Shown here: piece after piece, positions 1 to 64,000 of the stretch
Layout: the number at the start of each line of letters is the position of its first letter
How positions within the stretch are numbered: the first letter of the stretch is position 1
Source of the DNA: Candidatus Campbellbacteria bacterium
GTDB taxonomy: Bacteria > Patescibacteriota > Minisyncoccia > Phycocordibacterales > JAXHMZ01
Reading direction: 5' to 3'
Assembly (NCBI GenBank): GCA_034521025.1
Contig: JAXHMZ010000003.1
Span: 79,726-143,725, forward strand
Length of the DNA stretch: 64,000 bases
Translations under genes and position numbers: made by a program
The notes under the pieces: generated by a model
Seen by the model: the letters and a program-made list of their open reading frames with translations, nothing else
Told to the model about the DNA's origin: nothing
The model's database searches: none

Positions 1-359
1 ATTAAACCGCGCATCATAAACTTTTTATGCACAATATGCGCGTAATGTTCAGCGTTGGCAGAAGAGGGGACATCTTGAGCCAATTCCGCTAAATAGCTTC
101 GACCTCCTACTTTGGATAATTGTTTGTTCTCTTCCAATTTATTGGAAAGAGAGAGAAGGTCTATCGGCTCGCCCTTACTAAATAGCTCAAAGATCGCCTG
201 CCAAATTGTTTTATGTTTTTCAACATAAAAACTTTCATCTCTGATTATATCAACCACGTCATGCAATACTTCATTGCGAAGCATAATTGAACCCAAAAGC
301 GCCTTCTCTGACTCGATATTTTGCGGTGGAAGTAAATATTGTTTATCCTGTTCGCTCAT
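1..359 (-). CDS. dnaB: replicative DNA helicase DnaB, N-terminal part (ORF continues past window start)
   Basis: Reverse complement from ATG at 357-359 reads MSEQDKQYLLPPQNIESEKALLGSIML...SKGEPIDLLSL...VGGRSYLAELA with no stop to position 1; matches DnaB N-terminal domain. Confidence 0.8.
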   Translation of the reverse strand, partial: MSEQDKQYLLPPQNIESEKALLGSIMLRNEVLHDVVDIIRDESFYVEKHKTIWQAIFELFSKGEPIDLLSLSNKLEENKQLSKVGGRSYLAELAQDVPSSANAEHYAHIVHKKFMMRGL

Positions 360-447
360 CGTCTTATTCATATCTCTATTCTAGCACGTACTGTTGGTGC
401 CCTGGCTCGAAAAGTTGAAAGAAATGTTTATAAGCTGTGTATATTTA

Positions 448-1860
448 TTAGGAGCTAAATTTAGCGCTTTCTATCTCATAACCATCCTTTGTATCCCTCA
501 CCACAAAGCCCCGCGAGGTTATTTTATCTCGCAGTTCGTCCGCTAATTCGTAATTTTTGGCTTCTTTTGCTTTTTGTCTCTCACGTGCCAGCTCTTCTAT
601 TTCAGGAGGAACATTGTATATCTCTCGAGAGAGTTTGCTTAAGCCCAACCCAAGTATTGAATCAAACAATTCTAGTTCGTATTTTTTCTCACCACGAGGA
701 ATCGTTTCGTCTTTAATAAGCTTCCAAACAACTGCTAGAGCTTCAGCTGAATTAATGTCGTCTTCTAGGGACGCGAAAAATTCTTCCTCATAATTATTAC
801 TTTGAGACTTAGGTGTATCTCTTTCTACTTCTTTTAGCTCCGCGTAAAAATGAACCAACCTTGAAAGAGCTTTAGCAGAAGCTTCTAGTGCCTCGAAACT
901 AAAATTGATAATAGACCTATAATGAGCCTGCAGTAGTAGGTAACGATAGTGCAATGGTTCATATCCACGATCACGTAGGGTTTTCAGCCGTATAAAATTA
1001 CCTTCGGATTTTGCCATCTTTCCTTCCTTCACGTTGACAAACTCGTGGTGTAGCCAGAAGCGAGAAAAAGGTCTGCCGGTAGCGCAAACTGATTGAGCGA
1101 TCTCGTTGGTGTGGTGGACCGGAATATGGTCAATACCGCCGGTGTGTATATCAAGCGTTTCTCCGAGATACTTCATGGCCATTGCCGAGCACTCTATGTG
1201 CCAGCCGGGAAATCCAATACCCCAAGGAGAATCCCATTCTTGCTCGCGTTTTTCTTCAGGCTTTGAAAATTTCCAGAGAGCAAAATCCGTGGAGTTGCGC
1301 TTTTCCGGATTAGCTTCAACCCTGATGCCTTCTTTGAGTCCTTCTACGTCGAGATTAGACAGCTTGCCATAGTCTTCGTATTTGGCGGTATCGAAATAGA
1401 CTCCATCAGAAGTTGTGTAAGTGTAACCCTTTTCCTCTAGCGTTTTGATCAGTTCAATTTGCTCTGAAATATGATCTGTGGCTCGAGGATATTTATAGAC
1501 GTTAGACGTATCTATGTTTAAAGACTGAAGGTCATCTAAAAAAGCTTGAGTGTAGTGCTCTATTATTTCCTCTACACTCTTTTTTTCGCGTTTTGCACCT
1601 TTTTCGATCTTATCTTCGCCCTCATCTCCGTCATCAACCAGATGGCCAACATCGGTTATATTTATAACTTGCTTTACTTCATATCCATTATGTTCCAAGA
1701 GGCGACGAAGAAGATCGGCGTTCACGTAACCTCTCAAGTTACCGATATGAGCATAATCATATACAGTAGGCCCACAATTATACATTGTAACCGTTGGTGG
1801 GTTCAGCGGATAAAATTCTTCTTTTTCTCTTGTATAAGTGTTGTACAGTTTTATAGCCAT
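448..1860 (-). CDS. cysS: cysteinyl-tRNA synthetase
   Basis: 470 aa; class I HIGN motif (HIGNLRGY), KMAKSEGN (KMSKS-like), zinc-binding Cys residues; TAA stop. Confidence 0.95.
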   Translation of the reverse strand: MAIKLYNTYTREKEEFYPLNPPTVTMYNCGPTVYDYAHIGNLRGYVNADLLRRLLEHNGYEVKQVINITDVGHLVDDGDEGEDKIEKGAKREKKSVEEIIEHYTQAFLDDLQSLNIDTSNVYKYPRATDHISEQIELIKTLEEKGYTYTTSDGVYFDTAKYEDYGKLSNLDVEGLKEGIRVEANPEKRNSTDFALWKFSKPEEKREQEWDSPWGIGFPGWHIECSAMAMKYLGETLDIHTGGIDHIPVHHTNEIAQSVCATGRPFSRFWLHHEFVNVKEGKMAKSEGNFIRLKTLRDRGYEPLHYRYLLLQAHYRSIINFSFEALEASAKALSRLVHFYAELKEVERDTPKSQSNNYEEEFFASLEDDINSAEALAVVWKLIKDETIPRGEKKYELELFDSILGLGLSKLSREIYNVPPEIEELARERQKAKEAKNYELADELRDKITSRGFVVRDTKDGYEIESAKFSS

Positions 1861-2834
1861 CTCTTATAGCGGAAGATTACATAGAAAACTAAACCGGTAA
1901 ATGCCATTATAGCAAGGATATACCAAAACCCGTTTGGATCACTTACCAGTGGAGTACTTTCTGTATTCATACCAAATATTCCAGCGACAACTGAGAGGGG
2001 AAAAGTAATGAAAGCCAGAATAGTAAAAGTCTTCATTACTTCGTTCTGCTTTGTTACAAGCAAAGCATCATTGGTTTTTCTAAGTTCGTCGACCAAGCCT
2101 CGGTTAGACTTGGCCTTTTCAACTACTTTATCATATTCAGAATATATAGACTCACTCACATCGCTCGCGTCTTTTTCTAAGAAGCTCGAAAGCGCGACAC
2201 TCAGATCTTCGAGTAAGTTCTTGTGTGTAGCGAGAGTTTGCTCAATAACCAGTAAATTTAGGCTTTCACGAGAAAGTTTTTCTACCGCACTAGCTTCATT
2301 GCCATCAAAAATATGTGCTTCTATCTCAAGCAATTCATCTCTCTGAAATTCGATCTCGTATAAAACAGATCTGTAAAGCTTGCGCACTATTCTATAGAAA
2401 ACACTGGAAACATTTTCTCCCACGTCTTCATTGCTCGTTATTTCTTCTACCTCAAACGTTTTGGCCAGCTTGTGTAATGGATCGATAGTGTCATAATGGT
2501 TCGTTATCAGAAAATCTCCACCGAGAACAAAGTTAACCTCCTGAAGCTTGTCGTCATTATGCGAGTGCTTCAAAGCGGGGAAGTAGAGAGCTACATACAA
2601 CGTTCCGTTAAAGCGCCGCATGTATGGCTTGAAGCTACGAGTACTGAGCTCTTCTCCAAGACGGAAATCCAAATCAAACTCCTCCACTAAAGAATTTATC
2701 TCTTCGTCGCTAGGTATTTCACTATCTACCCAGGTAACACCCTTGTGGCTATATCTATGTAACATTGCCCTAAGTATACAGAGAGACTCGTTTGACCTCA
2801 AGTTGACGCTTTGCGATAATAGTTTGGTATGCAA
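1851..2834 (-). CDS. corA: CorA-family Mg2+/Co2+ transporter
   Basis: 327 aa; C-terminal two-TM region with GMN motif (IFGMNTE); typical CorA length. Confidence 0.85.
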   Translation of the reverse strand: MHTKLLSQSVNLRSNESLCILRAMLHRYSHKGVTWVDSEIPSDEEINSLVEEFDLDFRLGEELSTRSFKPYMRRFNGTLYVALYFPALKHSHNDDKLQEVNFVLGGDFLITNHYDTIDPLHKLAKTFEVEEITSNEDVGENVSSVFYRIVRKLYRSVLYEIEFQRDELLEIEAHIFDGNEASAVEKLSRESLNLLVIEQTLATHKNLLEDLSVALSSFLEKDASDVSESIYSEYDKVVEKAKSNRGLVDELRKTNDALLVTKQNEVMKTFTILAFITFPLSVVAGIFGMNTESTPLVSDPNGFWYILAIMAFTGLVFYVIFRYKRWL

Positions 2835-3110
2835 AATAGCAAATTCAACTTTTGGCCTTCAGCCATAATGATAGCAGTGCTTGTAACTAGCTCTTTTTTT
2901 GTTGGTTTTTTTGTCGGAAATGACCAAACAGACGATATTGAACGCGTAACTGAAGTTGACAACAAGACTTCTTCCGAGACACAAATCGACTTCTCTCCGT
3001 ATTGGAAAGCTTGGAGAATACTGAACGAAAAGCACATAGAAGGTGAAGGGTACAGAAAACGAGAAAAAGCTATGGTCTTCTATAAAGGGCTTAGCCGAAG
3101 CCTACGATGA
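2829..3110 (+). CDS. C-terminal processing protease, N-terminal fragment (signal/TM anchor); out of frame with downstream body
   Basis: 93 aa with N-terminal TM and YWKAWRILNEKHIE (typical Ctp N-region); ends in TGA at 3108-3110 in a different frame from the 3043 ORF. Confidence 0.55.
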   Translation: MQNSKFNFWPSAIMIAVLVTSSFFVGFFVGNDQTDDIERVTEVDNKTSSETQIDFSPYWKAWRILNEKHIEGEGYRKREKAMVFYKGLSRSLR

Positions 3111-4047
3111 TCCATACACTACTTTTTTCCCGCCAAAGGAAGCAAAAGAATTTGAAATGGAGATCAGCGGAAATTTTGAAGGAGTAGGAATGGAAGTGGG
3201 CGTTAAGGATGAAGTATTAACCGTTATAGCACCTCTAAAGGGAACTCCGGCCGAGAAAGCCGGTGTCGAAGCGGGGGATAAAATACTTCAAATAGATGAA
3301 ACACCCACATACAACCTAACGATCGATGAAGCCGTCGATATGATCCGAGGAGAGAAGGGAACCGAGGTCGTACTAACTGTCGCTCGTGAAGGTGAAAGCG
3401 AGACAATTGAGATCCCTATAACACGAGGGGTAATACAAATACCAACCATAGATACAGAACTACGCAATGATGGAGTGTTCGTAATATCACTTTATAATTT
3501 TTCGGGCAATGCTACTTCCGCGTTTGAGGAGGCTCTCAAAGAGTTTGTAGAAACTGATTCTGAAAAACTTATTTTGGACCTGCGCGGCAATCCGGGCGGA
3601 TATCTGCAAGCAGCGGTAGAAATGGCTAGTTACTTCCTAGATAGCGGGGAGGTTGTCGTGCGCGAAACAGGAAGAGGAGGCGAAGAGGTAGAAGTCTATC
3701 GCAGTAAAGGATACGATATTTTTGATCAAGAATTGGATATGGTCGTATTGGTTAACCGTGGCTCTGCATCTGCCTCAGAGATCTTAGCTGGAGCACTTTC
3801 AGAAAACAACGTGGCCACGCTGGTAGGAGAAAAAACTTTCGGCAAAGGATCGGTTCAAGAAGTGGTTGAAATAACACCCGAGACATCGTTAAAGGTTACA
3901 ATCGCAAAGTGGCTAACGCCAAACGGAGTATCCTTCTCAGAGGAAGGTCTTACGCCCGACGTAGAGGTTGAACTGAATTCTGATGAGCTCAACTCAGGAA
4001 ACGACAAACAAATGGAACGCGCTGTTGAATTACTTCTAGAAAATTGA
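3043..4047 (+). CDS. ctp: carboxyl-terminal processing protease (S41 peptidase, PDZ domain)
   Basis: 334 aa; PDZ segment, DLRGNPGGYL and NRGSASASEILAGAL motifs of S41 family; ORF track start is GTG, true N-terminus likely in the 2829 ORF (frameshift). Confidence 0.85.
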   Translation: MKGTENEKKLWSSIKGLAEAYDDPYTTFFPPKEAKEFEMEISGNFEGVGMEVGVKDEVLTVIAPLKGTPAEKAGVEAGDKILQIDETPTYNLTIDEAVDMIRGEKGTEVVLTVAREGESETIEIPITRGVIQIPTIDTELRNDGVFVISLYNFSGNATSAFEEALKEFVETDSEKLILDLRGNPGGYLQAAVEMASYFLDSGEVVVRETGRGGEEVEVYRSKGYDIFDQELDMVVLVNRGSASASEILAGALSENNVATLVGEKTFGKGSVQEVVEITPETSLKVTIAKWLTPNGVSFSEEGLTPDVEVELNSDELNSGNDKQMERAVELLLEN

Positions 4048-4077
4048 TAGTATCGAGACTCATAAGCAAACAGATAT

Positions 4078-4524
4078 ATGAAAGTAATACTATTATCATC
4101 AATACCGAAAGTAGGGAACGTAAATGACATCGTTGACGTTAGTGAGGGGTACGCTATGAACAATCTTATCCCTAAGGGCTTGGCACGTTCTGCCAGTGAT
4201 AAGAATGTTTCGGCGATAGAGAAGCAAATAAAAGAAAATAAAGCCAAAGACGAAGTTCGTAAAAACGAGACCGCCCAAACCATTCGATCTCTCGATAAGG
4301 AGAGCTTCACAGTGAAAGCAAGTGCCAGCGAAAAAGGGACTTTGTTCTCTTCTATTTCCGCAACTGATCTATCTACACAGATCAAGGAGGATAAGGGGAT
4401 TGATATTGACTCATCTTACATTGAACTAGATCAGCCGATAAAAGAAACCGGCGAGCATAAGGTAGAGATAGCTATCGAGGACACGAAAGCTACGATAGTG
4501 GTTAATATAGAACCATCAGAGTAG
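4078..4524 (+). CDS. rplI: 50S ribosomal protein L9
   Basis: 148 aa; MKVILL...NLIPKGLA N-terminal L9 signature. Confidence 0.9.
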   Translation: MKVILLSSIPKVGNVNDIVDVSEGYAMNNLIPKGLARSASDKNVSAIEKQIKENKAKDEVRKNETAQTIRSLDKESFTVKASASEKGTLFSSISATDLSTQIKEDKGIDIDSSYIELDQPIKETGEHKVEIAIEDTKATIVVNIEPSE

Positions 4525-4548
4525 TAAAATATAAAATAATTTGGCAAC

Positions 4549-4582
4549 AAAAAAGCTCTGTGTGACAGAGCTTTTTTGTTTT
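4549..4582. terminator. bidirectional intrinsic terminator between rplI(+) and rpmA(-)
   Basis: perfect hairpin AAAAAAGCTCTGT-GTG-ACAGAGCTTTTTT flanked by A/T tracts on both strands. Confidence 0.7.
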
Positions 4583-4595
4583 TTAATATATTCTA

Positions 4596-4868
4596 TTACA
4601 GAACACTCACCCTCTTTTTGCGAGATGTAGTACCGTTAAAATTACGCTTGCGAACTTCTTCAAAAGAAACCTTTCCGGCTCTACGTGCGTAAATTGTATG
4701 ATCTTTACCCAAAGAGACATTTTGTCCCGGCATTATTTTTGTTCCACGTTGACGCACTATAATAGACCCCTCTTTGGCGCTTTCACCCTCATAGAGTTTG
4801 GTACCTAAATACTGTGGATTTGAGTCAGTGAGGTTTTTTGCCGAACCTCCGGCTTTTCTGTGAGCCAT
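4596..4868 (-). CDS. rpmA: 50S ribosomal protein L27
   Basis: 90 aa; MAHRKAGGS...QRG signature of L27. Confidence 0.95.
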
Positions 4869-4907
4869 AAATAATAATTAGATTTAGGGTATAATTGAAT
4901 TACAGGC

Positions 4908-5336
4908 ATGAGTATACAAAAAAACAGCAATAATAGCAATACTAATGATGAAGAAAACATTGGATCTATTCACACTTCAATAATAGTAATTTTGCTTGTA
5001 CTTTTTGTAAGTTTTTCCGCCTTTGCTTTGGGCAGATTATCTGCTGAAAAAAATAGCAGCAAAGGCCTGGTTGTTGAAACAGTTCCGCCTAATATCTTTA
5101 AAGAAAAGGGAAGTAACAACGGAATAGAAGACGAGAAAGCAAGTCAAGGCGGTTCAGAAGAGGAGGTGGCTGAAGATCGTTTTTTAGTTGGCTCTAAAAA
5201 CTCAGATAAATATCACTTTCCTTGGTGTAGCGGAGCCAAAAGGATCAATGAAGAGAATTTGATCAGTTTCTCTTCATACGAGGAAGCCAAAAACGCTGGT
5301 TACGTAGCGGCACAAAATTGTGATGGGCTTGAATAG
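4908..5336 (+). CDS. membrane-anchored hypothetical protein with C-terminal Ada-like Zn-binding (YHxxxC...N..F.S.EEA..AGY...C) domain
   Basis: 142 aa; N-terminal TM helix, low-complexity linker, C-terminal YHFPWCSGAKRINEENLISFSSYEEAKNAGYVAAQNC resembling the Ada metal-binding domain. Confidence 0.55.
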   Translation: MSIQKNSNNSNTNDEENIGSIHTSIIVILLVLFVSFSAFALGRLSAEKNSSKGLVVETVPPNIFKEKGSNNGIEDEKASQGGSEEEVAEDRFLVGSKNSDKYHFPWCSGAKRINEENLISFSSYEEAKNAGYVAAQNCDGLE

Positions 5337-5370
5337 TTATATGCTACACTGGAGTTAAATTTTCAACTTT

Positions 5371-5964
5371 ATGATCGTTATCGATGTAGAAACCACTGGA
5401 CTCGATCCTAACCGGCATGCCGTTGTCTCATTGGGTGCAGTAGATTTTGAAAATCCGGAGCACACTTTTTATAGTGAATGCCGCGTTTTTGAGGACGCAG
5501 AAATAGACGAACAAGCATTGATAGTAAATGGGTTTTCAAAAGAAGACATTCTAAACCCATCAAAAGAAGAGCCTAAAGTGCTGCTTTTGGCGTTTCGGGA
5601 ATTTGCCAAACTATGCAAAGACGCAACGCTCGCCGGACAGAATCCAGGTTTTGATCTTAGGTTTCTTGAGAAAGCCGCACTGCGCGAACATATTGACTGG
5701 CAATTTGCTCGTCATGCGATTGATTTACATACTCTTTGCTACGCCCATATGCGCATGCATAAAAAACCTATTCCACTAAAAAACAACCACAGTGCACTTA
5801 ATTTAGCGCGCATTTTGGAATATGTAGGACTCAATAATATAGACGTACCACATCACGCATTAGAAGACGCTCGACTGACCGCTGAGTGTATATCTAGGTT
5901 AATATACAACAAACCTCTTTTTAGTGAATTTAAATCTCTCGAAATACCAAATTGGGTAACATAA
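5371..5964 (+). CDS. DEDDh 3-prime-5-prime exonuclease (DnaQ-like)
   Basis: 197 aa; MIVIDVETTGLDP exo I motif, later H..EDA motif. Confidence 0.8.
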   Translation: MIVIDVETTGLDPNRHAVVSLGAVDFENPEHTFYSECRVFEDAEIDEQALIVNGFSKEDILNPSKEEPKVLLLAFREFAKLCKDATLAGQNPGFDLRFLEKAALREHIDWQFARHAIDLHTLCYAHMRMHKKPIPLKNNHSALNLARILEYVGLNNIDVPHHALEDARLTAECISRLIYNKPLFSEFKSLEIPNWVT

Positions 5965-5965
5965 T

Positions 5966-5994
5966 AAAAACAGCACTTATTGTGCTGTTTTTAT
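5966..5994. terminator. bidirectional intrinsic terminator
   Basis: AAAACAGCAC-TTATT-GTGCTGTTTTT hairpin between convergent genes. Confidence 0.65.
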
Positions 5995-6019
5995 GTCTTT
6001 GTCCTTTTAGTTCTTAAGA

Positions 6020-6853
6020 CTATGCTTCCTCTTCAGTCTCTTCTTCGTCTGAATTACCCGATTCTTCTTCCGTCTCTTTTTCGCCGTTCTCGCTTTCTTC
6101 TTCAACTGCTTGGATCTCATCTCCCACAATCTGGATCAGCTGTGAGTAGCTATTGTACTGAACGCTACGACCGTTGAGAAAGAAGGTGGGCGTTCCAGTG
6201 GCACCAAGCCGCTGAGCGGAAGCTAAGTCTTCATCTATGCGTTCCTTAACTTCATCGGAAGAAAATGCATTTTCATATTCTTCCATATCAAGACCAATTT
6301 CTTCGGCGTATCCAGCAAAAATATCTTCTGCATTGTTGGCGCTAGACCATTCGTCTTGATTCTCAAACAGCATATCCTGCATAGCAAAGAATTCACCTTG
6401 TGCGCCCGCTGCTTCGGCTGCGCGCGCCGCAGCGTAGGCATTATCATGTATAGATACCAGTGGCAGGTGTCTGTACACTACACGTACGTCATCACCATAC
6501 TGCTCAATGATATCCTGTACTACCGGATGAGCTTGTCTGCAGCCCGGACATTGAAAATCAGCGTACTCAACCAAAGTCACCTCGGCGTCAGGATTGCCAC
6601 TTATCCACTCGTCTTCAGCAATAGAGATGTCCTGCGTCCCTCCGTTATCTAAAGCGTCGTCTGAGGAGAAAAGATTACCCACAAACAAAACCAAGCCGGC
6701 CCCTAGAAGCGCGATAAAACCCCACACAAAGACATTTTGCATAAACGCATCTTGTTTTTCCTTCTTAGCTTCTTCAGCTTTTCGTTCCAGCTTTTCGGCT
6801 CTTTTTTGGTTTCTGCGTTCTTTTTTTGATAATTGCTCTTCGTTTTCTGGCAT
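6020..6853 (-). CDS. DsbA-like thiol:disulfide oxidoreductase, membrane anchored, acidic C-tail
   Basis: 277 aa; TM helix, CPGC thioredoxin active site, DsbA-like fold region; E-rich C-terminus. Confidence 0.8.
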   Translation of the reverse strand: MPENEEQLSKKERRNQKRAEKLERKAEEAKKEKQDAFMQNVFVWGFIALLGAGLVLFVGNLFSSDDALDNGGTQDISIAEDEWISGNPDAEVTLVEYADFQCPGCRQAHPVVQDIIEQYGDDVRVVYRHLPLVSIHDNAYAAARAAEAAGAQGEFFAMQDMLFENQDEWSSANNAEDIFAGYAEEIGLDMEEYENAFSSDEVKERIDEDLASAQRLGATGTPTFFLNGRSVQYNSYSQLIQIVGDEIQAVEEESENGEKETEEESGNSDEEETEEEA

Positions 6854-6903
6854 ATATTTGTATTAAATCTGTTAGTATTAAACCACTCAGACATAATACC
6901 AAA

Positions 6904-7371
6904 ATGAATAAAAAACGAAACTACTGGCTAATGAAAAGCGAGCCAAACACTTATTCGATAGATGATCTTAAACAAGATAAAGTAACTGCCTGGGATGGCG
7001 TCAGGAATTATCAAGCCCGCAATTTTATGCGTGACGATATGAAAAAAGGTGACCTTGTTTTGTTTTATCACTCAAACGCCAAACCACCTGGAGTAGTCGG
7101 AGTAGGGGAGGTGTCTAGTAAAAGCTATCCAGATCCGACACAATTTGATGAAAATAGCCAATATTTTGATGCTAAGGCAACAAGAGACAAACCGCGATGG
7201 TTTTTGGTCGATATAAAATACAAGAAAAAATTTAAAGAGGTGATCTCGCTAGAATATATTAAATCTTTAAAAAAATTCTCAGATATGGAACTTACAAAGA
7301 AGGGAAGTAGGCTATCGGTCCAGCCGGTCAAAAAGCATCATTTTGACGCACTCGTGAAGAAGGGCCGCTAA
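6904..7371 (+). CDS. EVE (PUA-like) domain protein
   Basis: starts at ATG 6904 (MNKKRNYWLMKSEPNTYSIDDL...); EVE-domain signature WLMKSEP...W.GVRN. Confidence 0.75.
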   Translation: MNKKRNYWLMKSEPNTYSIDDLKQDKVTAWDGVRNYQARNFMRDDMKKGDLVLFYHSNAKPPGVVGVGEVSSKSYPDPTQFDENSQYFDAKATRDKPRWFLVDIKYKKKFKEVISLEYIKSLKKFSDMELTKKGSRLSVQPVKKHHFDALVKKGR

Positions 7372-7469
7372 AGATATTGTGCGACATACAATTTATGTTG
7401 TTTGTGGATATTTAATATATGTTTGCTATACTTCTTCGGGGTAAATAAAGAAACACCGGGAGTGATAAA

Positions 7470-7625
7470 GTGACAAACGAGACGAAAGTCTGCTTTAAAC
7501 ACGGCCGTCTCGAGATCAAGGAAGGCGAGTGGGTGCAACTATCCGAGAAGGAAGAGAAGCTTTATAGAACTCTTGAGAATCTAGGCCTAGAGACAAGAGA
7601 CACAAAGTGCGATAGATGTAAGTAA
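7470..7625 (+). CDS. small hypothetical protein, possible zinc ribbon (51 aa)
   Basis: GTG start after GGGAG; MTNETKVCFKHG...TKCDRCK with CxxH...CxxC; followed by terminator hairpin; below ORF-track size cutoff. Confidence 0.3.
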   Translation: MTNETKVCFKHGRLEIKEGEWVQLSEKEEKLYRTLENLGLETRDTKCDRCK

Positions 7626-7680
7626 AAAATTTCAAAAGAAAAGTTCTTTGTACAAAGTACAAAATTCAGTCTGCACCAAT

Positions 7681-7714
7681 AGCCTCACTTCATAGAAGGG
7701 GGCTATTTTTGTAT
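7681..7714 (+). terminator. intrinsic terminator
   Basis: AATAGCC...GGCTATTTTTG hairpin plus T tract. Confidence 0.55.
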
Positions 7715-7804
7715 TTGATAAACGACGGATTTGATCGGTAGGGAGATAGGTAAAATAAAATATTAGATGTCGTACAATATATCTTTTGCGACATCACATA
7801 ATAA

Positions 7805-7846
7805 AAATATACCTCGGCTAATTTATTCTACCGAGGTATTTTATCG
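7805..7846. terminator. bidirectional intrinsic terminator downstream of 7862..8386(-)
   Basis: ATACCTCGG-loop-CCGAGGTAT with T-rich flanks both sides. Confidence 0.6.
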
Positions 7847-7861
7847 CTTTTATTCAAGTGA

Positions 7862-8386
7862 TCAACAACTGGCCAATTCCTCTATAATACTTTCGGGCAT
7901 TTTACTGAATGAGTTCGGATCTTTTTTCATTTGTATGTACTGGTTTTCAACTCTATAAGCTTGCGCTTCAGCCTGTCCTTCGCAATCGTACCTCTTCCGT
8001 TTTAGAAATTGGGCGTGGTGAACTAATTCGTGAACTAAGTACTTATTACCTGTATCATCCGTATAATCGATTTCCTCTCTTAAAACAATGTAGTTGTACC
8101 TATTCCTATAAGTAAGGCTAATGCTAGACGCTGTGTCTACGTGAGGATCATCGGAGTCAAAGTAAAAAACCGGTATTTGGCTTATATGATACGTAGTATT
8201 CTCGTTAAGCCAAGTGATCAACTCCAACATCACATCTCTGGTTTCTTTGTATTTTTTTGTTTTTGATTGCAAATGTTGTTTGGTTAAAACAGACAACTGT
8301 AGAAGTTTGGGGCCGATCAATTGAAAACAGACCAGAAAAACAATAAATGAGTAGATGAAAACCGCAAACTTTCTCACAGTGAACAC
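7862..8386 (-). CDS. membrane-anchored putative zinc metallopeptidase-like protein (HExxH)
   Basis: 174 aa; N-terminal TM; YLVHELVHHAQF HExxH motif with downstream E/Q-rich helix; GTG start with AAGGAGAA SD. Confidence 0.55.
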   Translation of the reverse strand: MFTVRKFAVFIYSFIVFLVCFQLIGPKLLQLSVLTKQHLQSKTKKYKETRDVMLELITWLNENTTYHISQIPVFYFDSDDPHVDTASSISLTYRNRYNYIVLREEIDYTDDTGNKYLVHELVHHAQFLKRKRYDCEGQAEAQAYRVENQYIQMKKDPNSFSKMPESIIEELASC

Positions 8387-8508
8387 TTCTCCTTCCTTGT
8401 GGTGAACTCAAACTCCCTACCCTTCCCTATGATTAGTTTACAATATAAACTAATTCTGTCAAATTCTGTGAAACTTTATCTCTACTCTTTATTGTTAATT
8501 TAATTAAA

Positions 8509-9798
8509 TTATAGAAATGATAGGGGGTTTAGATAGCCCGTAGGATCAGACAGAGGCAACCTGTAGACCGCTCCGGAGCATCCCCTGCTCGGCATAGTTG
8601 TTACTTGTACTCCGCTAGTAGCATACACCGTAAAGTGAAGATGAGGTCCGGTAGAATATCCCGAATTTCCTGAATATCCTATCACTTCTCCCTTCTTCAC
8701 CGTCTCTCCCTTACTTACAGATATTCGGGATAGATGAGCGTAGAGAGTTGAAAGATTGTTGTTATGTCTCAAGAGGATCCAACGTCCATAAGAAGCTCCT
8801 CTGCAAGTCTGGTCAGTATTACCCGTATCGACAACCACCCCACTCTCCGCGGCTTTTACTCCGGTGCCCATACCAACTCCAAAATCAATTCCGTTGTGAC
8901 CTCCCCCACTATATACCTGCGGGTTAGACGTAGCGAAAGCTGTATTGCCAAAATATTGGGTAATATTGACATTATCTACAGGCCAACCAAGCACACCAGG
9001 CCTTGCCGAGGGAACGGAACCCGGATCTACATTCAAGTTCAACTGGCTTTCTAGCTCCTGTATTTCAGCCTCAAACGCCTGCTTACGCGCCTTTCTTTCC
9101 CTTAGCATTTTTTGATATTCAGATTCTTTATTTTCTGTAACAGCTAGCAGTTGCGATTGTTCTTCTTTGTTTTCTACAACCAAACCGGCTTTGGCTTCTA
9201 GTTCTCCGCGCAAGGCCAATTGCTCCTCGCGCAATTCTTCTTGTTCTTTTCGTTTGTCTTCGAGCTCATTCTGTAATTTTGCCAACTCGTCTATGCTAGC
9301 CGAAACAGATTTCTGAAAAGCAAACAGAGAGTCCATCTCTCCCCAATAGTCCGAGAGATTGTCGTGACGCAGCATGGCTTCCACTAGAGATTTGTCACTT
9401 TCCTGCTGAACGGACTTTAATGTTTTAGAAATAGCATCTTTGTTCAGCTTAATATTATTTTTGACTTTAGATATTTCACCTTGCAATTCCTCGATAGCAT
9501 CCTCAGCCACCGCTATTTTTGACTCCACTAGCTCAATGTCTGCGTTTAATTTTCTTTCTGAGATCCTAAGTGTCTGTATGGTATTTTCAAGTGTTTGCTT
9601 TTCTTTACTAAGTGTATTGATCTCCGATTGGTACTCGGCTATTTCTCGCTCCAATCTTTCTATATTCTCACTACGCTGCTCTATTTTTTCTTTTATTTCT
9701 TCTTCCTCTTGAGCATAAACAGACAAACCTATTGAAGCTAAAAGCACAATAAGAGAAAAGAGTAAATATTTTGAAAATAGATATAGTTTACTTTCCAT
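8509..9798 (-). CDS. M23 family peptidoglycan endopeptidase with long N-terminal coiled coil (EnvC-like architecture)
   Basis: 429 aa; signal/TM, about 230 aa heptad-rich coiled coil, C-terminal LytM/M23 motifs (HNGIDF..., GNSGYSTGPHLHF). Confidence 0.85.
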   Translation of the reverse strand: MESKLYLFSKYLLFSLIVLLASIGLSVYAQEEEEIKEKIEQRSENIERLEREIAEYQSEINTLSKEKQTLENTIQTLRISERKLNADIELVESKIAVAEDAIEELQGEISKVKNNIKLNKDAISKTLKSVQQESDKSLVEAMLRHDNLSDYWGEMDSLFAFQKSVSASIDELAKLQNELEDKRKEQEELREEQLALRGELEAKAGLVVENKEEQSQLLAVTENKESEYQKMLRERKARKQAFEAEIQELESQLNLNVDPGSVPSARPGVLGWPVDNVNITQYFGNTAFATSNPQVYSGGGHNGIDFGVGMGTGVKAAESGVVVDTGNTDQTCRGASYGRWILLRHNNNLSTLYAHLSRISVSKGETVKKGEVIGYSGNSGYSTGPHLHFTVYATSGVQVTTMPSRGCSGAVYRLPLSDPTGYLNPLSFL

Positions 9799-9803
9799 TA
9801 TTA

Positions 9804-11144
9804 TTAGATATTCTTCTTGGCCTTTTTTAGGCGCTCTACTGTCTTCAGTTTACCGAGAACTGAAGCAATAGTAAATGGATCAAGAGACTGCTCTTTACCA
9901 GAAAGAGCTACTCTCATGGGCCAAAGCACCTCTCCTCTTCCCTTTTCTGTAGCATATTCCCATACTGCATTTTTTATAAACTCTGGTTTTTCATAAGAAT
10001 CTAGTGATTCTAATAGATCGATCAATTTATCTAGGTGTGATCTGGTCTGCTCTGAAGGCGTGTCTTTCCAGTTTATTTTTTCTGGGTCTATCTCGGGAGA
10101 GCTCAATAAGTAGTCATACTCCCCTTCTGATGCTAGGCCTATAACATCTTCAAAGACTTCGGTCCTCTCACAAATTGCTTCTCTCAAGCTCTCACTTTCT
10201 TGTATTAATTCATAAAGCCCTTCCGGCAGATCATTTTTTCTTGATTTGAGAAAATTCATTAATTTGGTATCTCTTTCTTCTTTGGAAAGCAATTTTATGT
10301 GCTCTGAATTAAACCAGCGCAACTTTTCAGTTGAAAATATTGCACCGCCTTTTTGTACCCTATTAATATCAAAAAGATCTATCAATTCCTCTGTTTTAAA
10401 CACCTCCTTTTCTCCTCCTGGATTCCACCCCAAAAGAGCTAGGTAGTTCAAAATGGCTTCTGGCAAAAAACCTTGTTTCTGATATTCCGTAATCGAAACT
10501 GTCCCGTAGCGTTTAGACATTTTTGAACGATCTGGGGCTAATATCATCGGAATATGGGCATAAAAAGGACGCTCAACACCCAAAGCTTCAAGAATGAGTA
10601 TTTGCCGCGGAGTATTTGAGATGTGGTCTTCTCCGCGAATAATATGCGTTACGCCCATCTCCTTATCATCAACTACAACCGCCAAATTATACAGGGGCTC
10701 ATTTTCACTTTTGGCTATCACAAAATCACCCAATTCCGTTGTGTCAAAAGAAACTTCTCCCCGTATTATGTCCTCAAATCGAATAGATTTGTTAGGGTTT
10801 TTGAATCGAATGACGCTCTGACGTTCGCCCGAGGGTTCTTCAGACACATAAGCGCATCCGGAATCTATGAGCTTTTTGATGTATTCTTGATATATTTCTG
10901 TGCGTTCTGATTGCTTATATAACTCATCATAATAGATGCCAAGCCATTCAAAGCCGCTCAAAATATCTTCTTCAAATTCTCTCTTAGATCGTTCTGTGTC
11001 CGTGTCCTCAAGACGTAAAATAAATTTGGCACTATTTTTTCTAGCGTAAAGGAAGTTAAATAGCGCGGTGCGCACACTACCTATGTGTAGTGGACCAGTT
11101 GGTGACGGAGCAAACCTAACTACATTTTGTTGTTCTTTGGTCAT
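9804..11144 (-). CDS. gltX: glutamyl-tRNA synthetase
   Basis: 446 aa; PSPTGPLHIGSVRTALFN (HIGH), KMSKR; class I GluRS. Confidence 0.95.
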   Translation of the reverse strand: MTKEQQNVVRFAPSPTGPLHIGSVRTALFNFLYARKNSAKFILRLEDTDTERSKREFEEDILSGFEWLGIYYDELYKQSERTEIYQEYIKKLIDSGCAYVSEEPSGERQSVIRFKNPNKSIRFEDIIRGEVSFDTTELGDFVIAKSENEPLYNLAVVVDDKEMGVTHIIRGEDHISNTPRQILILEALGVERPFYAHIPMILAPDRSKMSKRYGTVSITEYQKQGFLPEAILNYLALLGWNPGGEKEVFKTEELIDLFDINRVQKGGAIFSTEKLRWFNSEHIKLLSKEERDTKLMNFLKSRKNDLPEGLYELIQESESLREAICERTEVFEDVIGLASEGEYDYLLSSPEIDPEKINWKDTPSEQTRSHLDKLIDLLESLDSYEKPEFIKNAVWEYATEKGRGEVLWPMRVALSGKEQSLDPFTIASVLGKLKTVERLKKAKKNI

Positions 11145-11157
11145 AAAAAATATTACT

Positions 11158-12294
11158 TTATTTCTCTTGATGCTTCATTCCAACATCAAATAAGGCGCGA
11201 GCTATTTTATCAGCGGCATTCTTCTTGGCAAATTTTAAAGCTGCTTCTCCCATCTGTTTGCGTATGGAGTCGTTAGAAAATATAGTATTAATTTGGGATA
11301 ACACTATATTTGAAGTTAAGTTATTTTCTTCGATTACAATACCCGCGCCATTATGAGTATAAGCATAAGCGTTAGTTCGCTGATGATCTCCGTTGCTAAC
11401 ACTTATGGGGACAACGATGGACGGTATGCCCCACAGAGCTATTTCGAACAAAGAGGATCCGGCTCTAGTGATCACAAGATCGCTCGCAGCGGCCGCGTGC
11501 CTGAGGCTATTTGCGTCCAAAAATGCTACTGGCTTATAGCGTTCTTTGTGTTCACTGTACTCAAGAATGATCTCTTTGGTACGCTCGATTTCCTCAAAGT
11601 TACTCGGCCCAGTTTGGTGTATTATTTGATATTTTTTAACCATCCTGGGTAATACATTTAAAACTACATCGTTGATACGCTGAGCCCCCTGCGAAGCTCC
11701 CGTGACTAATATGGTCGGAACATCGTTATCTAATTCAAAAAACGACAGACCTTCGTCCTTTGTAGGTAAATCAGTAATATCTTGTCTTACAGGATTGCCG
11801 GTGTAAGCAATTTTTTCTTCTGGGAAAAACTCTGCGGCCTGCTCATAAGAAACCGCCACTTTCTCGGCAAACTTTCCCGCCCACTTGTTAGCCCGTCCGG
11901 GACGAGAATCAGACTCGTGTACAATCACCGGAATTCCAAAGAAGCGAGCGGCAACCAGCACGGGGAAACTAGTATAGCTTCCCTTCGAAAAAACTACGTC
12001 TGGAAATACCCTATACATACGCCAGATAGCTTGTAGTATTCCCCACCCCATTACAAACATATCAAGAAAATTTCGTATCCTGCCATATCCTACCCTTCTT
12101 TTTCCTGCTACCACCTTACGAAATGAAATATCATTATCAAATAATAATTCTTCGTCATACTTCGCAGGGCCAAAATAATACATTTTTGGTTTAATGTATT
12201 TTTCCTCGTAGGCCAATTTGGTTAGGGATTCAGCTACGGCAATTATTGGAAAGAAATGACCTCCCGATCCGCCTCCTGTAAAAACTATTTTCAT
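11158..12294 (-). CDS. murG: undecaprenyldiphospho-muramoylpentapeptide beta-N-acetylglucosaminyltransferase
   Basis: 378 aa; GGGSGGHFFP glycosyltransferase 28 N-terminal signature. Confidence 0.95.
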   Translation of the reverse strand: MKIVFTGGGSGGHFFPIIAVAESLTKLAYEEKYIKPKMYYFGPAKYDEELLFDNDISFRKVVAGKRRVGYGRIRNFLDMFVMGWGILQAIWRMYRVFPDVVFSKGSYTSFPVLVAARFFGIPVIVHESDSRPGRANKWAGKFAEKVAVSYEQAAEFFPEEKIAYTGNPVRQDITDLPTKDEGLSFFELDNDVPTILVTGASQGAQRINDVVLNVLPRMVKKYQIIHQTGPSNFEEIERTKEIILEYSEHKERYKPVAFLDANSLRHAAAASDLVITRAGSSLFEIALWGIPSIVVPISVSNGDHQRTNAYAYTHNGAGIVIEENNLTSNIVLSQINTIFSNDSIRKQMGEAALKFAKKNAADKIARALFDVGMKHQEK

Positions 12295-13406
12295 GAATTT
12301 TGTTTAGAGTATTTTGACACGTTTAAAATTATTCCAACGCTGCCTAAGGCTGTTAACATAGCCGTGCCACCGTGGCTAATGAACACAAGCGGCATACCCG
12401 TAAGCGGTGCCAAACCTATCATAGCTGCGATATTAATAAATGATTGAGACGATATAAGTATAACAAGTCCAAGAACTAACAGTCTAGCGAATAAATCCGG
12501 GGCTCTTATAGCTATAATAAGACCACGATAAGTAAAAAGCGTAACAAGGGCTATGATAATTACTCCCCCTATAAAGCCAAACTCCTCAGCGGCAACGGCA
12601 AAAACGGAGTCGCTTATGGGCTCTGGTAAAAAACTGAATTTTTGAATACTCTGTCCGTAGCCACGCCCAAAAACGCCACCTGACCCAACCGCGATCAGCG
12701 ATTGCTGTATCTGATAGCTTTCATCCATAGTGTTTTCAGAAGGATTTAGGAATGTGTCGATCCTCTCGCGCGCATATGGAAACAGAAAAAGCATAGCGAT
12801 CAGAACAGGTAATAAAATCGTTAAAAGCAGCGCTATATGTTTCGCCCTTGCTCCTGAAGTTATGAACATAGCGAACATAGTTATAGCTATAACTACAAGC
12901 GTTCCGATCTTTGGCTGCAGAATCAAAAGTAACCCAGATATACCAAAGATAATCAAGAGCGGTATAACCGCGTATTTAAAGTTAGCTATATTTTTTTTAT
13001 GTTTTGCGATCAATGCCGCATATAGAATTACGACCGCAATTTTGTACAAATCCGCGGGTTGAAACGACAAGGGACCCAGATATATCCACCTGCTCGACCC
13101 ACCGTGAAGAAAACCTACGTTCGGCAAAAGCACCACTGCCATCAGTATTGTCGAAATTACAAAAATTGGCATTGCCATTCTACGCCAAAATGTATAAGGA
13201 ATGTTTGAAGCAATAATTAAAAAAATAAAACCAGACAACACTCCAATGATCTGTGTTTGCATCACGGAAGAAAAAGTTGCACCGTCGCGCGCGTAGAGAC
13301 CCAGCGCAGCAGACATAAATACAAAAAACCCGAATAGTACTGTCGTTACTACTATAGCCAAAAACCACCTATCAGCTCTTTTTTTGGGTTTCAATGCTTT
13401 ACTCAT
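12291..13406 (-). CDS. ftsW: SEDS-family peptidoglycan glycosyltransferase FtsW
   Basis: 371 aa polytopic membrane protein, FtsW/RodA family, located between mraY and murG. Confidence 0.9.
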   Translation of the reverse strand: MSKALKPKKRADRWFLAIVVTTVLFGFFVFMSAALGLYARDGATFSSVMQTQIIGVLSGFIFLIIASNIPYTFWRRMAMPIFVISTILMAVVLLPNVGFLHGGSSRWIYLGPLSFQPADLYKIAVVILYAALIAKHKKNIANFKYAVIPLLIIFGISGLLLILQPKIGTLVVIAITMFAMFITSGARAKHIALLLTILLPVLIAMLFLFPYARERIDTFLNPSENTMDESYQIQQSLIAVGSGGVFGRGYGQSIQKFSFLPEPISDSVFAVAAEEFGFIGGVIIIALVTLFTYRGLIIAIRAPDLFARLLVLGLVILISSQSFINIAAMIGLAPLTGMPLVFISHGGTAMLTALGSVGIILNVSKYSKQNS

Positions 13407-14473
13407 AAGCCGCCCACCAAAGCAATAACAGTTCCAAAAATAGAGCTAAGAATGGTTATGATCCAAAAGCGCATTGTCACCTTATAGCTCGGCCAACCAA
13501 TCGCTTCAAAATGGTGGTGTATGGGCGCGACGAGAAATATCTTTTTACCTCCTCTCAATTTCTTTGAGACTAACTGTAAAATGACAGAACCGGAAGCTAA
13601 AAATAACGGCAGAGCAATAATGGGCAGAACCAACACTTGATCGGTTAGAAACGCAACTACGGTCAGACATGTCGTGAGACCGATTATTCCAGTTTCTGTC
13701 ATATAAAAACGTGCGGGGGGTATATTAAACCACAAGAAAGCTAAAGTACCCCCGGAAACGACTGCACTAAAAGCTGCTAGGTCGATTTGATTCTGAAAGA
13801 ATGCAATAACTGCATAGGAAAAAAATACCGTGGCTATAATTCCCCCGGCCAATCCATCGATACCATCAATAACTCCACCAGAAAACAAGGCGACCATCAC
13901 TAGTGAGAAAAACGGTATAAACAAAAGCCCCAGACCAAGATCTCCCAAGAATGGTATCGCTATGGACGATACATCGAGTTTAAAAAAGAACCACGAACCG
14001 ATAAGAAGTCCCATCAGAGCGATTAGAGGTATACGTACTCGCAACAGAGACAGACCGCCACCCACATAACCACCAGACGCGGAAACAGTAAGAAGGTCAT
14101 CTAAAAGCCCCAGTAAGGATCCCAAAATAAGAGTCACAAACGGTATCCAGGTTTGATTACGTGACAAAAAATTAAGTTTTTCTGCCAATGTGTCCGGAAA
14201 GATAGCTCCCAAGGTCGCGAAAATAAAAACAGTAACCAATACTGACAACCAAATTATTATGCCTCCCATGCGAGGAGTACCGGTGTCCTTTGTTTTGTGG
14301 AGCTTGTTGAATATAGGCGTATCCCCTCCTGTTATAGAGCCGGTATTACCGGATTTTTTCTTCCACATTTTATTGGCATACAAAAAATCAGAAATGAATG
14401 GCGCCAATATCATACCGATCGAGAAAGCCGCCACCGTGGGAATAAATACTTTTATTACATCAAGAACGATCAT
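13403..14473 (-). CDS. mraY: phospho-N-acetylmuramoyl-pentapeptide transferase
   Basis: 356 aa; MraY family motifs, polytopic. Confidence 0.95.
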   Translation of the reverse strand: MIVLDVIKVFIPTVAAFSIGMILAPFISDFLYANKMWKKKSGNTGSITGGDTPIFNKLHKTKDTGTPRMGGIIIWLSVLVTVFIFATLGAIFPDTLAEKLNFLSRNQTWIPFVTLILGSLLGLLDDLLTVSASGGYVGGGLSLLRVRIPLIALMGLLIGSWFFFKLDVSSIAIPFLGDLGLGLLFIPFFSLVMVALFSGGVIDGIDGLAGGIIATVFFSYAVIAFFQNQIDLAAFSAVVSGGTLAFLWFNIPPARFYMTETGIIGLTTCLTVVAFLTDQVLVLPIIALPLFLASGSVILQLVSKKLRGGKKIFLVAPIHHHFEAIGWPSYKVTMRFWIITILSSIFGTVIALVGGL

Positions 14474-15513
14474 ATGTTTTTATAATATTCTTTAGTCGTC
14501 TGTAATAATTTTTCCACATCACTAAATCGACCTTCATACGTAGAACCGAGTACTACTATCACTACCGGCCTCATAAATCCAGCATCTACAGCCACAGCCA
14601 GGTTACCTCCTGCTTGTTTTGTGTATCCGGTCTTAGAGGCAAGCAATCCCGTAAGAGAGCTAACTGCATCATTAGTATTAGCGACCTCGAGGGTTCTTCC
14701 GCTCTGAGAAGAAACGGAGAGATCAGTATATCGGGTACTAAACATCGTATCCGATGATTCCAAAACCATATGTGAAAATAATTTAGATATATCTTTAGGA
14801 GAAGCCAAGGCGCCGGCTTTAGTTTCGTTATTGAGATCAAGGCCTGTAACATTGTAAAATTCGGCATTTTCCAAGCCAAGCTCTTCCGCTTTTTCGTTTA
14901 CTTTATCAATAAAAATATCTAACGACTCCTTTTCCAAATCCTCGCTAACTTTTACATATTCTCCGGCTGTTTTTGCTATAGCAAAGGCGGCATCATTTGA
15001 GGAACTAACAAGGGCTACATCAGAGATTTCTCTGAAGCTCCACTTTTCACCTAAGCGTAAGTTACTGTCACCTTCAACATCTAATGCGTCTCTGCCGATC
15101 ATCACTACATCATCCTCTGACAAAATGTCTTGGGCAGTGGCAATGGTCATTACTTTTGTGATAGAAGCAATAGGCATTGGAGTCTCTGGATTTTTTTCAA
15201 ACAATACTTCTTCATTATTAAGGTCGTAGACATATATACCTTCTGCCTCTAACTCCAAGTCAGAAAAAACCTCTTCCCTTTCTCGCTCTTCTCGATTTGC
15301 CAAGATCTGAGATTGCATCTTTTGTTCATTTTCTTCGACTAAGTCTTTGTCATTTTCTATAACCGCCGCCTTCTGCTTTTGCATATTATTAACAAAAACC
15401 GAAGAGACTAACACCACGAAAGCAACTACAGTTAGCGTCGCAAACACCGTCATCGTTCGATGGCGATATAATAATTTTTTATAATTATCGAGAAATTTTT
15501 TCATATTAAACAA
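14470..15513 (-). CDS. D-alanyl-D-alanine carboxypeptidase (low-MW PBP, S11-like)
   Basis: 347 aa; N-terminal TM, SITK (SxxK), SSN (SxN) motifs. Confidence 0.85.
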   Translation of the reverse strand: MFNMKKFLDNYKKLLYRHRTMTVFATLTVVAFVVLVSSVFVNNMQKQKAAVIENDKDLVEENEQKMQSQILANREEREREEVFSDLELEAEGIYVYDLNNEEVLFEKNPETPMPIASITKVMTIATAQDILSEDDVVMIGRDALDVEGDSNLRLGEKWSFREISDVALVSSSNDAAFAIAKTAGEYVKVSEDLEKESLDIFIDKVNEKAEELGLENAEFYNVTGLDLNNETKAGALASPKDISKLFSHMVLESSDTMFSTRYTDLSVSSQSGRTLEVANTNDAVSSLTGLLASKTGYTKQAGGNLAVAVDAGFMRPVVIVVLGSTYEGRFSDVEKLLQTTKEYYKNI

Positions 15514-15524
15514 GACAACACCAC

Positions 15525-16055
15525 CTATGAATCTTCTTCATTTTCATTTAAAAAGTTAATTAGAGCTTGACGGTGATTTTTATAGTCCGGCAACGATTCT
15601 TCTGACTCCAGCCCCATAAATTGTAACAGTTTTACAGTAGGATTATACACTACTTTTTCACCTTCTCGTGATTCCCTGATCAAATCTCGAGCCCGTAAAG
15701 TGCGTAATATCTTGCGTGAGTCCACTCCTCGCAACAAATCAATGTTTTTCTTTTCGATTGGCGCCATATATAAGATAACAGAGATAGTATCCATAGCAGC
15801 TTGAGAAAGTGGCGTTGTAAGTTCCTTTTTTTGTAATGCTTCAACTATGGGCGAGATCTCCTTGATCGCAACTAAAGTGACCCGGTCTTTTTCTCGAAGC
15901 AGTTTGATACCTCTATTTTTAAGAGAAAGCTCTAGGTCTGCCAGTGCCTCCTCAACCTCATCTTGGTCTCTTGAAATTAATCGAGAAAGCTCTCCTATTG
16001 TATAGGTTTCTCCTGTTGCAAAAAGTAGTGCTTCTATTATCTCTTCAAGTCTCAT
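15525..16055 (-). CDS. scpB: segregation and condensation protein B
   Basis: 176 aa; winged-helix ScpB family. Confidence 0.9.
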   Translation of the reverse strand: MRLEEIIEALLFATGETYTIGELSRLISRDQDEVEEALADLELSLKNRGIKLLREKDRVTLVAIKEISPIVEALQKKELTTPLSQAAMDTISVILYMAPIEKKNIDLLRGVDSRKILRTLRARDLIRESREGEKVVYNPTVKLLQFMGLESEESLPDYKNHRQALINFLNENEEDS

Positions 16056-16066
16056 AGTTATTTAGC

Positions 16067-16798
16067 TCACGAATAGTTCGGCACTCTTACTTCTTGGTGC
16101 TTTAGTTTAATATCTCCATTCGAAGAAGTTTGCTCCGCCTCGAGGAAACCTTGTTTAACCAATTCCAGAAGAGCTACAAAGTGTACGACCACATCTCTCC
16201 TTGAAGATCTGCCGATACTCGCAAATTCTCTAAAGCTGAGTGCTATATGCTTTTTGATTCTACTAGAAAGACTTTCTAAAACATCTTCTAGGCGCACTGT
16301 CTGCTCCATAGTAACCCTTTCGGGAAGGTTTTTTTGAGGCAAGTGATCTCGTACATTCTTTATCGCTTCCTCCAGAGTTCTCGGCGCAATATTGTCATCC
16401 GGTATAAAATGTTTTTGGCTACTCTGTGGCACTCGACGTCTTAAAAAAACATTTTTTCCGTAAATACCCGCAAGTTGGTTGGACTTTATTCTTATTTTTT
16501 CAAAAGCTTCTAATCGTCGGGTTAGACTTTCTGTGGACTCTTCTTCCTCGGGGGTAAGTTCAAAGTTAGGCAGAAGAGATTTTGATTTTATCAGAAGTAG
16601 CGTAGTTGCAACGGAAATAAAGTCTGCGTCTTCTTTCAACGACCGTTCCTGTTCTCTGATAACGCTAAGAAATTCCTCGGTAATGTCTGCAAGGGCTATG
16701 TCGCTAATGAACACCTTTCTTTTCTGTACCAACTCCAACAAAAGCGGCAAAGGACCCTCGAATGCACCAGTTGAAATAACAAAAGCATTATCACTCAT
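16067..16798 (-). CDS. scpA: segregation and condensation protein A
   Basis: start taken at internal Met (MSDNAFVISTGAFEGPLPLLLELV...), because longer ORF start would lie within upstream terminator hairpin. Confidence 0.85.
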   Translation of the reverse strand: MSDNAFVISTGAFEGPLPLLLELVQKRKVFISDIALADITEEFLSVIREQERSLKEDADFISVATTLLLIKSKSLLPNFELTPEEEESTESLTRRLEAFEKIRIKSNQLAGIYGKNVFLRRRVPQSSQKHFIPDDNIAPRTLEEAIKNVRDHLPQKNLPERVTMEQTVRLEDVLESLSSRIKKHIALSFREFASIGRSSRRDVVVHFVALLELVKQGFLEAEQTSSNGDIKLKHQEVRVPNYS

Positions 16799-16848
16799 AC
16801 ATACACTATAGCTTTTTTTGCCTTTTCTTTCCATCCTGCAAACAAAAA

Positions 16849-16890
16849 GCCGTCTCTTGCAAAAAAGCAAGAAACGGCTTGGCTCTAGTA
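16849..16890 (-). terminator. intrinsic terminator ending the Cys-rich small-protein transcription unit
   Basis: minus strand AAGCCGTTTCTTGC-TTTTTT-GCAAGAGACGGCTT followed by TTTTGTTTG. Confidence 0.65.
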
Positions 16891-17130
16891 AAACTGGTCG
16901 GGGCGCATTTGCCTGAAGCAGGATTCACAGAAAATCTCCTCTTCTTTGCCAACTCCTTTCGTAGAATAGAGAAATTCTCCGACGTTTGAGCAACCCCTCG
17001 TAGCGCAGACAGTCTCTGAGTTACTTGGTTCTCTTTGTATCTCCTTATCACTGCCTTTACCCACTTCACTAAGCAATCGACGGAACCGTCTGTAGTCATT
17101 CAAAGGAAACCTCTCGTGGTATCTCGGCAT
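16885..17130 (-). CDS. small Cys-rich hypothetical protein (zinc-ribbon-like)
   Basis: 81 aa; C-x4-C ... FCESCF; strong SD (ACGGAGGATAA-ATG); ends just before terminator. Confidence 0.5.
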   Translation of the reverse strand: MPRYHERFPLNDYRRFRRLLSEVGKGSDKEIQREPSNSETVCATRGCSNVGEFLYSTKGVGKEEEIFCESCFRQMRPDQFY

Positions 17131-17150
17131 TTATCCTCCGTTAAGGTTAC

Positions 17151-17429
17151 TCAGAACTCAGCGTGTAAGCTCTCATCGGTAAACAAGCCTGATTTTACTG
17201 CGCACTCAATGCAGAAAAAGTGTGCAACGTTAGCTTCTCTGATGAATAGTACGAACTGGCATGCACGGGCGGGCTTATCGTATGGAGAGTCACTTCTTTT
17301 TCCACAGTGAACGCACGGACGGTATTTTACTCCGTCAACTACAACGACCTCATCAAAGTGTCCAGTTCTTTCATTGAAAACCCAGTCGTCACCTTCGTTT
17401 TCTCCGTGGGGTTTAACCATTCTGATCAC
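17151..17429 (-). CDS. small Cys-rich hypothetical protein (zinc-ribbon-like), paralog-like to 16885..17130
   Basis: 92 aa; CVHCG ... FFCIECAV; strong SD (AAGAGGTGAT...ATG). Confidence 0.55.
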   Translation of the reverse strand: MIRMVKPHGENEGDDWVFNERTGHFDEVVVVDGVKYRPCVHCGKRSDSPYDKPARACQFVLFIREANVAHFFCIECAVKSGLFTDESLHAEF

Positions 17430-17488
17430 CTCTTCTTTTTCTGGAACGAACTTCCTACTTGTGATTATACTTATATTTTAGATATTAG

Positions 17489-18940
17489 TCAATGGAAAGA
17501 TTTTGCTTCAGTATCTTTCCTTTTTATAGAGATTCCGAGCTCCTTTAGTTGTTTTTCAGAAATTTCAGACGGCCCCTGCATCACGGAAGTATGCCCGCCT
17601 CTTGTCATAGGAAAGGCCTGAACTTCGCGTAGCGCATCTTCTCCTGAAAGGTTCATTATATTGCGCTCAATCCCTAAGGCGATACCTCCATGGGGCGGAG
17701 TACCGAACTCAAACGCCTCCAGCATATGCCCCACACTTTTTTCTATATAATCGTCATCCATTCCCATCGCTTTGTATGTAGCTCTCAGAACTTCAGGTTT
17801 GTGTGCACGAATACTTCCTCCGCCGGATTCAAAACCATTGCAGACCAAGTCATACTGCGTGGTTAGTATCTCCCCTATTTCATCAATGTCGCGAGGATTT
17901 TCACCGTTATCTACTCGCTCTGCGATCTTTAGCAAAGTTTCAACATGCTCTTCTTTTGGCTGAGAGAAAGGGTTGTGGCTAAAAGTCCAATCGCCATTAT
18001 CTGTTTTTTCGAAGAAAGGAAAATCTACCACCCAAGCATACGAAAGTATGCCTTTCTCTTTTTCTTCTTCTGTGCGCAGATCAAATTTGTCGTCACCAAA
18101 CCTATCGAGAGCTTCTTTGTAGCTTATGCGTGGGAATGGCTTTTCTTTTATAGAATATCCCATACTTTCAACTGTCTTTGTCATCATCTCTTCGACCAGT
18201 TCAATTACCTGATCTCTCGCCACGAATGACAATTCAATGTCAATTTGGGAATGTTCAAAGCCGCGATCAGCGCGAAGATCTTCGTCACGGATAGCGCGCG
18301 CTATTTGAAAGTATTTTTCAAACCCAGCGGTCATAAGTAGTTGTTTGTACTGTTGCGGTGACTGCGGCAAAGCGTAAAATTTACCTAAATGCAACCTCGA
18401 CGGCACCACAAAGTCTCTCGATCCCTCCGGTGTAGACTCGGTTAAAATTGGAGTTTCTATTTCGGTAAATTTTTGGCCAAATAGATATTCGCGACATTTT
18501 TGTACAAACTGACTGCGCAACCTTATATTCCTTTGCATCCTCTCGGATCGCAGATCCAAATAACGGTATTTCAAGCGTAAATTTTCGTCGATGTCCGACG
18601 TGTCTTCTGTTACATCAAAAGGAAGTTCTTTGGCTTTGCTTATTACTTCTATGTCTAGTAATTCAAGCTCTATTGAGCCGTTTAGGTCCTCCGTTCGCAT
18701 TTTTTCTGGACGCTCTTTAACTTTACCGCGAACCTCTACTGTCCACTGGTGTTTGACCTCCTTAGACTTTTCCACAGCCTCAGGATTTCCCGAATGAGCA
18801 ACCGCCTGCACAGTTCCGGTTGCGTCCTTAAAATCAAAAAATACGATCTTTCCTTGGTCGCGCTTCACCCAAACAAAGCCGTTAATAAAAACCTCCTCTC
18901 CCACATAGTCTTTTAGGTCTTCTATATATTTTCTTTCCAT
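17489..18940 (-). CDS. aspS: aspartyl-tRNA synthetase (short bacterial form lacking the GAD insertion domain; probably non-discriminating)
   Basis: 483 aa; OB-fold N-domain, class II motifs incl. QSPQQYKQLLM...FRDEDLRADRG (AspRS motif 2 type). Confidence 0.9.
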   Translation of the reverse strand: MERKYIEDLKDYVGEEVFINGFVWVKRDQGKIVFFDFKDATGTVQAVAHSGNPEAVEKSKEVKHQWTVEVRGKVKERPEKMRTEDLNGSIELELLDIEVISKAKELPFDVTEDTSDIDENLRLKYRYLDLRSERMQRNIRLRSQFVQKCREYLFGQKFTEIETPILTESTPEGSRDFVVPSRLHLGKFYALPQSPQQYKQLLMTAGFEKYFQIARAIRDEDLRADRGFEHSQIDIELSFVARDQVIELVEEMMTKTVESMGYSIKEKPFPRISYKEALDRFGDDKFDLRTEEEKEKGILSYAWVVDFPFFEKTDNGDWTFSHNPFSQPKEEHVETLLKIAERVDNGENPRDIDEIGEILTTQYDLVCNGFESGGGSIRAHKPEVLRATYKAMGMDDDYIEKSVGHMLEAFEFGTPPHGGIALGIERNIMNLSGEDALREVQAFPMTRGGHTSVMQGPSEISEKQLKELGISIKRKDTEAKSFH

Positions 18941-18961
18941 AGATATTTAATGTTGAATTTT

Positions 18962-19188
18962 AAAGCAAAAATCCGCCCCTTGATACAAACCGATGCTTTC
19001 GTTTTATATCCAAGGGCGGATTTTCCGCGGTACCACCTTGACTTCTCGCTCATTACAGCTGTTTCGGGCTTACCCGGAAGGATCTACTCTCACGCTTGCT
19101 AGTGATTTCTACCTTCAAGCTCGGTTAGAGTCAGCTAACCTCAAACGCTTATGCTCTCTTTAGCTTATGAGATTTTTGCGAAATACGC
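18962..19188 (-). promoter_or_regulatory. T-box riboswitch leader upstream of aspS
   Basis: minus strand contains AGAGAG, conserved T-box sequence AGGTGGTACCGCGG (plus 19025-19039) immediately 5-prime of a strong terminator hairpin AATCCGCCCTTGG...CCAAGGGGCGGATTTTTG; a GAC (Asp) triplet in a stem I loop. Confidence 0.7.
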
Positions 19189-19190
19189 AA

Positions 19191-19751
19191 CTACCCGCGA
19201 AGTACTTGCTGCGCAAATGACTTGACCGTCGCTCTAGAATCAGCGGCCTCGAACTCTTCAAGGATCTCTTCTGAGACGTTGATCCCTTCGAGAGCCCCGC
19301 GGGTGTTTTCACGAAGGTTTATATGACCCGGATTTATTTCAAGCGCTTCGAAGTACAGCTCGAGAGCTTTCTTGTACACCTCCTCATCGTCGGTTTCTCG
19401 CGCTCTTTTGTGGAGTGCAAGAGCGTAGTTGTATATAAGGGAAAAGTGCGTATTGTTTAGCTCGTACGCTTTCTCATAATAATCTATCGCCTCACTCACC
19501 CTGTCTCGTCCGACCAAAAGAAGAGCAAGATTAAAGAGCGCCTGAAAATTGTTCTCATCGAGAGCTATACACTCCCTGAGCGCCTCCTCCGCTTCTGCTT
19601 CATCTCCATGATTGATGTAATACATTCCAAGCAACAGCTTTCCAAGCGGCGAATCGTTCTCCGTAAGCGCAGGAATGTGTTCTTCAAATGTGTTTGTATC
19701 TGCGTGCGCGAACGCTTCAAAAGCACGCAACACTATATCGTTTGTTTCCAT
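19191..19751 (-). CDS. TPR repeat protein
   Basis: 186 aa; multiple 34-aa TPR-like repeats (A..Y..A..P). Confidence 0.75.
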   Translation of the reverse strand: METNDIVLRAFEAFAHADTNTFEEHIPALTENDSPLGKLLLGMYYINHGDEAEAEEALRECIALDENNFQALFNLALLLVGRDRVSEAIDYYEKAYELNNTHFSLIYNYALALHKRARETDDEEVYKKALELYFEALEINPGHINLRENTRGALEGINVSEEILEEFEAADSRATVKSFAQQVLRG

Positions 19752-19778
19752 GTTTCTCTAGCGTTATTATATACTCGA

Positions 19779-19806
19779 AATATATAATGATTTTATAATT
19801 TGTCAA
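19779..19806 (-). promoter_or_regulatory. sigma70-like promoter for TPR gene
   Basis: minus strand TTGACA-16-TATATT about 30 nt upstream of ATG. Confidence 0.4.
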
Positions 19807-19822
19807 TGACCAAAATCAGTCA

Positions 19823-19860
19823 ACCTGCCAGGTTGACTGATTTTTGTGCTACCCCGGTTA
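19823..19860. terminator. bidirectional intrinsic terminator at GC-island boundary
   Basis: AAAATCAGTCAACCTG-CC-AGGTTGACTGATTTTTG perfect 16-bp stem. Confidence 0.65.
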
Positions 19861-19988
19861 ATACTTCCAACCCGGTTTTGAATATAAATCACCCCGAACC
19901 AAAGGTCCGGGGTGTATGAAGAAAGGTCAACGTGCGACCACGACAATCGTCCTCCAGAAGGTGACAAACTCACTCTTCCACGTCAACT

Positions 19989-20402
19989 TCACCTCTTGGC
20001 TCGGTCGGCTACTAGCTTTTCCCAAAGGTCCTCGATATCGACCTCTGGAAGCAAGCCACTCAAAGCGGAGAAACGCCTGCTGGCGCCTCGGGCCTTGGCT
20101 ATATCACGATGCACGCGATCATGGAAGCCTACGTCCGTCGACACGAACGAAAGTAGTACCCCATAAGCCGCAGTCCATCCATCGGATTCCTCGTCGTACG
20201 TATCGAGTGCCTTGAGCGCTTCATCGATACGGTCGGCGTCTTCCGGTGGGAAGATCTCACGAGCAAACCTGCTGATGTCGCCAGGACCGCCGGCAAAGAG
20301 TGCGGGCCGTTCATCAAAGATGCAACGGAGGAAGATCAGTAATTGAAGCTGGAAGAGCTCAAGGTCTGAGTCTAGAGTGAGCTCTGGTGTTTCGGACGAC
20401 AT
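19989..20402 (-). CDS. hypothetical acidic protein (GC-rich island)
   Basis: 137 aa; own promoter and strong AGGAGG SD; approx 55% GC vs about 40% background. Confidence 0.5.
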   Translation of the reverse strand: MSSETPELTLDSDLELFQLQLLIFLRCIFDERPALFAGGPGDISRFAREIFPPEDADRIDEALKALDTYDEESDGWTAAYGVLLSFVSTDVGFHDRVHRDIAKARGASRRFSALSGLLPEVDIEDLWEKLVADRAKR

Positions 20403-20575
20403 GTATTCCTCCTATTTGAATTGAGGCTTCGCTACTCAACACCTCTTCGCCCAATGCGAGTGTGCCGTAGCAGAAAACTCTTCAACAGATTCGAGAAACT
20501 TAGGGCAATTCCCTAAAGTGAAGGACTTTCTGCTACGGCAGACACAGCGTTTCGAAGTTCGATTGATCTAAGTGT

Positions 20576-20604
20576 ATTATGCTATTATTTATTATTTTTG
20601 TCAA
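20576..20604 (-). promoter_or_regulatory. sigma70-like promoter for 19989..20402
   Basis: minus strand TTGACA-17-CATAAT; about 170-nt structured leader follows. Confidence 0.45.
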
Positions 20605-20638
20605 TGCTGTCCTGCGAGCTAGTAAGTGAGGTTAGATG

Positions 20639-21097
20639 TCAATCGTTCAAGCCGATCTGGAGATCATAGAGCTCGCGGTAAGTGCCGTTCTCTTTTTCAA
20701 TAAGTTCACCGTGCGTACCCTGCTCGACGATCGTGCCGGCCTTGAGTACAAGAATCTGGTCTGAGCGACGCACGGTTGAGAGTCGATGTGCAACGATGAT
20801 CGTGGTACGCCCCTCCATAAGTTCCTCAAGTGTCTCGGTCAGATCATGCTCGGTCTTCGCATCAAGCGCGGATGTGGGCTCGTCAAGGATAAGTATCGCC
20901 GGATCTTGTAGATACGCGCGCGCGATCGCCACACGTTGTTTTTGGCCGACCGAGAGCTTCACCCCTCGCTCGCCGACCAGCGTGTTATATCCGTCAGGAA
21001 ATCGCTGTATAAACTCATCCCCGTGCGCATATTTCGCTGCTTGCTCTACCTCTTCGCGCGTCACGTCCGGAGAGCCATACGCGATATTGTAGTGCAC
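20639..21097 (-). CDS. ABC exporter, C-terminal part of NBD (fragment after frameshift)
   Basis: 152 aa; YNIAYG..., LSGGQKQR signature, Walker B ILILDEPTSALD, H-loop. Confidence 0.8.
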   Translation of the reverse strand: MHYNIAYGSPDVTREEVEQAAKYAHGDEFIQRFPDGYNTLVGERGVKLSVGQKQRVAIARAYLQDPAILILDEPTSALDAKTEHDLTETLEELMEGRTTIIVAHRLSTVRRSDQILVLKAGTIVEQGTHGELIEKENGTYRELYDLQIGLND

Positions 21098-22311
21098 TGT
21101 ACTGAGTTAAAGAGTGCGATCTCTTGTGATACCACTCCGATCTGGCGACGCACGTTTTCAAGATCGATAGATCTCGTGTCTATTCCGTCAATAGCAACAG
21201 AGCCGGAGGTTGGGAAATAGAATCCCGCCACCAGATCAATGATCGTACTCTTCCCCTCACCGGAGCGCCCCACAAGTGCCGTTCTCGTGCCAGCCGGTAT
21301 AGTAAACGAAACATCAGTCAGTACTTCATTCTCTGTGTCATACGCAAATGAAGCATGGTCGAATACGATCTCGCCTCGCAAGGTCGGCGTCCCCGCTCCC
21401 TCCGGATGATAGATCTCTTGTGGCTCTTCAAAGATCTTTTCAGCCTCCAGAAGATTTGTCACATAATTCTGAAGCCATTGCCACATATCGTTGAATTCTA
21501 TGAATGGGCCATAGAGGAGGCCTGCATACGCATTAAAAGCAACAAGTTCACCAACGGAAATGACTCCCTGCGTTACAAAAATAATACCTAGAACGTAGAT
21601 CGCTATTTGCGTAATCAACACCAGCACTCGCTGAAAGAAGCTCATTCGCTCCCAGATACCGCGTATATGAAGAAATGTTCCCAATAGAGGTCCAGTAAAA
21701 TTATGTGCGATGGTATTCCCTTCCCGGTTTTCGTATGCGGCAATTTTTACCTCTCGCACTTGTGATATGACATTATAAACAGTACCGTGAGCTTCACGCT
21801 GATATTGGTGATATGAGCGCTCCAGTGGGGCGAGCGGAGCAAGCGTCGATCGGGCAACGACCACGTACATTGCTACGGAAACCACAAGTATCAGAGCAAG
21901 CCATACATTAATAAAGAATGCGAACGAAAATGCCGCCACGAGAGTCAGAAGTTTCGGCGCGATCTGAAGAATGTCCTGCGTCACGCTTTGCATCGTAAAC
22001 GCACCCATATTCATATTCTCCATCACTGAACCGAACCGCTGCTCTTTGTGAAATGACAGCGGAAGACGCAACAAATGATTATACCCCCGCACGCGAAAAC
22101 TGATCGACATACGCTCAGCGAGCGAGAGCGACCTGATCGAGAGCGCCCAGTCAACCGCGTACGTGACGAGCTGTATGACACACCACAGCGCAAGGATCAC
22201 AAATACGAACATCACTTCACGGCGAAAGTCCGACGGTAGATCGGCGATCGTCGTCGATGATGCGACCGGTGGTGATTGAATAAGCGCGTCCCAAGCGCGA
22301 AGTACGCCCAA
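21061..22311 (-). CDS. ABC exporter, TMD plus Walker A part (fragment before frameshift), MsbA/multidrug-exporter type
   Basis: 416 aa; 6-TM exporter domain then GRSGEGKST Walker A; TTG start; overlaps downstream fragment in another frame. Confidence 0.8.
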   Translation of the reverse strand: MGVLRAWDALIQSPPVASSTTIADLPSDFRREVMFVFVILALWCVIQLVTYAVDWALSIRSLSLAERMSISFRVRGYNHLLRLPLSFHKEQRFGSVMENMNMGAFTMQSVTQDILQIAPKLLTLVAAFSFAFFINVWLALILVVSVAMYVVVARSTLAPLAPLERSYHQYQREAHGTVYNVISQVREVKIAAYENREGNTIAHNFTGPLLGTFLHIRGIWERMSFFQRVLVLITQIAIYVLGIIFVTQGVISVGELVAFNAYAGLLYGPFIEFNDMWQWLQNYVTNLLEAEKIFEEPQEIYHPEGAGTPTLRGEIVFDHASFAYDTENEVLTDVSFTIPAGTRTALVGRSGEGKSTIIDLVAGFYFPTSGSVAIDGIDTRSIDLENVRRQIGVVSQEIALFNSVQCTTISRMALRT

Positions 22312-22435
22312 GAATCGGCAGAACTCACCGCACAGGTGTGTCGCGCATATAACGACCGATCAGGCGAACCCCTTGAATAATGGTTCGTCGATCTGTGGCA
22401 TTGTGTTCATGTGAATCGGCCACGATCCTTTTGGT

Positions 22436-23149
22436 TTACTCAGTCACCCCTATCGCACGACGTACTTCCGTCATTTTCTGTTCTGCCTGCTCGCTCGCCT
22501 TTTTCGCCCCAAGAGTGAGAACGTCGCTCACGTATGCTCGGTCTTTCAGGAGTTCGTTATATCGTTCACGAAGAGGTGCAAAATATTCTAATAATTTCAG
22601 AGCTAGCATCTTTTTTGAATCTCCATAACCGATTGAACCCTCGCGGTACTTACTCTCCAGATCTTCGATCTCTTCTTTTGACGATACAAGTTTATGAAGA
22701 TAATAAACGGTATCGGAATCAGGATCTAAGGGCTCACCAAGTGGCGTCGAGTCGGTCTGAATCGACATCACCGCGTCGCGAAGCTCATCGTCAGAACCAA
22801 AAAGCGGTATAACATTGTCATAGCTCTTGCTCATTTTGCGTCCGTCAATACCCGGGATCGTCTCAACGTCAGAGAGTATATGCGGCTCTGGGAGTTTAAA
22901 CGTCTCGCCATATGCGCGGTTGAACGCGTCCGCAGTGTCCCTCGCGATCTCGAGATGCTGTTTTTGGTCTTTGCCGACCGGAACTATATCAGCATCGTAA
23001 ATCAGAATATCGGCTGCCATTAACATAGGATAGTTAAACGTCCCTGCGTTTATTTCCTCCCCTTTTTCTTGCGCGTCTTTGTATGCGTGTGCCCGTTTAA
23101 GGTAAGAGATAGATGTAAGGCATTCAAATATCCAAGCGAGCTCTGTCAC
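22436..23149 (-). CDS. trpS: tryptophanyl-tRNA synthetase, C-terminal 237 aa (fragment)
   Basis: ELAWIF..., GKDQKQHLE, KMSKS; class I TrpRS. Confidence 0.85.
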   Translation of the reverse strand: MTELAWIFECLTSISYLKRAHAYKDAQEKGEEINAGTFNYPMLMAADILIYDADIVPVGKDQKQHLEIARDTADAFNRAYGETFKLPEPHILSDVETIPGIDGRKMSKSYDNVIPLFGSDDELRDAVMSIQTDSTPLGEPLDPDSDTVYYLHKLVSSKEEIEDLESKYREGSIGYGDSKKMLALKLLEYFAPLRERYNELLKDRAYVSDVLTLGAKKASEQAEQKMTEVRRAIGVTE

Positions 23150-23168
23150 CTCAGGAACGTCAGATTGT

Positions 23169-23411
23169 TTAAAAAGGGTTACTCTGTCCTTGGATCGAGT
23201 CCAACTGCAAGATACGCCGCCGCCACGTCAAAAGAGCTCTCCTTGCGAGCTTATCGGAACCACGAACGGTGGTTAGTGCGTGAAGGTCGGCAATAAAGAC
23301 AAGTGCATCATACTTGTCCTGCAGTTCTACAAACTGACGCATAGCACCAAAGTAATTACCTATGTGCAAACGCCCGGTCGACTTTATTCCTGAAAGAAGT
23401 GTTTTGCTCAT
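23169..23411 (-). CDS. trpS: tryptophanyl-tRNA synthetase, N-terminal 80 aa (fragment)
   Basis: MSKTLLSGIKSTGRLHIGNYFGAMRQFVELQ (HIGN motif); reading frame lost after ...HALTTVRGSDKLAR. Confidence 0.8.
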   Translation of the reverse strand: MSKTLLSGIKSTGRLHIGNYFGAMRQFVELQDKYDALVFIADLHALTTVRGSDKLARRALLTWRRRILQLDSIQGQSNPF

Positions 23412-23463
23412 TAGCTACAATAGTATCAAATTTACCTGCCGGAGTGGAGACAAATAATGTTTT

Positions 23464-24441
23464 TTATTTTTGCTCTTCACTTTGTTTACCTTGCTCCTCC
23501 TCTAGATCATCGAGGATTTTTTGGATGTCACCAGCCATAATACCCTCTATATTAGACCAACTTTTCTTGATCCTATGGTCGGTTACTCTATCCTGTGGAA
23601 AGTTATACGTACGTATCTTCTCCGAGCGATCCGCTGTGCCGATTTGATTTGCTCGGCTGTCGGCATGTTTCTTTTCTTCTTCCTCGCGGCGCAACTCCTC
23701 AAGGCGCGCCGTAAGGATCGATATCGCTTTTTCTCGGTTTTTTAGCTGACTCCGTTCGGCACGTGAAGAGACGACAATACCTGTTGGTTTGTGTGTAAGG
23801 CGTACAGCGGTCTCTACCTTGTTTACATTCTGGCCACCTGGTCCACCGGCGCGCGAAAAAGCGACTTCGAGATCCGACTCATCAATCTCAACCTGTGCTC
23901 TTTTCCGAATCGGCAGTATAGCAACCGAGGCAGTAGAGGTGTGTATTCGTCCCTGCTTTTCCGTCGCGGGGACACGCTGGACGCGATGCACACCGGTCTC
24001 GAACCGAAGCTGCCGATAGACGTCTTTGCCATGGATCTCAAACGACGCTTCTTTATATCCGCCCATCTCTGCGCGTGAGTCGTCGACCAAATTTATCGTC
24101 CATCCTTGATTGTCCGCGTGGGTCAGATACATCTGCGCAAGTTCTTCCGCAAACAACGCAGCTTCTTCACCGCCAGCTCCAGCTCGCACCTCAAGAACGA
24201 TCTCGCTGGGAAATTCTTCATCCTGTTCCTCTTCTTTGAGTATATCGTCCATTCGAGATAGAAGGTCTTCTTTCTGTGTGGCAATAGTGGACAAATCATC
24301 TTTAGCAAGCTCTAGTAGATCAGGGTCACTCCCTGCGCTTTCTTTCGTCTCGCGCTCACTTGTTTCCAAACGTTCATATTCTTCAGCCAAATATTTCGTT
24401 TTCTCGCTTTCTTTGTATTTAGTTAGGTCAGTATTTTCCAT
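23464..24441 (-). CDS. prfA: peptide chain release factor 1
   Basis: 325 aa; PAT tripeptide (RVQRVPATE) and GGQ motif. Confidence 0.9.
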
Positions 24442-24487
24442 TTTATTTTGTATCTACAAAACAACCGATTATACTCTTAAATTACTT

Positions 24488-24523
24488 TTAATTAAAAAGT
24501 CGGCTATTGAAGAACCGACCTTA
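24488..24523 (-). terminator. intrinsic terminator downstream of rpmE
   Basis: minus strand AAGGTCGG-loop-CCGACTTTTTAATTAAAAG. Confidence 0.5.
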
Positions 24524-24533
24524 AAAATTATAT

Positions 24534-24803
24534 TTATTTGCCCGAGGCCTTTTCTTTTGCGGCTTCTTGTCGGCGTCGGAATTTATCAACTCGACCGGCA
24601 GTATCCATAACTCTCTCTTGGCCAGTAAAGAACGGATGCGAGGCACTAGAGATCTCTACCCGATACAGAGGATATTCTTTGCCATCACTCCATTTAGCTG
24701 TTTCTTCAGTATTTACGGTCGAAAGTATCAACCACTGATCCTTAGTTGAGGAGTCTTCGAAAATGACGTGTCGTACGTTTTCTGGGTGAATGTCTTTTTT
24801 CAT
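24534..24803 (-). CDS. rpmE: 50S ribosomal protein L31 (type B, no CxxC)
   Basis: start at MKKDIHPE (internal Met of longer ORF); L31 signature, lacks Zn-binding cysteines. Confidence 0.8.
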
Positions 24804-24851
24804 AACAAAATGGATACTACCACAGACTTTCGCAGCCCGCAATATTTATAC

Positions 24852-26186
24852 TTATAGTGATTCTAGGGTGTCGATCTGCGACTGTAAGCGCGAGGCAATA
24901 TTCATTACACTGTTGGCATAATTCACACCGCGAGTTTGCCAACCTCCTCCGGCGTAGTAGCGAGCCGCAGCTTCCCACTCGGCATCATATGTTCTTGCCG
25001 CAGCTCCCAGATCCTTGAGGAATAGCGACGAAGCCGTAAAGGCGTCACGAGGATTCCAAGGGTTAGAAGGAGAAACTCCTGTTACTGAAGATACACGGCT
25101 CTGGTACATCTCCCAAGTGGATGGGATAAATTGTGAAGGCCCCATGGCTCCTCCCCATCCAATGTTTCCTATAGGACAAGACAACGGCTGAGTGTTAGGG
25201 TCTAGGCCCAAACGATCCATAATACGCAGGTAAGGCGCATGATCTCTGTCCGGCTTCATAATTTCCTTCCAAGTTCTGTTTGGGGTTGAAGGCAAGTTAC
25301 AACGACCAACATTCTGCCCCAGGTTTGATTCTTGAGTTATTATCGCGAGTAGAAACGCAGGACGAACACCTGTCCCTTCCTCGGCTATACGAGCGTAATC
25401 TAACGCCTGTCCAAAGTTAATGTCGCCTGTATCTCTAAGTGAAAATAGAGCTGAACGTATTTCAGAAGCTCTCGCCTGACGCTCCGCAACTATCTCCTCA
25501 TAAGTTTGCTCTTTCTCCTTGCTTGCCGATAAAAGCTGCTCTTTTTGCTGTTGAGACACCTGGATCTTTTCTTTGCTCTTCTCTATTTGATAAGTAATAT
25601 TTTCCTGCTCATTCTTTACCATTTCCAACTTAGCCTTTTGTTCTGCAGCTGCCTCTTGATATTCAGCGATTCTTTCCAAGTCCTCCAATATACGCTGTTT
25701 AAGCGTTCTCAAGGAGTCCGAATCTTTAAAAAAGTCGGATAGATTTTCGTTAGCTAGAAAAACCTCGATCATAGAGCTATCGTCTACTTCCCTCATTTTT
25801 TGCAGCAACCTAGACAAAGACTCTTTTTCCCTTAAGGTCTTATCTTCTAGCTCAGATATAGTTTCCGCCTTTACTTGTATATCGTTAGATAATTGATTGA
25901 TCCGGAGCCTGCTAGCCTCTAACTGCAGTTGGGTTTCTCTAATTTGGGCATCAAGGACCGCAATTTCCTCTTGAATAGACGCAGATTGAGATCGTTGTTC
26001 CTGGAGCTCTTTCTTTTGCGAAGCTATTTCTTTGAGAACTTTTTCTAGTTCTGCCTGCAATTCACGCTCACGCTCGATCTTATCTGAATCAGTTTCTTGC
26101 GCTGAAACAGGCACCGCTGTAAACACCAGAGTTACTGTAATAGCTATTAATATGTATATGGGAACTTTCGCGAGCTTTAAACTCAT
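24852..26186 (-). CDS. secreted coiled-coil protein with C-terminal lytic transglycosylase (SLT/MltB-like) domain
   Basis: 444 aa; signal peptide, about 230 aa coiled coil, C-terminal TQESN...GAMGPSQFIPSTW motifs. Confidence 0.7.
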   Translation of the reverse strand: MSLKLAKVPIYILIAITVTLVFTAVPVSAQETDSDKIERERELQAELEKVLKEIASQKKELQEQRSQSASIQEEIAVLDAQIRETQLQLEASRLRINQLSNDIQVKAETISELEDKTLREKESLSRLLQKMREVDDSSMIEVFLANENLSDFFKDSDSLRTLKQRILEDLERIAEYQEAAAEQKAKLEMVKNEQENITYQIEKSKEKIQVSQQQKEQLLSASKEKEQTYEEIVAERQARASEIRSALFSLRDTGDINFGQALDYARIAEEGTGVRPAFLLAIITQESNLGQNVGRCNLPSTPNRTWKEIMKPDRDHAPYLRIMDRLGLDPNTQPLSCPIGNIGWGGAMGPSQFIPSTWEMYQSRVSSVTGVSPSNPWNPRDAFTASSLFLKDLGAAARTYDAEWEAAARYYAGGGWQTRGVNYANSVMNIASRLQSQIDTLESL

Positions 26187-26220
26187 ATGGTTTTATTACA
26201 AGTCAATTCTATCATGTATT

Positions 26221-26252
26221 TAAAAACGCTTCCAAGGGGTGGAAGCGTTTTT
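26221..26252. terminator. bidirectional intrinsic terminator downstream of rplY
   Basis: AAAAACGCTTCC-AAGGGG-TGGAAGCGTTTTT. Confidence 0.65.
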
Positions 26253-26282
26253 AAATAGAAGTCTAAATAGAGAGAAGTTTGG

Positions 26283-26951
26283 TTACTCTGACTCTTCTTC
26301 TGATCCTTCAGAATCTTCTGAGGAAGATTCCTCTGTATCCTCTTCACCTACTCGTTCGATGTCATCAATGCTGGCAGGCTCTTCTGTTTCTTCAGGCTCT
26401 TCTTCTCGCGGTTCTTCGGCAAATACAACTGTTTCGTCTGGATTTGTCATTAACTCTACTTCTTCCGGAAGCTTAAGATCTCGAGCGTATATAACTGACT
26501 CAAAATCATTGAGCTCAGAAACGTCAACATTTATTTCATGGGGAATATCTGTAGGCAAGACTTTAATATCAAGTTCATGCAGTACCTTGATCAATGTACC
26601 TCCCAGACTCTTAACAGCTGGAGATTCGCCAACGAACTCGATAGGAACAGAAACTTCGACTTTCTTAGTTTTGTCGATAACATAAAAATCAACGTGTTCG
26701 ACAAACTGCGTAACCGGATGCGTTTGAATGTCTTGGATAAGAACATCTTTTTCTATGTCATCCCCTTTGAGGGTTACGACAGAGGATTCGCCTTCTTTAC
26801 TGAGAAGACTATCAAATTCGCTTCGAGAAAGAGTTATGGCCTCTGAGTTATCTTTGGGACCATAAAATACAGCAGGAATCTTTCCTTGACTCCGAAGCTC
26901 TTTTAATTTTTTACCGCGCTCGGTACGCTTTTCTACAGAAATTGTTGACAT
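26283..26951 (-). CDS. rplY: 50S ribosomal protein L25/general stress protein Ctc with acidic C-terminal tail
   Basis: 222 aa; N-terminal L25 beta-barrel (EKRTERGKKLKELRSQGKIPAVFYG), Ctc C-domain, E/S-rich tail. Confidence 0.85.
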   Translation of the reverse strand: MSTISVEKRTERGKKLKELRSQGKIPAVFYGPKDNSEAITLSRSEFDSLLSKEGESSVVTLKGDDIEKDVLIQDIQTHPVTQFVEHVDFYVIDKTKKVEVSVPIEFVGESPAVKSLGGTLIKVLHELDIKVLPTDIPHEINVDVSELNDFESVIYARDLKLPEEVELMTNPDETVVFAEEPREEEPEETEEPASIDDIERVGEEDTEESSSEDSEGSEEESE

Positions 26952-27113
26952 ACAAACGCCATTATAGGGATTTATGCCAAAAAAGCAACAGTATTTCAGT
27001 AACTTTTGAACTCATCTTTTGCTGGAAATGTTTGCATTACTTTAGTTTTCAAGATTCAAAGGGATCACTATTCTTGGTATACTAAAGACATACAAGTTAA
27101 TACCAGAACTATT

Positions 27114-28130
27114 ATGGAAGAAGAACCCAAAGCTCTTGATTTTGTTGCAGTAGGCGACATCGTTACCGACTCTTTTATAGACCTAAAAGACGTACGTATA
27201 GATAAAGAGAAAGACGAGGGAGATCATGGATATGATGAAATTTGTTTCCGTTTTGGCGATAAGATCCCCTATGAAGACGTCGAGGTGGTACCAGCAGTAG
27301 GCAATTCGCCTAACGCGGCAGTATCCGCTTCACGCCTCGGCCTTAATACAGGCCTTATCACAAACGTTGGAGATGATATTTATGGTAAACAGGATCTAGA
27401 ACAACTCAGATCGGAATCTATTGACCTTTCGAATGTAGAAGTACATGAAGGAGAAAGGTCAAATCTGCATTACGTTTTGCAATTTGGCGCTGAGCGCACG
27501 ATCTTGGTTAATCATCAACAATACAACTATAAATTCCCCGAATTAGATCCGGCGCCAAAATATCTTTACCTTTCATCCTTGGCTGAAAACTCTCTACCGT
27601 ATCACGAAGAAATTGCTGATTACTTGGAAAAACATTCTGAAACGAAACTTGCTTTTCAGCCGGGTACATTTCAAATGAAGTTGGGTTATGAAAAGCTAAA
27701 GCGCTTGTACGAACTTTCGGAATTGTTTTTCTGCAACAAACAAGAGGCTCAAAGAATCCTGGAAACTAAAGAGGATGATATAAAAGAACTCGCGAAAATT
27801 ATGCACGAACATGGTCCCAATATTGCCGTAATTACAGATGGAGTTAACGGTGCTTACGCTTTCGACGGAAATGAGATGTGGCATATGCCCATGTATCCGG
27901 ATCCTAAGCCGCCAATTGACAGAACTGGCGCCGGAGATTCTTTTTCTTCAACCTTTACTGCCGCAATGGCAACGGGCAAATCGATCCCTGAAGCATTGGA
28001 ATGGGGGCCGGTTAATTCGATGGCGGTGGTGCAAGACATAGGAGCGCAAGCTGGTCTTTTATCCAGAGAAAAACTACTCGAACATCTAGAGAACAGACCC
28101 GAAGATTATCAGCCAAGTAAGCTTGAGTAA
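27114..28130 (+). CDS. PfkB/ribokinase-family carbohydrate kinase
   Basis: start at MEEEPKALDFVAVGDIV; C-terminal DRTGAGDSF anion-hole motif. Confidence 0.8.
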   Translation: MEEEPKALDFVAVGDIVTDSFIDLKDVRIDKEKDEGDHGYDEICFRFGDKIPYEDVEVVPAVGNSPNAAVSASRLGLNTGLITNVGDDIYGKQDLEQLRSESIDLSNVEVHEGERSNLHYVLQFGAERTILVNHQQYNYKFPELDPAPKYLYLSSLAENSLPYHEEIADYLEKHSETKLAFQPGTFQMKLGYEKLKRLYELSELFFCNKQEAQRILETKEDDIKELAKIMHEHGPNIAVITDGVNGAYAFDGNEMWHMPMYPDPKPPIDRTGAGDSFSSTFTAAMATGKSIPEALEWGPVNSMAVVQDIGAQAGLLSREKLLEHLENRPEDYQPSKLE

Positions 28131-28142
28131 AACAGAAACAAT

Positions 28143-28180
28143 AAAATAACCGGCTCATGCCGGTTATTTTATTGTTTTCT
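28143..28180. terminator. bidirectional intrinsic terminator
   Basis: ATAACCGGC-TCATG-CCGGTTATTTTATTGTTTT. Confidence 0.65.
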
Positions 28181-29164
28181 TGAGATAACCTTCCTTACCG
28201 CTTCTTTAATAGAGCCGACATCCATACCATAATGCTCGATCAATTCTTCTGGTTCTCCCGATTGTCCAAATCTATCAAATACTCCGACAAACTCTTGAGG
28301 AGAAGGGTGGCGCTGCGATAAGAATTCCGAGATCGCAGAACCTAGACCTCCCGCAACTTGGTGTTCTTCTACAGACACGACAGCGTTAGTTCTTTCGGCA
28401 AAACTGAGAATTGTTTCTTCGTCCAAGGGCTTTACGGTATGGACATTTACAACAGCAACTCTAATCCCCTCTTCTTCCAATTCATGTGCGGCAAACAAAG
28501 CATTGTAGGTCAAAGGACCGCAGGTAAAAATAGTAACCTCGGCTTCGTCAGGATCAAATAGTACATTCGCTTTTCCAAATTCAAACGGCGAATCGTGTGT
28601 GGTAAACAAGGGCGTTTTCTCCCGCGTGAGACGAATATACACCGGGGAGTTGGTTTCATAGGCCACGTGGGTTGCCTTCCTGGCTTCCTCAGCATCAGCT
28701 GGTACTATGACCTTCATATTGGGCTGAACACGCATAAGAGCAATGTCTTCAAGCGCTTGATGTGTTGCGCCGTCTGGCCCCACAGAGACGCCAGAATGAG
28801 CTCCGACGATCTTAACTGGTACGTTATTAAGCGAGATCGTTGTACGAATTTGTTCATTATTTCGCCCGGGACTGAACGCCGCGTATGAGGCAATATAAGG
28901 TATCTTTCCATAATTAGCTAAACCGGACGCTAGAGCAGCCATATTCTGCTCTGCTACTCCGGCTTCTATATAGCGATCCGGAAATTTCTGCCTGAATTTC
29001 TCGGTGCGCGTTGACCCAGCCAGATCAGCACAAACAGCCACCACGCTTTCGTCACGATCGCCCACTTCCGCCAAGCCGTCTCCAAAACCGTTACGAGTTG
29101 GTACTTGCTCGATCTCCTCTATGTTGAAAATGTTCTCAACCAATTTTTGTTCTTCTCTTATCAT
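28169..29164 (-). CDS. transketolase, C-terminal (pyrimidine-binding) subunit
   Basis: 331 aa; Tkt Pyr and C-terminal domains. Confidence 0.9.
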   Translation of the reverse strand: MIREEQKLVENIFNIEEIEQVPTRNGFGDGLAEVGDRDESVVAVCADLAGSTRTEKFRQKFPDRYIEAGVAEQNMAALASGLANYGKIPYIASYAAFSPGRNNEQIRTTISLNNVPVKIVGAHSGVSVGPDGATHQALEDIALMRVQPNMKVIVPADAEEARKATHVAYETNSPVYIRLTREKTPLFTTHDSPFEFGKANVLFDPDEAEVTIFTCGPLTYNALFAAHELEEEGIRVAVVNVHTVKPLDEETILSFAERTNAVVSVEEHQVAGGLGSAISEFLSQRHPSPQEFVGVFDRFGQSGEPEELIEHYGMDVGSIKEAVRKVISRKQ

Positions 29165-29173
29165 AGTTCAAAG

Positions 29174-29449
29174 TTATATTGCGTATCCTTTACCTCTCAT
29201 ACAAGTCTTAAAAGAGAATTCATAATATTCGGCGGCATTTACGTCCTCAGGGAGTGTCTCGGTCGCAGAAAGAGAATCCGCATGGCACTTACGCACGTCC
29301 TCCCTTTCGGCAAAAGCCGTGGTCATTTGCAGGAAAATAAAGATCAAAACAGAAGCCACAAAAATAATTCCTAAAACCAAAGGACTTAGATAAATAGGAT
29401 TCTTCCTATCTGCCTTGATCAATTGTCTTATTCCAAACATCATAAACAT
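29174..29449 (-). CDS. small membrane protein encoded between the two transketolase subunit genes
   Basis: 91 aa; one TM helix; tightly packed (3-10 nt spacers) within tkt operon. Confidence 0.45.
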   Translation of the reverse strand: MFMMFGIRQLIKADRKNPIYLSPLVLGIIFVASVLIFIFLQMTTAFAEREDVRKCHADSLSATETLPEDVNAAEYYEFSFKTCMRGKGYAI

Positions 29450-29452
29450 AAG

Positions 29453-30292
29453 TTAAATATTAATCTCTCGTAGCTCCTCTAAGAACTTCTCAGATTCTTC
29501 CTTGGACGGAGGCTTGCCGTGCCATTCGTGGTCAAACTCCATACTCTTAATGCCTTTGCCCGGGATGGTGTGCGCAAGAACCATAGTAGGTCTCTCATAA
29601 ATTGCCTTGGCTTGCTCTATCGCGTTAACAAACTCTTCTATGTTATGCCCGTCTACCTCAATAACGTGCCAATTAAATGATTCAAACTTTTCTCTCAGAG
29701 GCTCAAGAGGCATTACCTCTTCGGTCATGCCGTTTATTTGGATATTATTTCTATCGATCACTCCGGTTAAGTTAGAAAGCGCGTTAGCTCCCGCAAACAT
29801 AGCTGCTTCCCATGTATTTCCCGCTTGCAATTCTCCGTCCGACATCAAACAGTAGGTTCGGAAATTTTTTTTATCCATTCTGGCTGCATATGCGATCCCC
29901 GAAGCCTGTGAAAGGCCCGAACCAAGAGGGCCCGAAGTACTCTCAAGTGAGAGCATTTTTTCTCGTTCAGGGTGACCCTGCAATCTTGAACCTAATTTTC
30001 TCAAAGTGTTAACTTCTTCCAAAGGAAAATATCCGGCGTGCGCCATAGCAGCATACCTAACCGGTACTATATGCCCGTTAGAAAGAATTAAGCGATCACG
30101 ATCCTCCCACTCGGGGTCTTCGGGTCTGTGATTTAAAATATGAAAATAAAACGAGGTAAATATGTCAGTCATACCCAACGGACCAGCAGTATGGCCAGAA
30201 CCGGCTTCAGTCAGCATTTCAATTATGGTCTGCCTGATCTCGTTTGCCTTTTTTTCTAAAGAATGAACTTTTTCATCTGAAAGGTGTGGCAT
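29453..30292 (-). CDS. transketolase, N-terminal (TPP-binding) subunit
   Basis: 279 aa; GHTAGPLGM..., TPP-binding GDG...N motif. Confidence 0.9.
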   Translation of the reverse strand: MPHLSDEKVHSLEKKANEIRQTIIEMLTEAGSGHTAGPLGMTDIFTSFYFHILNHRPEDPEWEDRDRLILSNGHIVPVRYAAMAHAGYFPLEEVNTLRKLGSRLQGHPEREKMLSLESTSGPLGSGLSQASGIAYAARMDKKNFRTYCLMSDGELQAGNTWEAAMFAGANALSNLTGVIDRNNIQINGMTEEVMPLEPLREKFESFNWHVIEVDGHNIEEFVNAIEQAKAIYERPTMVLAHTIPGKGIKSMEFDHEWHGKPPSKEESEKFLEELREINI

Positions 30293-30307
30293 TTTGAAAA
30301 GATATTA

Positions 30308-30994
30308 TTACTTATTAGCCAAATTTCGCATTGCATCAAAGGCCTCTTTTGGTGATTCTGCTCCCAAAATAGCTGAGCCGGAAATGAGTCGTCTCGCTCC
30401 AGCATCACTTAACCTCTCCACGGTATCTAGGCTAACTCCACCATCTACACTTATAAGTATATCAGGAAAAATTTCCCGGACTTTCTTTATTTTGTGGACA
30501 ACATTTTGGGAGAACGGCTCTCCCTGATATCCAATATTCTCTATGCCCATGCATTGCACAAAACCAATTTTGTCTATATATGGCGCAAGATCTTGAGGCT
30601 CGTCATCGATCTGTATAGCTATTCCACATTCCACCTGAAATTCACTGAGTTTATCTAAAATATCTTCCAGTTTATTCGTACTTTGATAGTGTATGACCAT
30701 TCGGGAAAATCCGGCATTTATCCAATCATCTATCACATCTTCTGGATTGCTGACCATCAGATCAGCCTCAAACTGAATCTCTTTCCAAAAAGGCATGCCT
30801 TCTTCTCCAGCTAGGATCTTTTCAAATGTCTCTGGTTCGCCATAAGGCCAAGATAATCTTGGTACGAATTCACCATCACAAATATCTATTTGCACAAACG
30901 AAGATAGGCCATGTACCAAAGCCAGATCTTCACGTAGCTCTTGATAGTCTTCGGGTAAAACGGCTGGAATAATTTCAGTCATGTTCGTTTTCAA
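30308..30994 (-). CDS. rpe: ribulose-phosphate 3-epimerase-like
   Basis: 228 aa; TIM-barrel Rpe family (DICDGEFVP..., C-terminal DGG...GSAI). Confidence 0.75.
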   Translation of the reverse strand: MKTNMTEIIPAVLPEDYQELREDLALVHGLSSFVQIDICDGEFVPRLSWPYGEPETFEKILAGEEGMPFWKEIQFEADLMVSNPEDVIDDWINAGFSRMVIHYQSTNKLEDILDKLSEFQVECGIAIQIDDEPQDLAPYIDKIGFVQCMGIENIGYQGEPFSQNVVHKIKKVREIFPDILISVDGGVSLDTVERLSDAGARRLISGSAILGAESPKEAFDAMRNLANK

Positions 30995-31466
30995 TTTTTG
31001 TTATTTTCTCTATCCTGCGTTTATGTCTATCTTCGCCTGAAAAAGGTTCATCAAGCCAAATTTCTACTATACGCTTTGCTTCTTCAATAGTGATAAACCT
31101 AGCTCCCAAGGAAATGATATTTGCGTCATTGTGCTCACGTGAAAGGGTTACTATTTTCCCTTTATCTTCTCCGCCATAGAACACAGCTGCTCTAACCCCC
31201 TTGAACTTATTTGCAACAATAGCCTCTCCTTGTCCGGAGCCACCAAAAATTACCGCTCTATTAGTATCAGGTTCCTTCGAAACCTCTTCTGCTGCCTTGC
31301 TGATAAAATCAGGATAGTCATCATCTGGATTTAGCTCGTATGCTCCACAGTCCTCTACCTCATAGCCCAATGAACTCAGGTGGCTCTTTACCTCTTCCTT
31401 TGTTTTAAATCCCGCGTGATCCGTGGCCAAAAATATTTTCATAATCAAGCTTTTATTCGCGTCCAT
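30975..31466 (-). CDS. rpiB: ribose-5-phosphate isomerase B (RpiB/LacAB family)
   Basis: 163 aa; MKIFLATDHAGF..., GGSGQGEAIVANK. Confidence 0.9.
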   Translation of the reverse strand: MDANKSLIMKIFLATDHAGFKTKEEVKSHLSSLGYEVEDCGAYELNPDDDYPDFISKAAEEVSKEPDTNRAVIFGGSGQGEAIVANKFKGVRAAVFYGGEDKGKIVTLSREHNDANIISLGARFITIEEAKRIVEIWLDEPFSGEDRHKRRIEKITKIENEHD

Positions 31467-31523
31467 TCTAACACAAAAGACTCCTTAATATATACTAACT
31501 AGGTCTAAACTCAGGAGAATTAT

Positions 31524-33173
31524 CTAGTGATCTATATGCTCCATAGCATAGTCGAGGTCGGCGTTTATCTTTTTGCCCGGATTAAAGATATTGTTAGGAT
31601 CGAAAATATTTTTAGTCTCTACAAACAGATCATAGACCTTTTTTCCATACATCTGCTCCAGATAAGGCGACCTTATTAAACCGTCGTTATGCTCCGCCGT
31701 CATGGTTCCTCCGTATTCAAAAGTTAGATTATTCACCTTATCTAGCACTACAGGAATTTTGTCGCGTTCTGTCTTTTTAGAAAGATCCATAAGAGGAATT
31801 ATGTGAAAATTACCCTCACCTGCGTGCCCGGCCAAGGTGGCTTTAATACCGTGTTTTTTTAATATGCCAAACACTTTGGGAAGAAATTCGGGTAAAAATT
31901 CTGGTTTGACACAAAAATCGTCAACAAATGGAGCCGTGCGTTTATCGCTCACCTCTTTTCGCAAAAGCGAGAAACTTTCGCGGCGCATGGTCCAATACTT
32001 TTCCGCCTCTTCTTCCGTATCCAGCTCCCTCATAATAATTTTATTATGCTCTTCGAGTGACTCTTTGAGATCGTTTATTTTTTGATCTAGCTCTTCTTCT
32101 GTATCTTCGGCAAACTCGATCAACATTGTTAACTTGGGCAAACCGAGCATTCTTAAACCAATTAGCGCCTCGGGCCAGAACTTAAGCGCAAAAGGTAAAA
32201 ACGAAGAGCCGGCTTTCTTTGCAATTTGCGGCATAAATCTCAAACCAAGCTTGAGAGTCGCATCATCAAACGTTTCTATGGACTCCGGGTCGAGAGGCAA
32301 TAATTTGTTCACCACTTCCGGCACCTCATCCCAAGAGTTAAAAAACAGTACAGTCAAACGTCGCTTGGGCTTTTCATGTACCAACCTCAGCCGTGTCTCA
32401 GCCCAAATACCTAAAGTACCTTGGGACCCGCCGAAAAGTTGCGTGAGATCAAATGTACCTTGTTCCCTATCGTACACATCCCAAAGGTTATAGCCCGCCG
32501 AATTCTTTGCCACATCAGGCTTAGCGGCTTTGACTATATCGTAGTTATCTTCCAGCAAAGAATGCATACGTCTATAAACCTCTCCCTCAAAGTTGTCCTG
32601 AGACTTTTTCTGCTCCAGCTCCTCCATATTGAGTTTCCTGAGAACGTACTCGTTACCGTCTGAAAACACAGCTTTGATCTCTTGGATAAAGTCGTTCATT
32701 TTACCATAGCGCAGTGTTTTTTCTCCGGCACAATTATTAGCTACCATGCCACCAAGAGCCGCAATGCTTTTAGACGCCGGATAACAAGGCAGTGACAGAT
32801 CTTCAGGTAAAATAACTTTTTCAAAGTCTCTATAAAAAACTCCGGGTTGAACTCGTGCAAACATTTCTTCGGGATTTACCTCCCAGACGTGATTCATATA
32901 TTTTGTAAATGACACTGAAATTGATTCAGTCAATGGACCTCCTGTCATATCTGTTCCGCCCGCTCTTCCTGTTAAAGAAATACCTGGTATCTCTTCACGC
33001 TTTTTATTTATAAAGTGTACTAATTCTTTTATGTCGTGGACATCCTTGGGAAAAACAACTACTTTAGGACGAACACCAAAGAGTGAAGCGTCATAAGAAT
33101 ACTCTTCCAGAGTATCGTCGGTAACATCCACGTCCCCTTTTATAGACTCTCTTAGCTCGTGCTGTATAGCCAT
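31524..33173 (-). CDS. FAD-linked oxidase (GlcD/D-lactate dehydrogenase-like)
   Basis: FAD-binding PCMH domain (RAGGTDMTGG) and C-terminal FAD-oxidase domain; start at internal Met MAIQHEL. Confidence 0.75.
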   Translation of the reverse strand: MAIQHELRESIKGDVDVTDDTLEEYSYDASLFGVRPKVVVFPKDVHDIKELVHFINKKREEIPGISLTGRAGGTDMTGGPLTESISVSFTKYMNHVWEVNPEEMFARVQPGVFYRDFEKVILPEDLSLPCYPASKSIAALGGMVANNCAGEKTLRYGKMNDFIQEIKAVFSDGNEYVLRKLNMEELEQKKSQDNFEGEVYRRMHSLLEDNYDIVKAAKPDVAKNSAGYNLWDVYDREQGTFDLTQLFGGSQGTLGIWAETRLRLVHEKPKRRLTVLFFNSWDEVPEVVNKLLPLDPESIETFDDATLKLGLRFMPQIAKKAGSSFLPFALKFWPEALIGLRMLGLPKLTMLIEFAEDTEEELDQKINDLKESLEEHNKIIMRELDTEEEAEKYWTMRRESFSLLRKEVSDKRTAPFVDDFCVKPEFLPEFLPKVFGILKKHGIKATLAGHAGEGNFHIIPLMDLSKKTERDKIPVVLDKVNNLTFEYGGTMTAEHNDGLIRSPYLEQMYGKKVYDLFVETKNIFDPNNIFNPGKKINADLDYAMEHIDH

Positions 33174-33180
33174 AGATATT

Positions 33181-34218
33181 TTAATTATCCAAAAACTGAC
33201 CTGCTTTAACAACGTGCTCAACTAAAGAATACGTATACCCCATTTCGTTATCGTACCAAGCCAGTACTTTTACAAGATTGCCGCCTACTACACGAGTAAA
33301 TGTGAGATCTGCAATAGAAGCTTTTTCCGATCCGACTATATCTGAAGACACAATAGGTTCATAGGTCGCTCCAAACGTCTTCATCCAGCGTGGTTCCTGA
33401 GATGCATTCATAAGAATTTCATTCACTTCTTCTTTTGATGTGTCTCGCTTGGAGATAAAAGTAATATCTGCCACCGATCCGGCTATCACCGGAACACGAA
33501 GGGCTATGCCGTCAAATTTTCCTTCCAAATCCGGAATTACTTTAGTTGTAGCTATAGCTGCGCCAGTTGTGGTAGGTATAATATTTTGCGCCGCCGCCCG
33601 ACCCTTCCGCCAGTCTTTATTGGGACCATCTACGAGTGACTGTGAAGCTGTATAAGCGTGCACAGTATTCAAAAGAGCCTTTTCTATACCAATTGACTCG
33701 TTAAGTATAGCAACCAAAGGCGAGCCGGAGTTTGTTGTGCAAGATGCGTTGGAAGTAATTTGCTTTCCCGCGAAATCTTCTTCGTTTATTCCCATAAGAA
33801 CGGTGCCTCCGGATATACCCTCTACTTCCTCACCTTTGATCGGCGCAGATACAACTACGCGCTTAGCCCCCGCGTCAAGATGTTGTTTGGACTTCTCATA
33901 AGTTCTAAAGATGCCAGTGGATTCCACCACCACATCAACATCATAATCCCCCCAAGGTATTTCTTTGGGATCTCGTATGGAAAAGAATTTTGCTCTACGG
34001 CCATCGGAGACCAAGCTCTTTGCGTCTCCGTCTTCCTCAATATTAACCTCCTTCAACGGAGAAGTTTGCGCGGTATCATATTTCAAAAGATAAGCTAGAT
34101 TTTCCGGATCTCCGAGATCGTTAATGGCCACAACCTCGATATCATCTCGCGTATGCGCTACCTTATAAAAACTTCTACCGATCCTACCGAAACCGTTTAT
34201 TCCAACTCTAATAGACAT
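33181..34218 (-). CDS. gap: glyceraldehyde-3-phosphate dehydrogenase
   Basis: start at MSIRVGINGFGRIGR; SCTTN active site. Confidence 0.95.
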   Translation of the reverse strand: MSIRVGINGFGRIGRSFYKVAHTRDDIEVVAINDLGDPENLAYLLKYDTAQTSPLKEVNIEEDGDAKSLVSDGRRAKFFSIRDPKEIPWGDYDVDVVVESTGIFRTYEKSKQHLDAGAKRVVVSAPIKGEEVEGISGGTVLMGINEEDFAGKQITSNASCTTNSGSPLVAILNESIGIEKALLNTVHAYTASQSLVDGPNKDWRKGRAAAQNIIPTTTGAAIATTKVIPDLEGKFDGIALRVPVIAGSVADITFISKRDTSKEEVNEILMNASQEPRWMKTFGATYEPIVSSDIVGSEKASIADLTFTRVVGGNLVKVLAWYDNEMGYTYSLVEHVVKAGQFLDN

Positions 34219-34370
34219 AAATAAAAATAGTGAAAACGAGCCACCTTGTAACTCCCTTAGTATATCAGAGATTCTCTTACACCTATCCACAAAAAGAAGT
34301 AGATCACTAAAAAACGCCCGCAACAAAGTGTGAGCATTTAAGAGAATAAGGCAATTAGATGTGAAGTGAA

Positions 34371-35783
34371 TTATTTTAATTTCTTTTTGAAAATCTCTGC
34401 CAAAACTTGTGGATTAGCTGACCCTTTTGTTTTTTTCATTCCTTGCCCTATAAAAAACTGAAATACATTCTCATTGCCTGACTTGTAATCAGTAACAACT
34501 TCTGGATTCTCCGCTATGACCTCTTCAACGACTTTTTCTAATGCACTCTCATCGCTCTGCTGCAAGAGATTTGCTTCTTCAGCTAGTTTTTTGGGTGATT
34601 CGTCCTTATCAAAAAGCAAAACCAGTGTATCTTTCGCGCCTCTACTAGAAAGCTCTCCTGAATCGATCATATTAATAAGCTCGACAAAGAGCTCAGCTCT
34701 AGGTAGTTGTATCTCCGAGTCATTTGATCTTATGCCCTGAAGGTCGGAGGTTATATAATTCGCGGCTAATTTTAACTTAGCGGCACTCCCATTTAATAAA
34801 TTCGATACCTCATCAAAAAAGTCACCTAATTGAAAATCTAAGATCAACGTTTCGACATCTTCCTCCTTAATACCCAGATCGATCAGACGTTTCCTTTTTT
34901 CATTCGGAAGTTCTGGTATTTCAGAAAGTAAGCTATTTTTGGAAAATTCTTCTAGTTGCGAAATCTTTAATTTAGGAAGATCCGGCTCGGGGAAATACCT
35001 ATAGTCTTGTGACGATTCCTTTTTTCTCTGAGTGTATGTCTCTTGTTTGTTTTCGTCCCAGCCTCGTGTTTCCTGCTCAACTGTCTCGCCGTTTTCTAAT
35101 ATTTCTATCTGACGTTCTATTTCAAAGGCAATCGCCTTCTCTACAGAACGAAATGAATTTAAATTCTTTACTTCGGTTTTGGTACCAAAATCCTCTGATT
35201 TTGATACCGAAATATTAGCTTCAACGCGCATCTCTCCTCTTTCCATATTTGCCTCAGAGATATCCAGAGTGCGAAGAAGCAACTGCAATTCTCGGGCAAA
35301 ATCCGCAGCTTTTTTACCGCTTTTTATAACGGGCTCTGTTACTAATTCCATAAGAGGCACTCCCGCGCGATTATAATCAACCAGGGAATAATCTCCTTTG
35401 TCATGTGTAGACTTGGCAGTATCCTCTTCTAAGTGAATACGGGTTATGTCAACTTCACATAATCTCCCGCCGGTAACTAGGGGGTATTCATATTGTGAAA
35501 TTTGGTACCCCTTAGGGATGTCCGGATAGAAATAGTTCTTCCTATCGAATTCTGTAAAATCAGCGAGGTTGCCATTCAAAGCGACTCCTACCTTAAGAAC
35601 ATTTTTTACCGCTTCCTTATTGATCTTAGGAAGCGTCCCTGGGTGTGCCATGCAAATTGGGCAGATCCGAGAGTTGGGCTCACTTGTGTGTGGAGCGTTT
35701 TCGCAACCACAGAACATTTTTGACTTGGTCTTCAGCTCCGCGTGAATTTCAAGCCCTATTGTGGGTTTATAGTCGTCTTTCAT
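34371..35783 (-). CDS. gatB: Asp-tRNA(Asn)/Glu-tRNA(Gln) amidotransferase subunit B
   Basis: 470 aa; GatB N- and C-terminal (YqeY-like) domains. Confidence 0.95.
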   Translation of the reverse strand: MKDDYKPTIGLEIHAELKTKSKMFCGCENAPHTSEPNSRICPICMAHPGTLPKINKEAVKNVLKVGVALNGNLADFTEFDRKNYFYPDIPKGYQISQYEYPLVTGGRLCEVDITRIHLEEDTAKSTHDKGDYSLVDYNRAGVPLMELVTEPVIKSGKKAADFARELQLLLRTLDISEANMERGEMRVEANISVSKSEDFGTKTEVKNLNSFRSVEKAIAFEIERQIEILENGETVEQETRGWDENKQETYTQRKKESSQDYRYFPEPDLPKLKISQLEEFSKNSLLSEIPELPNEKRKRLIDLGIKEEDVETLILDFQLGDFFDEVSNLLNGSAAKLKLAANYITSDLQGIRSNDSEIQLPRAELFVELINMIDSGELSSRGAKDTLVLLFDKDESPKKLAEEANLLQQSDESALEKVVEEVIAENPEVVTDYKSGNENVFQFFIGQGMKKTKGSANPQVLAEIFKKKLK

Positions 35784-35857
35784 GGTTGCAATACTAGCAT
35801 AGGCTCAAGCCAAAAGAAAAAGAATAGATGTAACCTCGCTGCGCAAAGGTGAGTAGT

Positions 35858-35897
35858 AAAAAATCACCCCCGATCGCGCAGTGCACGATCGGGGGTG
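35858..35897 (-). terminator. intrinsic terminator downstream of lipoprotein gene
   Basis: minus strand CACCCCCGATCG-9nt-CGATCGGGGGTG then TTTTT. Confidence 0.65.
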
Positions 35898-35909
35898 TGA
35901 TCGGGAGGG

Positions 35910-36650
35910 TTAGCCCTTACAAGGAATCACCATCCGTGCATACTCGTGCACAGTCACGGTCTCGCTTGTCCAGCGAGCTTCAACGTGTCCGAAACGACCA
36001 CACCGGCCGACCGGACGACCAAAGCTCAATGAAGTGAACCCGGTCATCAACATTCCATCCGCAGGGGTGAAGTTGACAGTATTGGTGATACCGTTCTGGA
36101 CCACCTCCTGCACACCCAAACCATGCGAACTGATGTCGGTAAGAACAAATGAACCCTCAGACAAGTGCAGTTCAGACACGTGCAGTTCTGCACTGTCAAA
36201 GCTTACCAGCGAATCATCCATGTATGTGTCATCGAACACCAGCGGAAATGACAGGAACAAGGTAAGCATTTCAGGCGAGTCCACGTAAACGTTGCTCACC
36301 ACTCCACCTGAAGCATCAATGGTCACGCTCTCATCCGAGAAAAGACTAACGTCCCTCGTGACGCTTATCGAGCCAGACTCGGTGAACGTGAAAACTCGCA
36401 CGCTGTAGTCTCCCGGTGGAAACGTAAATACCTGAAACCGATCGACGAAATTATTCATCGTATCGACTGGTTCGCCGTCTTCGTTGTAGATGACCAAGCT
36501 ATTGATAGCCTCGCCATCAGGCGTAGAGCTTACCACCTGAACCTCGAGATCGAGAAAGTCTCCCGATCCTTCCGGCGCTTCGACGACCGAAGAGCAAGCG
36601 CTGATAACGAAGGCGACCAGTACCAGCAAGAAACCTGTAAAGTTCTTCAC
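35910..36650 (-). CDS. hypothetical lipoprotein (GC-shifted, own promoter/terminator)
   Basis: 246 aa; lipobox LVAFVISAC; GTG start with GGGAGG SD; about 50% GC. Confidence 0.55.
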   Translation of the reverse strand: MKNFTGFLLVLVAFVISACSSVVEAPEGSGDFLDLEVQVVSSTPDGEAINSLVIYNEDGEPVDTMNNFVDRFQVFTFPPGDYSVRVFTFTESGSISVTRDVSLFSDESVTIDASGGVVSNVYVDSPEMLTLFLSFPLVFDDTYMDDSLVSFDSAELHVSELHLSEGSFVLTDISSHGLGVQEVVQNGITNTVNFTPADGMLMTGFTSLSFGRPVGRCGRFGHVEARWTSETVTVHEYARMVIPCKG

Positions 36651-36708
36651 TTTTCCTCCCTTTCGAAGAACGTCACTTTTGCCCTATGCAAAAGTATTAC
36701 TGGCATGT

Positions 36709-36737
36709 AATATACATTACTTTAGTATATTTGTCAA
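36709..36737 (-). promoter_or_regulatory. sigma70-like promoter for lipoprotein gene
   Basis: minus strand TTGACA-17-TATATT about 50 nt upstream of start. Confidence 0.5.
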
Positions 36738-36801
36738 TAGTGGCTGTAGTTCGTAGTTGAACATTCTAATTCTTTTGTTTCACTTTTTATTATTACCTAG
36801 T

Positions 36802-37785
36802 TCACTTATTTTTCTTTTCTTCCAGCTCTTTTGCTAAAAAATCAGCGAATTTTTTAACACTTGCATCATCAAGAACAGAAATTTCACGCACTGTTTTTTC
36901 GGTATGAGCTATGAGTTCTTCTCTTTTTTTATTAAGCGTATCTTGGTCCACTTCATCTGATTTGGTAAGTAAAATAATTTCGTGTTTATCGAGCAATTTT
37001 TCATCAAAATTTTTCAGCTCGTTTCGTACAGAATCATAAACTTCAACCACATTTTCATTTTCTAGAGAGACACAGTGAACTAACATTTTTGTACGACTGA
37101 TATGGCGCAAAAATTTATGTCCAAGCCCCTTACCTTGTGATGCCCCTTCTATAAGGCCTGGAATATCAGCGATTATAAATTCATAAAAAGTACCCAGGTG
37201 CGGTTCAAGAGTCGTGAAGTTATAGTTTCCTACTTCAGATTTTGCGTTTGTAAGAGTATTCAAAAGAGTAGACTTGCCGGCATTTGGAAGGCCCACAAAA
37301 CCCACATCAGCAATAAGTCGAAGTTCAATGAAAAAGCGCGAATGTTCACCCGGTTTTCCGTTGGTTTGCTCCATCGGATTTATGTTGGTAGAGCTTTTAA
37401 AATGAGTATTGCCCAAGCCGCCTTTCCCTCCCTTTAGAACAACCATTTCCTGACCTTCTTCTAAAAGTTCAAACTGTGCTCCATCCAACTCGCGAGTCAA
37501 AACTGTACCAATTGGCAATTCTACTATCAGATCACTGCCGTTTTTGCCGGTTTGGTTTTTACTGCGACCACTATCGCCTTTTTCAGCCTCCAAATTAGGA
37601 GAGTGGGTATAACGTGTAAGAACGGAAAGGTCTTTAACTGCCCGGATGACGACATCGCCGCCACGACCACCGTCTCCTCCCGACGGACCAGAAAATTCTT
37701 TCCCTTTGAGATGGAGCCAGCGAACTACACCATCTCCACCATCTCCGGCGCTTAGATCTAAAGTAATTTCATCTACAAATGTCAT
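36802..37785 (-). CDS. obg: GTPase Obg
   Basis: 327 aa; glycine-rich Obg fold N-domain (GDGGDG...GGRGG), G1-G4 motifs. Confidence 0.9.
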   Translation of the reverse strand: MTFVDEITLDLSAGDGGDGVVRWLHLKGKEFSGPSGGDGGRGGDVVIRAVKDLSVLTRYTHSPNLEAEKGDSGRSKNQTGKNGSDLIVELPIGTVLTRELDGAQFELLEEGQEMVVLKGGKGGLGNTHFKSSTNINPMEQTNGKPGEHSRFFIELRLIADVGFVGLPNAGKSTLLNTLTNAKSEVGNYNFTTLEPHLGTFYEFIIADIPGLIEGASQGKGLGHKFLRHISRTKMLVHCVSLENENVVEVYDSVRNELKNFDEKLLDKHEIILLTKSDEVDQDTLNKKREELIAHTEKTVREISVLDDASVKKFADFLAKELEEKKNK

Positions 37786-37790
37786 ATCAA

Positions 37791-38711
37791 TTATTCAGTT
37801 TCAAGGGCTTTATTAGCTAATTCAAAAACGCCTTCTTTTGAACTAGCTACTCCAATAAAGCGCTTATTGTGTACAAAAAAAGCGTCTTCTACACCGGAAG
37901 CGTTGACTAAATCGCCATCTCTTTTACCAGCCCATTCCTCTGGTAATAGTTTCCTAGCGTCAAAGGGAGTAGAAATAGATTTCGGCACTGATACTATTTC
38001 CCAATTACCATTCTCTGAATCCGGTTTAATTACAAACAATATTTGCGGATTATCTTCAACAAACTCCATATAAGGGTAGCTCTTTTCTAAAAATAAAATG
38101 CGCTCATCGTTGATAGAAGAATTTTTGTATGCATCCTCAACAATGGCGAATGCTTCGAGTCTGGCTTTAGCCTGCGCAATTTCTCTATCGAGCACAAGCT
38201 CTGCAATATCGAGAGCCCTAAAGAATGCTTCATTTTTAGTATAATCTGGCGCTTCTTTCCAAGTGGGGCGTAGACCATAAAAAGCCGACTGCAGGTTGTA
38301 CCTAAAAGAAATATCTACATCAGTCTCACCCCAAATATCTACTCCGTTGTCTAAAGCGTCTATGGTTTCAGCAAGTCTTTCGTCTACAGCTTTTGCCACT
38401 TCCTCACTTCCGCATACCGCGCCGCCAAATTTTTTCCAAACTAGCCCAAAAGCGGCAAAAGGTATGCCATTCTCCCTTTCACCTGCGCCTCCTTTTTGAT
38501 GGTGATCAAACCGATTAGATCCTGGATCATAAACGCCCCCAACGTCAGCAACAAAATCTGCTTGTTCAATTATGTCCTTATCCCGAGTACGTATTATTTC
38601 TATATCAGTTTGATCAACACCTTCGGACAACAAGTATTTTTTTAATGTGGCCGCGGCAAATAGATCGTCCGCGTGAAATGTACTATTGTGTACTACGATC
38701 GTTTTAGACAT
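37791..38711 (-). CDS. MYG1/UPF0160 family metal-dependent hydrolase
   Basis: 306 aa; HNSTFHADDLFA N-terminal signature. Confidence 0.75.
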   Translation of the reverse strand: MSKTIVVHNSTFHADDLFAAATLKKYLLSEGVDQTDIEIIRTRDKDIIEQADFVADVGGVYDPGSNRFDHHQKGGAGERENGIPFAAFGLVWKKFGGAVCGSEEVAKAVDERLAETIDALDNGVDIWGETDVDISFRYNLQSAFYGLRPTWKEAPDYTKNEAFFRALDIAELVLDREIAQAKARLEAFAIVEDAYKNSSINDERILFLEKSYPYMEFVEDNPQILFVIKPDSENGNWEIVSVPKSISTPFDARKLLPEEWAGKRDGDLVNASGVEDAFFVHNKRFIGVASSKEGVFELANKALETE

Positions 38712-39060
38712 TTTTCCCTTTAGAATTACTTCCCAACTCTACCGTTGAAGCTAACAATGACACGATGACCGCTCCAAATACAGCAGCCCAAAAGCCATCA
38801 ACCATAAATCCGCTCACAAACACAGCTACAAAATAGAAGAAGAATCCATTTAACACAAAAGAGAAAAGCCCTAAGGTTAAAATATTTATAGGCAGAGTAA
38901 GAACATAAAGTATGGGCTTAAGGGTTACGTTAAATATTCCCAATACAAAAGCAGAAACCACCGCTACCCAAAAACCGTCAATTTCCACTCCGGGCAAAAG
39001 CTCGGAAACTAACATCAGCGAAAGTGCCGTTATAAGCCATTTTAAAAGTAATCTATCCAT
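38704..39060 (-). CDS. phage-holin-family-4-like small membrane protein
   Basis: 118 aa, 4 TM; LKWLITALSLMLVSELLPGVEIDGFW...VSGFMVDGFWAA repeats match PF04020-type pattern. Confidence 0.65.
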   Translation of the reverse strand: MDRLLLKWLITALSLMLVSELLPGVEIDGFWVAVVSAFVLGIFNVTLKPILYVLTLPINILTLGLFSFVLNGFFFYFVAVFVSGFMVDGFWAAVFGAVIVSLLASTVELGSNSKGKNV

Positions 39061-39078
39061 ATTTTTCTATAATTAATT

Positions 39079-41628
39079 TTATGAAGTTTTAGGGTCGCTT
39101 TCGATCATTCTCCACCCTGAATTTAGCATTTCTTTAGCTTTTTTATACTTCATCTCTTTAACAACATTTCCGTCGGTTATTTTTACAATATCATTACGAC
39201 CAATTTTATCTTCTTCTGTTCTCTGTATAGGCGTAGAGGGGGATTCGCCTTGTCTCTCACTGGACCGTTTCGCCATCTCTAGCCGACTCCTAACTTGCTC
39301 GGCTTCCGCCTTAAACGCGTCAGGATCTATGTTCGGCAAAGCTCCGATAACACGGCTCTTAAGAGTTTCATTCAATTCGCGGAATAGCCGCAATGCTTCC
39401 TTCTTATACTCTACTAACGGGTCATGCTGACCGTATGCCCTCAGATTAACACTGGAGCGCAAATAGTCCATCTGGTCCAAGTGATCCATCCATAGCTTGT
39501 CTAGGGTTTGAAGATAAAGTCGCTTCATAACATTCCAGAAAGTTTCCTCTCCTAGCGCTTCTTCTTTTTCGTCGATAAGATCAGCCACTTTCTTATCCCC
39601 TTCCGCCAACTCAAATATGAGATCCTCTATATCGTCAATGTCACCTGTGAGCACCTTTAGTCTTTTCTCATAGATAGCGCTACGTTGCCGATTAAGAACA
39701 TCATCATACTCAAGAGTACGTTTCCTGGAATCAAAATTGAATCCTTCTATTTTTTCCTGCGCGCTCTCGAGTGAGCGAGTGATCATTTTGTGTTCAATGG
39801 GCTCGTCTTCCTTCACTCCCAATCTGCCCATCATTGAATTTATAGGGCCAGAAGCAAAAACCCGCATAAGTGAATCCTCCAGAGATACATAAAACTGAGT
39901 TTCGCCTGGATCACCCTGCCTTCCAGCACGACCTCGCAATTGATTATCAATACGCCTAGCCTCATGCCGTTCCGTACCGAGAACAAAAAGCCCGCCGAGC
40001 TCTAATATCTCTTGTCTTTCCTCCTCTGTTGCGCTTGGACCACCAAGTTTGATATCTACTCCTCTACCGGCCATATTGGTAGCAATGGTAACTCGCCCCT
40101 TTTTACCCGCTTCTGATATAATCTCTCCTTCTCGTGCATGGTTTTTGGCGTTGAGCACCTCATGCGGAACCCCCTCCTTTTTCAAGAAACTCGAAAGAAG
40201 TTCGTTTTTGTCAACTGAGACAGTACCTACCAATACCGGCTGTCCTTTTTTGTGTAGCTCTTTAAGTTTTCTGGCTACAGCTTTGAATTTTCCCTGCTCG
40301 GTCTTAAATATTTGATCGTTCCTGTCAATGCGCGCTATTGGTTTATTGGTCGGAATTACGACCGTATCCAATCCATACGTTTTATAAAATTCTTCCGAGG
40401 AAGTTTCGGCGGTACCGGTCATGCCGGATAGCTTGTCATACAATCTAAAGAAATTTTGATAGGTAACAGAAGCAACTGTCTTTGATTCTTTCTGAATAGC
40501 GACCCCTTCTTTTGCTTCGATCGCTTGATGAAGTCCGGCGCTATAACGCCTCCCCGGTTGCAACCTACCAGTGAATTCATCAACAATAATTACCGATCCA
40601 TCTCTGACCATATACTTATCATCTCTTTTAAATAATGCTTTAGCCCGAACAGCTGTTTCCAGATGATGAACGTATTTTATTCCTCTTTCAGTATAAATAT
40701 TTTCTACACCCAACGCTTCTTCGGCTTTCGATATTCCTGATTCAGTTAAGGAAATAGCGCCTAATTTCTCATCCACTGTATAGTCTTCGTCTTCCTTCAG
40801 TCTGCCTGCTATAGTAGCGAACGTCTGATATAGGTCCTCTGATTCCGCGGCGGGAGCTGAAATTATCAAAGGGGTGCGCGCTTCGTCTATCAATATAGAA
40901 TCCACCTCGTCAATAATGGCAAAGGGGTGTTCTTTTTGCCGTATTTGTTCCGGGACGTATTCCAAATTATCGCGCAGATAGTCAAAACCAAACTCACTGT
41001 TCGTGCCATAGGTAATATCAGTTTCGTACGCCTCACGTCGAGAGATCGGGCGTAAAAATTCATCTACTACTTTATGACTTCCTTCTTCGTCACGTTCTTC
41101 ATCCAACTCCTCGGTATTCTTTACCTGTTCTTGGTCGTATATAAAGGAAATATTGGAGGAGTTTATGGCACTTACGGAAATACCCAGAAAATCATATATT
41201 TCTCCCATCCACACAGCGTCACGTCGAGCTAGATAGTCATTAACAGTAACTATATGCACCCCTTTTCCGTTAAGCGCGTTCAAATATGCTGGCAAGGTTG
41301 CCACTAGAGTTTTCCCTTCACCAGTGCGCATCTCAGCAATTTTCCCTTGATGAATTACTATTCCGCCGATCAACTGAACGTCAAAATGCCTTTCTCCGTG
41401 TACCCGCTTAGATACTTCACGTACCACCGCGAATGCCTCAGGTAAAATATCATCCAGAGTCTTACCGTCAGCTAAGGCCTTTTTAAATTCTGCCGTTTTC
41501 CCCTGAAGATCAGCGTCAGACAATGAAGAAATTTCTTCTTCCAGGTCATTTATCTTTTTTACAGTAGGCTGAAGGGCTTTTATGGCCCGTTTGTGCTCAT
41601 CTCCGAATATCTTCTTGAGTAGCTTCAT
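39079..41628 (-). CDS. secA: preprotein translocase ATPase SecA
   Basis: 849 aa; DEAD-like motor, full length. Confidence 0.97.
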   Translation of the reverse strand: MKLLKKIFGDEHKRAIKALQPTVKKINDLEEEISSLSDADLQGKTAEFKKALADGKTLDDILPEAFAVVREVSKRVHGERHFDVQLIGGIVIHQGKIAEMRTGEGKTLVATLPAYLNALNGKGVHIVTVNDYLARRDAVWMGEIYDFLGISVSAINSSNISFIYDQEQVKNTEELDEERDEEGSHKVVDEFLRPISRREAYETDITYGTNSEFGFDYLRDNLEYVPEQIRQKEHPFAIIDEVDSILIDEARTPLIISAPAAESEDLYQTFATIAGRLKEDEDYTVDEKLGAISLTESGISKAEEALGVENIYTERGIKYVHHLETAVRAKALFKRDDKYMVRDGSVIIVDEFTGRLQPGRRYSAGLHQAIEAKEGVAIQKESKTVASVTYQNFFRLYDKLSGMTGTAETSSEEFYKTYGLDTVVIPTNKPIARIDRNDQIFKTEQGKFKAVARKLKELHKKGQPVLVGTVSVDKNELLSSFLKKEGVPHEVLNAKNHAREGEIISEAGKKGRVTIATNMAGRGVDIKLGGPSATEEERQEILELGGLFVLGTERHEARRIDNQLRGRAGRQGDPGETQFYVSLEDSLMRVFASGPINSMMGRLGVKEDEPIEHKMITRSLESAQEKIEGFNFDSRKRTLEYDDVLNRQRSAIYEKRLKVLTGDIDDIEDLIFELAEGDKKVADLIDEKEEALGEETFWNVMKRLYLQTLDKLWMDHLDQMDYLRSSVNLRAYGQHDPLVEYKKEALRLFRELNETLKSRVIGALPNIDPDAFKAEAEQVRSRLEMAKRSSERQGESPSTPIQRTEEDKIGRNDIVKITDGNVVKEMKYKKAKEMLNSGWRMIESDPKTS

Positions 41629-41713
41629 ACAAAGGGAATGTTATCAAATACAAAGCATTTTTAACAGCTACAAATTAAATATAGGGGGTTTAATAAAATA
41701 AAAATCTAAAGGA

Positions 41714-42745
41714 TCAGTCAAAATTTCCGATAAATTTAGCTTCGGCTTCTATTTCTATACCAGTTTTATCAAACACACATTTCTTTATCTCGCGAGTGAG
41801 GTCTCTAATATCATTGGCGGTTCCGTCATATGGATTAATAATAACCAAAGCATGTCTCTCGTACACCTTAACGCCTCCAACAGACGATCCTTTCATTTGG
41901 CAAATCTTTTCTATGATCCATGCCAGTGGGATCTTAACTTTCCCTGTTTTTGTCTCAAAGCCCGGCAGATCATCATAGTTCCTCCTAATATTTTCAAATT
42001 GCCTTTTTGGTATTTCAGGATTTTTAAAAAAGGAACCGACCGTAGGAAGTTCCCTCCAATCCGGAAGCTTCTTTCTTCTAATTTTTACCACTAATTCACG
42101 AACATCCTCCGGCGTTAGTTGTGAAAAATCTATTTTTTCCTTTTCGATTTCAAGTTGAATATCTTTGTAATCCAAATTTAGATTCCCGTTCTTCTGTAGC
42201 TCCAAAGTAACTTTCGTAATAATAAAGTTATTTGTTTGTTTGAATAAACTGTTGCGGTAAGAAAAATTACACTCCTCTTTTTGAAATACCTTATTCTTTT
42301 GTTCGCTAATATCAAAAGCCTCTACGGAGACAACGTTATCTTTCAGCTCGGATCCATAAGCGCCGATATTTTGGACAGGCGCTGCACCCACAGTACCCGG
42401 AATAAGTGATAGATTTTCTAATCCATATAACTCCCTTTCGGCACTTCTCTCGACCAACCTGTCCCAATTTTCGCCCGCTCCAGCTGTAACTTGAACATTA
42501 TTTTGATTATCTGTAAAAGAAATTCCCCTGATATCATTTTTTATAACCAACCCCTCAAAACCCTTATCCGAGACAATTATGTTGGATCCGCCCCCTAGCA
42601 CAAAAATTGGCAAGTTCTCTTTTTTAGCCCAACGCACCGCCTCGGCGACTTCATCTATATTAGATACCGAAGTAAAAAAGCGGGCATTTCCACCCACTTT
42701 CATAGTAGTCATATTTTTCAGCAAGACGCTCTTTTTTATATCCAT
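41714..42745 (-). CDS. murB: UDP-N-acetylenolpyruvoylglucosamine reductase
   Basis: start at MDIKKSVLLKNMTTMKVGGNA; FAD-binding and C-terminal MurB domains. Confidence 0.85.
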   Translation of the reverse strand: MDIKKSVLLKNMTTMKVGGNARFFTSVSNIDEVAEAVRWAKKENLPIFVLGGGSNIIVSDKGFEGLVIKNDIRGISFTDNQNNVQVTAGAGENWDRLVERSAERELYGLENLSLIPGTVGAAPVQNIGAYGSELKDNVVSVEAFDISEQKNKVFQKEECNFSYRNSLFKQTNNFIITKVTLELQKNGNLNLDYKDIQLEIEKEKIDFSQLTPEDVRELVVKIRRKKLPDWRELPTVGSFFKNPEIPKRQFENIRRNYDDLPGFETKTGKVKIPLAWIIEKICQMKGSSVGGVKVYERHALVIINPYDGTANDIRDLTREIKKCVFDKTGIEIEAEAKFIGNFD

Positions 42746-42862
42746 AGTTACAACTAGAGGTGACCGGCGGGTACGAGCTCCAAATGTCAAAATCTGAGTG
42801 CAGCCGCCGGCCACCTCTGGCTATAACCACACGTAAAGTATAACAAACATTTTTTGAATTTC

Positions 42863-42899
42863 ACAAGCAAAAACACAAAATCCCCCGGAAGGGGATTTT
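42863..42899 (-). terminator. intrinsic terminator downstream of LTD protein gene
   Basis: minus strand AAATCCCC-TTCCG-GGGGATTTTGTGTTTTTGCTTG. Confidence 0.6.
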
Positions 42900-42978
42900 G
42901 TGTTGACATTTGCAGGAGCTCGCCTGCACTCGGAGTTAATCCTAACAATATTGTTCTACTTTGTCAACTTTAGTATCT

Positions 42979-44169
42979 TCAAACGGCCAACTTTTCAATC
43001 ATTAGCTCGAGTTCTCCTAGTATCTCTTCGTACTTCCCCATCGGTTCTTTTTTATAATTCACAAACTCATCGACAACTTCACCATTGCCATCCAAAAGAA
43101 ACACCGGTTTTGTGCCAACTTTTCCCTCTAGACTTACCGACATAATTTCTTCTGGAAGAATATGAGTACCTTTAGCGAAAGTAATTGCCCTGTCTTCCTT
43201 TTCGATCCTCCAATCCGATACGTCCAATTCATACGGACTTTCGTTTCTTACTTCCACCCACTCTTCGGTAGCATCGTTTAAAGCTAAGCTATTAGTTTCT
43301 ACAACTTCTATTTTTACTCTATCGCGGTAAGTATTGTTATCATGCTCTACCAAAAGGATGACGCTGTAAAAACCGGGCCTGTCATACGAATGCCTAACTA
43401 CATCGCCTCTGTCACCTTTTCCGTCACCAAAAGCCCAAATTAGATCTCGGCCCCCGACCTTCTCACCTCCTTCGAATTTGGCTCTGCCGATAAAACGAAC
43501 ATCCTCGCCCACAAAAGCCCTTTTATTTTCTCCGGCGCTCAAATAAAGATCTTCGTCCTCAAATGGCCATTCACTTTCTAGGTTACTGAACGAGTCCTCG
43601 CTATCTGAATCTTTTGTATCTTCCGACGCGCCTTCTTCCTCATTTGGCGGCTCAAAAACAGTGGTTGTATTTTCTTCACCGGGAGTTGGCAGTCCTTCTA
43701 TCCAGTCCGCATTCTCTTGTTTTTGCAAGGAAGCTCCATTTCCACCGGCTCCCCACTCAGAGTCATACTGAACACTATCAATAATATTTCCGGAGGCATC
43801 TTTGAAGGCAATTAACTCCCCGGTGTTATTTAATGAAAAGACGCTGTCGAAAACAGCGCCTTCATATTGGGGGAAATCCTGGAGGAATTTATCAGGGTCA
43901 TCTGCTAATACCGCGTGAGAATTCGCGCTCAGATCAGTGCTGCCTAAAAAGTTCTCAATTCTGTGATTGGTGTCGTTCTCAAAGAAACCGAGCTCAGTTA
44001 TATTTACCGATTGAGCACTCCCGTTATATATTTCTACCCACTCAAAACCACTGTCTGTTCCTTTTCTGTCGTAAAAAATTTCCGTTATTTCAATTTGCGC
44101 GAAAGCAAAGCTTGGAAGCGCGTAGCTACTCAATAAAATAGCGATAAATATAAGTTGTTTTTTATTCAT
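42979..44169 (-). CDS. secreted lamin-tail-domain (LTD) protein
   Basis: 396 aa; signal peptide; IEITEIFYDRKGTDSGFEWVEIYNGS LTD signature, second LTD-like segment (EEWVEVRNES) near C-terminus. Confidence 0.7.
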   Translation of the reverse strand: MNKKQLIFIAILLSSYALPSFAFAQIEITEIFYDRKGTDSGFEWVEIYNGSAQSVNITELGFFENDTNHRIENFLGSTDLSANSHAVLADDPDKFLQDFPQYEGAVFDSVFSLNNTGELIAFKDASGNIIDSVQYDSEWGAGGNGASLQKQENADWIEGLPTPGEENTTTVFEPPNEEEGASEDTKDSDSEDSFSNLESEWPFEDEDLYLSAGENKRAFVGEDVRFIGRAKFEGGEKVGGRDLIWAFGDGKGDRGDVVRHSYDRPGFYSVILLVEHDNNTYRDRVKIEVVETNSLALNDATEEWVEVRNESPYELDVSDWRIEKEDRAITFAKGTHILPEEIMSVSLEGKVGTKPVFLLDGNGEVVDEFVNYKKEPMGKYEEILGELELMIEKLAV

Positions 44170-45922
44170 TGTTGTAGTCCTCGTCTACGCGTAGGATCTT
44201 TTTTAATTTATTCTTTGGGATTTCATTTGTTTTTTCTAAAGATTCAGAATTGTTATTAGTAAAGCTATCTCTATTATCTCGCAATGGTTTCTGTTCTGAT
44301 TTTTTCTCTTTGTCTTTAGTCTCTTTTGGTGGTCTGATCTTTTCTTTATTACCAACTTGATCGCTTTTCATCTTCTCATCGATCGCCGGAGAAGCTGGTT
44401 CGGGAGCGCCGGTCAGATTCTTTAAAGCTTCGCGTAAGCTGTTTCGGTGATTCTCATCGCCGACCTTTGGCTTGTCATTGTTTTTTGTCTCTTTAGGTGT
44501 TTCTTCTCGGGGCGCTTTCTCTTTTTGTGTTGTCTCTTTTTTGTAATTCGGCTTTTTGTCTTGCCTAGGGGCTTTTCCCTTGTCGATTCTCTCAGAATGA
44601 GAAGATTCTGTTTTTTCTTGACTCTTCTTAATTGTGGATTCAACGTCAGATCTCGGTGTTCCAAAGTTTTTGCGACTATGCGCTATAGCGACGTCACGAT
44701 ATGAAATACGAGGCTCCTCTATGGGTGGCATCGTAGTAGCAGAAAAAGGAGTTGAAGAAATACCATCTACCATCAACTTAAGATAGACCTGAGCAAAGCC
44801 AAGGTTGACCATATCCTCAGCGGTAAACTGCGGAGCAAACTCCTTTTCTAGAATTTCCGCGTCGTAAGCTCCAACCCTGAACGAGATCATAGTCCCAACG
44901 TTACCAAAAACGGCCGCGCGCACCTCCTCAGACATCTGTTCAATATACTGGTGAGCTATAGTTAAATTGAGTTTGTATTTGCGGGCCTCGGAAAGAATGT
45001 TAGCGAAACTTTCATTGGCAAAGGATTGAAATTCATCTACGTAAAGATAAAAATTGGGCAACGTACTCATTATCTCGGGTGAGCTGTCGGCACGCGACAT
45101 AGCAGCAAGGTATATTTTTGTTATCAGCATCGACCCTAACAGGTTGGCGTTTTGCTCTCCGACCAACCCCTTTGAAAGGTTGATAATTATGATCTTTCGT
45201 TTGTCCATTATGTCACGAATATCAAACGACGATTTTGGCTGTCCGATGATATTGCGTATCAGTGGATTGGAGGTAAATTGTCCTACCTTGTTTTGAATAG
45301 CAGGAGTAGCTTCTTGCGCGTAGCGATCCGTGTAACTGGCAAATTCTTCTTCCCAGAATGATTTAACAAGCGGATCCTGAACGTAATCAACTACCTTTTT
45401 GCGGAAATCTTTATCGGTATACATTCTATTAATATCGAGCATTGTCGTTCCGGGATACTCAAGAAGCGCCAAGATCGTATTTCCGAGTATGTATTCCATC
45501 CGAGAGCTCCACGCGTCAATCCAGATCTTTTTGAATGCGCTCATTAATCCGTCTAATACCAAGTGGCGTTTATCTTCACCTACATCCTCCATCACATTAA
45601 ATGAGATGGGATGATCCACGTCGAAAGGAGCGAAGTAAAGAACGTCATCTACCCGTTCCTCAGGTATATACTCTAATAATTTCTCCGCTGTTGAACCGTG
45701 AGGATCCAGAAAGGCAATCCCATTACCTCTTTGGATATCCTGGATAGCCATGTTTTCAAGCAGGGTGGATTTACCCATTCCAGTCTTACCGATCACGTAA
45801 ACATGTCGCGTGCGATCTTTTGCCTTAATACCGAACTCTACATCTTTATTCCGGTGATCCGTTCGGGCAAAGTAGGTTACTCTTTCGTTATCCATAATTA
45901 AAGATATTGTAACAGAAAACAA
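44162..45922 (-). CDS. TraG/TraD/VirD4-family (type IV coupling-protein-like) ATPase with K/E-rich C-terminal tail
   Basis: 586 aa; Walker A VIGKTGMGKST, Walker B YLYVDEFQSF, C-terminal RKYKLNLTIAHQ (TraG-D_C-like); no N-terminal TM. Confidence 0.6.
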   Translation of the reverse strand: MFSVTISLIMDNERVTYFARTDHRNKDVEFGIKAKDRTRHVYVIGKTGMGKSTLLENMAIQDIQRGNGIAFLDPHGSTAEKLLEYIPEERVDDVLYFAPFDVDHPISFNVMEDVGEDKRHLVLDGLMSAFKKIWIDAWSSRMEYILGNTILALLEYPGTTMLDINRMYTDKDFRKKVVDYVQDPLVKSFWEEEFASYTDRYAQEATPAIQNKVGQFTSNPLIRNIIGQPKSSFDIRDIMDKRKIIIINLSKGLVGEQNANLLGSMLITKIYLAAMSRADSSPEIMSTLPNFYLYVDEFQSFANESFANILSEARKYKLNLTIAHQYIEQMSEEVRAAVFGNVGTMISFRVGAYDAEILEKEFAPQFTAEDMVNLGFAQVYLKLMVDGISSTPFSATTMPPIEEPRISYRDVAIAHSRKNFGTPRSDVESTIKKSQEKTESSHSERIDKGKAPRQDKKPNYKKETTQKEKAPREETPKETKNNDKPKVGDENHRNSLREALKNLTGAPEPASPAIDEKMKSDQVGNKEKIRPPKETKDKEKKSEQKPLRDNRDSFTNNNSESLEKTNEIPKNKLKKILRVDEDYNNE

Positions 45923-45948
45923 AAATTCATAAATGTAAAATACGTTAT

Positions 45949-47307
45949 CTATTCGCTTTTTTGCTCAAGAGCCTCTAGCGTATAAACGTTTCCTGGGTCC
46001 CAAAGCATCCAAGAATCCAGTCCTGCCGCATATGTAGCCTCTATTTGCGCTCTTACATCCTCGGCATCATAGTCTCCTCCGTAATCAAAGTCCTGTAACC
46101 ACGGTCGAATTTTATCGGCTTCATAGGATTCTTTTGTATACAGGGTCTTTTTACATTCCGGCGGCAGTGGCTTCTCTTCAGTATCCGTACTACCTTCAGC
46201 TGACTCCGATTCTTCATTTTCCTCAACTTCGCACTTAATTACCTCTGAGTCCAAGGTTTTAATAATGCTGGAGTCAGCAACGGCTCTCTCCACCGCCGAG
46301 TCCATTACATACTTTATGAGCGGACCGGGTACCTCATTGGGGTTACTCCAACCATTGAATCCGGTCGGATAATGAGAGGGATAAACCATCGGAGATACGT
46401 AGTCAAAGTACGGAAGAGTTTTCTCCAGAACTTGACCAATTGACATATCATCAAAGTTGGTAGTTGTCATACCAAAAATATCAACCGAAGTGACAACGTT
46501 GGGAATTTCTTCTTCCAGAGTTTCGTCCAAGTACTTAAAAAATGTCTCCAAAGTATTGGCCTTGCTTGCAGTCCCTGTATGTGGGAATTGGATATCTTGC
46601 AAATTGCCATCAGTTGGATAACGGACATAATCAAAGTTAAGCTCATCAAAGCCGATATAATATGACTCCTTAGCTATTTCAACTGTGTGCTCCCAGGCCT
46701 CGCGAGCACCGACATCAATAAAAGCTAAACCTTTATCGTCTCTCCATACTGAACCGTCAGATGCCTTCTGAACCGCCCACTGAGGATTCTTCTCGACGTA
46801 ATAAGGATCTTGAAAAACCGTTATTCTACCAATGACATACACATCCTTTTCATGAAGTTTGGATATAAATCCTTCCATATCTTTTGCTCCACAGCGGCTG
46901 TTTTCCCAGAGCCCTAAAAGATCTTTGTTCTCAGGAACGAACGAGAGTGTTCCAGTGTAGTCCTTGATATCAATAACTATAGAATTTATCTCTGTAGTAT
47001 CAACGATCTCTATAAATCTTTCCCTGAATGATGGAGTACCTGCCGCGCAACTTGTCATATATACAGCCCTAACAGACTCCGGAGTTTCAATATGCCTTGT
47101 ATCAGACTCGTCTTTTTCTTCTTTATTATTCAACAGATCTCCCAATTTGTTAGCCACTCCCTCACCGGATCGATGTTCTATCTTGTAAGCAAAGAGTGAA
47201 GAATGATCAGCCAGTGCATACAAAAAAGCTCCCAAGCTGATCACTAAGACCATAACGGCAACTAGTAATTTTATCACTTTCCTTTTTTTTCTTCGTTTTC
47301 TGGCCAT
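45949..47307 (-). CDS. membrane-anchored putative glycoside-hydrolase-like TIM-barrel protein (DUF4015-like)
   Basis: 452 aa; N-terminal basic stretch plus TM; family assignment tentative. Confidence 0.45.
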   Translation of the reverse strand: MARKRRKKRKVIKLLVAVMVLVISLGAFLYALADHSSLFAYKIEHRSGEGVANKLGDLLNNKEEKDESDTRHIETPESVRAVYMTSCAAGTPSFRERFIEIVDTTEINSIVIDIKDYTGTLSFVPENKDLLGLWENSRCGAKDMEGFISKLHEKDVYVIGRITVFQDPYYVEKNPQWAVQKASDGSVWRDDKGLAFIDVGAREAWEHTVEIAKESYYIGFDELNFDYVRYPTDGNLQDIQFPHTGTASKANTLETFFKYLDETLEEEIPNVVTSVDIFGMTTTNFDDMSIGQVLEKTLPYFDYVSPMVYPSHYPTGFNGWSNPNEVPGPLIKYVMDSAVERAVADSSIIKTLDSEVIKCEVEENEESESAEGSTDTEEKPLPPECKKTLYTKESYEADKIRPWLQDFDYGGDYDAEDVRAQIEATYAAGLDSWMLWDPGNVYTLEALEQKSE

Positions 47308-47313
47308 ACAAAA

Positions 47314-47631
47314 TTAATCTCCGCCCTCCATTGCCATTTCATTTGAACTGCTTCCATCGCTAACGCTAATTTTTCTTTCTTCTTCCGCAGAGGGGGATTT
47401 TTTAGCCTGCTTTTCCGTCGCTTTTTCTCCCTGTCTTTTTTTGCGTTCAATTTTCGCAAGAGCATGTACATACCCGGAGTAAAGAGAATATACCGAAATA
47501 CCTAAAATAAAAGTGCCTAAAACAGCAATAAAAGCATCATTCCAAGAATTCGGAAATCCCAAAAACGGTAGTAAGGTTAAGAACAGCGACAGAACTGCAA
47601 TAGCGGCTAATGCGTAAAAAGAAACCAACAT
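47314..47631 (-). CDS. small membrane protein
   Basis: 105 aa; 2-3 TM helices, charged C-tail. Confidence 0.4.
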   Translation of the reverse strand: MLVSFYALAAIAVLSLFLTLLPFLGFPNSWNDAFIAVLGTFILGISVYSLYSGYVHALAKIERKKRQGEKATEKQAKKSPSAEEERKISVSDGSSSNEMAMEGGD

Positions 47632-47645
47632 GTCTCAAGTATACA

Positions 47646-48326
47646 CTATTTTCTACCGCCAATCATGAGGATAATTTCCCCTTTTATATTTTCTCTTTCA
47701 GAAAAAGTGAGCAAAACTTCTTCGGGGCTACCTCCTACGATTTCTTCAAAATACTTGGTTAATTCACGCAAAACGACAACCTTATATGTACTATCCAAAA
47801 TATCAGATAATTTTTTTAAGGTTTTGATAAGTCTATGCGGTGATTCGTATATTACTACGGTGCGCTTGGACTCACTGATCTCTTGAAATAAAGTTTCCCT
47901 CCCCTTTTTATGAGGCAAAAAGCCTAGAAAAAGAAATTCACTCACGGGTAGTCCGGCTACACTAAGAGCAGCTGTTAGCGAACTCGGTCCCGGGATCGGC
48001 TGTATTTTTACTTCCGGAAGTTGCTCGCGTACTTTTGCCACTAATTGCGCACCCGGATCAGACACTGCTGGTGTACCCGCGTCTGTCACCAAAGCAACGT
48101 TTCTACCATCTTTTAAAACCTCTAACACTCTATCGATCTTTTTGTTTTCCGTGCGAGCGTTTAAGCTTTCCGCTGAAGTCTCAATGTCAAAGTTAGCCGT
48201 AAGCTTTCGCGTAACGCGAGTATCTTCACAAAAGATCAGATCCACTTGCCTCAGAGTGGAAACGGCTCTGAATGTAATATCTTCTAAATTGCCTATCGGA
48301 GTTGCTACTATATAGAGATTTCCCAT
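47646..48326 (-). CDS. rsmI: 16S rRNA (cytidine1402-2-prime-O)-methyltransferase
   Basis: 226 aa; MGNLYIVATPIGNLEDIT tetrapyrrole-methylase fold. Confidence 0.9.
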   Translation of the reverse strand: MGNLYIVATPIGNLEDITFRAVSTLRQVDLIFCEDTRVTRKLTANFDIETSAESLNARTENKKIDRVLEVLKDGRNVALVTDAGTPAVSDPGAQLVAKVREQLPEVKIQPIPGPSSLTAALSVAGLPVSEFLFLGFLPHKKGRETLFQEISESKRTVVIYESPHRLIKTLKKLSDILDSTYKVVVLRELTKYFEEIVGGSPEEVLLTFSERENIKGEIILMIGGRK

Positions 48327-48330
48327 AAAA

Positions 48331-49617
48331 CTACAATAAGCTTTCTGCTACCTTGTATACATCGCCGGCGCCAATCGTCATAACAACGTCATTCTCTTTG
48401 GCGTCTTTGATTATATGATCCTTTGCCTCTTCAAAAGAATCAAGATACGTAACATTTTCGTGATGTTTTTCTATTTCTTTAACCAGATCTTTACTACTCA
48501 CGGATCCATCGTCTTTTTCACGAGCCTTATAAATAGGAAGTATCAAAACCTGGTCGGCATCTTCAAAAGCAAGAGAAAAATCTTTTAAAAACGACTTGGT
48601 GCGGCTAAAAAGGTGCGGTTGGAATACCGCTATTATATTTTTTCCGGCAAATTTTTCCTTAGCCGCGCTGAGTGTAGCTTTAATTTCAGTAGGATGGTGA
48701 GCATAGTCATCATATATTAAAACCCCATTATCGCTTTTGCCTTTTTCTTCAAATCGGCGCCAGGTTCCCGAGAAGTCTCTGAGAGCTTGCATAGATTCCT
48801 GTCTTTCAGCACCCAATTCGCGAACGATCGTTAATGCCACAGCCGCATTTTTGCGGTTATGCTCTCCCGGTAGCGAAATATTAATTTCATTCAGTACTTC
48901 TCTGTAATCAACAACACGCGCCTCCACTCCTTCTGTCGCTTTTGCGGCATTTTCATCTTCTGAATCAACGATTATTACACCATCCTTGCTGACCTTCTTT
49001 GCGAGTTCACTAAACGCCCTTATCACATCATTAACGTCTTTATAATAATCGAGATGGTCGGCTTCTATATTGGTAATAGCCAAAATATATGGCTGAAGAT
49101 GACTAAAAGATTCTCTGTATTCACAAGCTTCTACTAAAAACAGATCGCTATTGCCGGAAACATAATTTGATTTATGGCTTTTCAAAAGACTACCGACGAC
49201 AACCGTAGGCTCAAGTCCTCCGGCTATCATAGCTTCGGCGGTCATAGCTGTAGTAGTTGTTTTTCCGTGAGTCCCTGAGATAGCTATTGTCCTATGAGAA
49301 CGTGAAAGATAGCCAAGAATTTCGGGATAGCTAAATACTTTGATCCGCAACTCACGAGCTAGCTCTAATTCCGGATTGTCATCAGGCACGGCTATGGTGT
49401 AGACAACCATATCCGCGTCTTTTGGTACATTCTCTTTTTCTTGACTGTAAAAAATTTTCGCCCCGAGCAATTCTAGTTCTTCGGTTACTCTGTTTTTAGA
49501 CAAATCAGATCCGCTAACCACAGAACCACGCTCAAGAAACATTCTAGCTATTGCTGAAACTCCAATACCGCCGATGCCGATAAAATGTATTTTGTGCTTG
49601 AGTTCAACTTCGTTCAT
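48331..49617 (-). CDS. murC: UDP-N-acetylmuramate--L-alanine ligase
   Basis: 428 aa; IHFIGIGGIGVS N-terminal, Mur ligase central and C domains. Confidence 0.9.
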   Translation of the reverse strand: MNEVELKHKIHFIGIGGIGVSAIARMFLERGSVVSGSDLSKNRVTEELELLGAKIFYSQEKENVPKDADMVVYTIAVPDDNPELELARELRIKVFSYPEILGYLSRSHRTIAISGTHGKTTTTAMTAEAMIAGGLEPTVVVGSLLKSHKSNYVSGNSDLFLVEACEYRESFSHLQPYILAITNIEADHLDYYKDVNDVIRAFSELAKKVSKDGVIIVDSEDENAAKATEGVEARVVDYREVLNEINISLPGEHNRKNAAVALTIVRELGAERQESMQALRDFSGTWRRFEEKGKSDNGVLIYDDYAHHPTEIKATLSAAKEKFAGKNIIAVFQPHLFSRTKSFLKDFSLAFEDADQVLILPIYKAREKDDGSVSSKDLVKEIEKHHENVTYLDSFEEAKDHIIKDAKENDVVMTIGAGDVYKVAESLL

Positions 49618-50077
49618 ATTTTTTGTGAAATTCTACTATTTCTTCGAGCATTTTATTTCTATCAACCTTTACTTTATCGAGCTCTTCGATAGATACCCAT
49701 TTGATCTCTCTGACCTCCGTAGGGTCTATTATACATTGTTTAGATTCAGATACCGCATAGAAGTGGTGCACAGTAACATTTTTATGAGGCCTAGAATCTT
49801 TTGAAGTGGCAAAAAGCGAAACAGTATTGAGATTCAAACCAACCTCTTCTTTAACTTCCCTTCTTAAGCCTTCTTCCAACTCTTCGTTTTTTCCAACAAA
49901 TCCACCGGGAAAAGTCCAGACATCATTTCCGTAATTCTGCTTGATCAATAACAACTCATCTCGATAGAAAATGCATCCCGTAGCCGCCGACCTCTCTCGC
50001 CTGTCGAAAAAGAGCCAGATCAATAACAACCTATGCAATACACCAATAGGTACAACTCTTTTTAGAAATTTTTCCAA
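49604..50077 (-). CDS. NUDIX hydrolase
   Basis: 157 aa; Nudix box GGFVGKNEELEEGLRREVKEEVGL. Confidence 0.8.
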   Translation of the reverse strand: MEKFLKRVVPIGVLHRLLLIWLFFDRRERSAATGCIFYRDELLLIKQNYGNDVWTFPGGFVGKNEELEEGLRREVKEEVGLNLNTVSLFATSKDSRPHKNVTVHHFYAVSESKQCIIDPTEVREIKWVSIEELDKVKVDRNKMLEEIVEFHKKYERS

Positions 50078-50082
50078 AAACT

Positions 50083-51432
50083 TTATAGCTTATTGATAAT
50101 CTCCCTAAACTGCTCACCCCGATCAAATTCATTTTTAAACATTCCAAATGAGGCGAATCCCGGAGAAAGAACTACGGCTGTACCCGAGTCAGCCAAGGAA
50201 AGAGCGGCCTCTACGGCTTCTTTCATAGAAGAAACGGGTTGAACGTTTTCAAATTTGCTTGCCGCAAGATCTGCTTGTAAACGCTCCGTTCCCTTTCCCG
50301 ATAACAACACTATCTCTGAGGCGTTGTCTTTTATGCTCTCGGCAAATTCTTTTATATCAAGCCCCTTATCCGAACCGCCGGCTATTAATATGATCTCGTA
50401 TTCATCCTTAAGCGAATCAAGCGCCGCAATGGCCGCTTCAGGAGTAGTGGCGGTCGTATCGTTAAAAAACGTTATTTCTTCTTTTACTCTTATCTTTTCC
50501 AGTCGCCCGGAGACGCCAACAAATTCGACTATATGTCCCTTCGCGACCTTTTCATCAACTCCGAGAGCATACAGTGCTTCTAAGGCGAGTCTCGCGTTAA
50601 ATCGATTATGGTCTCCGGCAATTGATAGCTCGGGAACTTCTCTAAGGTCATCCTTCGAACAAACTCGAACGTTTTTGTGCGGCGCCGGCAAATTGTATTT
50701 TTTCATATACTCATAAGCGCTGCTCCCGATTATAAGAATATCGTCTGTTTTTTGGTTTGCGTATATGGCTGACTTATCAAAAAAATATGCTTCCATATCG
50801 TTCTTGTAGTAATCCATATGGTCCGGCATAAAGGTAGTAAAAACAGAGATGTGGGGAGAAATGCCACGACTGCGAAATCCTTGCAATTGCCAACTGTCTA
50901 ATTCAAGTACGGCTATATCCCCTTCTTCCGCTTGGTTTAAGTAAGCAAGTGTTGAGACACCCTGTAAGTTTCCGCCGAGAAAGATATTCTTTGAAATGTG
51001 GCCTGCGCTCTTTTCTGATTCAAGTGCTCTAAATATCATTTGCGCCACTGTCGTTTTCCCTCTGGTTCCGGTAACACCTACCACTTTTGCTCCTGAAAGA
51101 TCAGCAAAAAGCGCAGTGGACATCTCAACTGGGATATCGTTTTTTCTCGCCTCCTCTATATACGGAGAATCAAGAGGCACCCCGGCCCCCTTGATAATAA
51201 GATCTTTGCTTTGAAAATCCTCAAACCTATGACCACTTAATACAAACTTTATATTATTAAAACCCTGAAGACGCTTTAAGGACGGCGCCAATTCTTCTTC
51301 AGTTTTAATATCCGTAACAGTCAGATCGGCTCCCTTTTGAGCCAAAAATTCAACATCTCCAACCCCACGCCCAAGCAAACCCAGCCCCATCACTGTTATT
51401 TTCTTGTCTTTAAAGTAGTCTTTTTTATCCAT
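50083..51432 (-). CDS. murD: UDP-N-acetylmuramoylalanine--D-glutamate ligase
   Basis: 449 aa; KKITVMGLGLLGRG N-terminal, Mur ligase domains. Confidence 0.9.
   Translation of the reverse strand: MDKKDYFKDKKITVMGLGLLGRGVGDVEFLAQKGADLTVTDIKTEEELAPSLKRLQGFNNIKFVLSGHRFEDFQSKDLIIKGAGVPLDSPYIEEARKNDIPVEMSTALFADLSGAKVVGVTGTRGKTTVAQMIFRALESEKSAGHISKNIFLGGNLQGVSTLAYLNQAEEGDIAVLELDSWQLQGFRSRGISPHISVFTTFMPDHMDYYKNDMEAYFFDKSAIYANQKTDDILIIGSSAYEYMKKYNLPAPHKNVRVCSKDDLREVPELSIAGDHNRFNARLALEALYALGVDEKVAKGHIVEFVGVSGRLEKIRVKEEITFFNDTTATTPEAAIAALDSLKDEYEIILIAGGSDKGLDIKEFAESIKDNASEIVLLSGKGTERLQADLAASKFENVQPVSSMKEAVEAALSLADSGTAVVLSPGFASFGMFKNEFDRGEQFREIINKL
51383..51425. repeat. 43-nt direct repeat copy 1 (murD start codon region)
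   Basis: near-identical to 51572-51614. Confidence 0.85.
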
Positions 51433-51571
51433 GGTATTAATTGTAAGAGATTATTCGCAAGCTGGGTTTAAGAAAGGGGTCGGGAAAACATTTGTTTTCC
51501 CGCGTCGGAGAGCAGTGTAGCAAAGCGAAACGTTGAGAACCGAGGGTTCTCAAGGAGCCAAGCGACGCCAA

Positions 51572-51614
51572 GCCCCATCACTGTTATTTTCTTGTCTTTA
51601 AAGTAGTCTTTGTT
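51572..51614. repeat. 43-nt direct repeat copy 2 (decoy murD start: MNNNKDYFKDKKITVMGLG then diverges, stop at 51468)
   Basis: agccccatcactgttattttcttgtctttaaagtagtcttt repeated 189 nt apart. Confidence 0.85.
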
Positions 51615-51702
51615 GTTATTCATGATGCTGGTTATATGAGACAGTTCTCGGATATTTCTCTTTTCCCGAAGTTTCTTATGCCTTAATAGTATCAAATAAA
51701 TG

Positions 51703-51738
51703 TAAAAGCCGAGACATATAGAACGTCTCGGCTTTTGA
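51703..51738. terminator. bidirectional intrinsic terminator downstream of the two-gene cassette
   Basis: AAAAGCCGAGAC-9nt-GTCTCGGCTTTT. Confidence 0.65.
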
Positions 51739-51748
51739 GAGGCAGTTG

Positions 51749-52036
51749 CTACTCAAACTCAGGAATACCTTCTATTTCGTGATACACACTGAGATCAATG
51801 AATCTCCTCTCTCTTTGGCGTCCGAATGGATCTCTCAGAAAAACAACTTCGTGTACATATCCATTGCCCGGCAAAAGCTCACAAGAAAGTCGGCTTCTGC
51901 CAGTTGTAATCACTTGTATGCGCGAATCAGCATTGCACACAAAGCATCTATCTCTCTCCATCAATGAACTACAGAATAGATTGAAGTCTATTCGTGTCGG
52001 TCTTGAACGAAGATCCGGGTGCGAAGTCGGCATCAT
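51749..52036 (-). CDS. hypothetical 95-aa protein (second gene of cassette)
   Basis: ATGATG start overlapping upstream stop (ATGA), GGGGAGG SD; 3 Cys in N-half; possible toxin-antitoxin partner. Confidence 0.45.
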   Translation of the reverse strand: MMPTSHPDLRSRPTRIDFNLFCSSLMERDRCFVCNADSRIQVITTGRSRLSCELLPGNGYVHEVVFLRDPFGRQRERRFIDLSVYHEIEGIPEFE

Positions 52037-52608
52037 GCGACCTCCCCTGTATAGGGCGCAAGCGCGTTCTGAAGCTTTTCAGAAAGCAAGTCTTTTGTTT
52101 TAGCCGATACGGATCTGTGTACGCGGTAGAGGAAAAACCCACCTCCAACTTGCCATTCGTCTCCATTGATTTTCTTAACCCTCTGAAGACCAAGTACTTC
52201 GATCGGATGTACCGTTAATTTGTTGCCGGAAACTTCGTTCCAAGCGAGTGCATCAGACAAATTCAAATCTAGGTAAACATCACGCTCTTTAAGCTTTTTG
52301 GTAATCTTACTTACCGCCTTACTACGCTGTCCTTGAATGATGCGCTCAAAATCATCTGGATAGTAAGCTCTTGTAAGTCCAAGACCTTTAAATCCAAATT
52401 TCGCAGTTTTGCTGCGCATCAGATCCTGAAGAGCTCGCTCTTCTTCACGTACGTGTCGATCGACACGATCGAGTCCTATGAACAAAAAAAGTGCAGCGAT
52501 TTTCACACGCGGATCGTATGCAACATCGTCGTGTAGTGTAACAGTATCCTTTTTCGAGAGTTTATAGTCGCATACTGCAATTGCCAACCCGGGAAACTGC
52601 TCTGACAT
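52033..52608 (-). CDS. hypothetical 191-aa protein (first gene of cassette)
   Basis: strong AGGAGG SD, own promoter-like TTGAAT-17-TAAGTT; no recognisable motifs. Confidence 0.5.
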   Translation of the reverse strand: MSEQFPGLAIAVCDYKLSKKDTVTLHDDVAYDPRVKIAALFLFIGLDRVDRHVREEERALQDLMRSKTAKFGFKGLGLTRAYYPDDFERIIQGQRSKAVSKITKKLKERDVYLDLNLSDALAWNEVSGNKLTVHPIEVLGLQRVKKINGDEWQVGGGFFLYRVHRSVSAKTKDLLSEKLQNALAPYTGEVA

Positions 52609-52838
52609 GCCTTACCTCCTAATGTACGTTTCTTTCCTGAACTTAGCACAACACTAGTTTTTATTCAAGTCAATAATAAGGGTGCCTCTTTCCAAATTTA
52701 CTCTAAAGGTATATTATCAAGTAACAAATTCAAAACAAGTCAATACCTATAAAAGTATTCTTGAACAACTGAAATGTAAATTTTTTCAATCCGATTCGTC
52801 TTAACAATTAAGAATTCATTAAAGCCACCATAATAAAT

Positions 52839-53132
52839 ATGACAAAAATTTCTAGCGCAATAATAAACGGTATCACAGGGATTATATTACTGATCCTATC
52901 CCTGCGTCTGGTTTTACGTCTATTTGGCGCAAACCCAAACGTTGAATTCACTCAATTTACTTATAACGTAAGTGCTTTTTTTCTCGAGCCATTCCAAGGT
53001 ATATTTCCTACGGCCAGCCTAGAGGGTGCAACGTTTGAAATTTCTACCCTATTTGCAATTATTGTTTATGCACTAGTCGGCTCGCTATTAACCGCCATAC
53101 TTGACTCACTCTCAGATAGAAATAAGGCGTAG
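52839..53132 (+). CDS. YggT-family membrane protein
   Basis: 97 aa; 2 TM, YggT/Ycf19 signature LRLVLRLFGANP. Confidence 0.7.
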   Translation: MTKISSAIINGITGIILLILSLRLVLRLFGANPNVEFTQFTYNVSAFFLEPFQGIFPTASLEGATFEISTLFAIIVYALVGSLLTAILDSLSDRNKA

Positions 53133-53151
53133 GTTCATTCTTGATATTTAA

Positions 53152-54132
53152 CTATTTAATGTATTCCTGATTGATCTTTACCGAAAGATAGCTCAACCCC
53201 AAGAACGCAAAGCCCAAAACAACGAGAGACAAAGGCCAGCCCAAAGAGTTCGCAAAGTATTGCTCTGTTATATAAGCCAGATGCAACAAGAGAAAAATAG
53301 TACTAAAGATCAAAACAATACGACTCTTAATCACGGCTGATAGAAATAGCCCGCCCACAACTAGTGGGAAATACAGCAACTGCCACAAAAAGTAATCATA
53401 TGCCTGCAAGAAGGCAGCTCCCAAGAACATCAAACTGCCAAAGAATAAAAGTAGACCAGTTAAGCGCCTGTTCCAAGTGGCTTGAAATTTTTGCGACAAA
53501 ACCAAATACCCTATCCCGACAGCCATAGACAGATATTGATACGCCCACCTTATCTCATACTCGCTCTCAAAGATATTATCAACTGTAGCGTGGAGCCACA
53601 GATATAAAGTTGAAGTACCATTCAAAATAGCAAAAAAGGTTAATACCGCACTCTTGTGCGCCAGACTTAATAGTCCGTAAGAGATCCCAAGAACAGCAAA
53701 AGCGATAACTCGCAACCATATACTTTCAAGACCTAATTCAGCAAAAGTCGTAAAGATACCGATCGGTATCAAAACGCCTCCAAGAAAATGAAAGGCCGCG
53801 CCAACGTCTTCCCCACGCTCTCTTTTCAAGAGAACTGAACCTAGAGTCCCTAGTAGAAAGCCTAATCCCAAAGTAATCACAACTCTAGCAACGGAACCAA
53901 TATCTTCCCAAATTTGAACCACAAATAAAGCAAGACCTGTTATAACGATCGCCGCTCCTAAAATAGAAGCGATCCTTGTTAGGGAAAACCCTCCATCACT
54001 TCTCCCTTCGGACATCTCTGAGTCCTCCTCTACTTCCGCGCTCTTTGCCATAAGACTCTCTAGTTCGCTACGACTCACCTCACCCGAGTGCAATTTTTCG
54101 GAAAGTTCGTTGAGTAGATCTTCCTTGTACAT
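53152..54132 (-). CDS. polytopic membrane protein with N-terminal soluble helical segment (DUF2157-like)
   Basis: 326 aa; about 50 aa cytoplasmic head then about 8 TM. Confidence 0.55.
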   Translation of the reverse strand: MYKEDLLNELSEKLHSGEVSRSELESLMAKSAEVEEDSEMSEGRSDGGFSLTRIASILGAAIVITGLALFVVQIWEDIGSVARVVITLGLGFLLGTLGSVLLKRERGEDVGAAFHFLGGVLIPIGIFTTFAELGLESIWLRVIAFAVLGISYGLLSLAHKSAVLTFFAILNGTSTLYLWLHATVDNIFESEYEIRWAYQYLSMAVGIGYLVLSQKFQATWNRRLTGLLLFFGSLMFLGAAFLQAYDYFLWQLLYFPLVVGGLFLSAVIKSRIVLIFSTIFLLLHLAYITEQYFANSLGWPLSLVVLGFAFLGLSYLSVKINQEYIK

Positions 54133-54155
54133 ATATTTAAAATTCTTAGTTTATA

Positions 54156-54722
54156 CTATTCAGCTAAAATCCAACCCATAAATCGAAATCCGTCACCATA
54201 ATATCCTCTGTAGTTGGCATTAACATTGATGAGGTTTTGTTTTTGCCTCCTCCCTCCTTTCGTCAAATAGTAACCGCTGGAAGAGTTCGAATCATAAAAC
54301 AAAAAGAACGAAACGCCACCGTCATATTCAGGTCCAGAAAAAGAAACACCATCGGGAGCAGTTAATAGACTACTCAGCTCATACGAGCGTGCTTCTTCAA
54401 AGGCGATCTCTCTGCTTTCGTTAGTGCTTGTGTTGTGCATGAAAAAGCGAACCTGAAAGCCTTCTTCATCTTGCGGTTCATCAAGTTCGTTGTCGCTAAT
54501 TCTCTTGTTAACTATTGAAAAGCGTTCATCTAAATATTCATCACAGCTTAAAGTTCCCGGTTCGTGGCGTGTGTTATTTTCACAGGTTGCATATACAAAA
54601 TTATAGTCACTACTCAAAGAAAAATATGGTAAATATGTAGTCAAAAAGATCACCAACACAAGAAGTAAGGGCAACAACAAAGCCAGAACAATAACTGTGT
54701 TTCCTTTAAAAAATTCTTTCAT
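54156..54722 (-). CDS. membrane-anchored/secreted hypothetical protein
   Basis: 188 aa; N-terminal TM/signal; no recognisable motifs. Confidence 0.5.
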   Translation of the reverse strand: MKEFFKGNTVIVLALLLPLLLVLVIFLTTYLPYFSLSSDYNFVYATCENNTRHEPGTLSCDEYLDERFSIVNKRISDNELDEPQDEEGFQVRFFMHNTSTNESREIAFEEARSYELSSLLTAPDGVSFSGPEYDGGVSFFLFYDSNSSSGYYLTKGGRRQKQNLINVNANYRGYYGDGFRFMGWILAE

Positions 54723-54795
54723 ATTAAATATTTACAAGTGTACACAAATAATACTTAGTTTGTGCACATTTGTAAACGCGCAAAACTAGAGCACA

Positions 54796-55190
54796 GGAGG
54801 AATCTCCGCTCTATCTAATAGGCTTCTTTTCAATGTGCGCGAGTCCTCGGCTCAAAGCTTCCGGGCTCGTCATTATCAGGTAAACGCGCCCTTAGAAGCA
54901 TTTACCGCTCTATTTGAATTTGAGTTTTTTAAAGGGTGCGCGATCCAAGACTCGAACTTGGGACCTCGTCATTATCAGGTGATCGCGACCTTAGGAGCAA
55001 TCACCGCTCTATCCAATAGGCTTCTTTTCAATGTGCGCGATCCAAGACTCGAACTTGGGACCTCGTCATTATCAGTGACGCGCTCTAACCATCTGAGCTA
55101 ATCGCGCACATTGAAAAGAAACAATACATCTGAGCTAATCGCGCACTCTTTAAAAAACTTTCCTGCGACTGAGTAAATCGCGCGCAAAAA
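54796..55190. repeat. array of tRNA-Ile-derived partial copies and about 48-nt direct repeats
   Basis: 3-prime half of tRNA-Ile (anticodon loop to acceptor end) repeated at 54937-54978 and in degenerate form at 54866-54896; aggag(g/c)aatc(t/a)ccgctctatc(t/c)aataggcttcttttcaatgtgcgcga at 54796-54843 and 54992-55039; tRNA 5-prime fragments ctgagctaatcgcgcac at 55092-55108 and 55131-55147. Confidence 0.8.
55034..55107 (-). tRNA. tRNA-Ile (anticodon GAU), CCA not encoded
   Basis: manual fold: acceptor GCGCGAT/ATCGCGC, D arm GCTC-AGATGGTTA-GAGC, anticodon arm CGTCA-CTGATAA-TGACG, T arm CCAAG-TTCGAGT-CTTGG, discriminator A. Confidence 0.85.
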
Positions 55191-55303
55191 ATGAAAAGCA
55201 TTTAATAAATTGCACCGAATACAAGTAAAAATATATCAGTTTTCAGCCCTAAAAACAAGAAAGCCCCGAAGCTAATTAAAGCTTGGGGCTCTTTGAAAAG
55301 GAA

Positions 55304-55432
55304 CTAGATGATTCCAACAGCTACGAACACAGCGACAGACAGTGCCGCGACTGCGACAAGAGACATCAAAAAGGCCTTCTTGTTCTTGTCTTCCCTGTTC
55401 ATTTGTTCTTCTAATTCGAACTTTTCTTTCAT
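55304..55432 (-). CDS. small membrane peptide (42 aa)
   Basis: MKEKFELEEQMNREDKNKKAFLMSLVAVAALSVAVFVAVGII; strong SD GAAGGAGGTAAATA-ATG; followed by hairpin terminator. Confidence 0.4.
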   Translation of the reverse strand: MKEKFELEEQMNREDKNKKAFLMSLVAVAALSVAVFVAVGII

Positions 55433-55671
55433 TATTTACCTCCTTCAAGGTAGAAGTGAAGAGACAGTACAAGCATAACGATTACCAAGAATGTCCAGGT
55501 AAAGAGTACGCTTGTAATCGCCGCAAGAAGTGTTTTGTTAAGTACGACGAAATCAGACAGATCGCCGGACAAAAACACAACCACACCGATAAGAATCTCG
55601 AACAGTAGGATAAGCACTGGAATCATTTTCAAGGTGTCCGAAAAACTTCCGGGATTTTTGCTGTAGCCCAT
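55432..55671 (-). CDS. small membrane protein (79 aa, 2 TM)
   Basis: strong SD AAAAGGAGGCCTATC-ATG; own TTGACA-16-TATAGT promoter. Confidence 0.5.
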   Translation of the reverse strand: MGYSKNPGSFSDTLKMIPVLILLFEILIGVVVFLSGDLSDFVVLNKTLLAAITSVLFTWTFLVIVMLVLSLHFYLEGGK

Positions 55672-55694
55672 GATAGGCCTCCTTTTCTTTTTTT

Positions 55695-55722
55695 ACTATA
55701 CCAGTAATCCTGCTTTTGTCAA
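55695..55722 (-). promoter_or_regulatory. sigma70-like promoter for small membrane-protein genes located between 16S and tRNA-Ile
   Basis: minus strand TTGACA-16-TATAGT 25 nt upstream of SD. Confidence 0.5.
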
Positions 55723-55917
55723 TACTTAGTACTCATAACCTATAAAGCCGCCCCTTGCGAGGCGGCTTGTTATTTTCTGCACAATTTCTTTTGCTTCATT
55801 CATCTCGGTGTCGCTGTTTCCGAGAATAGCGGAAAGATTTTGGATTGTTCTTTCAAACACACGCGCGATAAACGCACGTATCGACTCGATAAATCTGAAA
55901 ATTCAGATAAATCAAAA

Positions 55918-57405
<1,488 letters not shown>

Positions 57406-57624
57406 TGCAGGTCGCCCTGCACTTATGAATGAAGCAAAAGAAGCTATGCAGAATCTTTTGCTTTCAACCGCGCAATTATAGAAATATATAGTTGCGCGTT
57501 CCGAATACTTTTCAGTATCCGGTGGACTTGTTTGCTGTGTGATTATTCAATTTTCAAAGTCCTATCATATATTGTATCGCGCAAATCCGCGAAACAAAAG
57601 TCCACCAATTCGTGGACACCCTCA

Positions 57625-57652
57625 AGTATACTGAGATTGAGCTCGAAGTCAA
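57625..57652 (-). promoter_or_regulatory. candidate rRNA promoter
   Basis: minus strand TTGACT-16-TATACT about 215 nt upstream of 16S 5-prime end. Confidence 0.4.
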
Positions 57653-57684
57653 GTAGGTATATAGAAGATTTTATGAGCATAGGA

Positions 57685-58446
57685 TTATCCCCTTCCCTCC
57701 TTTTGATGTAGTGTTTTAACCACATTCTCAACGACTTCTTTCATTTCTCTAAAATCTTTGTAGTTCCACCATTCTTCACGCTCCTCACCAAACAAAACAT
57801 TGCTTACACTAAACACAATAAGATATGGTTCTTTCACATACGATGTACTATCCTCTACTCTAACTAGATACGTTGTAGTTAAATAAGAAGCATCACCCAC
57901 GCCCGTTTTATATATTGGGTCGCCATTGTCAGTATATCCGAATTCATTAGCTATACATTCTTTATACTCATTTACCGCATAGTCTATTTTATACCAACGA
58001 TCTGAAAGTCCTTCGTATACAACACCACCGCCCAAACCTCCGCTATTATAGATGTCACGACTTAATCTATGGACTCTGACAGTAAAGGCATTGTAAGGTC
58101 TATCTTTTTTATCTCTTTTCAATATCACGCGATGGTAAGAACTGTGGTCGCTGTTTACAGTCTCAAATTCCGCACTTGACGGAATTTGTACATTATAAGA
58201 ATTACCCAATGATACGAGACGGCTTTCATCGCTGACATCAGAGCCGTTGTCAGCAATACTTTCTTCTGAGTTAAAGCAGTAATTCTTCTTGCCGTCGTCA
58301 TCTCCTGCTTCTTCTTTATTAGATTCAGCAACCTCTTTTTCAGCAGAAGGAGTAGGCGGTTTATCGTCATTATGAGATCCCGCAAAAAACGCTAAGGTCC
58401 CAACCACAACAAGAGTAACTAATAAAACCGGCAAAAAATATTTCAT
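57685..58446 (-). CDS. secreted hypothetical protein
   Basis: 253 aa; N-terminal signal/TM; no recognisable domain. Confidence 0.5.
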   Translation of the reverse strand: MKYFLPVLLVTLVVVGTLAFFAGSHNDDKPPTPSAEKEVAESNKEEAGDDDGKKNYCFNSEESIADNGSDVSDESRLVSLGNSYNVQIPSSAEFETVNSDHSSYHRVILKRDKKDRPYNAFTVRVHRLSRDIYNSGGLGGGVVYEGLSDRWYKIDYAVNEYKECIANEFGYTDNGDPIYKTGVGDASYLTTTYLVRVEDSTSYVKEPYLIVFSVSNVLFGEEREEWWNYKDFREMKEVVENVVKTLHQKEGRG

Positions 58447-58635
58447 GAACGAAAAATACCATTATAATAAAGTACTGTCAAGGTAAATCGGGAGCTCTTT
58501 GTTGTTTCCGTGATTCGTTCGATTGCGTCATTCTAAGAGTCTTACCAAAGATCTGATTAATTGATATAGACGTTGAGGTCAAGTAATTGAACCCCGGAAT
58601 TTTCCGGGGTTCTTGTGAATCTGACTCTTAGCTGT

Positions 58636-58842
58636 CTACAGCCTGCTTTCGGCGATCTGTTCCGGACGTATCTCTTCATTGTTTACAAGCGAAAAACAAA
58701 TACGCCCCACAAATTCACCTCCCAAAACAATTTCAACAGTTACAGCCGCTCCGATTATGTCAACCTCTCCTAGGTAAAATCCTTCAAGCAACGTACGATC
58801 ATTCAATCTGACAGGGGGAGCTTTTTCTAAAAACATAACCAC
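58636..58842 (-). CDS. small TOBE/Mop-like (molybdate-binding-domain-like) protein
   Basis: 68 aa; pattern R.N.L.G...VDIIGAAVTVEIVLGGEFVGRI resembles Mop domain; weak. Confidence 0.35.
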   Translation of the reverse strand: MVMFLEKAPPVRLNDRTLLEGFYLGEVDIIGAAVTVEIVLGGEFVGRICFSLVNNEEIRPEQIAESRL

Positions 58843-58909
58843 TCCTCTCTAAGGAGAGATTCTCACCTGCCCATCTATTTGTCAAATCTATAAACGTTTT
58901 GGTTTATTT

Positions 58910-59500
58910 CTAGTTAGAGCCCTGCGAGTCAAATATCTCGCCAAGAGGAGTACCGTTTACAAATATCTCAGCGCTTTCTACAGTAGAAAATTGAAGTACG
59001 GTTTGTCTGATCTGTTCTTCAAAACGAGGATCGTCACAAACTCCACCCACACTTACATCGCCTTCTATATACACAGTAGCGACTCCGTCTTTAACTGACG
59101 CGCTTTCAACGCCCAAATCGGAATTATCAAGCGCATTATAGTATCCTTCATACTCATCTCCTGTAATTGAAAACAATTCGCCCAAAGCTGCTCTTAGCAC
59201 TCCGGCTGTAGGCTCTATGTCACGACTAATTGCGACCATCTCGTCACCACAACCAATTCCTTCGCCTTCAACTGCCGCTTCAACGTCAACCAAAAAGATA
59301 TCTACAGAGTCTGACAAACTCTCATCTTCGTCCTCCGGGTCGTCCGTGTCGTTATCTACCACGCTATCTTCTTGTTCTTCGGAATTGTTAACACCATTTA
59401 CCGGCGTGTCTGTGTCTTGGCTCAAATTAGCTATAACAAACACTAGAAGCGCGATTGCCACTATTCCTATAATGATTGTAATTATTTTATTCATATTCAA
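58910..59500 (-). CDS. secreted hypothetical protein with acidic region
   Basis: 196 aa; signal/TM anchor, D/E-rich linker, C-terminal domain with two Cys. Confidence 0.5.
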   Translation of the reverse strand: MNMNKIITIIIGIVAIALLVFVIANLSQDTDTPVNGVNNSEEQEDSVVDNDTDDPEDEDESLSDSVDIFLVDVEAAVEGEGIGCGDEMVAISRDIEPTAGVLRAALGELFSITGDEYEGYYNALDNSDLGVESASVKDGVATVYIEGDVSVGGVCDDPRFEEQIRQTVLQFSTVESAEIFVNGTPLGEIFDSQGSN

Positions 59501-59511
59501 AGCTATGGTTA

Positions 59512-60423
59512 TTATTTCTGCTTACGATTGTAACGCCATCTTTCGATCGTTATCAATAGCGGACTGGCAAAAAAGATAGAAGAATAGGTCCCGGCTATTA
59601 CACCAACCAAAAGGGTAAGTGCAAAAATTTGTGTGGTTGAGCCGCCAAATACATAAAGGGATAGAAGCGCCAAGCTCGTAGTAAGAGAAGTATTTATCGA
59701 ACGAGTGATCGTCTGGTCTATTGAATGTCCGATCGTTGTTTCAAAGTCTTCCTCGTTATTCTTCTCTTCATTTCGACGCAAGTTTTCCCTAATGCGATCA
59801 AAGACAACGATCGTATCGTTTACCGAGTAACCCAAAATAGTCAAAAGCGCTACCACAAAAAGCGAATCTACTTCGGCGCCAGCCACCACACCAAGTATAG
59901 TAAACACACCGGTCGTGACTGTTATGTCATGAATTAAGGTGGCTATTGTAGCACCTCCGTACATCCAAGACGAAATAGGTTTTGAGACATGCCGGAAGGC
60001 AAAAGCCACGAACAGAACAATAAGCACAACCACTATACTTATCGCAATTATAGATTTTTGCCGTAATTCAGACCCGATAGTCGGACCAACCGAACTTTCT
60101 CTGTCGATAGTAACTCCCTCAATCGATGTAAGAGCGTTCGTAACGCCCGCGTGTATATCCTCGTCCAAGAAAGGCGTGCGAATCACAAATCCACTATCAC
60201 CGAACTCTTGGACCATCGCTCTGTCTTCAGGCAAATTCTCCGAGACAGCCTCCGTTATCGTCTCCTTTTCTACCTCATTACCCTCCACCGATACTTCTAT
60301 TATAGAACCACCTGTAAATTCAACGCTAAATCTCAATCCAAAGATCAAAACGGAAAGCAATGAAAGGACTACCAGTGTAAGGCCAATTCCTAGAAAAATT
60401 TTTCTGTTGCGTGCTATAAACAT
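59512..60423 (-). CDS. secF: protein-export membrane protein SecF
   Basis: 303 aa; VEFTGG motif, 6 TM, SecD/SecF C-terminal domain. Confidence 0.85.
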   Translation of the reverse strand: MFIARNRKIFLGIGLTLVVLSLLSVLIFGLRFSVEFTGGSIIEVSVEGNEVEKETITEAVSENLPEDRAMVQEFGDSGFVIRTPFLDEDIHAGVTNALTSIEGVTIDRESSVGPTIGSELRQKSIIAISIVVVLIVLFVAFAFRHVSKPISSWMYGGATIATLIHDITVTTGVFTILGVVAGAEVDSLFVVALLTILGYSVNDTIVVFDRIRENLRRNEEKNNEEDFETTIGHSIDQTITRSINTSLTTSLALLSLYVFGGSTTQIFALTLLVGVIAGTYSSIFFASPLLITIERWRYNRKQK

Positions 60424-60458
60424 ATTATTTTGAAAATCCTGAAGCGAACATTTTACGT

Positions 60459-60992
60459 TTAGACTCGCTGTGCTTTTCTGAAGAAACGGCGTAAAGGAAT
60501 GTCTTTGTAACTACCAAGAGCTGAGATCATAGAGACCAGAACACCAATACCGAACACAAGAGCAAACCCCTGTACGATCGAGCTTCCAAAGTAGAAGAGC
60601 ACAACCGCCGAGATCAAAGAAGACAAATTAGCGTCTCGAACTGCCGGCCATGCTCTGTCAAAGCCATCCTGAATCGCACCTAAGCTCCCCTTTCCACTCT
60701 GAAGCTCTTCTTTGATGCGTTCAAAAATGATCACGTTGGCATCCACCGCCATACCCACGGAAAGTATGAAAGCGGCAATTCCGGAAGCGGTTAAAGTTAC
60801 AGGAATGAGTTTGAAAAGCGAAAGCATGACCAATGTATAGAACACAAGAGCAACCGCCGCTACTATCCCGGGTAACCTATACCACACGATCATAAATCCG
60901 AGTATCAGAGCAAACCCTATAATACCCGCGGAAACTCCGTCATCCAGAACCTGTTGGCCGAGAATTGGCCCCACGGAATTAGTAGAAACCAA
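60459..60992 (-). CDS. secD: SecD, C-terminal TM domain (fragment 3 of 3)
   Basis: 177 aa; SecD/F TM bundle; TTG start of ORF track; in frame +1 relative to middle fragment. Confidence 0.8.
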   Translation of the reverse strand: MVSTNSVGPILGQQVLDDGVSAGIIGFALILGFMIVWYRLPGIVAAVALVFYTLVMLSLFKLIPVTLTASGIAAFILSVGMAVDANVIIFERIKEELQSGKGSLGAIQDGFDRAWPAVRDANLSSLISAVVLFYFGSSIVQGFALVFGIGVLVSMISALGSYKDIPLRRFFRKAQRV

Positions 60993-61026
60993 CTCAATCG
61001 GAACCGGAAGCGCTCCAAAACTCAGA

Positions 61027-61551
61027 TCACGCGCGCAACTTTCTCGCTTCTTCGGGAGTAAACTGCCCGGAGATCACCGCCTCGCCGGTTGGTATCTCCT
61101 CTCTTATGACAGGAGTTGAGATAACTTCTCCATCAAGAAATATTGCCAAAACCTCCCCGACGTTATCACGAGTGATCTCAGCGAAAAGATCCCTTCCTTC
61201 ACTATTAAACCTAATGTTAACTATAGGCTCACCGGTTGTCTGGTCGAACTGAACAGAAGCACTTTTGACGTAGCGTCCTGTGAGTTCGGTCTTCTCGTAA
61301 AGATCCTCGGGTGATAATTCAAGCTCGGCTGTGGTTCCGTTTTGGCTTCCTTCAGAGCTCTCGCCTTCAGTTGTCTCTCCCTCGGAGTTACCTTCATTTA
61401 TATTAAGGCCTTCCAGTTGAGACTGATCAATTTCAAGTTCGCTTTCGTCTTTTCTCAACCGAAATTCCAAAACCGGAGTTTCGCCTATCATAGCGATAGC
61501 TTCATTGATATCCGTCACTCCGGGCAAGTTCAACAATGAGCCTGTTCTCAC
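61027..61551 (-). CDS. secD: SecD, periplasmic domain (fragment 2 of 3)
   Basis: 174 aa; LPGVTDINEA..., LAIFLDGEVISTPVI...ISGQFTPEEARKLRA typical SecD P1 head/base. Confidence 0.8.
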   Translation of the reverse strand: MRTGSLLNLPGVTDINEAIAMIGETPVLEFRLRKDESELEIDQSQLEGLNINEGNSEGETTEGESSEGSQNGTTAELELSPEDLYEKTELTGRYVKSASVQFDQTTGEPIVNIRFNSEGRDLFAEITRDNVGEVLAIFLDGEVISTPVIREEIPTGEAVISGQFTPEEARKLRA

Positions 61552-61864
61552 CTCCGGCTAATCCTCCCTTCTCCACTTGTACACGTGGCTCGGAAACACC
61601 AAAAAGATTGACACGACGCTCAATAACGTCGCGCAGTGCCGACATAGAGGCCTCTACTTCTTCCGGAGCTACCTCGGATGTATCCGCGTTATATATAAGT
61701 TGCGTTCCGCCGGATAGATCAAGTCCGTATTTGAAAGCAAATCCCGAAAAGCGAGAATCTTCTTTTTCAGAAAGCACAACAAAGGCCCCCAGGAGTATTC
61801 CGATCAGTACTATCACTACAGATACAATTCTCGCGTTTCTCATCATAGCGGCTACATTATACAT
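61502..61864 (-). CDS. secD: SecD, N-terminal TM1 and start of periplasmic domain (fragment 1 of 3)
   Basis: 120 aa; TM helix then GLDLSGGTQLIY and GGENRLIVEL. Confidence 0.8.
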   Translation of the reverse strand: MYNVAAMMRNARIVSVVIVLIGILLGAFVVLSEKEDSRFSGFAFKYGLDLSGGTQLIYNADTSEVAPEEVEASMSALRDVIERRVNLFGVSEPRVQVEKGGLAGGENRLIVELARSDGYQ

Positions 61865-62432
61865 TTGTTTTATCGTCTGACAAGGTGTCCTTATTATATC
61901 TCCTTAAATATTTTAGAAACTTGTCATGAAAGAGTTCTCTGTACACGTAGGCAAATAGAGCGCCGATTATAAATCCGGCAATTATATCAACAGGCCAGTG
62001 GACTCCAGCAACTACCCGCGCTATTGCTATCAAAACAGCGATGGCGAACAAAAAGCCACCCAATTTTTTGTTGTAGTACAAAGCAGCAATTGCGAGCGCT
62101 CCATAGGTAGCCGCGTGCCCTGACGGAAACGCGTCCGCCCCACCGTGCTCAAATAGAACCGTTATTTCATCAAAAAACAACGGCGGGCGCTCTGTCAGAA
62201 ATAGTCTTTTTAAAACTTGCGTATATACAAAGGCCGCGGTTGCCGGAGCGAAAATAGCGATAAAAGGATAGACAAATTTTCTCCCTTCTATGTACAACAA
62301 ATACAGCAGTACGCCGATCGCAAGCGTTAATCCGGCTCCTTCAGAAAGAAACAGAAAAATAGCGTCAAGGATCTCGCCCTTCCCCGCAAGAGTATTAAGT
62401 AATAAGAATAGTTGTATATTTAGCTCACTCAT
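61857..62432 (-). CDS. PAP2-family phosphatase (undecaprenyl-diphosphatase-like)
   Basis: 191 aa; KRLFLTERP, PSGHAATY, ARVVAGVHWPVD motifs. Confidence 0.8.
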   Translation of the reverse strand: MSELNIQLFLLLNTLAGKGEILDAIFLFLSEGAGLTLAIGVLLYLLYIEGRKFVYPFIAIFAPATAAFVYTQVLKRLFLTERPPLFFDEITVLFEHGGADAFPSGHAATYGALAIAALYYNKKLGGFLFAIAVLIAIARVVAGVHWPVDIIAGFIIGALFAYVYRELFHDKFLKYLRRYNKDTLSDDKTNV

Positions 62433-62722
62433 TGCCCTTTATTATTCTCTTCAATAGACTTGGCAACATTTTCAAAAAGCTTGATTACCGTTATCGGACC
62501 GACTCCTCCCGGCACAGGTGTAACCAAAGAAGCTTTTTCATAGACCTGCCTATCTACATCCCCTGACACTTCACCGGCAGACTCACTGGTCCCGGCATCT
62601 ATCAATACAACTCCCTCTTTGACCATATCCTTATCAATGAGACCAGCCTTGCCGACTCCGGTAACGATCAGATCAAACTCTCTGAGGCGATTCAGGTCCG
62701 AGTCGACTGTCAAACATCTCAA
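62429..62722 (-). CDS. folD: FolD, C-terminal part (fragment)
   Basis: 97 aa; LIVTGVGKAGLI, TPVPGGVGPITV. Confidence 0.8.
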   Translation of the reverse strand: MRCLTVDSDLNRLREFDLIVTGVGKAGLIDKDMVKEGVVLIDAGTSESAGEVSGDVDRQVYEKASLVTPVPGGVGPITVIKLFENVAKSIEENNKGQ

Positions 62723-63255
62723 ATGCTGCGCCTTTGTTCTCCAGCAAAAGAGAAGACTGGCTTCCCTACCAAATTTCCATAACCAACAATGGCTATTTTT
62801 TTATCTAGAAGGTCTATATTATTGCGCGACAAGATCTCTTCCACCGCTGCTGCTACCGGTGGCACGAACACATTTTCATTTTTCCGGTAAAGCTCGAGCG
62901 CGTTCGGAGAAAGACAGTCAATATCTTTTTCCTTTGGCACAATATCCAAAAATGTTTCCCGATTAAAGTACGAAGGCAGAGGCAGCTGCACCACTACCCC
63001 GTCAGATCTTCCGACTACGAGAGACTGTAGGATCTTTTCAGCAACTGATTCTATAGTGTTTTCGGGTAATTCATGAATATGAAGATCAACTCCAATTCTC
63101 TTTGCCACTCGTCTTTTGATGTTCAAAAAAGACCTGGTGGAAGGATCCTCACCAAAACTAAGAAAATCAATGTGCGGTTCTTTGTCGTACGCGGCGAAAG
63201 TTTTCTTTAGTTTACTCTCTATATCTCGCGCGATTTTTCTACCATCTACTATCAT
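62719..63255 (-). CDS. folD: FolD (methylenetetrahydrofolate dehydrogenase/cyclohydrolase), N-terminal and NAD(P) part (fragment)
   Basis: 178 aa; MIVDGRKIA..., IAIVGYGNLVGKPV. Confidence 0.85.
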   Translation of the reverse strand: MIVDGRKIARDIESKLKKTFAAYDKEPHIDFLSFGEDPSTRSFLNIKRRVAKRIGVDLHIHELPENTIESVAEKILQSLVVGRSDGVVVQLPLPSYFNRETFLDIVPKEKDIDCLSPNALELYRKNENVFVPPVAAAVEEILSRNNIDLLDKKIAIVGYGNLVGKPVFSFAGEQRRSI

Positions 63256-63335
63256 ATAAGAATATCTGCTATCTTATTGCCTATTTCCCTAAAATCACTC
63301 TCGTCCTTTCCTCTGGTAGTTTCCGCCGCGGTTCC

Positions 63336-64000
63336 TCAGCCGAATTCCGGAAGGCTCTGCGGACTTCTTTCATCAAAAGGTATAGTGTTTTTGTTCGTAA
63401 CGATTCCTTCCACCTCCAATTTCTCCGCTGCCTCATCACCCGAAACTCCTTTTCCTTCCTGCCAAGTATCAACGAGCAAGAGGTGCGTGTCTGTGCCTCC
63501 TGAAACCAAACGCAATCCTCTTTCGCTTAGCGTGTCCGCGAGTGCCTTTGCGTTTTTAGCCACGTCTTCGGCGTAAGTCTTGAATTCAGGCTTTAGTGCT
63601 TCAGTAAAGGCTACTGCCATAGCCGCTATCTTATTCATATGAGGCCCGCCTTGGATCCCGGGGAAAACCGCTTTGTCTATTTTCGCGGCATATTCCGGAG
63701 AAGAAAATATTATCGCGCCACGCGGACCGCGAAGAGTTTTGTGGGTGGTGGTCATCACGGTATCGGCAACCGAAAAAGGCGATTGATGAACACCACCTAC
63801 GACCAATCCGGCAATATGTGAAATGTCCGCGTGCAGATAAGCCCCGACAGAATCGGCTATCTCTCGCAACTTCCTAAAATCTACCTCGCGCGGATAAGCG
63901 GTAAAACCGGCAACTATCATCTTGGGTTTCGTCTCTACAGCGATCTTTTTTAGCTCGTCATAATCGATCATCTCTGTATCTCGCGATACTCCGAATTTCT
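63336..64000 (-). CDS. glyA: serine hydroxymethyltransferase, C-terminal about two-thirds (5-prime end beyond window)
   Basis: TTTHKTLRGPRG (PLP lysine region); frame stays open upstream to window edge (…KFGVSRDTEMIDYDEL…). Confidence 0.9.
   Translation of the reverse strand, partial: KFGVSRDTEMIDYDELKKIAVETKPKMIVAGFTAYPREVDFRKLREIADSVGAYLHADISHIAGLVVGGVHQSPFSVADTVMTTTHKTLRGPRGAIIFSSPEYAAKIDKAVFPGIQGGPHMNKIAAMAVAFTEALKPEFKTYAEDVAKNAKALADTLSERGLRLVSGGTDTHLLLVDTWQEGKGVSGDEAAEKLEVEGIVTNKNTIPFDERSPQSLPEFG

Follow-up and report, generated by a model that had tools for sequence, protein, structure and literature searches.

A nested array of tRNA-Ile pieces in a Candidatus Campbellbacteria genome looks more like repeated gene-in-gene replacement than like ordinary phage-integration scars

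Split, permuted and multi-intron tRNA genes are known from archaea, namely Nanoarchaeum, Caldivirga and Thermoproteales. The leader-trailer stems of rRNA operons are substrates of RNase III, and such stems are not normally built around tRNAs. Quasi-palindrome template switching, or fold-back, is an established mutational mechanism. Tandem accretion of displaced tRNA fragments is known at genomic islands. Integrases acting at the anticodon loop displace the block running from this loop to the 3′ end of the tRNA (Williams 2002). The Islander database (PMC4383910) documents tRNA-gene fragments displaced to the far ends of genomic islands and prophages by tyrosine integrases. In tRNA-dependent lysogeny, the insert interrupts a single-copy tRNA gene of the host without restoring it and carries a complete tRNA of the same isotype, which takes over; the described cases are intact actinobacteriophage prophages with an integrase, a common core of ~10 bp and arm sites (Guerrero-Bustamante & Hatfull 2024, PMC10865867). 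Here we describe a locus in which 5′ halves lie upstream and 3′ halves downstream, with matched clamp helices, a topology that we did not find described in the literature searched; that literature also yielded nothing relevant on nested, pseudo- or intron-bearing tRNAs in Patescibacteria.

The window, i.e. the whole stretch of DNA that was analysed, comprises 64 kb of a Candidatus Campbellbacteria metagenome-assembled genome (MAG). ARAGORN predicted a single tRNA in it, tRNA-Ile(gat) at 55033-55107 on the minus strand, and Rfam placed a tRNA-Ile at 55034-55107 with a score of 71 bits, both in agreement with an earlier note on this DNA that had reported one intact tRNA-Ile here. This gene is the centre of an array with two 5′ pieces of the same tRNA upstream (F2 and F3) and two 3′ pieces downstream (P2 and P3), separated by upstream spacers (X), downstream spacers (Y) and hairpins (H) (Table 1). 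The array is nested: layer by layer, the spacers on the upstream side are complementary to those on the downstream side, over 20 nt at 100% and over 22 nt at 95%. Shell 2 is made up of F2 (positions 1-18) together with TAGAGCG-H2-P2 (positions 33-75), whereas shell 3, composed of F3 and TAGAGCG-H3-P3, is more decayed: the shell 2 pieces are exact, and those of shell 3 are 61-65% identical. In P3, CTGATAATGACGAG is found at 54866-54879 and the 3′ strand of the acceptor stem at about 54835-54842. The paired inverted repeats are I2 (20 nt, 100%), I1 (22 nt, 95%) and I3 (19 nt, 100%), of which I1 (54923-54944 with 55138-55159) is formed by X3 together with the acceptor strands of F2 and P2. Y4, the outermost trailer, pairs in the predicted fold with X2 as well as with the stretch upstream of F3.

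Table 1. Features of the tRNA-Ile array and its surroundings, in the order of minus-strand reading
Feature	Coordinates	Strand	Remarks
Candidate extended -10 promoter TGATATATT for the array transcript	55230..55238	-	Putative
Second candidate promoter TTATTAAAT	about 55199-55207	-	Aligns with TGGTATATT of L124
F3, outer decayed 5′ piece GCGCGCGATTTACTCAGTCG	55166..55185	-	About tRNA positions 1-18, 4 changes; repeat family D2, 65%
X3, spacer pairing with Y3	55145..55165	-	I1 and predicted fold
F2, tRNA positions 1-18 repeated exactly, with its end in the D-loop	55127..55144	-	Sequence repeat
X2, leader of the live tRNA, pairing with Y2	55108..55126	-	Inverted repeat I2, 20 nt at 100%
Intact tRNA-Ile(GAU)	55034..55107	-	CCA not encoded; sole tRNA of the window; ARAGORN and Rfam
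Y2, trailer of the live tRNA, complementary to X2, ~94% identical to Y4	55012..55033	-	I2, D3
TAGAGCG (D-arm 3′ piece) and H2, GGTGATTGC / loop TCCTAAGGTC / GCGATCACC	54978..55011	-	Occupies the place of positions 27-31
P2, tRNA positions 33-75 repeated exactly, from the anticodon loop to the 3′ end (43 nt)	54936..54978	-	Sequence repeat
Y3, spacer pairing with X3	54913..54935	-	I1; orthologous to the 3′ flank of the intact tRNA of L129 (alignment)
TAGAGCG and H3, GGTAAATGC / TTCTAAGGGC / GCGTTTACC	54879..54912	-	D4; two compensatory changes compared with H2
P3, outer decayed 3′ piece	54835..54879	-	Anticodon-loop block and acceptor strand kept, T-arm degenerated; D1, 61%
Y4, outermost trailer, ~94% identical to Y2	54814..54834	-	D3, I3, predicted fold
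Terminal hairpin TAGAGCGGAG..CTCC..GCTCTA, then TTTT	54782..54813	-	Likely terminator; paired in the predicted fold
Promoter of the two lineage-specific genes	54748-54776		Own promoter
Two lineage-specific genes	53152..54722	-	188 aa without family; 326 aa, DUF2157 membrane protein; outside the array

The array of tRNA pieces is real and far beyond chance: the 18-nt 5′ end of the tRNA has two matches against 0.03 expected, and the 14-mer CTGATAATGACGAG occurs three times against 0.05 expected from shuffles. Tandem Repeats Finder reported a period of 99 with 2.9 copies at 54795-55082. Copies are spaced by only 19-57 nt, and all the DNA between the live tRNA and the displaced 3′ fragment amounts to 55-57 nt of trailer and hairpin. 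Elsewhere in the 64 kb, the array sequence does not recur and there is no distal tRNA fragment. Most of what the earlier note had seen in these repeats holds, with adjusted limits. Its exact 3′ copy is present, extending over 43 nt (positions 33-75, 54936-54978) instead of 54937-54978; its second, degenerate 3′ copy is borne out by CTGATAATGACGAG in P3; its 48-nt direct repeat exists (D3, 54795-54842 and 54993-55040), with the two copies 94% identical and not exact; and the recurring tRNA 5′ fragments are found, the exact one at 55127-55144 and the degenerate one at 55166-55185. The nested arrangement had been overlooked at that stage.

The strand of the 431-nt array folds in prediction into concentric helices, with a minimum free energy of -163.9 kcal/mol and z = -6.8. 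No bulge-helix-bulge is seen in this fold, the junctions being continuous helices without 3-nt bulges. When spliced in silico, shell 2 is predicted to form a cloverleaf-like structure with acceptor, D, long hairpin and T arms; according to ARAGORN and Rfam, however, only the centre is a valid tRNA, not spliced shell 2. For the joined halves, ARAGORN returned just a forced ‘Ala(cgc) + 11-nt intron’ in the case of shell 2 and nothing for shell 3. The partial copies themselves were called as tRNAs neither by ARAGORN nor by Rfam down to E = 10, in line with the earlier note. At the gathering threshold and at E ≤ 10, the Rfam matches comprised tRNA and 16S alone, the Plastid-ycf2 matches corresponding to antisense tRNA.

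Like the scars left by islands and prophages, the locus has an intact tRNA gene beside direct-repeat 3′ copies that start in the anticodon loop or T-loop. It differs from them in having neither island DNA nor an integrase in the ORFs scanned, in the gaps of 19-57 nt, in the 5′ fragments, nesting, complementary spacers and the hairpin standing for positions 27-31, and in that the architecture is inherited and re-created across many lineages. The order F2 / X2-tRNA-Y2 / TAGAGCG-H2-P2, and a split at positions 35-37 in the relative L124, recall tRNA-dependent lysogeny, except that the halves enclose a 110-190-nt unit alone, without common core or phage genes, and that the flanks of the newest unit in the window look locally derived. 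The interruptions at the D-, anticodon, variable and T-loops and the complementary sequences that unite the halves are reminiscent of archaeal split tRNAs. Here, in contrast, the system is bacterial, the ‘intron’ holds a whole functional tRNA, and the split copy, having lost the 5′ strand of its anticodon stem, cannot mature into a tRNA. No splicing-endonuclease family was found among the ORFs of the window, which covers 64 kb of the genome.

TAGAGCG and a 9-bp hairpin stand ahead of each 3′ piece, the hairpin taking the place of the anticodon stem's 5′ strand. Alignment identifies H3 as orthologous to a hairpin of L129 (GGGTAAAC..GTTTACCC), and H2 resembles the terminal hairpin of the same relative. 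Across 42 variants the hairpin always replaces positions 27-31, starts with GG and ends with CC, and its stems are nearly perfect, with 393 of 405 pairs being Watson-Crick and 6 of 405 G-U. The fixed position and near-perfection hint at a mechanistic or functional role. Direct reading of the sequence shows that the 3′ arm of H2 resembles tRNA positions 22-32 (GAGCGCGTCAC), and for the two hairpins of the window an origin as a fold-back copy of these positions is convincing by eye. In most relatives the case is weak, since the last 4-5 nt (TCAC-like) alone match, and we retain fold-back as a partial explanation. The near-perfect palindromic junction hairpins, together with snap-back palindromes at truncated ends in relatives (ACGAGGttttCCTCGT in L088; TGACGAGgtCTCGTCA in the L096/L104-type locus), would fit quasi-palindrome template switching, which explains the junctions but not the ordered, repeated nesting or the conserved position of the hairpin. 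Downstream modules contain inverted copies of the tRNA 3′ end. The plain type-A loci L006, L021 and L079 have no TAGAGCG with hairpin, which rules out that this element is the trailer native to plain loci.

The 16S-linked tRNA-Ile locus carries shells in many distant patescibacterial relatives. In an unbiased, MurD-anchored set, partial copies flank 7 of the 12 tRNA-Ile genes of this type and 9/39 of the other type; a further 38 metagenome loci have shells, including three- and two-layer nests in L082 and L084. The shells vary in the number of layers and in breakpoints (D-loop, anticodon loop, T-loop). Breakpoints in relatives cluster in loops, with 3′ pieces starting at positions 32-37 and 55-63. 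The nearest relative in the collections has a MurD identity no higher than 62%, and outer decayed pieces can be recognised across lineages with only about 60% MurD identity, which suggests that the shells are under constraint. In L129, an intact tRNA is followed by the orthologue of Y3-H3-P3, the tRNA occupying the position orthologous to P2; the window thus carries an extra 97-99-nt unit. This innermost unit is specific to the lineage of the window, and the outer layers have orthologues in the nearest relatives. F3-X3-F2 aligns with the outer pieces of L124, where GCGATTAATCTGTACGG is the orthologue of F3, and decayed homologues of P3 are found in L119 and L120. L124 has the same ancestral gene split at the anticodon loop (F = 1-37, P from 35) with unrelated spacers; judging from the sequences, this split is an event independent of that in the window. 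Some shells have an acceptor stem of their own. That of L092 is different from the usual one and still self-complementary (GCGGGTG/CATCCGC), L086 and L107 show just TACTCGC, the 3′ strand of another acceptor, and the 3′ strand of the L048 piece is mismatched to its own tRNA. Such foreign stems point to imported alleles and not to purely local duplication. Finally, cargo lies between the tRNA and a distal 3′ piece in L006 (3.1 kb) and in L029, L030 and L070 (one ORF each, RnlA-toxin-like in L070).

The whole array is probably a single transcript, which would start at the extended -10 promoter and stop at the terminal hairpin that a T-run follows. In relatives, a TG(G/C)TATATT motif is located 10-40 nt upstream of the outermost element. 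A consensus promoter scan did not call TGATATATT because it has no -35 box, and a strict terminator scan did not call the hairpin at 54782-54813. Pairing of X2 with Y2 lengthens the acceptor stem of the live tRNA by 13 bp, and a count of consecutive pairs outward from this stem gave 15. This leader-trailer helix, 20 nt at 100%, is in the range of RNase III-type processing stems (~20 bp or more). We suppose that the long X2/Y2 and X3/Y3 helices hold the true ends of the live tRNA together against the decoy halves and offer an RNase III-type entry site ahead of RNase P and RNase Z. As in rRNA processing, a stable RNA of a 16S-linked region would lie within a flanking helix of at least 20 bp that may serve for cleavage; unlike there, the helix surrounds a tRNA, and does so only with the nested architecture. 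An uninterrupted leader-trailer extension of at least 8 bp is present at 19 of 80 tRNA-Ile loci versus 0 of 58 other tRNAs, so that it is not a general tRNA trait of these organisms. Across relatives, the X/Y helices contain 179 Watson-Crick, 17 G-U and 4 A-C pairs. As an indicator of RNA-level selection, the ratio of G-U to A-C pairs is informative for these helices (17 to 4) and uninformative for the hairpins (6 to 3).

Two lineage-specific genes sit between the array and a syntenic YggT gene and are missing from all relatives compared. An exact-protein look-up of the 188-aa ORF returned no record. No bounding repeat or distal tRNA fragment surrounds the two genes in the window. In L119, L120, L124 and L125 the YggT gene directly follows the array, an assignment based on tblastn in L119-L122 only, on a weak Pfam match in L124 and on gene size and position in L125. 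The earlier note had taken 51.7-54.7 kb as an accessory stretch adjoining the repeats. Only 53152-54722 proved to be extra, since YggT and a ~190-aa ORF are syntenic in relatives, and a single island at 51.7-54.8 kb is ruled out by this synteny and by the lack of a bounding repeat. The same note had considered that identical arrays and flanking genes in relatives would speak against integration: the outer layers and flanking genes are indeed common to relatives, and the innermost unit and the two genes are polymorphic.

It had further proposed looking for an integrase and for a distal copy of the tRNA 3′ half; the latter was not found in the 64-kb window, and Pfam and PHROGs comparisons of ~60 window ORFs (all those of at least 120 aa except FolD, 62719-63255, and GlyA, 63336-63971) revealed no integrase, transposase, reverse transcriptase or phage gene. 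Nor was a recombinase found among the representative gap ORFs scanned in relatives. A six-frame search with a regular expression for box II of tyrosine recombinases, in itself a weak test, gave no match, and a scan of viral contigs for one pattern, hairpin plus anticodon block, yielded 0 matches. X2/Y2 and X3/Y3, continuous with the acceptor stem, could be likened to the terminal inverted repeats of a MITE or IS element, but there are no other copies in the 64 kb and no transposase in the ORFs scanned. TA at both junctions is ambiguous as a target-site duplication because the D-loop itself reads T-TA-G.

Our preferred reading, to which we assign a probability of about 0.45, is serial internal re-duplication or replacement of the tRNA-Ile gene, with the displaced halves left behind as shells. 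The locus would then be a ‘Russian doll’ of tRNA-Ile genes, in which the central copy alone is functional and halves of two earlier copies surround it. We infer that each new layer arose when a self-contained unit (short leader, tRNA, trailer and hairpin) was put inside the earlier gene, between its D-loop and anticodon loop, which inactivated that gene and left its role to the new copy. The newest unit appears to be of local source because Y2-H2 is paralogous to the terminal Y4-H4 and to the terminal unit of L129, although the similarity of Y2 and Y4 could stem from gene conversion instead of origin. The most likely route would be aberrant break repair or template switching at the boundaries of cloverleaf loops; the same topology would be expected if, as in tRNA-dependent lysogeny, a mobile element disrupted the host tRNA and supplied a copy of its own. 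Since neither an intermediate nor a vehicle was observed, the mechanism of insertion is a conjecture. As for function, the shells are probably tolerated debris that owes its similarity to the live gene to gene conversion; the constancy of the hairpin, which simple debris does not predict, counts against this. Two further processes were considered. A simple tandem duplication to either side accounts for the period (99 nt; 37-39 nt) but not for the order of spacers (Y2 like Y4, with Y3 between) or the layer-specific matching of X and Y, and adenine mutagenesis of the DGR type is ruled out by reading, the differences not being adenine-specific.

The array could alternatively be the product of serial tyrosine-integrase insertions, either of the classical kind that leaves 3′ halves or of the tRNA-dependent-lysogeny type with its own tRNA-Ile, after which streamlining left only the essential tRNA unit of the element. 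This is a less likely though by no means far-fetched explanation, for which there is known precedent (PMC10865867). P2 does span the anticodon loop to the 3′ end, and the attachment-scar interpretation of the earlier note is supported in part; it has no place for the 5′ fragments and nested complementary spacers, which attL/attR duplication is not expected to produce. Breakpoints of relatives gather in the anticodon loop and T-loop, L006 and L124 have the junction CTCACTTnnATTT/ATAATGACGAGG in common, the foreign acceptor stems described above agree with import, and two lineage-specific genes adjoin the array. The cargo intervals of four relatives also fit an integrative element and thereby argue against our preferred reading. 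On the other hand, the two extra genes lie outside the nest, the pieces are very closely spaced, F2 has no core in common with the 3′ part, positions 19-31 have been lost or replaced, as does not happen with conservative recombinases, and the flanks of the newest unit match the outer flanks of the locus itself; the recombinase and viral-contig scans were negative, too. It is also conceivable, if rather doubtful, that the shells are part of a functional composite RNA, in which the live tRNA is held in the D-loop of a tRNA-like scaffold with selected helices and hairpin. Such an RNA might act as a processing platform, give a two-piece tRNA-like RNA after excision by RNases P and Z, or present decoy halves to integrases or anticodon nucleases. 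The highly stable nested fold and the arms predicted for spliced shell 2 are compatible with it, as are the conserved hairpin position with extensive covariation and conserved loop classes, the bias of helix mismatches to G-U, the persistence of the architecture and decayed outer pieces over deep divergence and the compensatory changes in the shell acceptor of L092. Against it, outer shells decay (the T-arm of P3 is lost, F3 has 4 changes), layer number, breakpoints and the very presence of shells differ (L078 is plain and L077 nested; L125-L128 are without a 3′ piece), no Rfam family was matched, the rarity of G-U pairs in the hairpins is unlike typical selected RNA helices, and many hairpins look like bidirectional terminators, which would end transcription before the 3′ piece.

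In a bolder version, which we consider unlikely, Patescibacteria maintain a counterpart of split or intron-bearing tRNA genes, with the 16S-linked tRNA-Ile purposely placed inside a tRNA-like scaffold, in its D-loop or anticodon loop. Halves, clamp helices and hairpin would then be functional, be it as a platform for processing and quality control or as decoy attB sites or decoy substrates that shield the essential single-copy tRNA gene from tRNA-splitting integrases or anticodon nucleases, and a dedicated tRNA-in-tRNA homing process would add layers. By far the least probable is an assembly artefact or chimeric contig with mis-joined repeats. The source is a metagenome-assembled genome, and repeats do disturb assembly, given that the contigs of L120, L122 and L129 break inside the tRNA at the D-loop. 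Nevertheless, dozens of assemblies made independently, by different projects and with different assemblers, show the same nested architecture with lineage-specific sequences, the L125-L128 arrays are identical in four samples, and ordered decay and compensatory changes, rather than random joins, distinguish the copies.

If serial replacement from inside is the correct reading, the locus would be a fossil record of an essential single-copy tRNA gene that has been repeatedly replaced from within in ultra-small genomes. It may serve as a test bed for whether tRNA-splitting elements, as in tRNA-dependent lysogeny, act in Patescibacteria, for how a pre-tRNA folds correctly beside perfect decoy halves, and for any function of tRNA-like shells. 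In addition, the repeats of such arrays break metagenome assemblies exactly at the tRNA D-loop and beside the 16S gene, which contributes to the missing rRNA and tRNA loci in MAGs of Patescibacteria.

The only tRNA gene detected by ARAGORN in the 64-kb window is a tRNA-Ile(GAU) (55033-55107, minus strand; 71 bits in Rfam), in agreement with the earlier note, and the partial copies described there were borne out by a repeat finder and BLAST, with coordinates good to about 1 nt. tRNA positions 33-75 and the first 18 nucleotides each recur exactly, and a third, degenerate 3′ copy (boundaries approximate) and a degenerate second 5′ copy are also present. The 48-nt direct repeat reported in the note does occur twice (54795-54842 and 54993-55040), at 94% identity, and Tandem Repeats Finder returned a period of 99 nt with 2.9 copies. 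According to shuffle controls, the 14-mer CTGATAATGACGAG, observed three times, is expected 0.05 times, and the 18-mer of the tRNA 5′ end, observed twice, 0.03 times. Neither ARAGORN nor Rfam (E ≤ 10) called any of the partial copies a tRNA, consistent with their first description. Since the copies match, exceed the shuffle expectation and are not tRNAs, the observation is confirmed.

Read on the minus strand, the array has a nested anatomy that had been missed. Its 5′ part runs through the promoter region, F3, X3, F2, X2 and the tRNA, and its 3′ part through Y2, TAGAGCG-H2, P2, Y3, TAGAGCG-H3, P3, Y4, a terminal hairpin and TTTT, where F and P are 5′ and 3′ tRNA pieces, X and Y leader-side and trailer-side spacers, H hairpins, and 2 and 3 the inner and outer shell (Y4 being the outermost trailer). 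F pieces correspond to tRNA positions 1-18, and P pieces span the anticodon loop to the tRNA 3′ end. Directly before each P piece stand TAGAGCG, the 3′ sequence of the D-arm, and a 9-bp hairpin in the place of the anticodon-stem 5′ strand (positions 27-31). The two window hairpins have no U-tract, differ by two compensatory changes (GGTGATTGC/GCGATCACC versus GGTAAATGC/GCGTTTACC), and their 3′ arms resemble tRNA positions 22-32. Complementarity of the spacers is likewise nested (inverted repeats I1-I3 of the repeat finder): the live tRNA's acceptor stem is prolonged by X2 and Y2 into a perfect 20-nt inverted repeat, X3 together with the F2 acceptor strand is complementary to the P2 acceptor strand plus Y3 (22 nt at 95%), and Y4 matches both X2 and the sequence upstream of F3. 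Concentric helices are predicted for the 431-nt strand, with a minimum free energy of -163.9 kcal/mol versus -125 ± 5.7 kcal/mol for shuffled controls (z = -6.8). Shell 2 with its insert removed is predicted to form an acceptor stem, D-arm, long hairpin and T-arm, and is not a valid tRNA. Around a single live tRNA, the halves of earlier copies are arranged in order, with decay increasing outward.

Features of the array and its surroundings in window coordinates
Feature	Position	Strand	Description
16S rRNA gene	55916-57404	minus	Rfam; same strand as tRNA-Ile
Terminator-like hairpin	55745-55768		between 16S and array
Strong promoter-like site	55722-55695		TTGACA-16-TATAGT with TG; between 16S and array
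Second terminator-like hairpin	~55262-55295		between 16S and array
F3	55185-55166	minus	outer 5′ piece, degenerate
F2	55144-55127	minus	inner 5′ piece, exact
P2	54978-54936	minus	inner 3′ piece, exact
P3	54879-54835	minus	outer 3′ piece, degenerate
Terminal hairpin then TTTT	54813-54782	minus	end of array
Promoter-like site	54776-54748		belongs to gene after array
TrwB/DUF87-type ATPase	44162-45922		phrog_5156, E = 8e-58
Split-ORF regions	20639-22311; 22436-23411; 60459-61864		housekeeping genes

No 23S gene follows the 16S gene, nor was one found by Rfam in the window. The interval between 16S and the array (55262-55916) also holds small ORFs, one of 79 aa and another for a putative membrane peptide of 42 aa with a GGAGG ribosome-binding site. 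The integrase sought after the earlier note did not emerge: Pfam searches of window ORFs of at least 120 aa (except FolD, 62719-63255, and GlyA, 63336-63971), PHROGs searches of eight ORFs around the array and the TrwB/DUF87 ATPase, and a motif regex yielded housekeeping or unknown proteins only, with no integrase, transposase or reverse transcriptase. Nor does any array sequence recur elsewhere in the window, a distal tRNA fragment included. The ATPase is probably a core Patescibacteria gene rather than a mobile-element marker, because it is syntenic beside LTD-MurB-SecA in every Campbellbacteria-like relative. ORFs of an ABC transporter (two pieces), TrpS (two) and SecD (three) are split, which could reflect frameshifts, pseudogenes or MAG consensus errors.

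In a search of 5.8 billion sequences, the closest MurD proteins were only 57-62% identical to that of the window. Contigs of these nearest relatives keep the window gene order, with YggT directly after the array. Of the accessory genes which the note placed beside the array, only 53152-54722 (a 188-aa protein and a 326-aa DUF2157 membrane protein) is additional in the window; no repeat bounds this stretch, and YggT is syntenic. The two genes sit between the array and YggT, have a GC content like the rest of the window and lack homologues in any fetched relative; the 188-aa protein belongs to no family. The proposed synteny comparison thus gave a divided answer: outer layers and gene order are common to relatives, whereas the innermost unit and 53152-54722 are lineage-specific.

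The order of events was deduced from homologous loci of these relatives. The L129 contig begins inside a tRNA identical to that of the window, followed by a 3′ flank, a hairpin and a 3′ piece orthologous to Y3-H3-P3, a block that in the window comes after P2. Therefore, the window carries an extra unit of 97-99 nt, made up of positions 32-75, Y2, TAGAGCG and H2. In L129, the unit that ends the array is similar to window Y2-H2 and Y4; in the window, the trailer and hairpin of the lineage-specific inner unit are paralogues of the terminal unit of the same array. In L124, the outer 5′ pieces align with F3-X3-F2, but the inner break falls within the anticodon loop (5′ piece 1-37, 3′ piece from 35), and its spacers show no relation to those of the window. 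L119 and L120 carry decayed 3′ pieces homologous to P3, and in L125-L128, from four samples, the array region is identical and without a 3′ piece. By these comparisons, the outer layers are old and common to relatives, the innermost one is specific to the window lineage, and the same ancestral gene was split independently in two lineages. The contigs of L120, L122 and L129 start inside tRNA-Ile at positions 17-22, the D-loop breakpoint of the 5′ pieces, suggesting that short-read assemblies are systematically broken by the repeats here.

A MurD-anchored scan of species-representative genomes gave 80 Patescibacteria loci (best identity 51%). tRNA-Ile(GAU) is upstream of murD in 51 of them, downstream of 16S wherever the contig extends that far, at distances ranging continuously from 5 nt to 8 kb; the representative ORFs scanned in these gaps are housekeeping or without family hit, and none is an integrase. 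In many of the 80 loci the tRNA-Ile is flanked on either side by partial copies of itself. In the unbiased set, copies of at least 14 nt are present in 7/12 loci with the window's tRNA type and 9/39 with the other type; exact 5′ and 3′ pieces occur together in three other loci. The architecture of the window is also found in L077, L062 and L056 (D-loop-ending 5′ piece, leader, tRNA, complementary trailer, TAGAGCG plus hairpin, anticodon-loop-to-3′-end piece), while L078 is plain, though its tRNA and outer flank are the same as in L077. A metagenome scan for TAGAGCKG, a gap of 16-34 nt and CTRATAATGACGAGG added 38 loci, among them L082, nested in three layers, and L084, nested two-plus-two; no viral contig with this pattern was found. 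Nested topology recurs and has been independently re-created in relatives. L008, which also has a nested tRNA-Ile, contains a group II intron D1-D4 match between 16S and the tRNA (837-919, 35.8 bits).

All 42 distinct hairpins start with GG and end with CC, and comprise 393 Watson-Crick, 6 G-U, 3 A-C and 3 other pairs. Many consist of an A-tract, stem and T-tract, like bidirectional terminators elsewhere in the window. Leader-trailer helices comprise 179 Watson-Crick, 17 G-U, 4 A-C and 23 other pairs, a G-U excess that fits selection on the sense transcript. An uninterrupted acceptor-stem extension of at least 8 pairs is present in 19/80 tRNA-Ile loci versus 0/58 other tRNAs, and nearly all 19 carry shells or 3′ pieces; the helix is therefore part of the nested architecture, not a general pre-tRNA feature in these organisms.

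Flanking partial copies also accompany 9/57 other tRNAs in these loci (Phe, Pro, Lys, Gln, Thr, Leu); they too break at the anticodon loop or T-loop, with frequent inserted palindromes. Breakpoints of Ile pieces cluster at positions 10-13, 17-21, 32-37 and 55-63. The shell acceptor stem of L092 differs from that of the live tRNA on both strands and is internally complementary (GCGGGTG/CATCCGC); in L086 and L107 only a differing 3′ strand is seen (TACTCGC), and the 3′ strand of the L048 piece is mismatched to its tRNA. In a few loci, a distal 3′ piece is separated from the tRNA by genes. In L006, a 3.1-kb segment (1991-5263) encodes an EamA transporter, a glutamine amidotransferase (GATase), a TPR protein and unknown proteins, and no integrase; its junction CTCACTTCCATTT|ATAATGACGAGG is similar to that of L124, CTCACTTGTATTT|ATAATGACGAGG. 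In L029, L030 and L070, a single ORF of 166-185 aa lies between tRNA and pseudo-tRNA, that of L070 having an RnlA-toxin-like DBD. Downstream pseudo-tRNA-Ile of other-type loci (L029 3890-4130; L030 1690-1810; L070 2900-3180; L042; L048) has a conserved ~80-nt D-loop insert with an AGCCC-UUCG-GGCU hairpin and a ~70-nt insert in the variable region; in L029 it shows two compensatory anticodon-stem changes relative to the live tRNA.

Recurrent modules were observed downstream of several tRNAs (L002 1992-2110; L003 2294-2560; L062 1770-1970; L008 3120-3270; L108/L111), and in L043, L064 and L074 downstream of Lys, Thr and Gln tRNAs. Each begins with the T-loop, T-stem and acceptor 3′ strand of the tRNA in inverted orientation, continues with a conserved structured insert (for example GCCCGATTGAG..AATCGGGGTACTGA-stem-TGTAA-stem; GGGAAGGGGTCGGGAAACGGGAGTTTCCC..; GAGTCGGGGTCGAGA..CTCGTGAC) and ends with a direct T-loop-to-3′-end copy. 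Their small hairpin covaries (AACC/GGTT, AAAC/GTTT, ACCG/CGGT), and no Rfam family reached the gathering threshold in eight loci, including L003, L008 and L062; the modules might represent a structured RNA or an insertion element type not yet described. A GC-rich palindrome, CCCGCCCG...CGGGCGGG, within pseudo-tRNA pieces of L019 (tRNA-Phe 3′ piece), L076, L087 and L108, that is, in different genomes and tRNAs of different identity, looks like a small mobile palindromic element.

How might such layers arise? A self-contained tRNA unit would be placed in the resident gene between loop boundaries, inactivating that gene, whose halves would stay behind as a shell. Matched spacers may be retained as a clamp that holds the live tRNA's true ends together in spite of perfect decoys, and also as an RNase III-type processing helix. 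The route could be break repair or template switching, to which the junction palindromes point, namely the window hairpins and the snap-back ends seen in L088 and the L096/L104-type locus; of all steps in the argument, this one is the weakest. Only one known system shares the same logic: in tRNA-dependent lysogeny (PMC10865867), a single-copy tRNA of the host is split by a phage that brings a copy of its own. A decayed element of this type is the main rival and would yield the same topology, but integrases and phage genes are wholly absent from the scanned ORFs, the common core is missing and the flanks look locally derived. The tyrosine-integrase att scars originally proposed are only partly supported: the 3′ pieces do break at the anticodon loop or T-loop, as such scars would, yet the lack of an integrase among the scanned ORFs and the complementary nested spacers speak against them.

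Possibly, the shells serve as a functional tRNA-like scaffold, given that the hairpin is invariant in position and covarying and that decayed shells are still recognisable at ~60% MurD identity; however, shells are variably present, decay outward and have terminator-like hairpins. An assembly artefact is very unlikely, because the architecture occurs in dozens of independent assemblies. The finding is real and more structured than first described, and no account of a nested tRNA-in-pseudo-tRNA arrangement with clamp helices was found in the literature searched. The array is rated as a variant of tRNA-gene-associated duplication or scar arrays, with layering within the resident gene as its proposed mechanism and clamping and processing of the live tRNA ends as the proposed function of its matched spacers.

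Follow-up and report, generated by a model that had tools for sequence, protein, structure and literature searches.

A Campbellbacteria 16S rRNA without the CCUCC anti-Shine-Dalgarno core, and a persisting minority of GGAGG-led genes

The 16S rRNA unit and its 3′ end

The window (the whole 64-kb stretch of Campbellbacteria DNA analyzed here) contains a full-length 16S rRNA gene on the minus strand, followed by two small open reading frames and a tRNA-Ile gene (Table 1). The match of the 16S gene to the Rfam model of bacterial SSU rRNA is full-length and above the gathering score, and its bit score lies inside the range of the full-length 16S genes at twelve other Patescibacteria loci (1286–1489 bits). 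Because no 23S (LSU) rRNA is present within the 64-kb window, we regard the 16S gene as a stand-alone unit. A promoter-like site lies upstream of it, for which position is the sole argument, since such sites are no more frequent across the region than in shuffled sequences. The leader and the trailer share a 27-nt complementarity, read directly from the sequence, which would form the pre-16S processing stem. Duplex prediction with the long leader and trailer also returned this helix, at energies similar to those of shuffles, and we rely only on the directly visible complementarity. A hairpin with a T-run occupies the same post-trailer position in the related loci L132, L151, and L153 (L numbers designate loci outside the window), and a T-run is found there in L125.

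Table 1. Features of the 16S rRNA locus and Shine-Dalgarno (SD)-led genes in the window.
Feature	Position	Strand	Basis or remark
Promoter-like site TTGACT-16-TATACT upstream of 16S	57652..57625	minus	Consensus scan, 10/12 matches
Leader half of pre-16S processing stem, CUGCAUAGCUUCUUUUGCUUCAUUCAU	57451..57425	minus	Complementary to trailer 55803..55777
16S rRNA gene, full length	57404..55916	minus	Rfam RF00177, 1360.7 bits, model positions 1-1533
Helix 45, ACGGCUACC-GGAA-GGUGGUCGU	55951..55930	minus	Covariance-model alignment; invariant in four-sequence alignment A3
16S 3′ tail, GGAAUAUUUAAUUU	55929..55916	minus	Without CCUCC, without GAUCA; covariance-model alignment
Trailer half of processing stem, AUGAAUGAAGCAAAAGAAAUUGUGCAG	55803..55777	minus	Conserved in relatives (alignment A3)
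G+C-rich hairpin after 16S trailer	55768..55745	minus	Position of clear terminators in relatives
Promoter-like site of small-ORF cassette, TTGACA-16-TG-TATAGT	55722..55695	minus	11/12 matches
SD-led small membrane protein (79 aa, orf79)	55671..55432	minus	AAAGGAGG 6 nt before ATG
SD-led small membrane protein (42 aa)	55432..55304	minus	GAAGGAGGU 6 nt before ATG
tRNA-Ile(GAT), downstream of 16S	55033..55107	minus	
Two-gene SD-led cassette 52608/52036 (191 aa, 95 aa)	52608..51749	minus	Own terminator hairpin
SD-led putative lipoprotein, GC 0.52	36650..35910	minus	GGGAGG 4 nt before GTG
SD-led ORFan, GC 0.56	20402..19989	minus	AGGAGG 5 nt before ATG
SD-led Cys-rich small protein	17429		GAGGUG leader
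SD-led Cys-rich small protein	17130..16885	minus	GGAGG 4 nt before ATG
SD-led HExxH protein	8386		

The 16S gene (55916–57404) is unlinked from 23S and stands in a neighbourhood ordered SHMT-FolD-PAP2-SecD-SecF, then 16S, then tRNA-Ile, which also takes in 57685–63971 of the window; the same order is kept across the clade, in L102, L122, L129, L139, L148, and L154. The tRNA-Ile(GAT) gene is embedded in an array of its own partial copies (54826–55196), namely three copies of the 5′ end (55090–55196) and three of the 3′ half with spacer (54826–55075). In L154, L053, L148, L124, and L128, tRNA-Ile likewise has degenerate tRNA halves downstream of it. In the Patescibacteria loci L102 (6641–6729) and L069 (873–956), matches to a group II intron domain (RF01998) were observed about 200 nt 3′ of the 16S end.

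The decoding-site and helix 45 sequences of the window 16S are intact in the covariance-model alignment, and the conserved AAGUCGUAACAAGGUA is present 5′ of helix 45 in a focused alignment of the 3′ end. The usual bacterial tail after helix 45 is GGAUCACCUCCUUU, and the window has GGAAUAUUUAAUUU instead, which the covariance model aligns opposite the consensus GGAUcACCUCCUUu. A preliminary description, made from the sequence alone, had noted that the 16S 3′ end lacks the canonical CCUCC and that no CCTCC occurs within 150 nt downstream; the interval it gave, 55900–55945, covers helix 45 and the tail, with the sequence written in the RNA sense. Both observations stand, because alignment to the Rfam SSU model places no CCUCC in the tail, and the next CCTCC on the rRNA strand lies about 1.1 kb downstream, at 54800, within the repeated tRNA-Ile spacer. 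A sequence scan found neither CCUCC nor CUCC anywhere in the whole window 16S, and the trailer likewise contains no CCUCC. We also considered whether the tail had been displaced by an intervening sequence, with GAUCACCUCC further 3′. This reading was rejected because the sole same-strand CCTCC between 54000 and 56000 is the one in the repeated spacer at 54800, and because the trailer already pairs with the leader.

CCUCC in related 16S genes

A loose helix-45 pattern returned 120 loci of many phyla from species-representative genomes, which served as a background sample of tails; 108 of them carry a tail of the GGATCACCTCCTT type. Exactly the helix 45 of the window occurs in three of the 120 (Patescibacteria UBA2105, Patescibacteria MM_PC_MetaG.mb.223, and Candidatus Kaiserbacteria NORP88), and CCTCC is absent from all three tails. 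Searching metagenomes for exactly this helix 45 gave 32 further loci and thus a total of 35 related loci. None of the 35 has CCTCC within 60 nt of helix 45, which indicates that the loss is old and lineage-wide rather than the result of a pseudogene or an assembly error.

The tails of the clade fall into families, namely GGAUUCAUUCCGAUUGG, GGAUUAUUUCAAAUUGAAC, GGAUUAUUUUAAAA, and GGAAYAUUUAAUU, the last of which is common to the window, L125, L151, and L132. The 16S identity of these three loci to the window is 97% (L125, 794 aligned nt), 92% (L151), and about 85% (L132, 3′ end), so that the variant tail is corroborated by independent assemblies of relatives. In the alignment of the window with three relatives (A3), the 13-nt tail is invariant except for one position, and beyond it a variable hairpin is followed by conserved trailer boxes.

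The quality of the window sequence deserves attention at this point. SecD is split into three frames by frameshifts, and FolD, an ABC transporter, and a class I (Trp/Tyr) aminoacyl-tRNA synthetase into two each (split genes at 60459–61864, 62429–63255, 20639–22311, and 22436–23411), whereas SecD (457 aa) and FolD (277 aa) are intact in L154. Base-level accuracy or gene decay is therefore a concern for the window, and the split genes would fit a 16S pseudogene or a 3′ end produced by an assembly or insertion artefact. However, the full-length match at a score usual for the phylum, the intact conserved elements, and a tail and trailer kept in independent metagenomes at about 85–97% 16S identity all speak for a genuine gene, and we consider a pseudogene or artefact barely credible.

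Gene starts with and without GGAGG

Most gene starts in the window show no sign of an SD. Upstream of 74 starts, G accounts for only 12–22% of the bases at positions −6 to −12, where A and T are dominant, and the mean energy of pairing to the canonical anti-SD does not drop at the SD position. Because counting at the longest-ORF start under-called the Firmicutes control, we adopted a start-agnostic test, in which a gene of at least 100 aa is scored when any candidate start in its first 50 codons has GGAGG or AGGAG at a distance of 4–11 nt, with matched internal starts as controls. By this test, an SD was found in 11% of the window genes against 10% of the internal control starts, compared with 48% against 10% in Firmicutes isolates. 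The three measurements agree with the preliminary description, which had reported housekeeping gene starts without an SD. The start regions also fold weakly, with −3.3 kcal/mol for 40-nt windows between −20 and +25 and about −5.5 for the flanks, and 29 of the 60 same-strand neighbour pairs overlap or sit within 15 nt of each other. These features support a mode of initiation that would be SD-independent and would use open A/U-rich starts together with translational coupling.

A re-tuned pair, in which the A/U-rich tail would pair with a co-evolved A/U-rich upstream motif, was weighed against the same starts. Several k-mers are enriched upstream (TAATAA, ATAATA, TAAAT, and AATAT-like), the last two of which would suit such a motif, and the tail GGAAYAUUUAAUU is itself conserved among close relatives. 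However, replacing the real tail by 300 shuffled ones did not weaken its pairing with the upstream regions (mean of −1.85 kcal/mol for the real tail and −1.84 for the shuffles, p = 0.51), and we therefore find no re-tuned SD. The enriched k-mers are TAA-rich and probably reflect the stop codons of close-packed upstream genes and the general A/T richness. Earlier surveys likewise reported no co-evolved SD in organisms that lack the anti-SD (PMC6107228). We regard a re-tuned pair as highly improbable.

A minority of genes is nevertheless SD-led, as the preliminary description had pointed out. In the window, GGAGG lies 4–11 nt before the 5′-most start in six of the 73 genes of at least 70 aa, against 1.4% in the control (p = 5e-4), and two smaller ORFs after the 16S gene add to these six. 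The same excess was observed in the clade relatives, with 10 of 170 starts GGAGG-led against 0.6% in the control (p = 2e-7). Among six SD-led proteins scanned, no significant Pfam family was found, the best being a sub-threshold match of the HExxH protein 8386 to DUF6647, and the 191-aa protein of the 52608 cassette has no Pfam match. An SD-led gene of L151, with weak similarity, occupies the same position as this cassette. The distance from promoter to start does not clearly separate SD-led from other genes.

Directly after the 52608 cassette, the 5′ end of a murD-like gene is duplicated over 47 nt at 96% identity (51380–51426 vs 51568–51614). The copy lies 188 nt upstream of the real start and may mark an insertion or rearrangement.

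Of the two small ORFs that follow the 16S gene, the 42-aa ORF has an ATG that overlaps the stop codon of orf79 (TAATG). Both ORFs are syntenic in L125, L151/L154, and L153, which also lack the anti-SD, and L132 has a positional counterpart. In L125, L151/L154, and L153, a TTGACA-16/17-TATAAT promoter is followed by a leader, GGAG(G) 5–6 nt before the start, and a homologous protein. Promoter, GGAG(G), and the 5–6 nt spacing are kept in four related lineages, and both promoter hexamers are invariant in five (alignment A2). The leaders vary among lineages in both sequence and length, and protein identity is only 30–37%; the orf79 homologues of L151/L154, L125, and L153 have a common N-terminus, MGYxKNPGSF. 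A homology search with orf79 alone returned only itself, whereas a profile of three orf79 sequences found one new member (P0010/L153), which is likewise SD-led. In L154, a 20-kb syntenic relative, four genes are SD-led, all of them small, hypothetical, and flanking the 16S gene and tRNA-Ile, and the remaining 17 called genes, mostly housekeeping, are without an SD. Because the distance from SD to start is constant whereas that from promoter to SD is variable, the constraint appears to be linked to translation rather than to be a relic. The retained spacing suggests that the motif still matters for something.

The preliminary description had proposed that several SD-led genes are GC-shifted and that they were recently acquired from SD-using donors by a host that cannot use SD pairing. 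The GC shift is seen in the class as a whole at third codon positions (GC3 of 0.49 against 0.40, p = 8e-4), but total GC is clearly shifted in only two genes, 20402 and 36650, and not in the other SD-led genes. Taken as a general explanation, in which all SD-led genes are recent imports and their SDs decaying relics, the proposal draws on this GC3 difference, on the two strongly GC-shifted ORFans, on the 52608 cassette adjoining the duplicated murD 5′ end, and on the missing Pfam matches. However, GC3 is also raised in orf79, which is vertically inherited, and the 16S-adjacent cassette is syntenic and SD-led, with its spacing kept, in diverged lineages without an anti-SD. The same GGAGG enrichment extends over the whole clade, and for 20402, the one ORFan searched, neither a homologue beyond itself nor a donor was detected. 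We therefore consider import of the whole class unlikely, though transfer may apply to the GC-shifted ORFans 20402 and 36650.

Heterogeneous ribosomes, with a second 16S copy that has an intact anti-SD elsewhere in the genome and translates the SD-led genes, would account for the conserved SD-led minority, and the analysis covered 64 kb of a 149-kb contig of a metagenome-assembled genome. Against this, CCUCC is absent in all 35 clade members found, and one rRNA operon is usual in CPR genomes. Surveys of complete CPR genomes checked all 16S copies (PMC10783764; PMC9297842), and one complete Campbellbacteria genome was recorded without CCUCC (PMC10783764). A second copy of this kind is, in our judgment, improbable. 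A more tentative idea, which we hold to be rather unlikely on the present sequence comparisons, is that the GGAGG leaders of a small group of accessory genes have a function in Campbellbacteria and the related clade and are recognised by a partner outside the 16S tail, such as a CCUCC-bearing RNA acting in trans, an RNA-binding protein, or a different ribosomal element.

Near the 16S gene, the rRNA strand has a single intergenic CCUCC. It lies in a hairpin at about 54816–54785 (minus strand), 3′ of the tRNA-Ile array, with a 5-bp stem and a 15-nt loop that exposes AUUCCUCC; a U-run comes after the hairpin. L154 has a counterpart at about 10995–11030, with a different stem (CAAGC/GCUUG). Because the hairpin does not occur in more distantly related members of the clade and represents one of the variants of a repeated spacer, it was rejected as a trans anti-SD, and such a role is left as speculation.

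Other SD-led genes were seen in relatives. A conserved family of about 280 aa is SD-led (GGAG core 6–8 nt before ATG) at three Kaiserbacteria-like loci, L123 (8606–9442), L141 (303–1145), and L053 (1163–2035); their 16S tail is GGAUUCAUUCCG, the UUCC of which could pair weakly with GGAG or GGAA. The SD-led genes L124 508–1586, L146 2657–3034, and L150 5337–5714, at loci without an anti-SD, have the leader UUUCC(U/G)(U)AGGAGGAAAAA-AUG in common, and its UUUCC could fold back onto GGAGG/GGAAA.

Proposed history of the locus and known systems

We consider it highly probable, from the sequence comparisons above, that the window holds a functional 16S rRNA of a Campbellbacteria (Parcubacteria/Paceibacteria) bacterium whose anti-SD was lost in an ancestor of the clade, with SD-independent starts for most genes and a GGAGG-led minority. 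The anti-SD core and the adjacent GAUCA would have disappeared from the 16S tail of that ancestor by C-to-U/A decay. With a tail that lacks CCUCC, the classical SD:anti-SD helix cannot form on this ribosome. For most mRNAs, start choice would then be made by SD-independent means: by start regions that are A/U-rich and fold weakly, as in Bacteroidetes and reduced endosymbionts, by termination-reinitiation coupling between tightly packed or overlapping genes, and probably in some cases by leaders that are very short or missing. A minor class of accessory genes, promoter-proximal and for the most part small, keeps canonical GGAGG leaders, at least one such cassette being vertically inherited with its motif apparently under constraint. 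The earlier view that the host cannot use SD pairing is an inference from the missing CCUCC, and the conserved SD spacing hints at a role for the motif. GGAGG leaders with fixed spacing in lineages without an anti-SD would not be expected under a pure model in which the SD is irrelevant.

The locus offers a clean and well-supported case of a bacterial ribosome that is unable to form the SD:anti-SD helix, and it bears on the understanding of SD-independent initiation. For gene calling in CPR genomes, it implies that start prediction based on ribosome-binding sites will mislead. If the SD leaders of the small genes are indeed constrained without a visible anti-SD, they would imply that the motif is read by a partner so far unrecognised, and if the GGAGG leaders are functional, the Shine-Dalgarno motif would have outlived its canonical partner.

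Campbellbacteria have been described as SD-scarce and without CCUCC (PLoS One 2024, PMC10783764). The genome in that study is a different one from the same candidate phylum with the same trait, an unstructured 16S tail without CCUCC and few SD-led mRNAs, and its SD-led share (5%) compares with about 8% by GGAGG in the window. The conservation of the SD-led minority comes from the present analysis and is not described in that paper. Only 48% of Parcubacteria were found to have the anti-SD motif CCTCCT (Tsurumaki et al. 2022, RNA 28:1041, PMC9297842). According to the authors, an SD helix presumably does not form in the lineages without it, which overlap with the group lacking uL1 (PMC9297842). 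The clade sampled here (Campbellbacteria, Kaiserbacteria-like) behaves like that subgroup; the loss is tied there to the uL1-lacking group, and about 20 annotated window proteins include none of the rplK/rplA region. Because CCUCC loss and SD scarcity have been published for Campbellbacteria and for a Parcubacteria subgroup, the core finding is a further example of a known trait.

In Bacteroidetes, mRNAs are also largely without SDs, but CCUCC is present and sequestered in the ribosome (Jha et al. 2021, PMC7797042), whereas it is absent from the window rRNA. A sequestration of this type was rejected for the window, since it needs a CCUCC in the 16S tail and the covariance-model alignment shows none. 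Reduced endosymbionts, haemotropic mycoplasmas, and certain Flavobacteria have also been reported to lack the anti-SD through loss (Lim et al. 2012, PMC3457768; Amin et al. 2018, PMC6107228; Nikolaeva et al. 2021, PMC7782861). The window resembles these cases in the C-to-U/A decay of CCUCC, in having neither a G-rich upstream signal nor a co-evolved replacement motif, and in the association with small genomes. Unlike them, it belongs to an independent lineage (CPR) in which conserved SD-led small genes persist.
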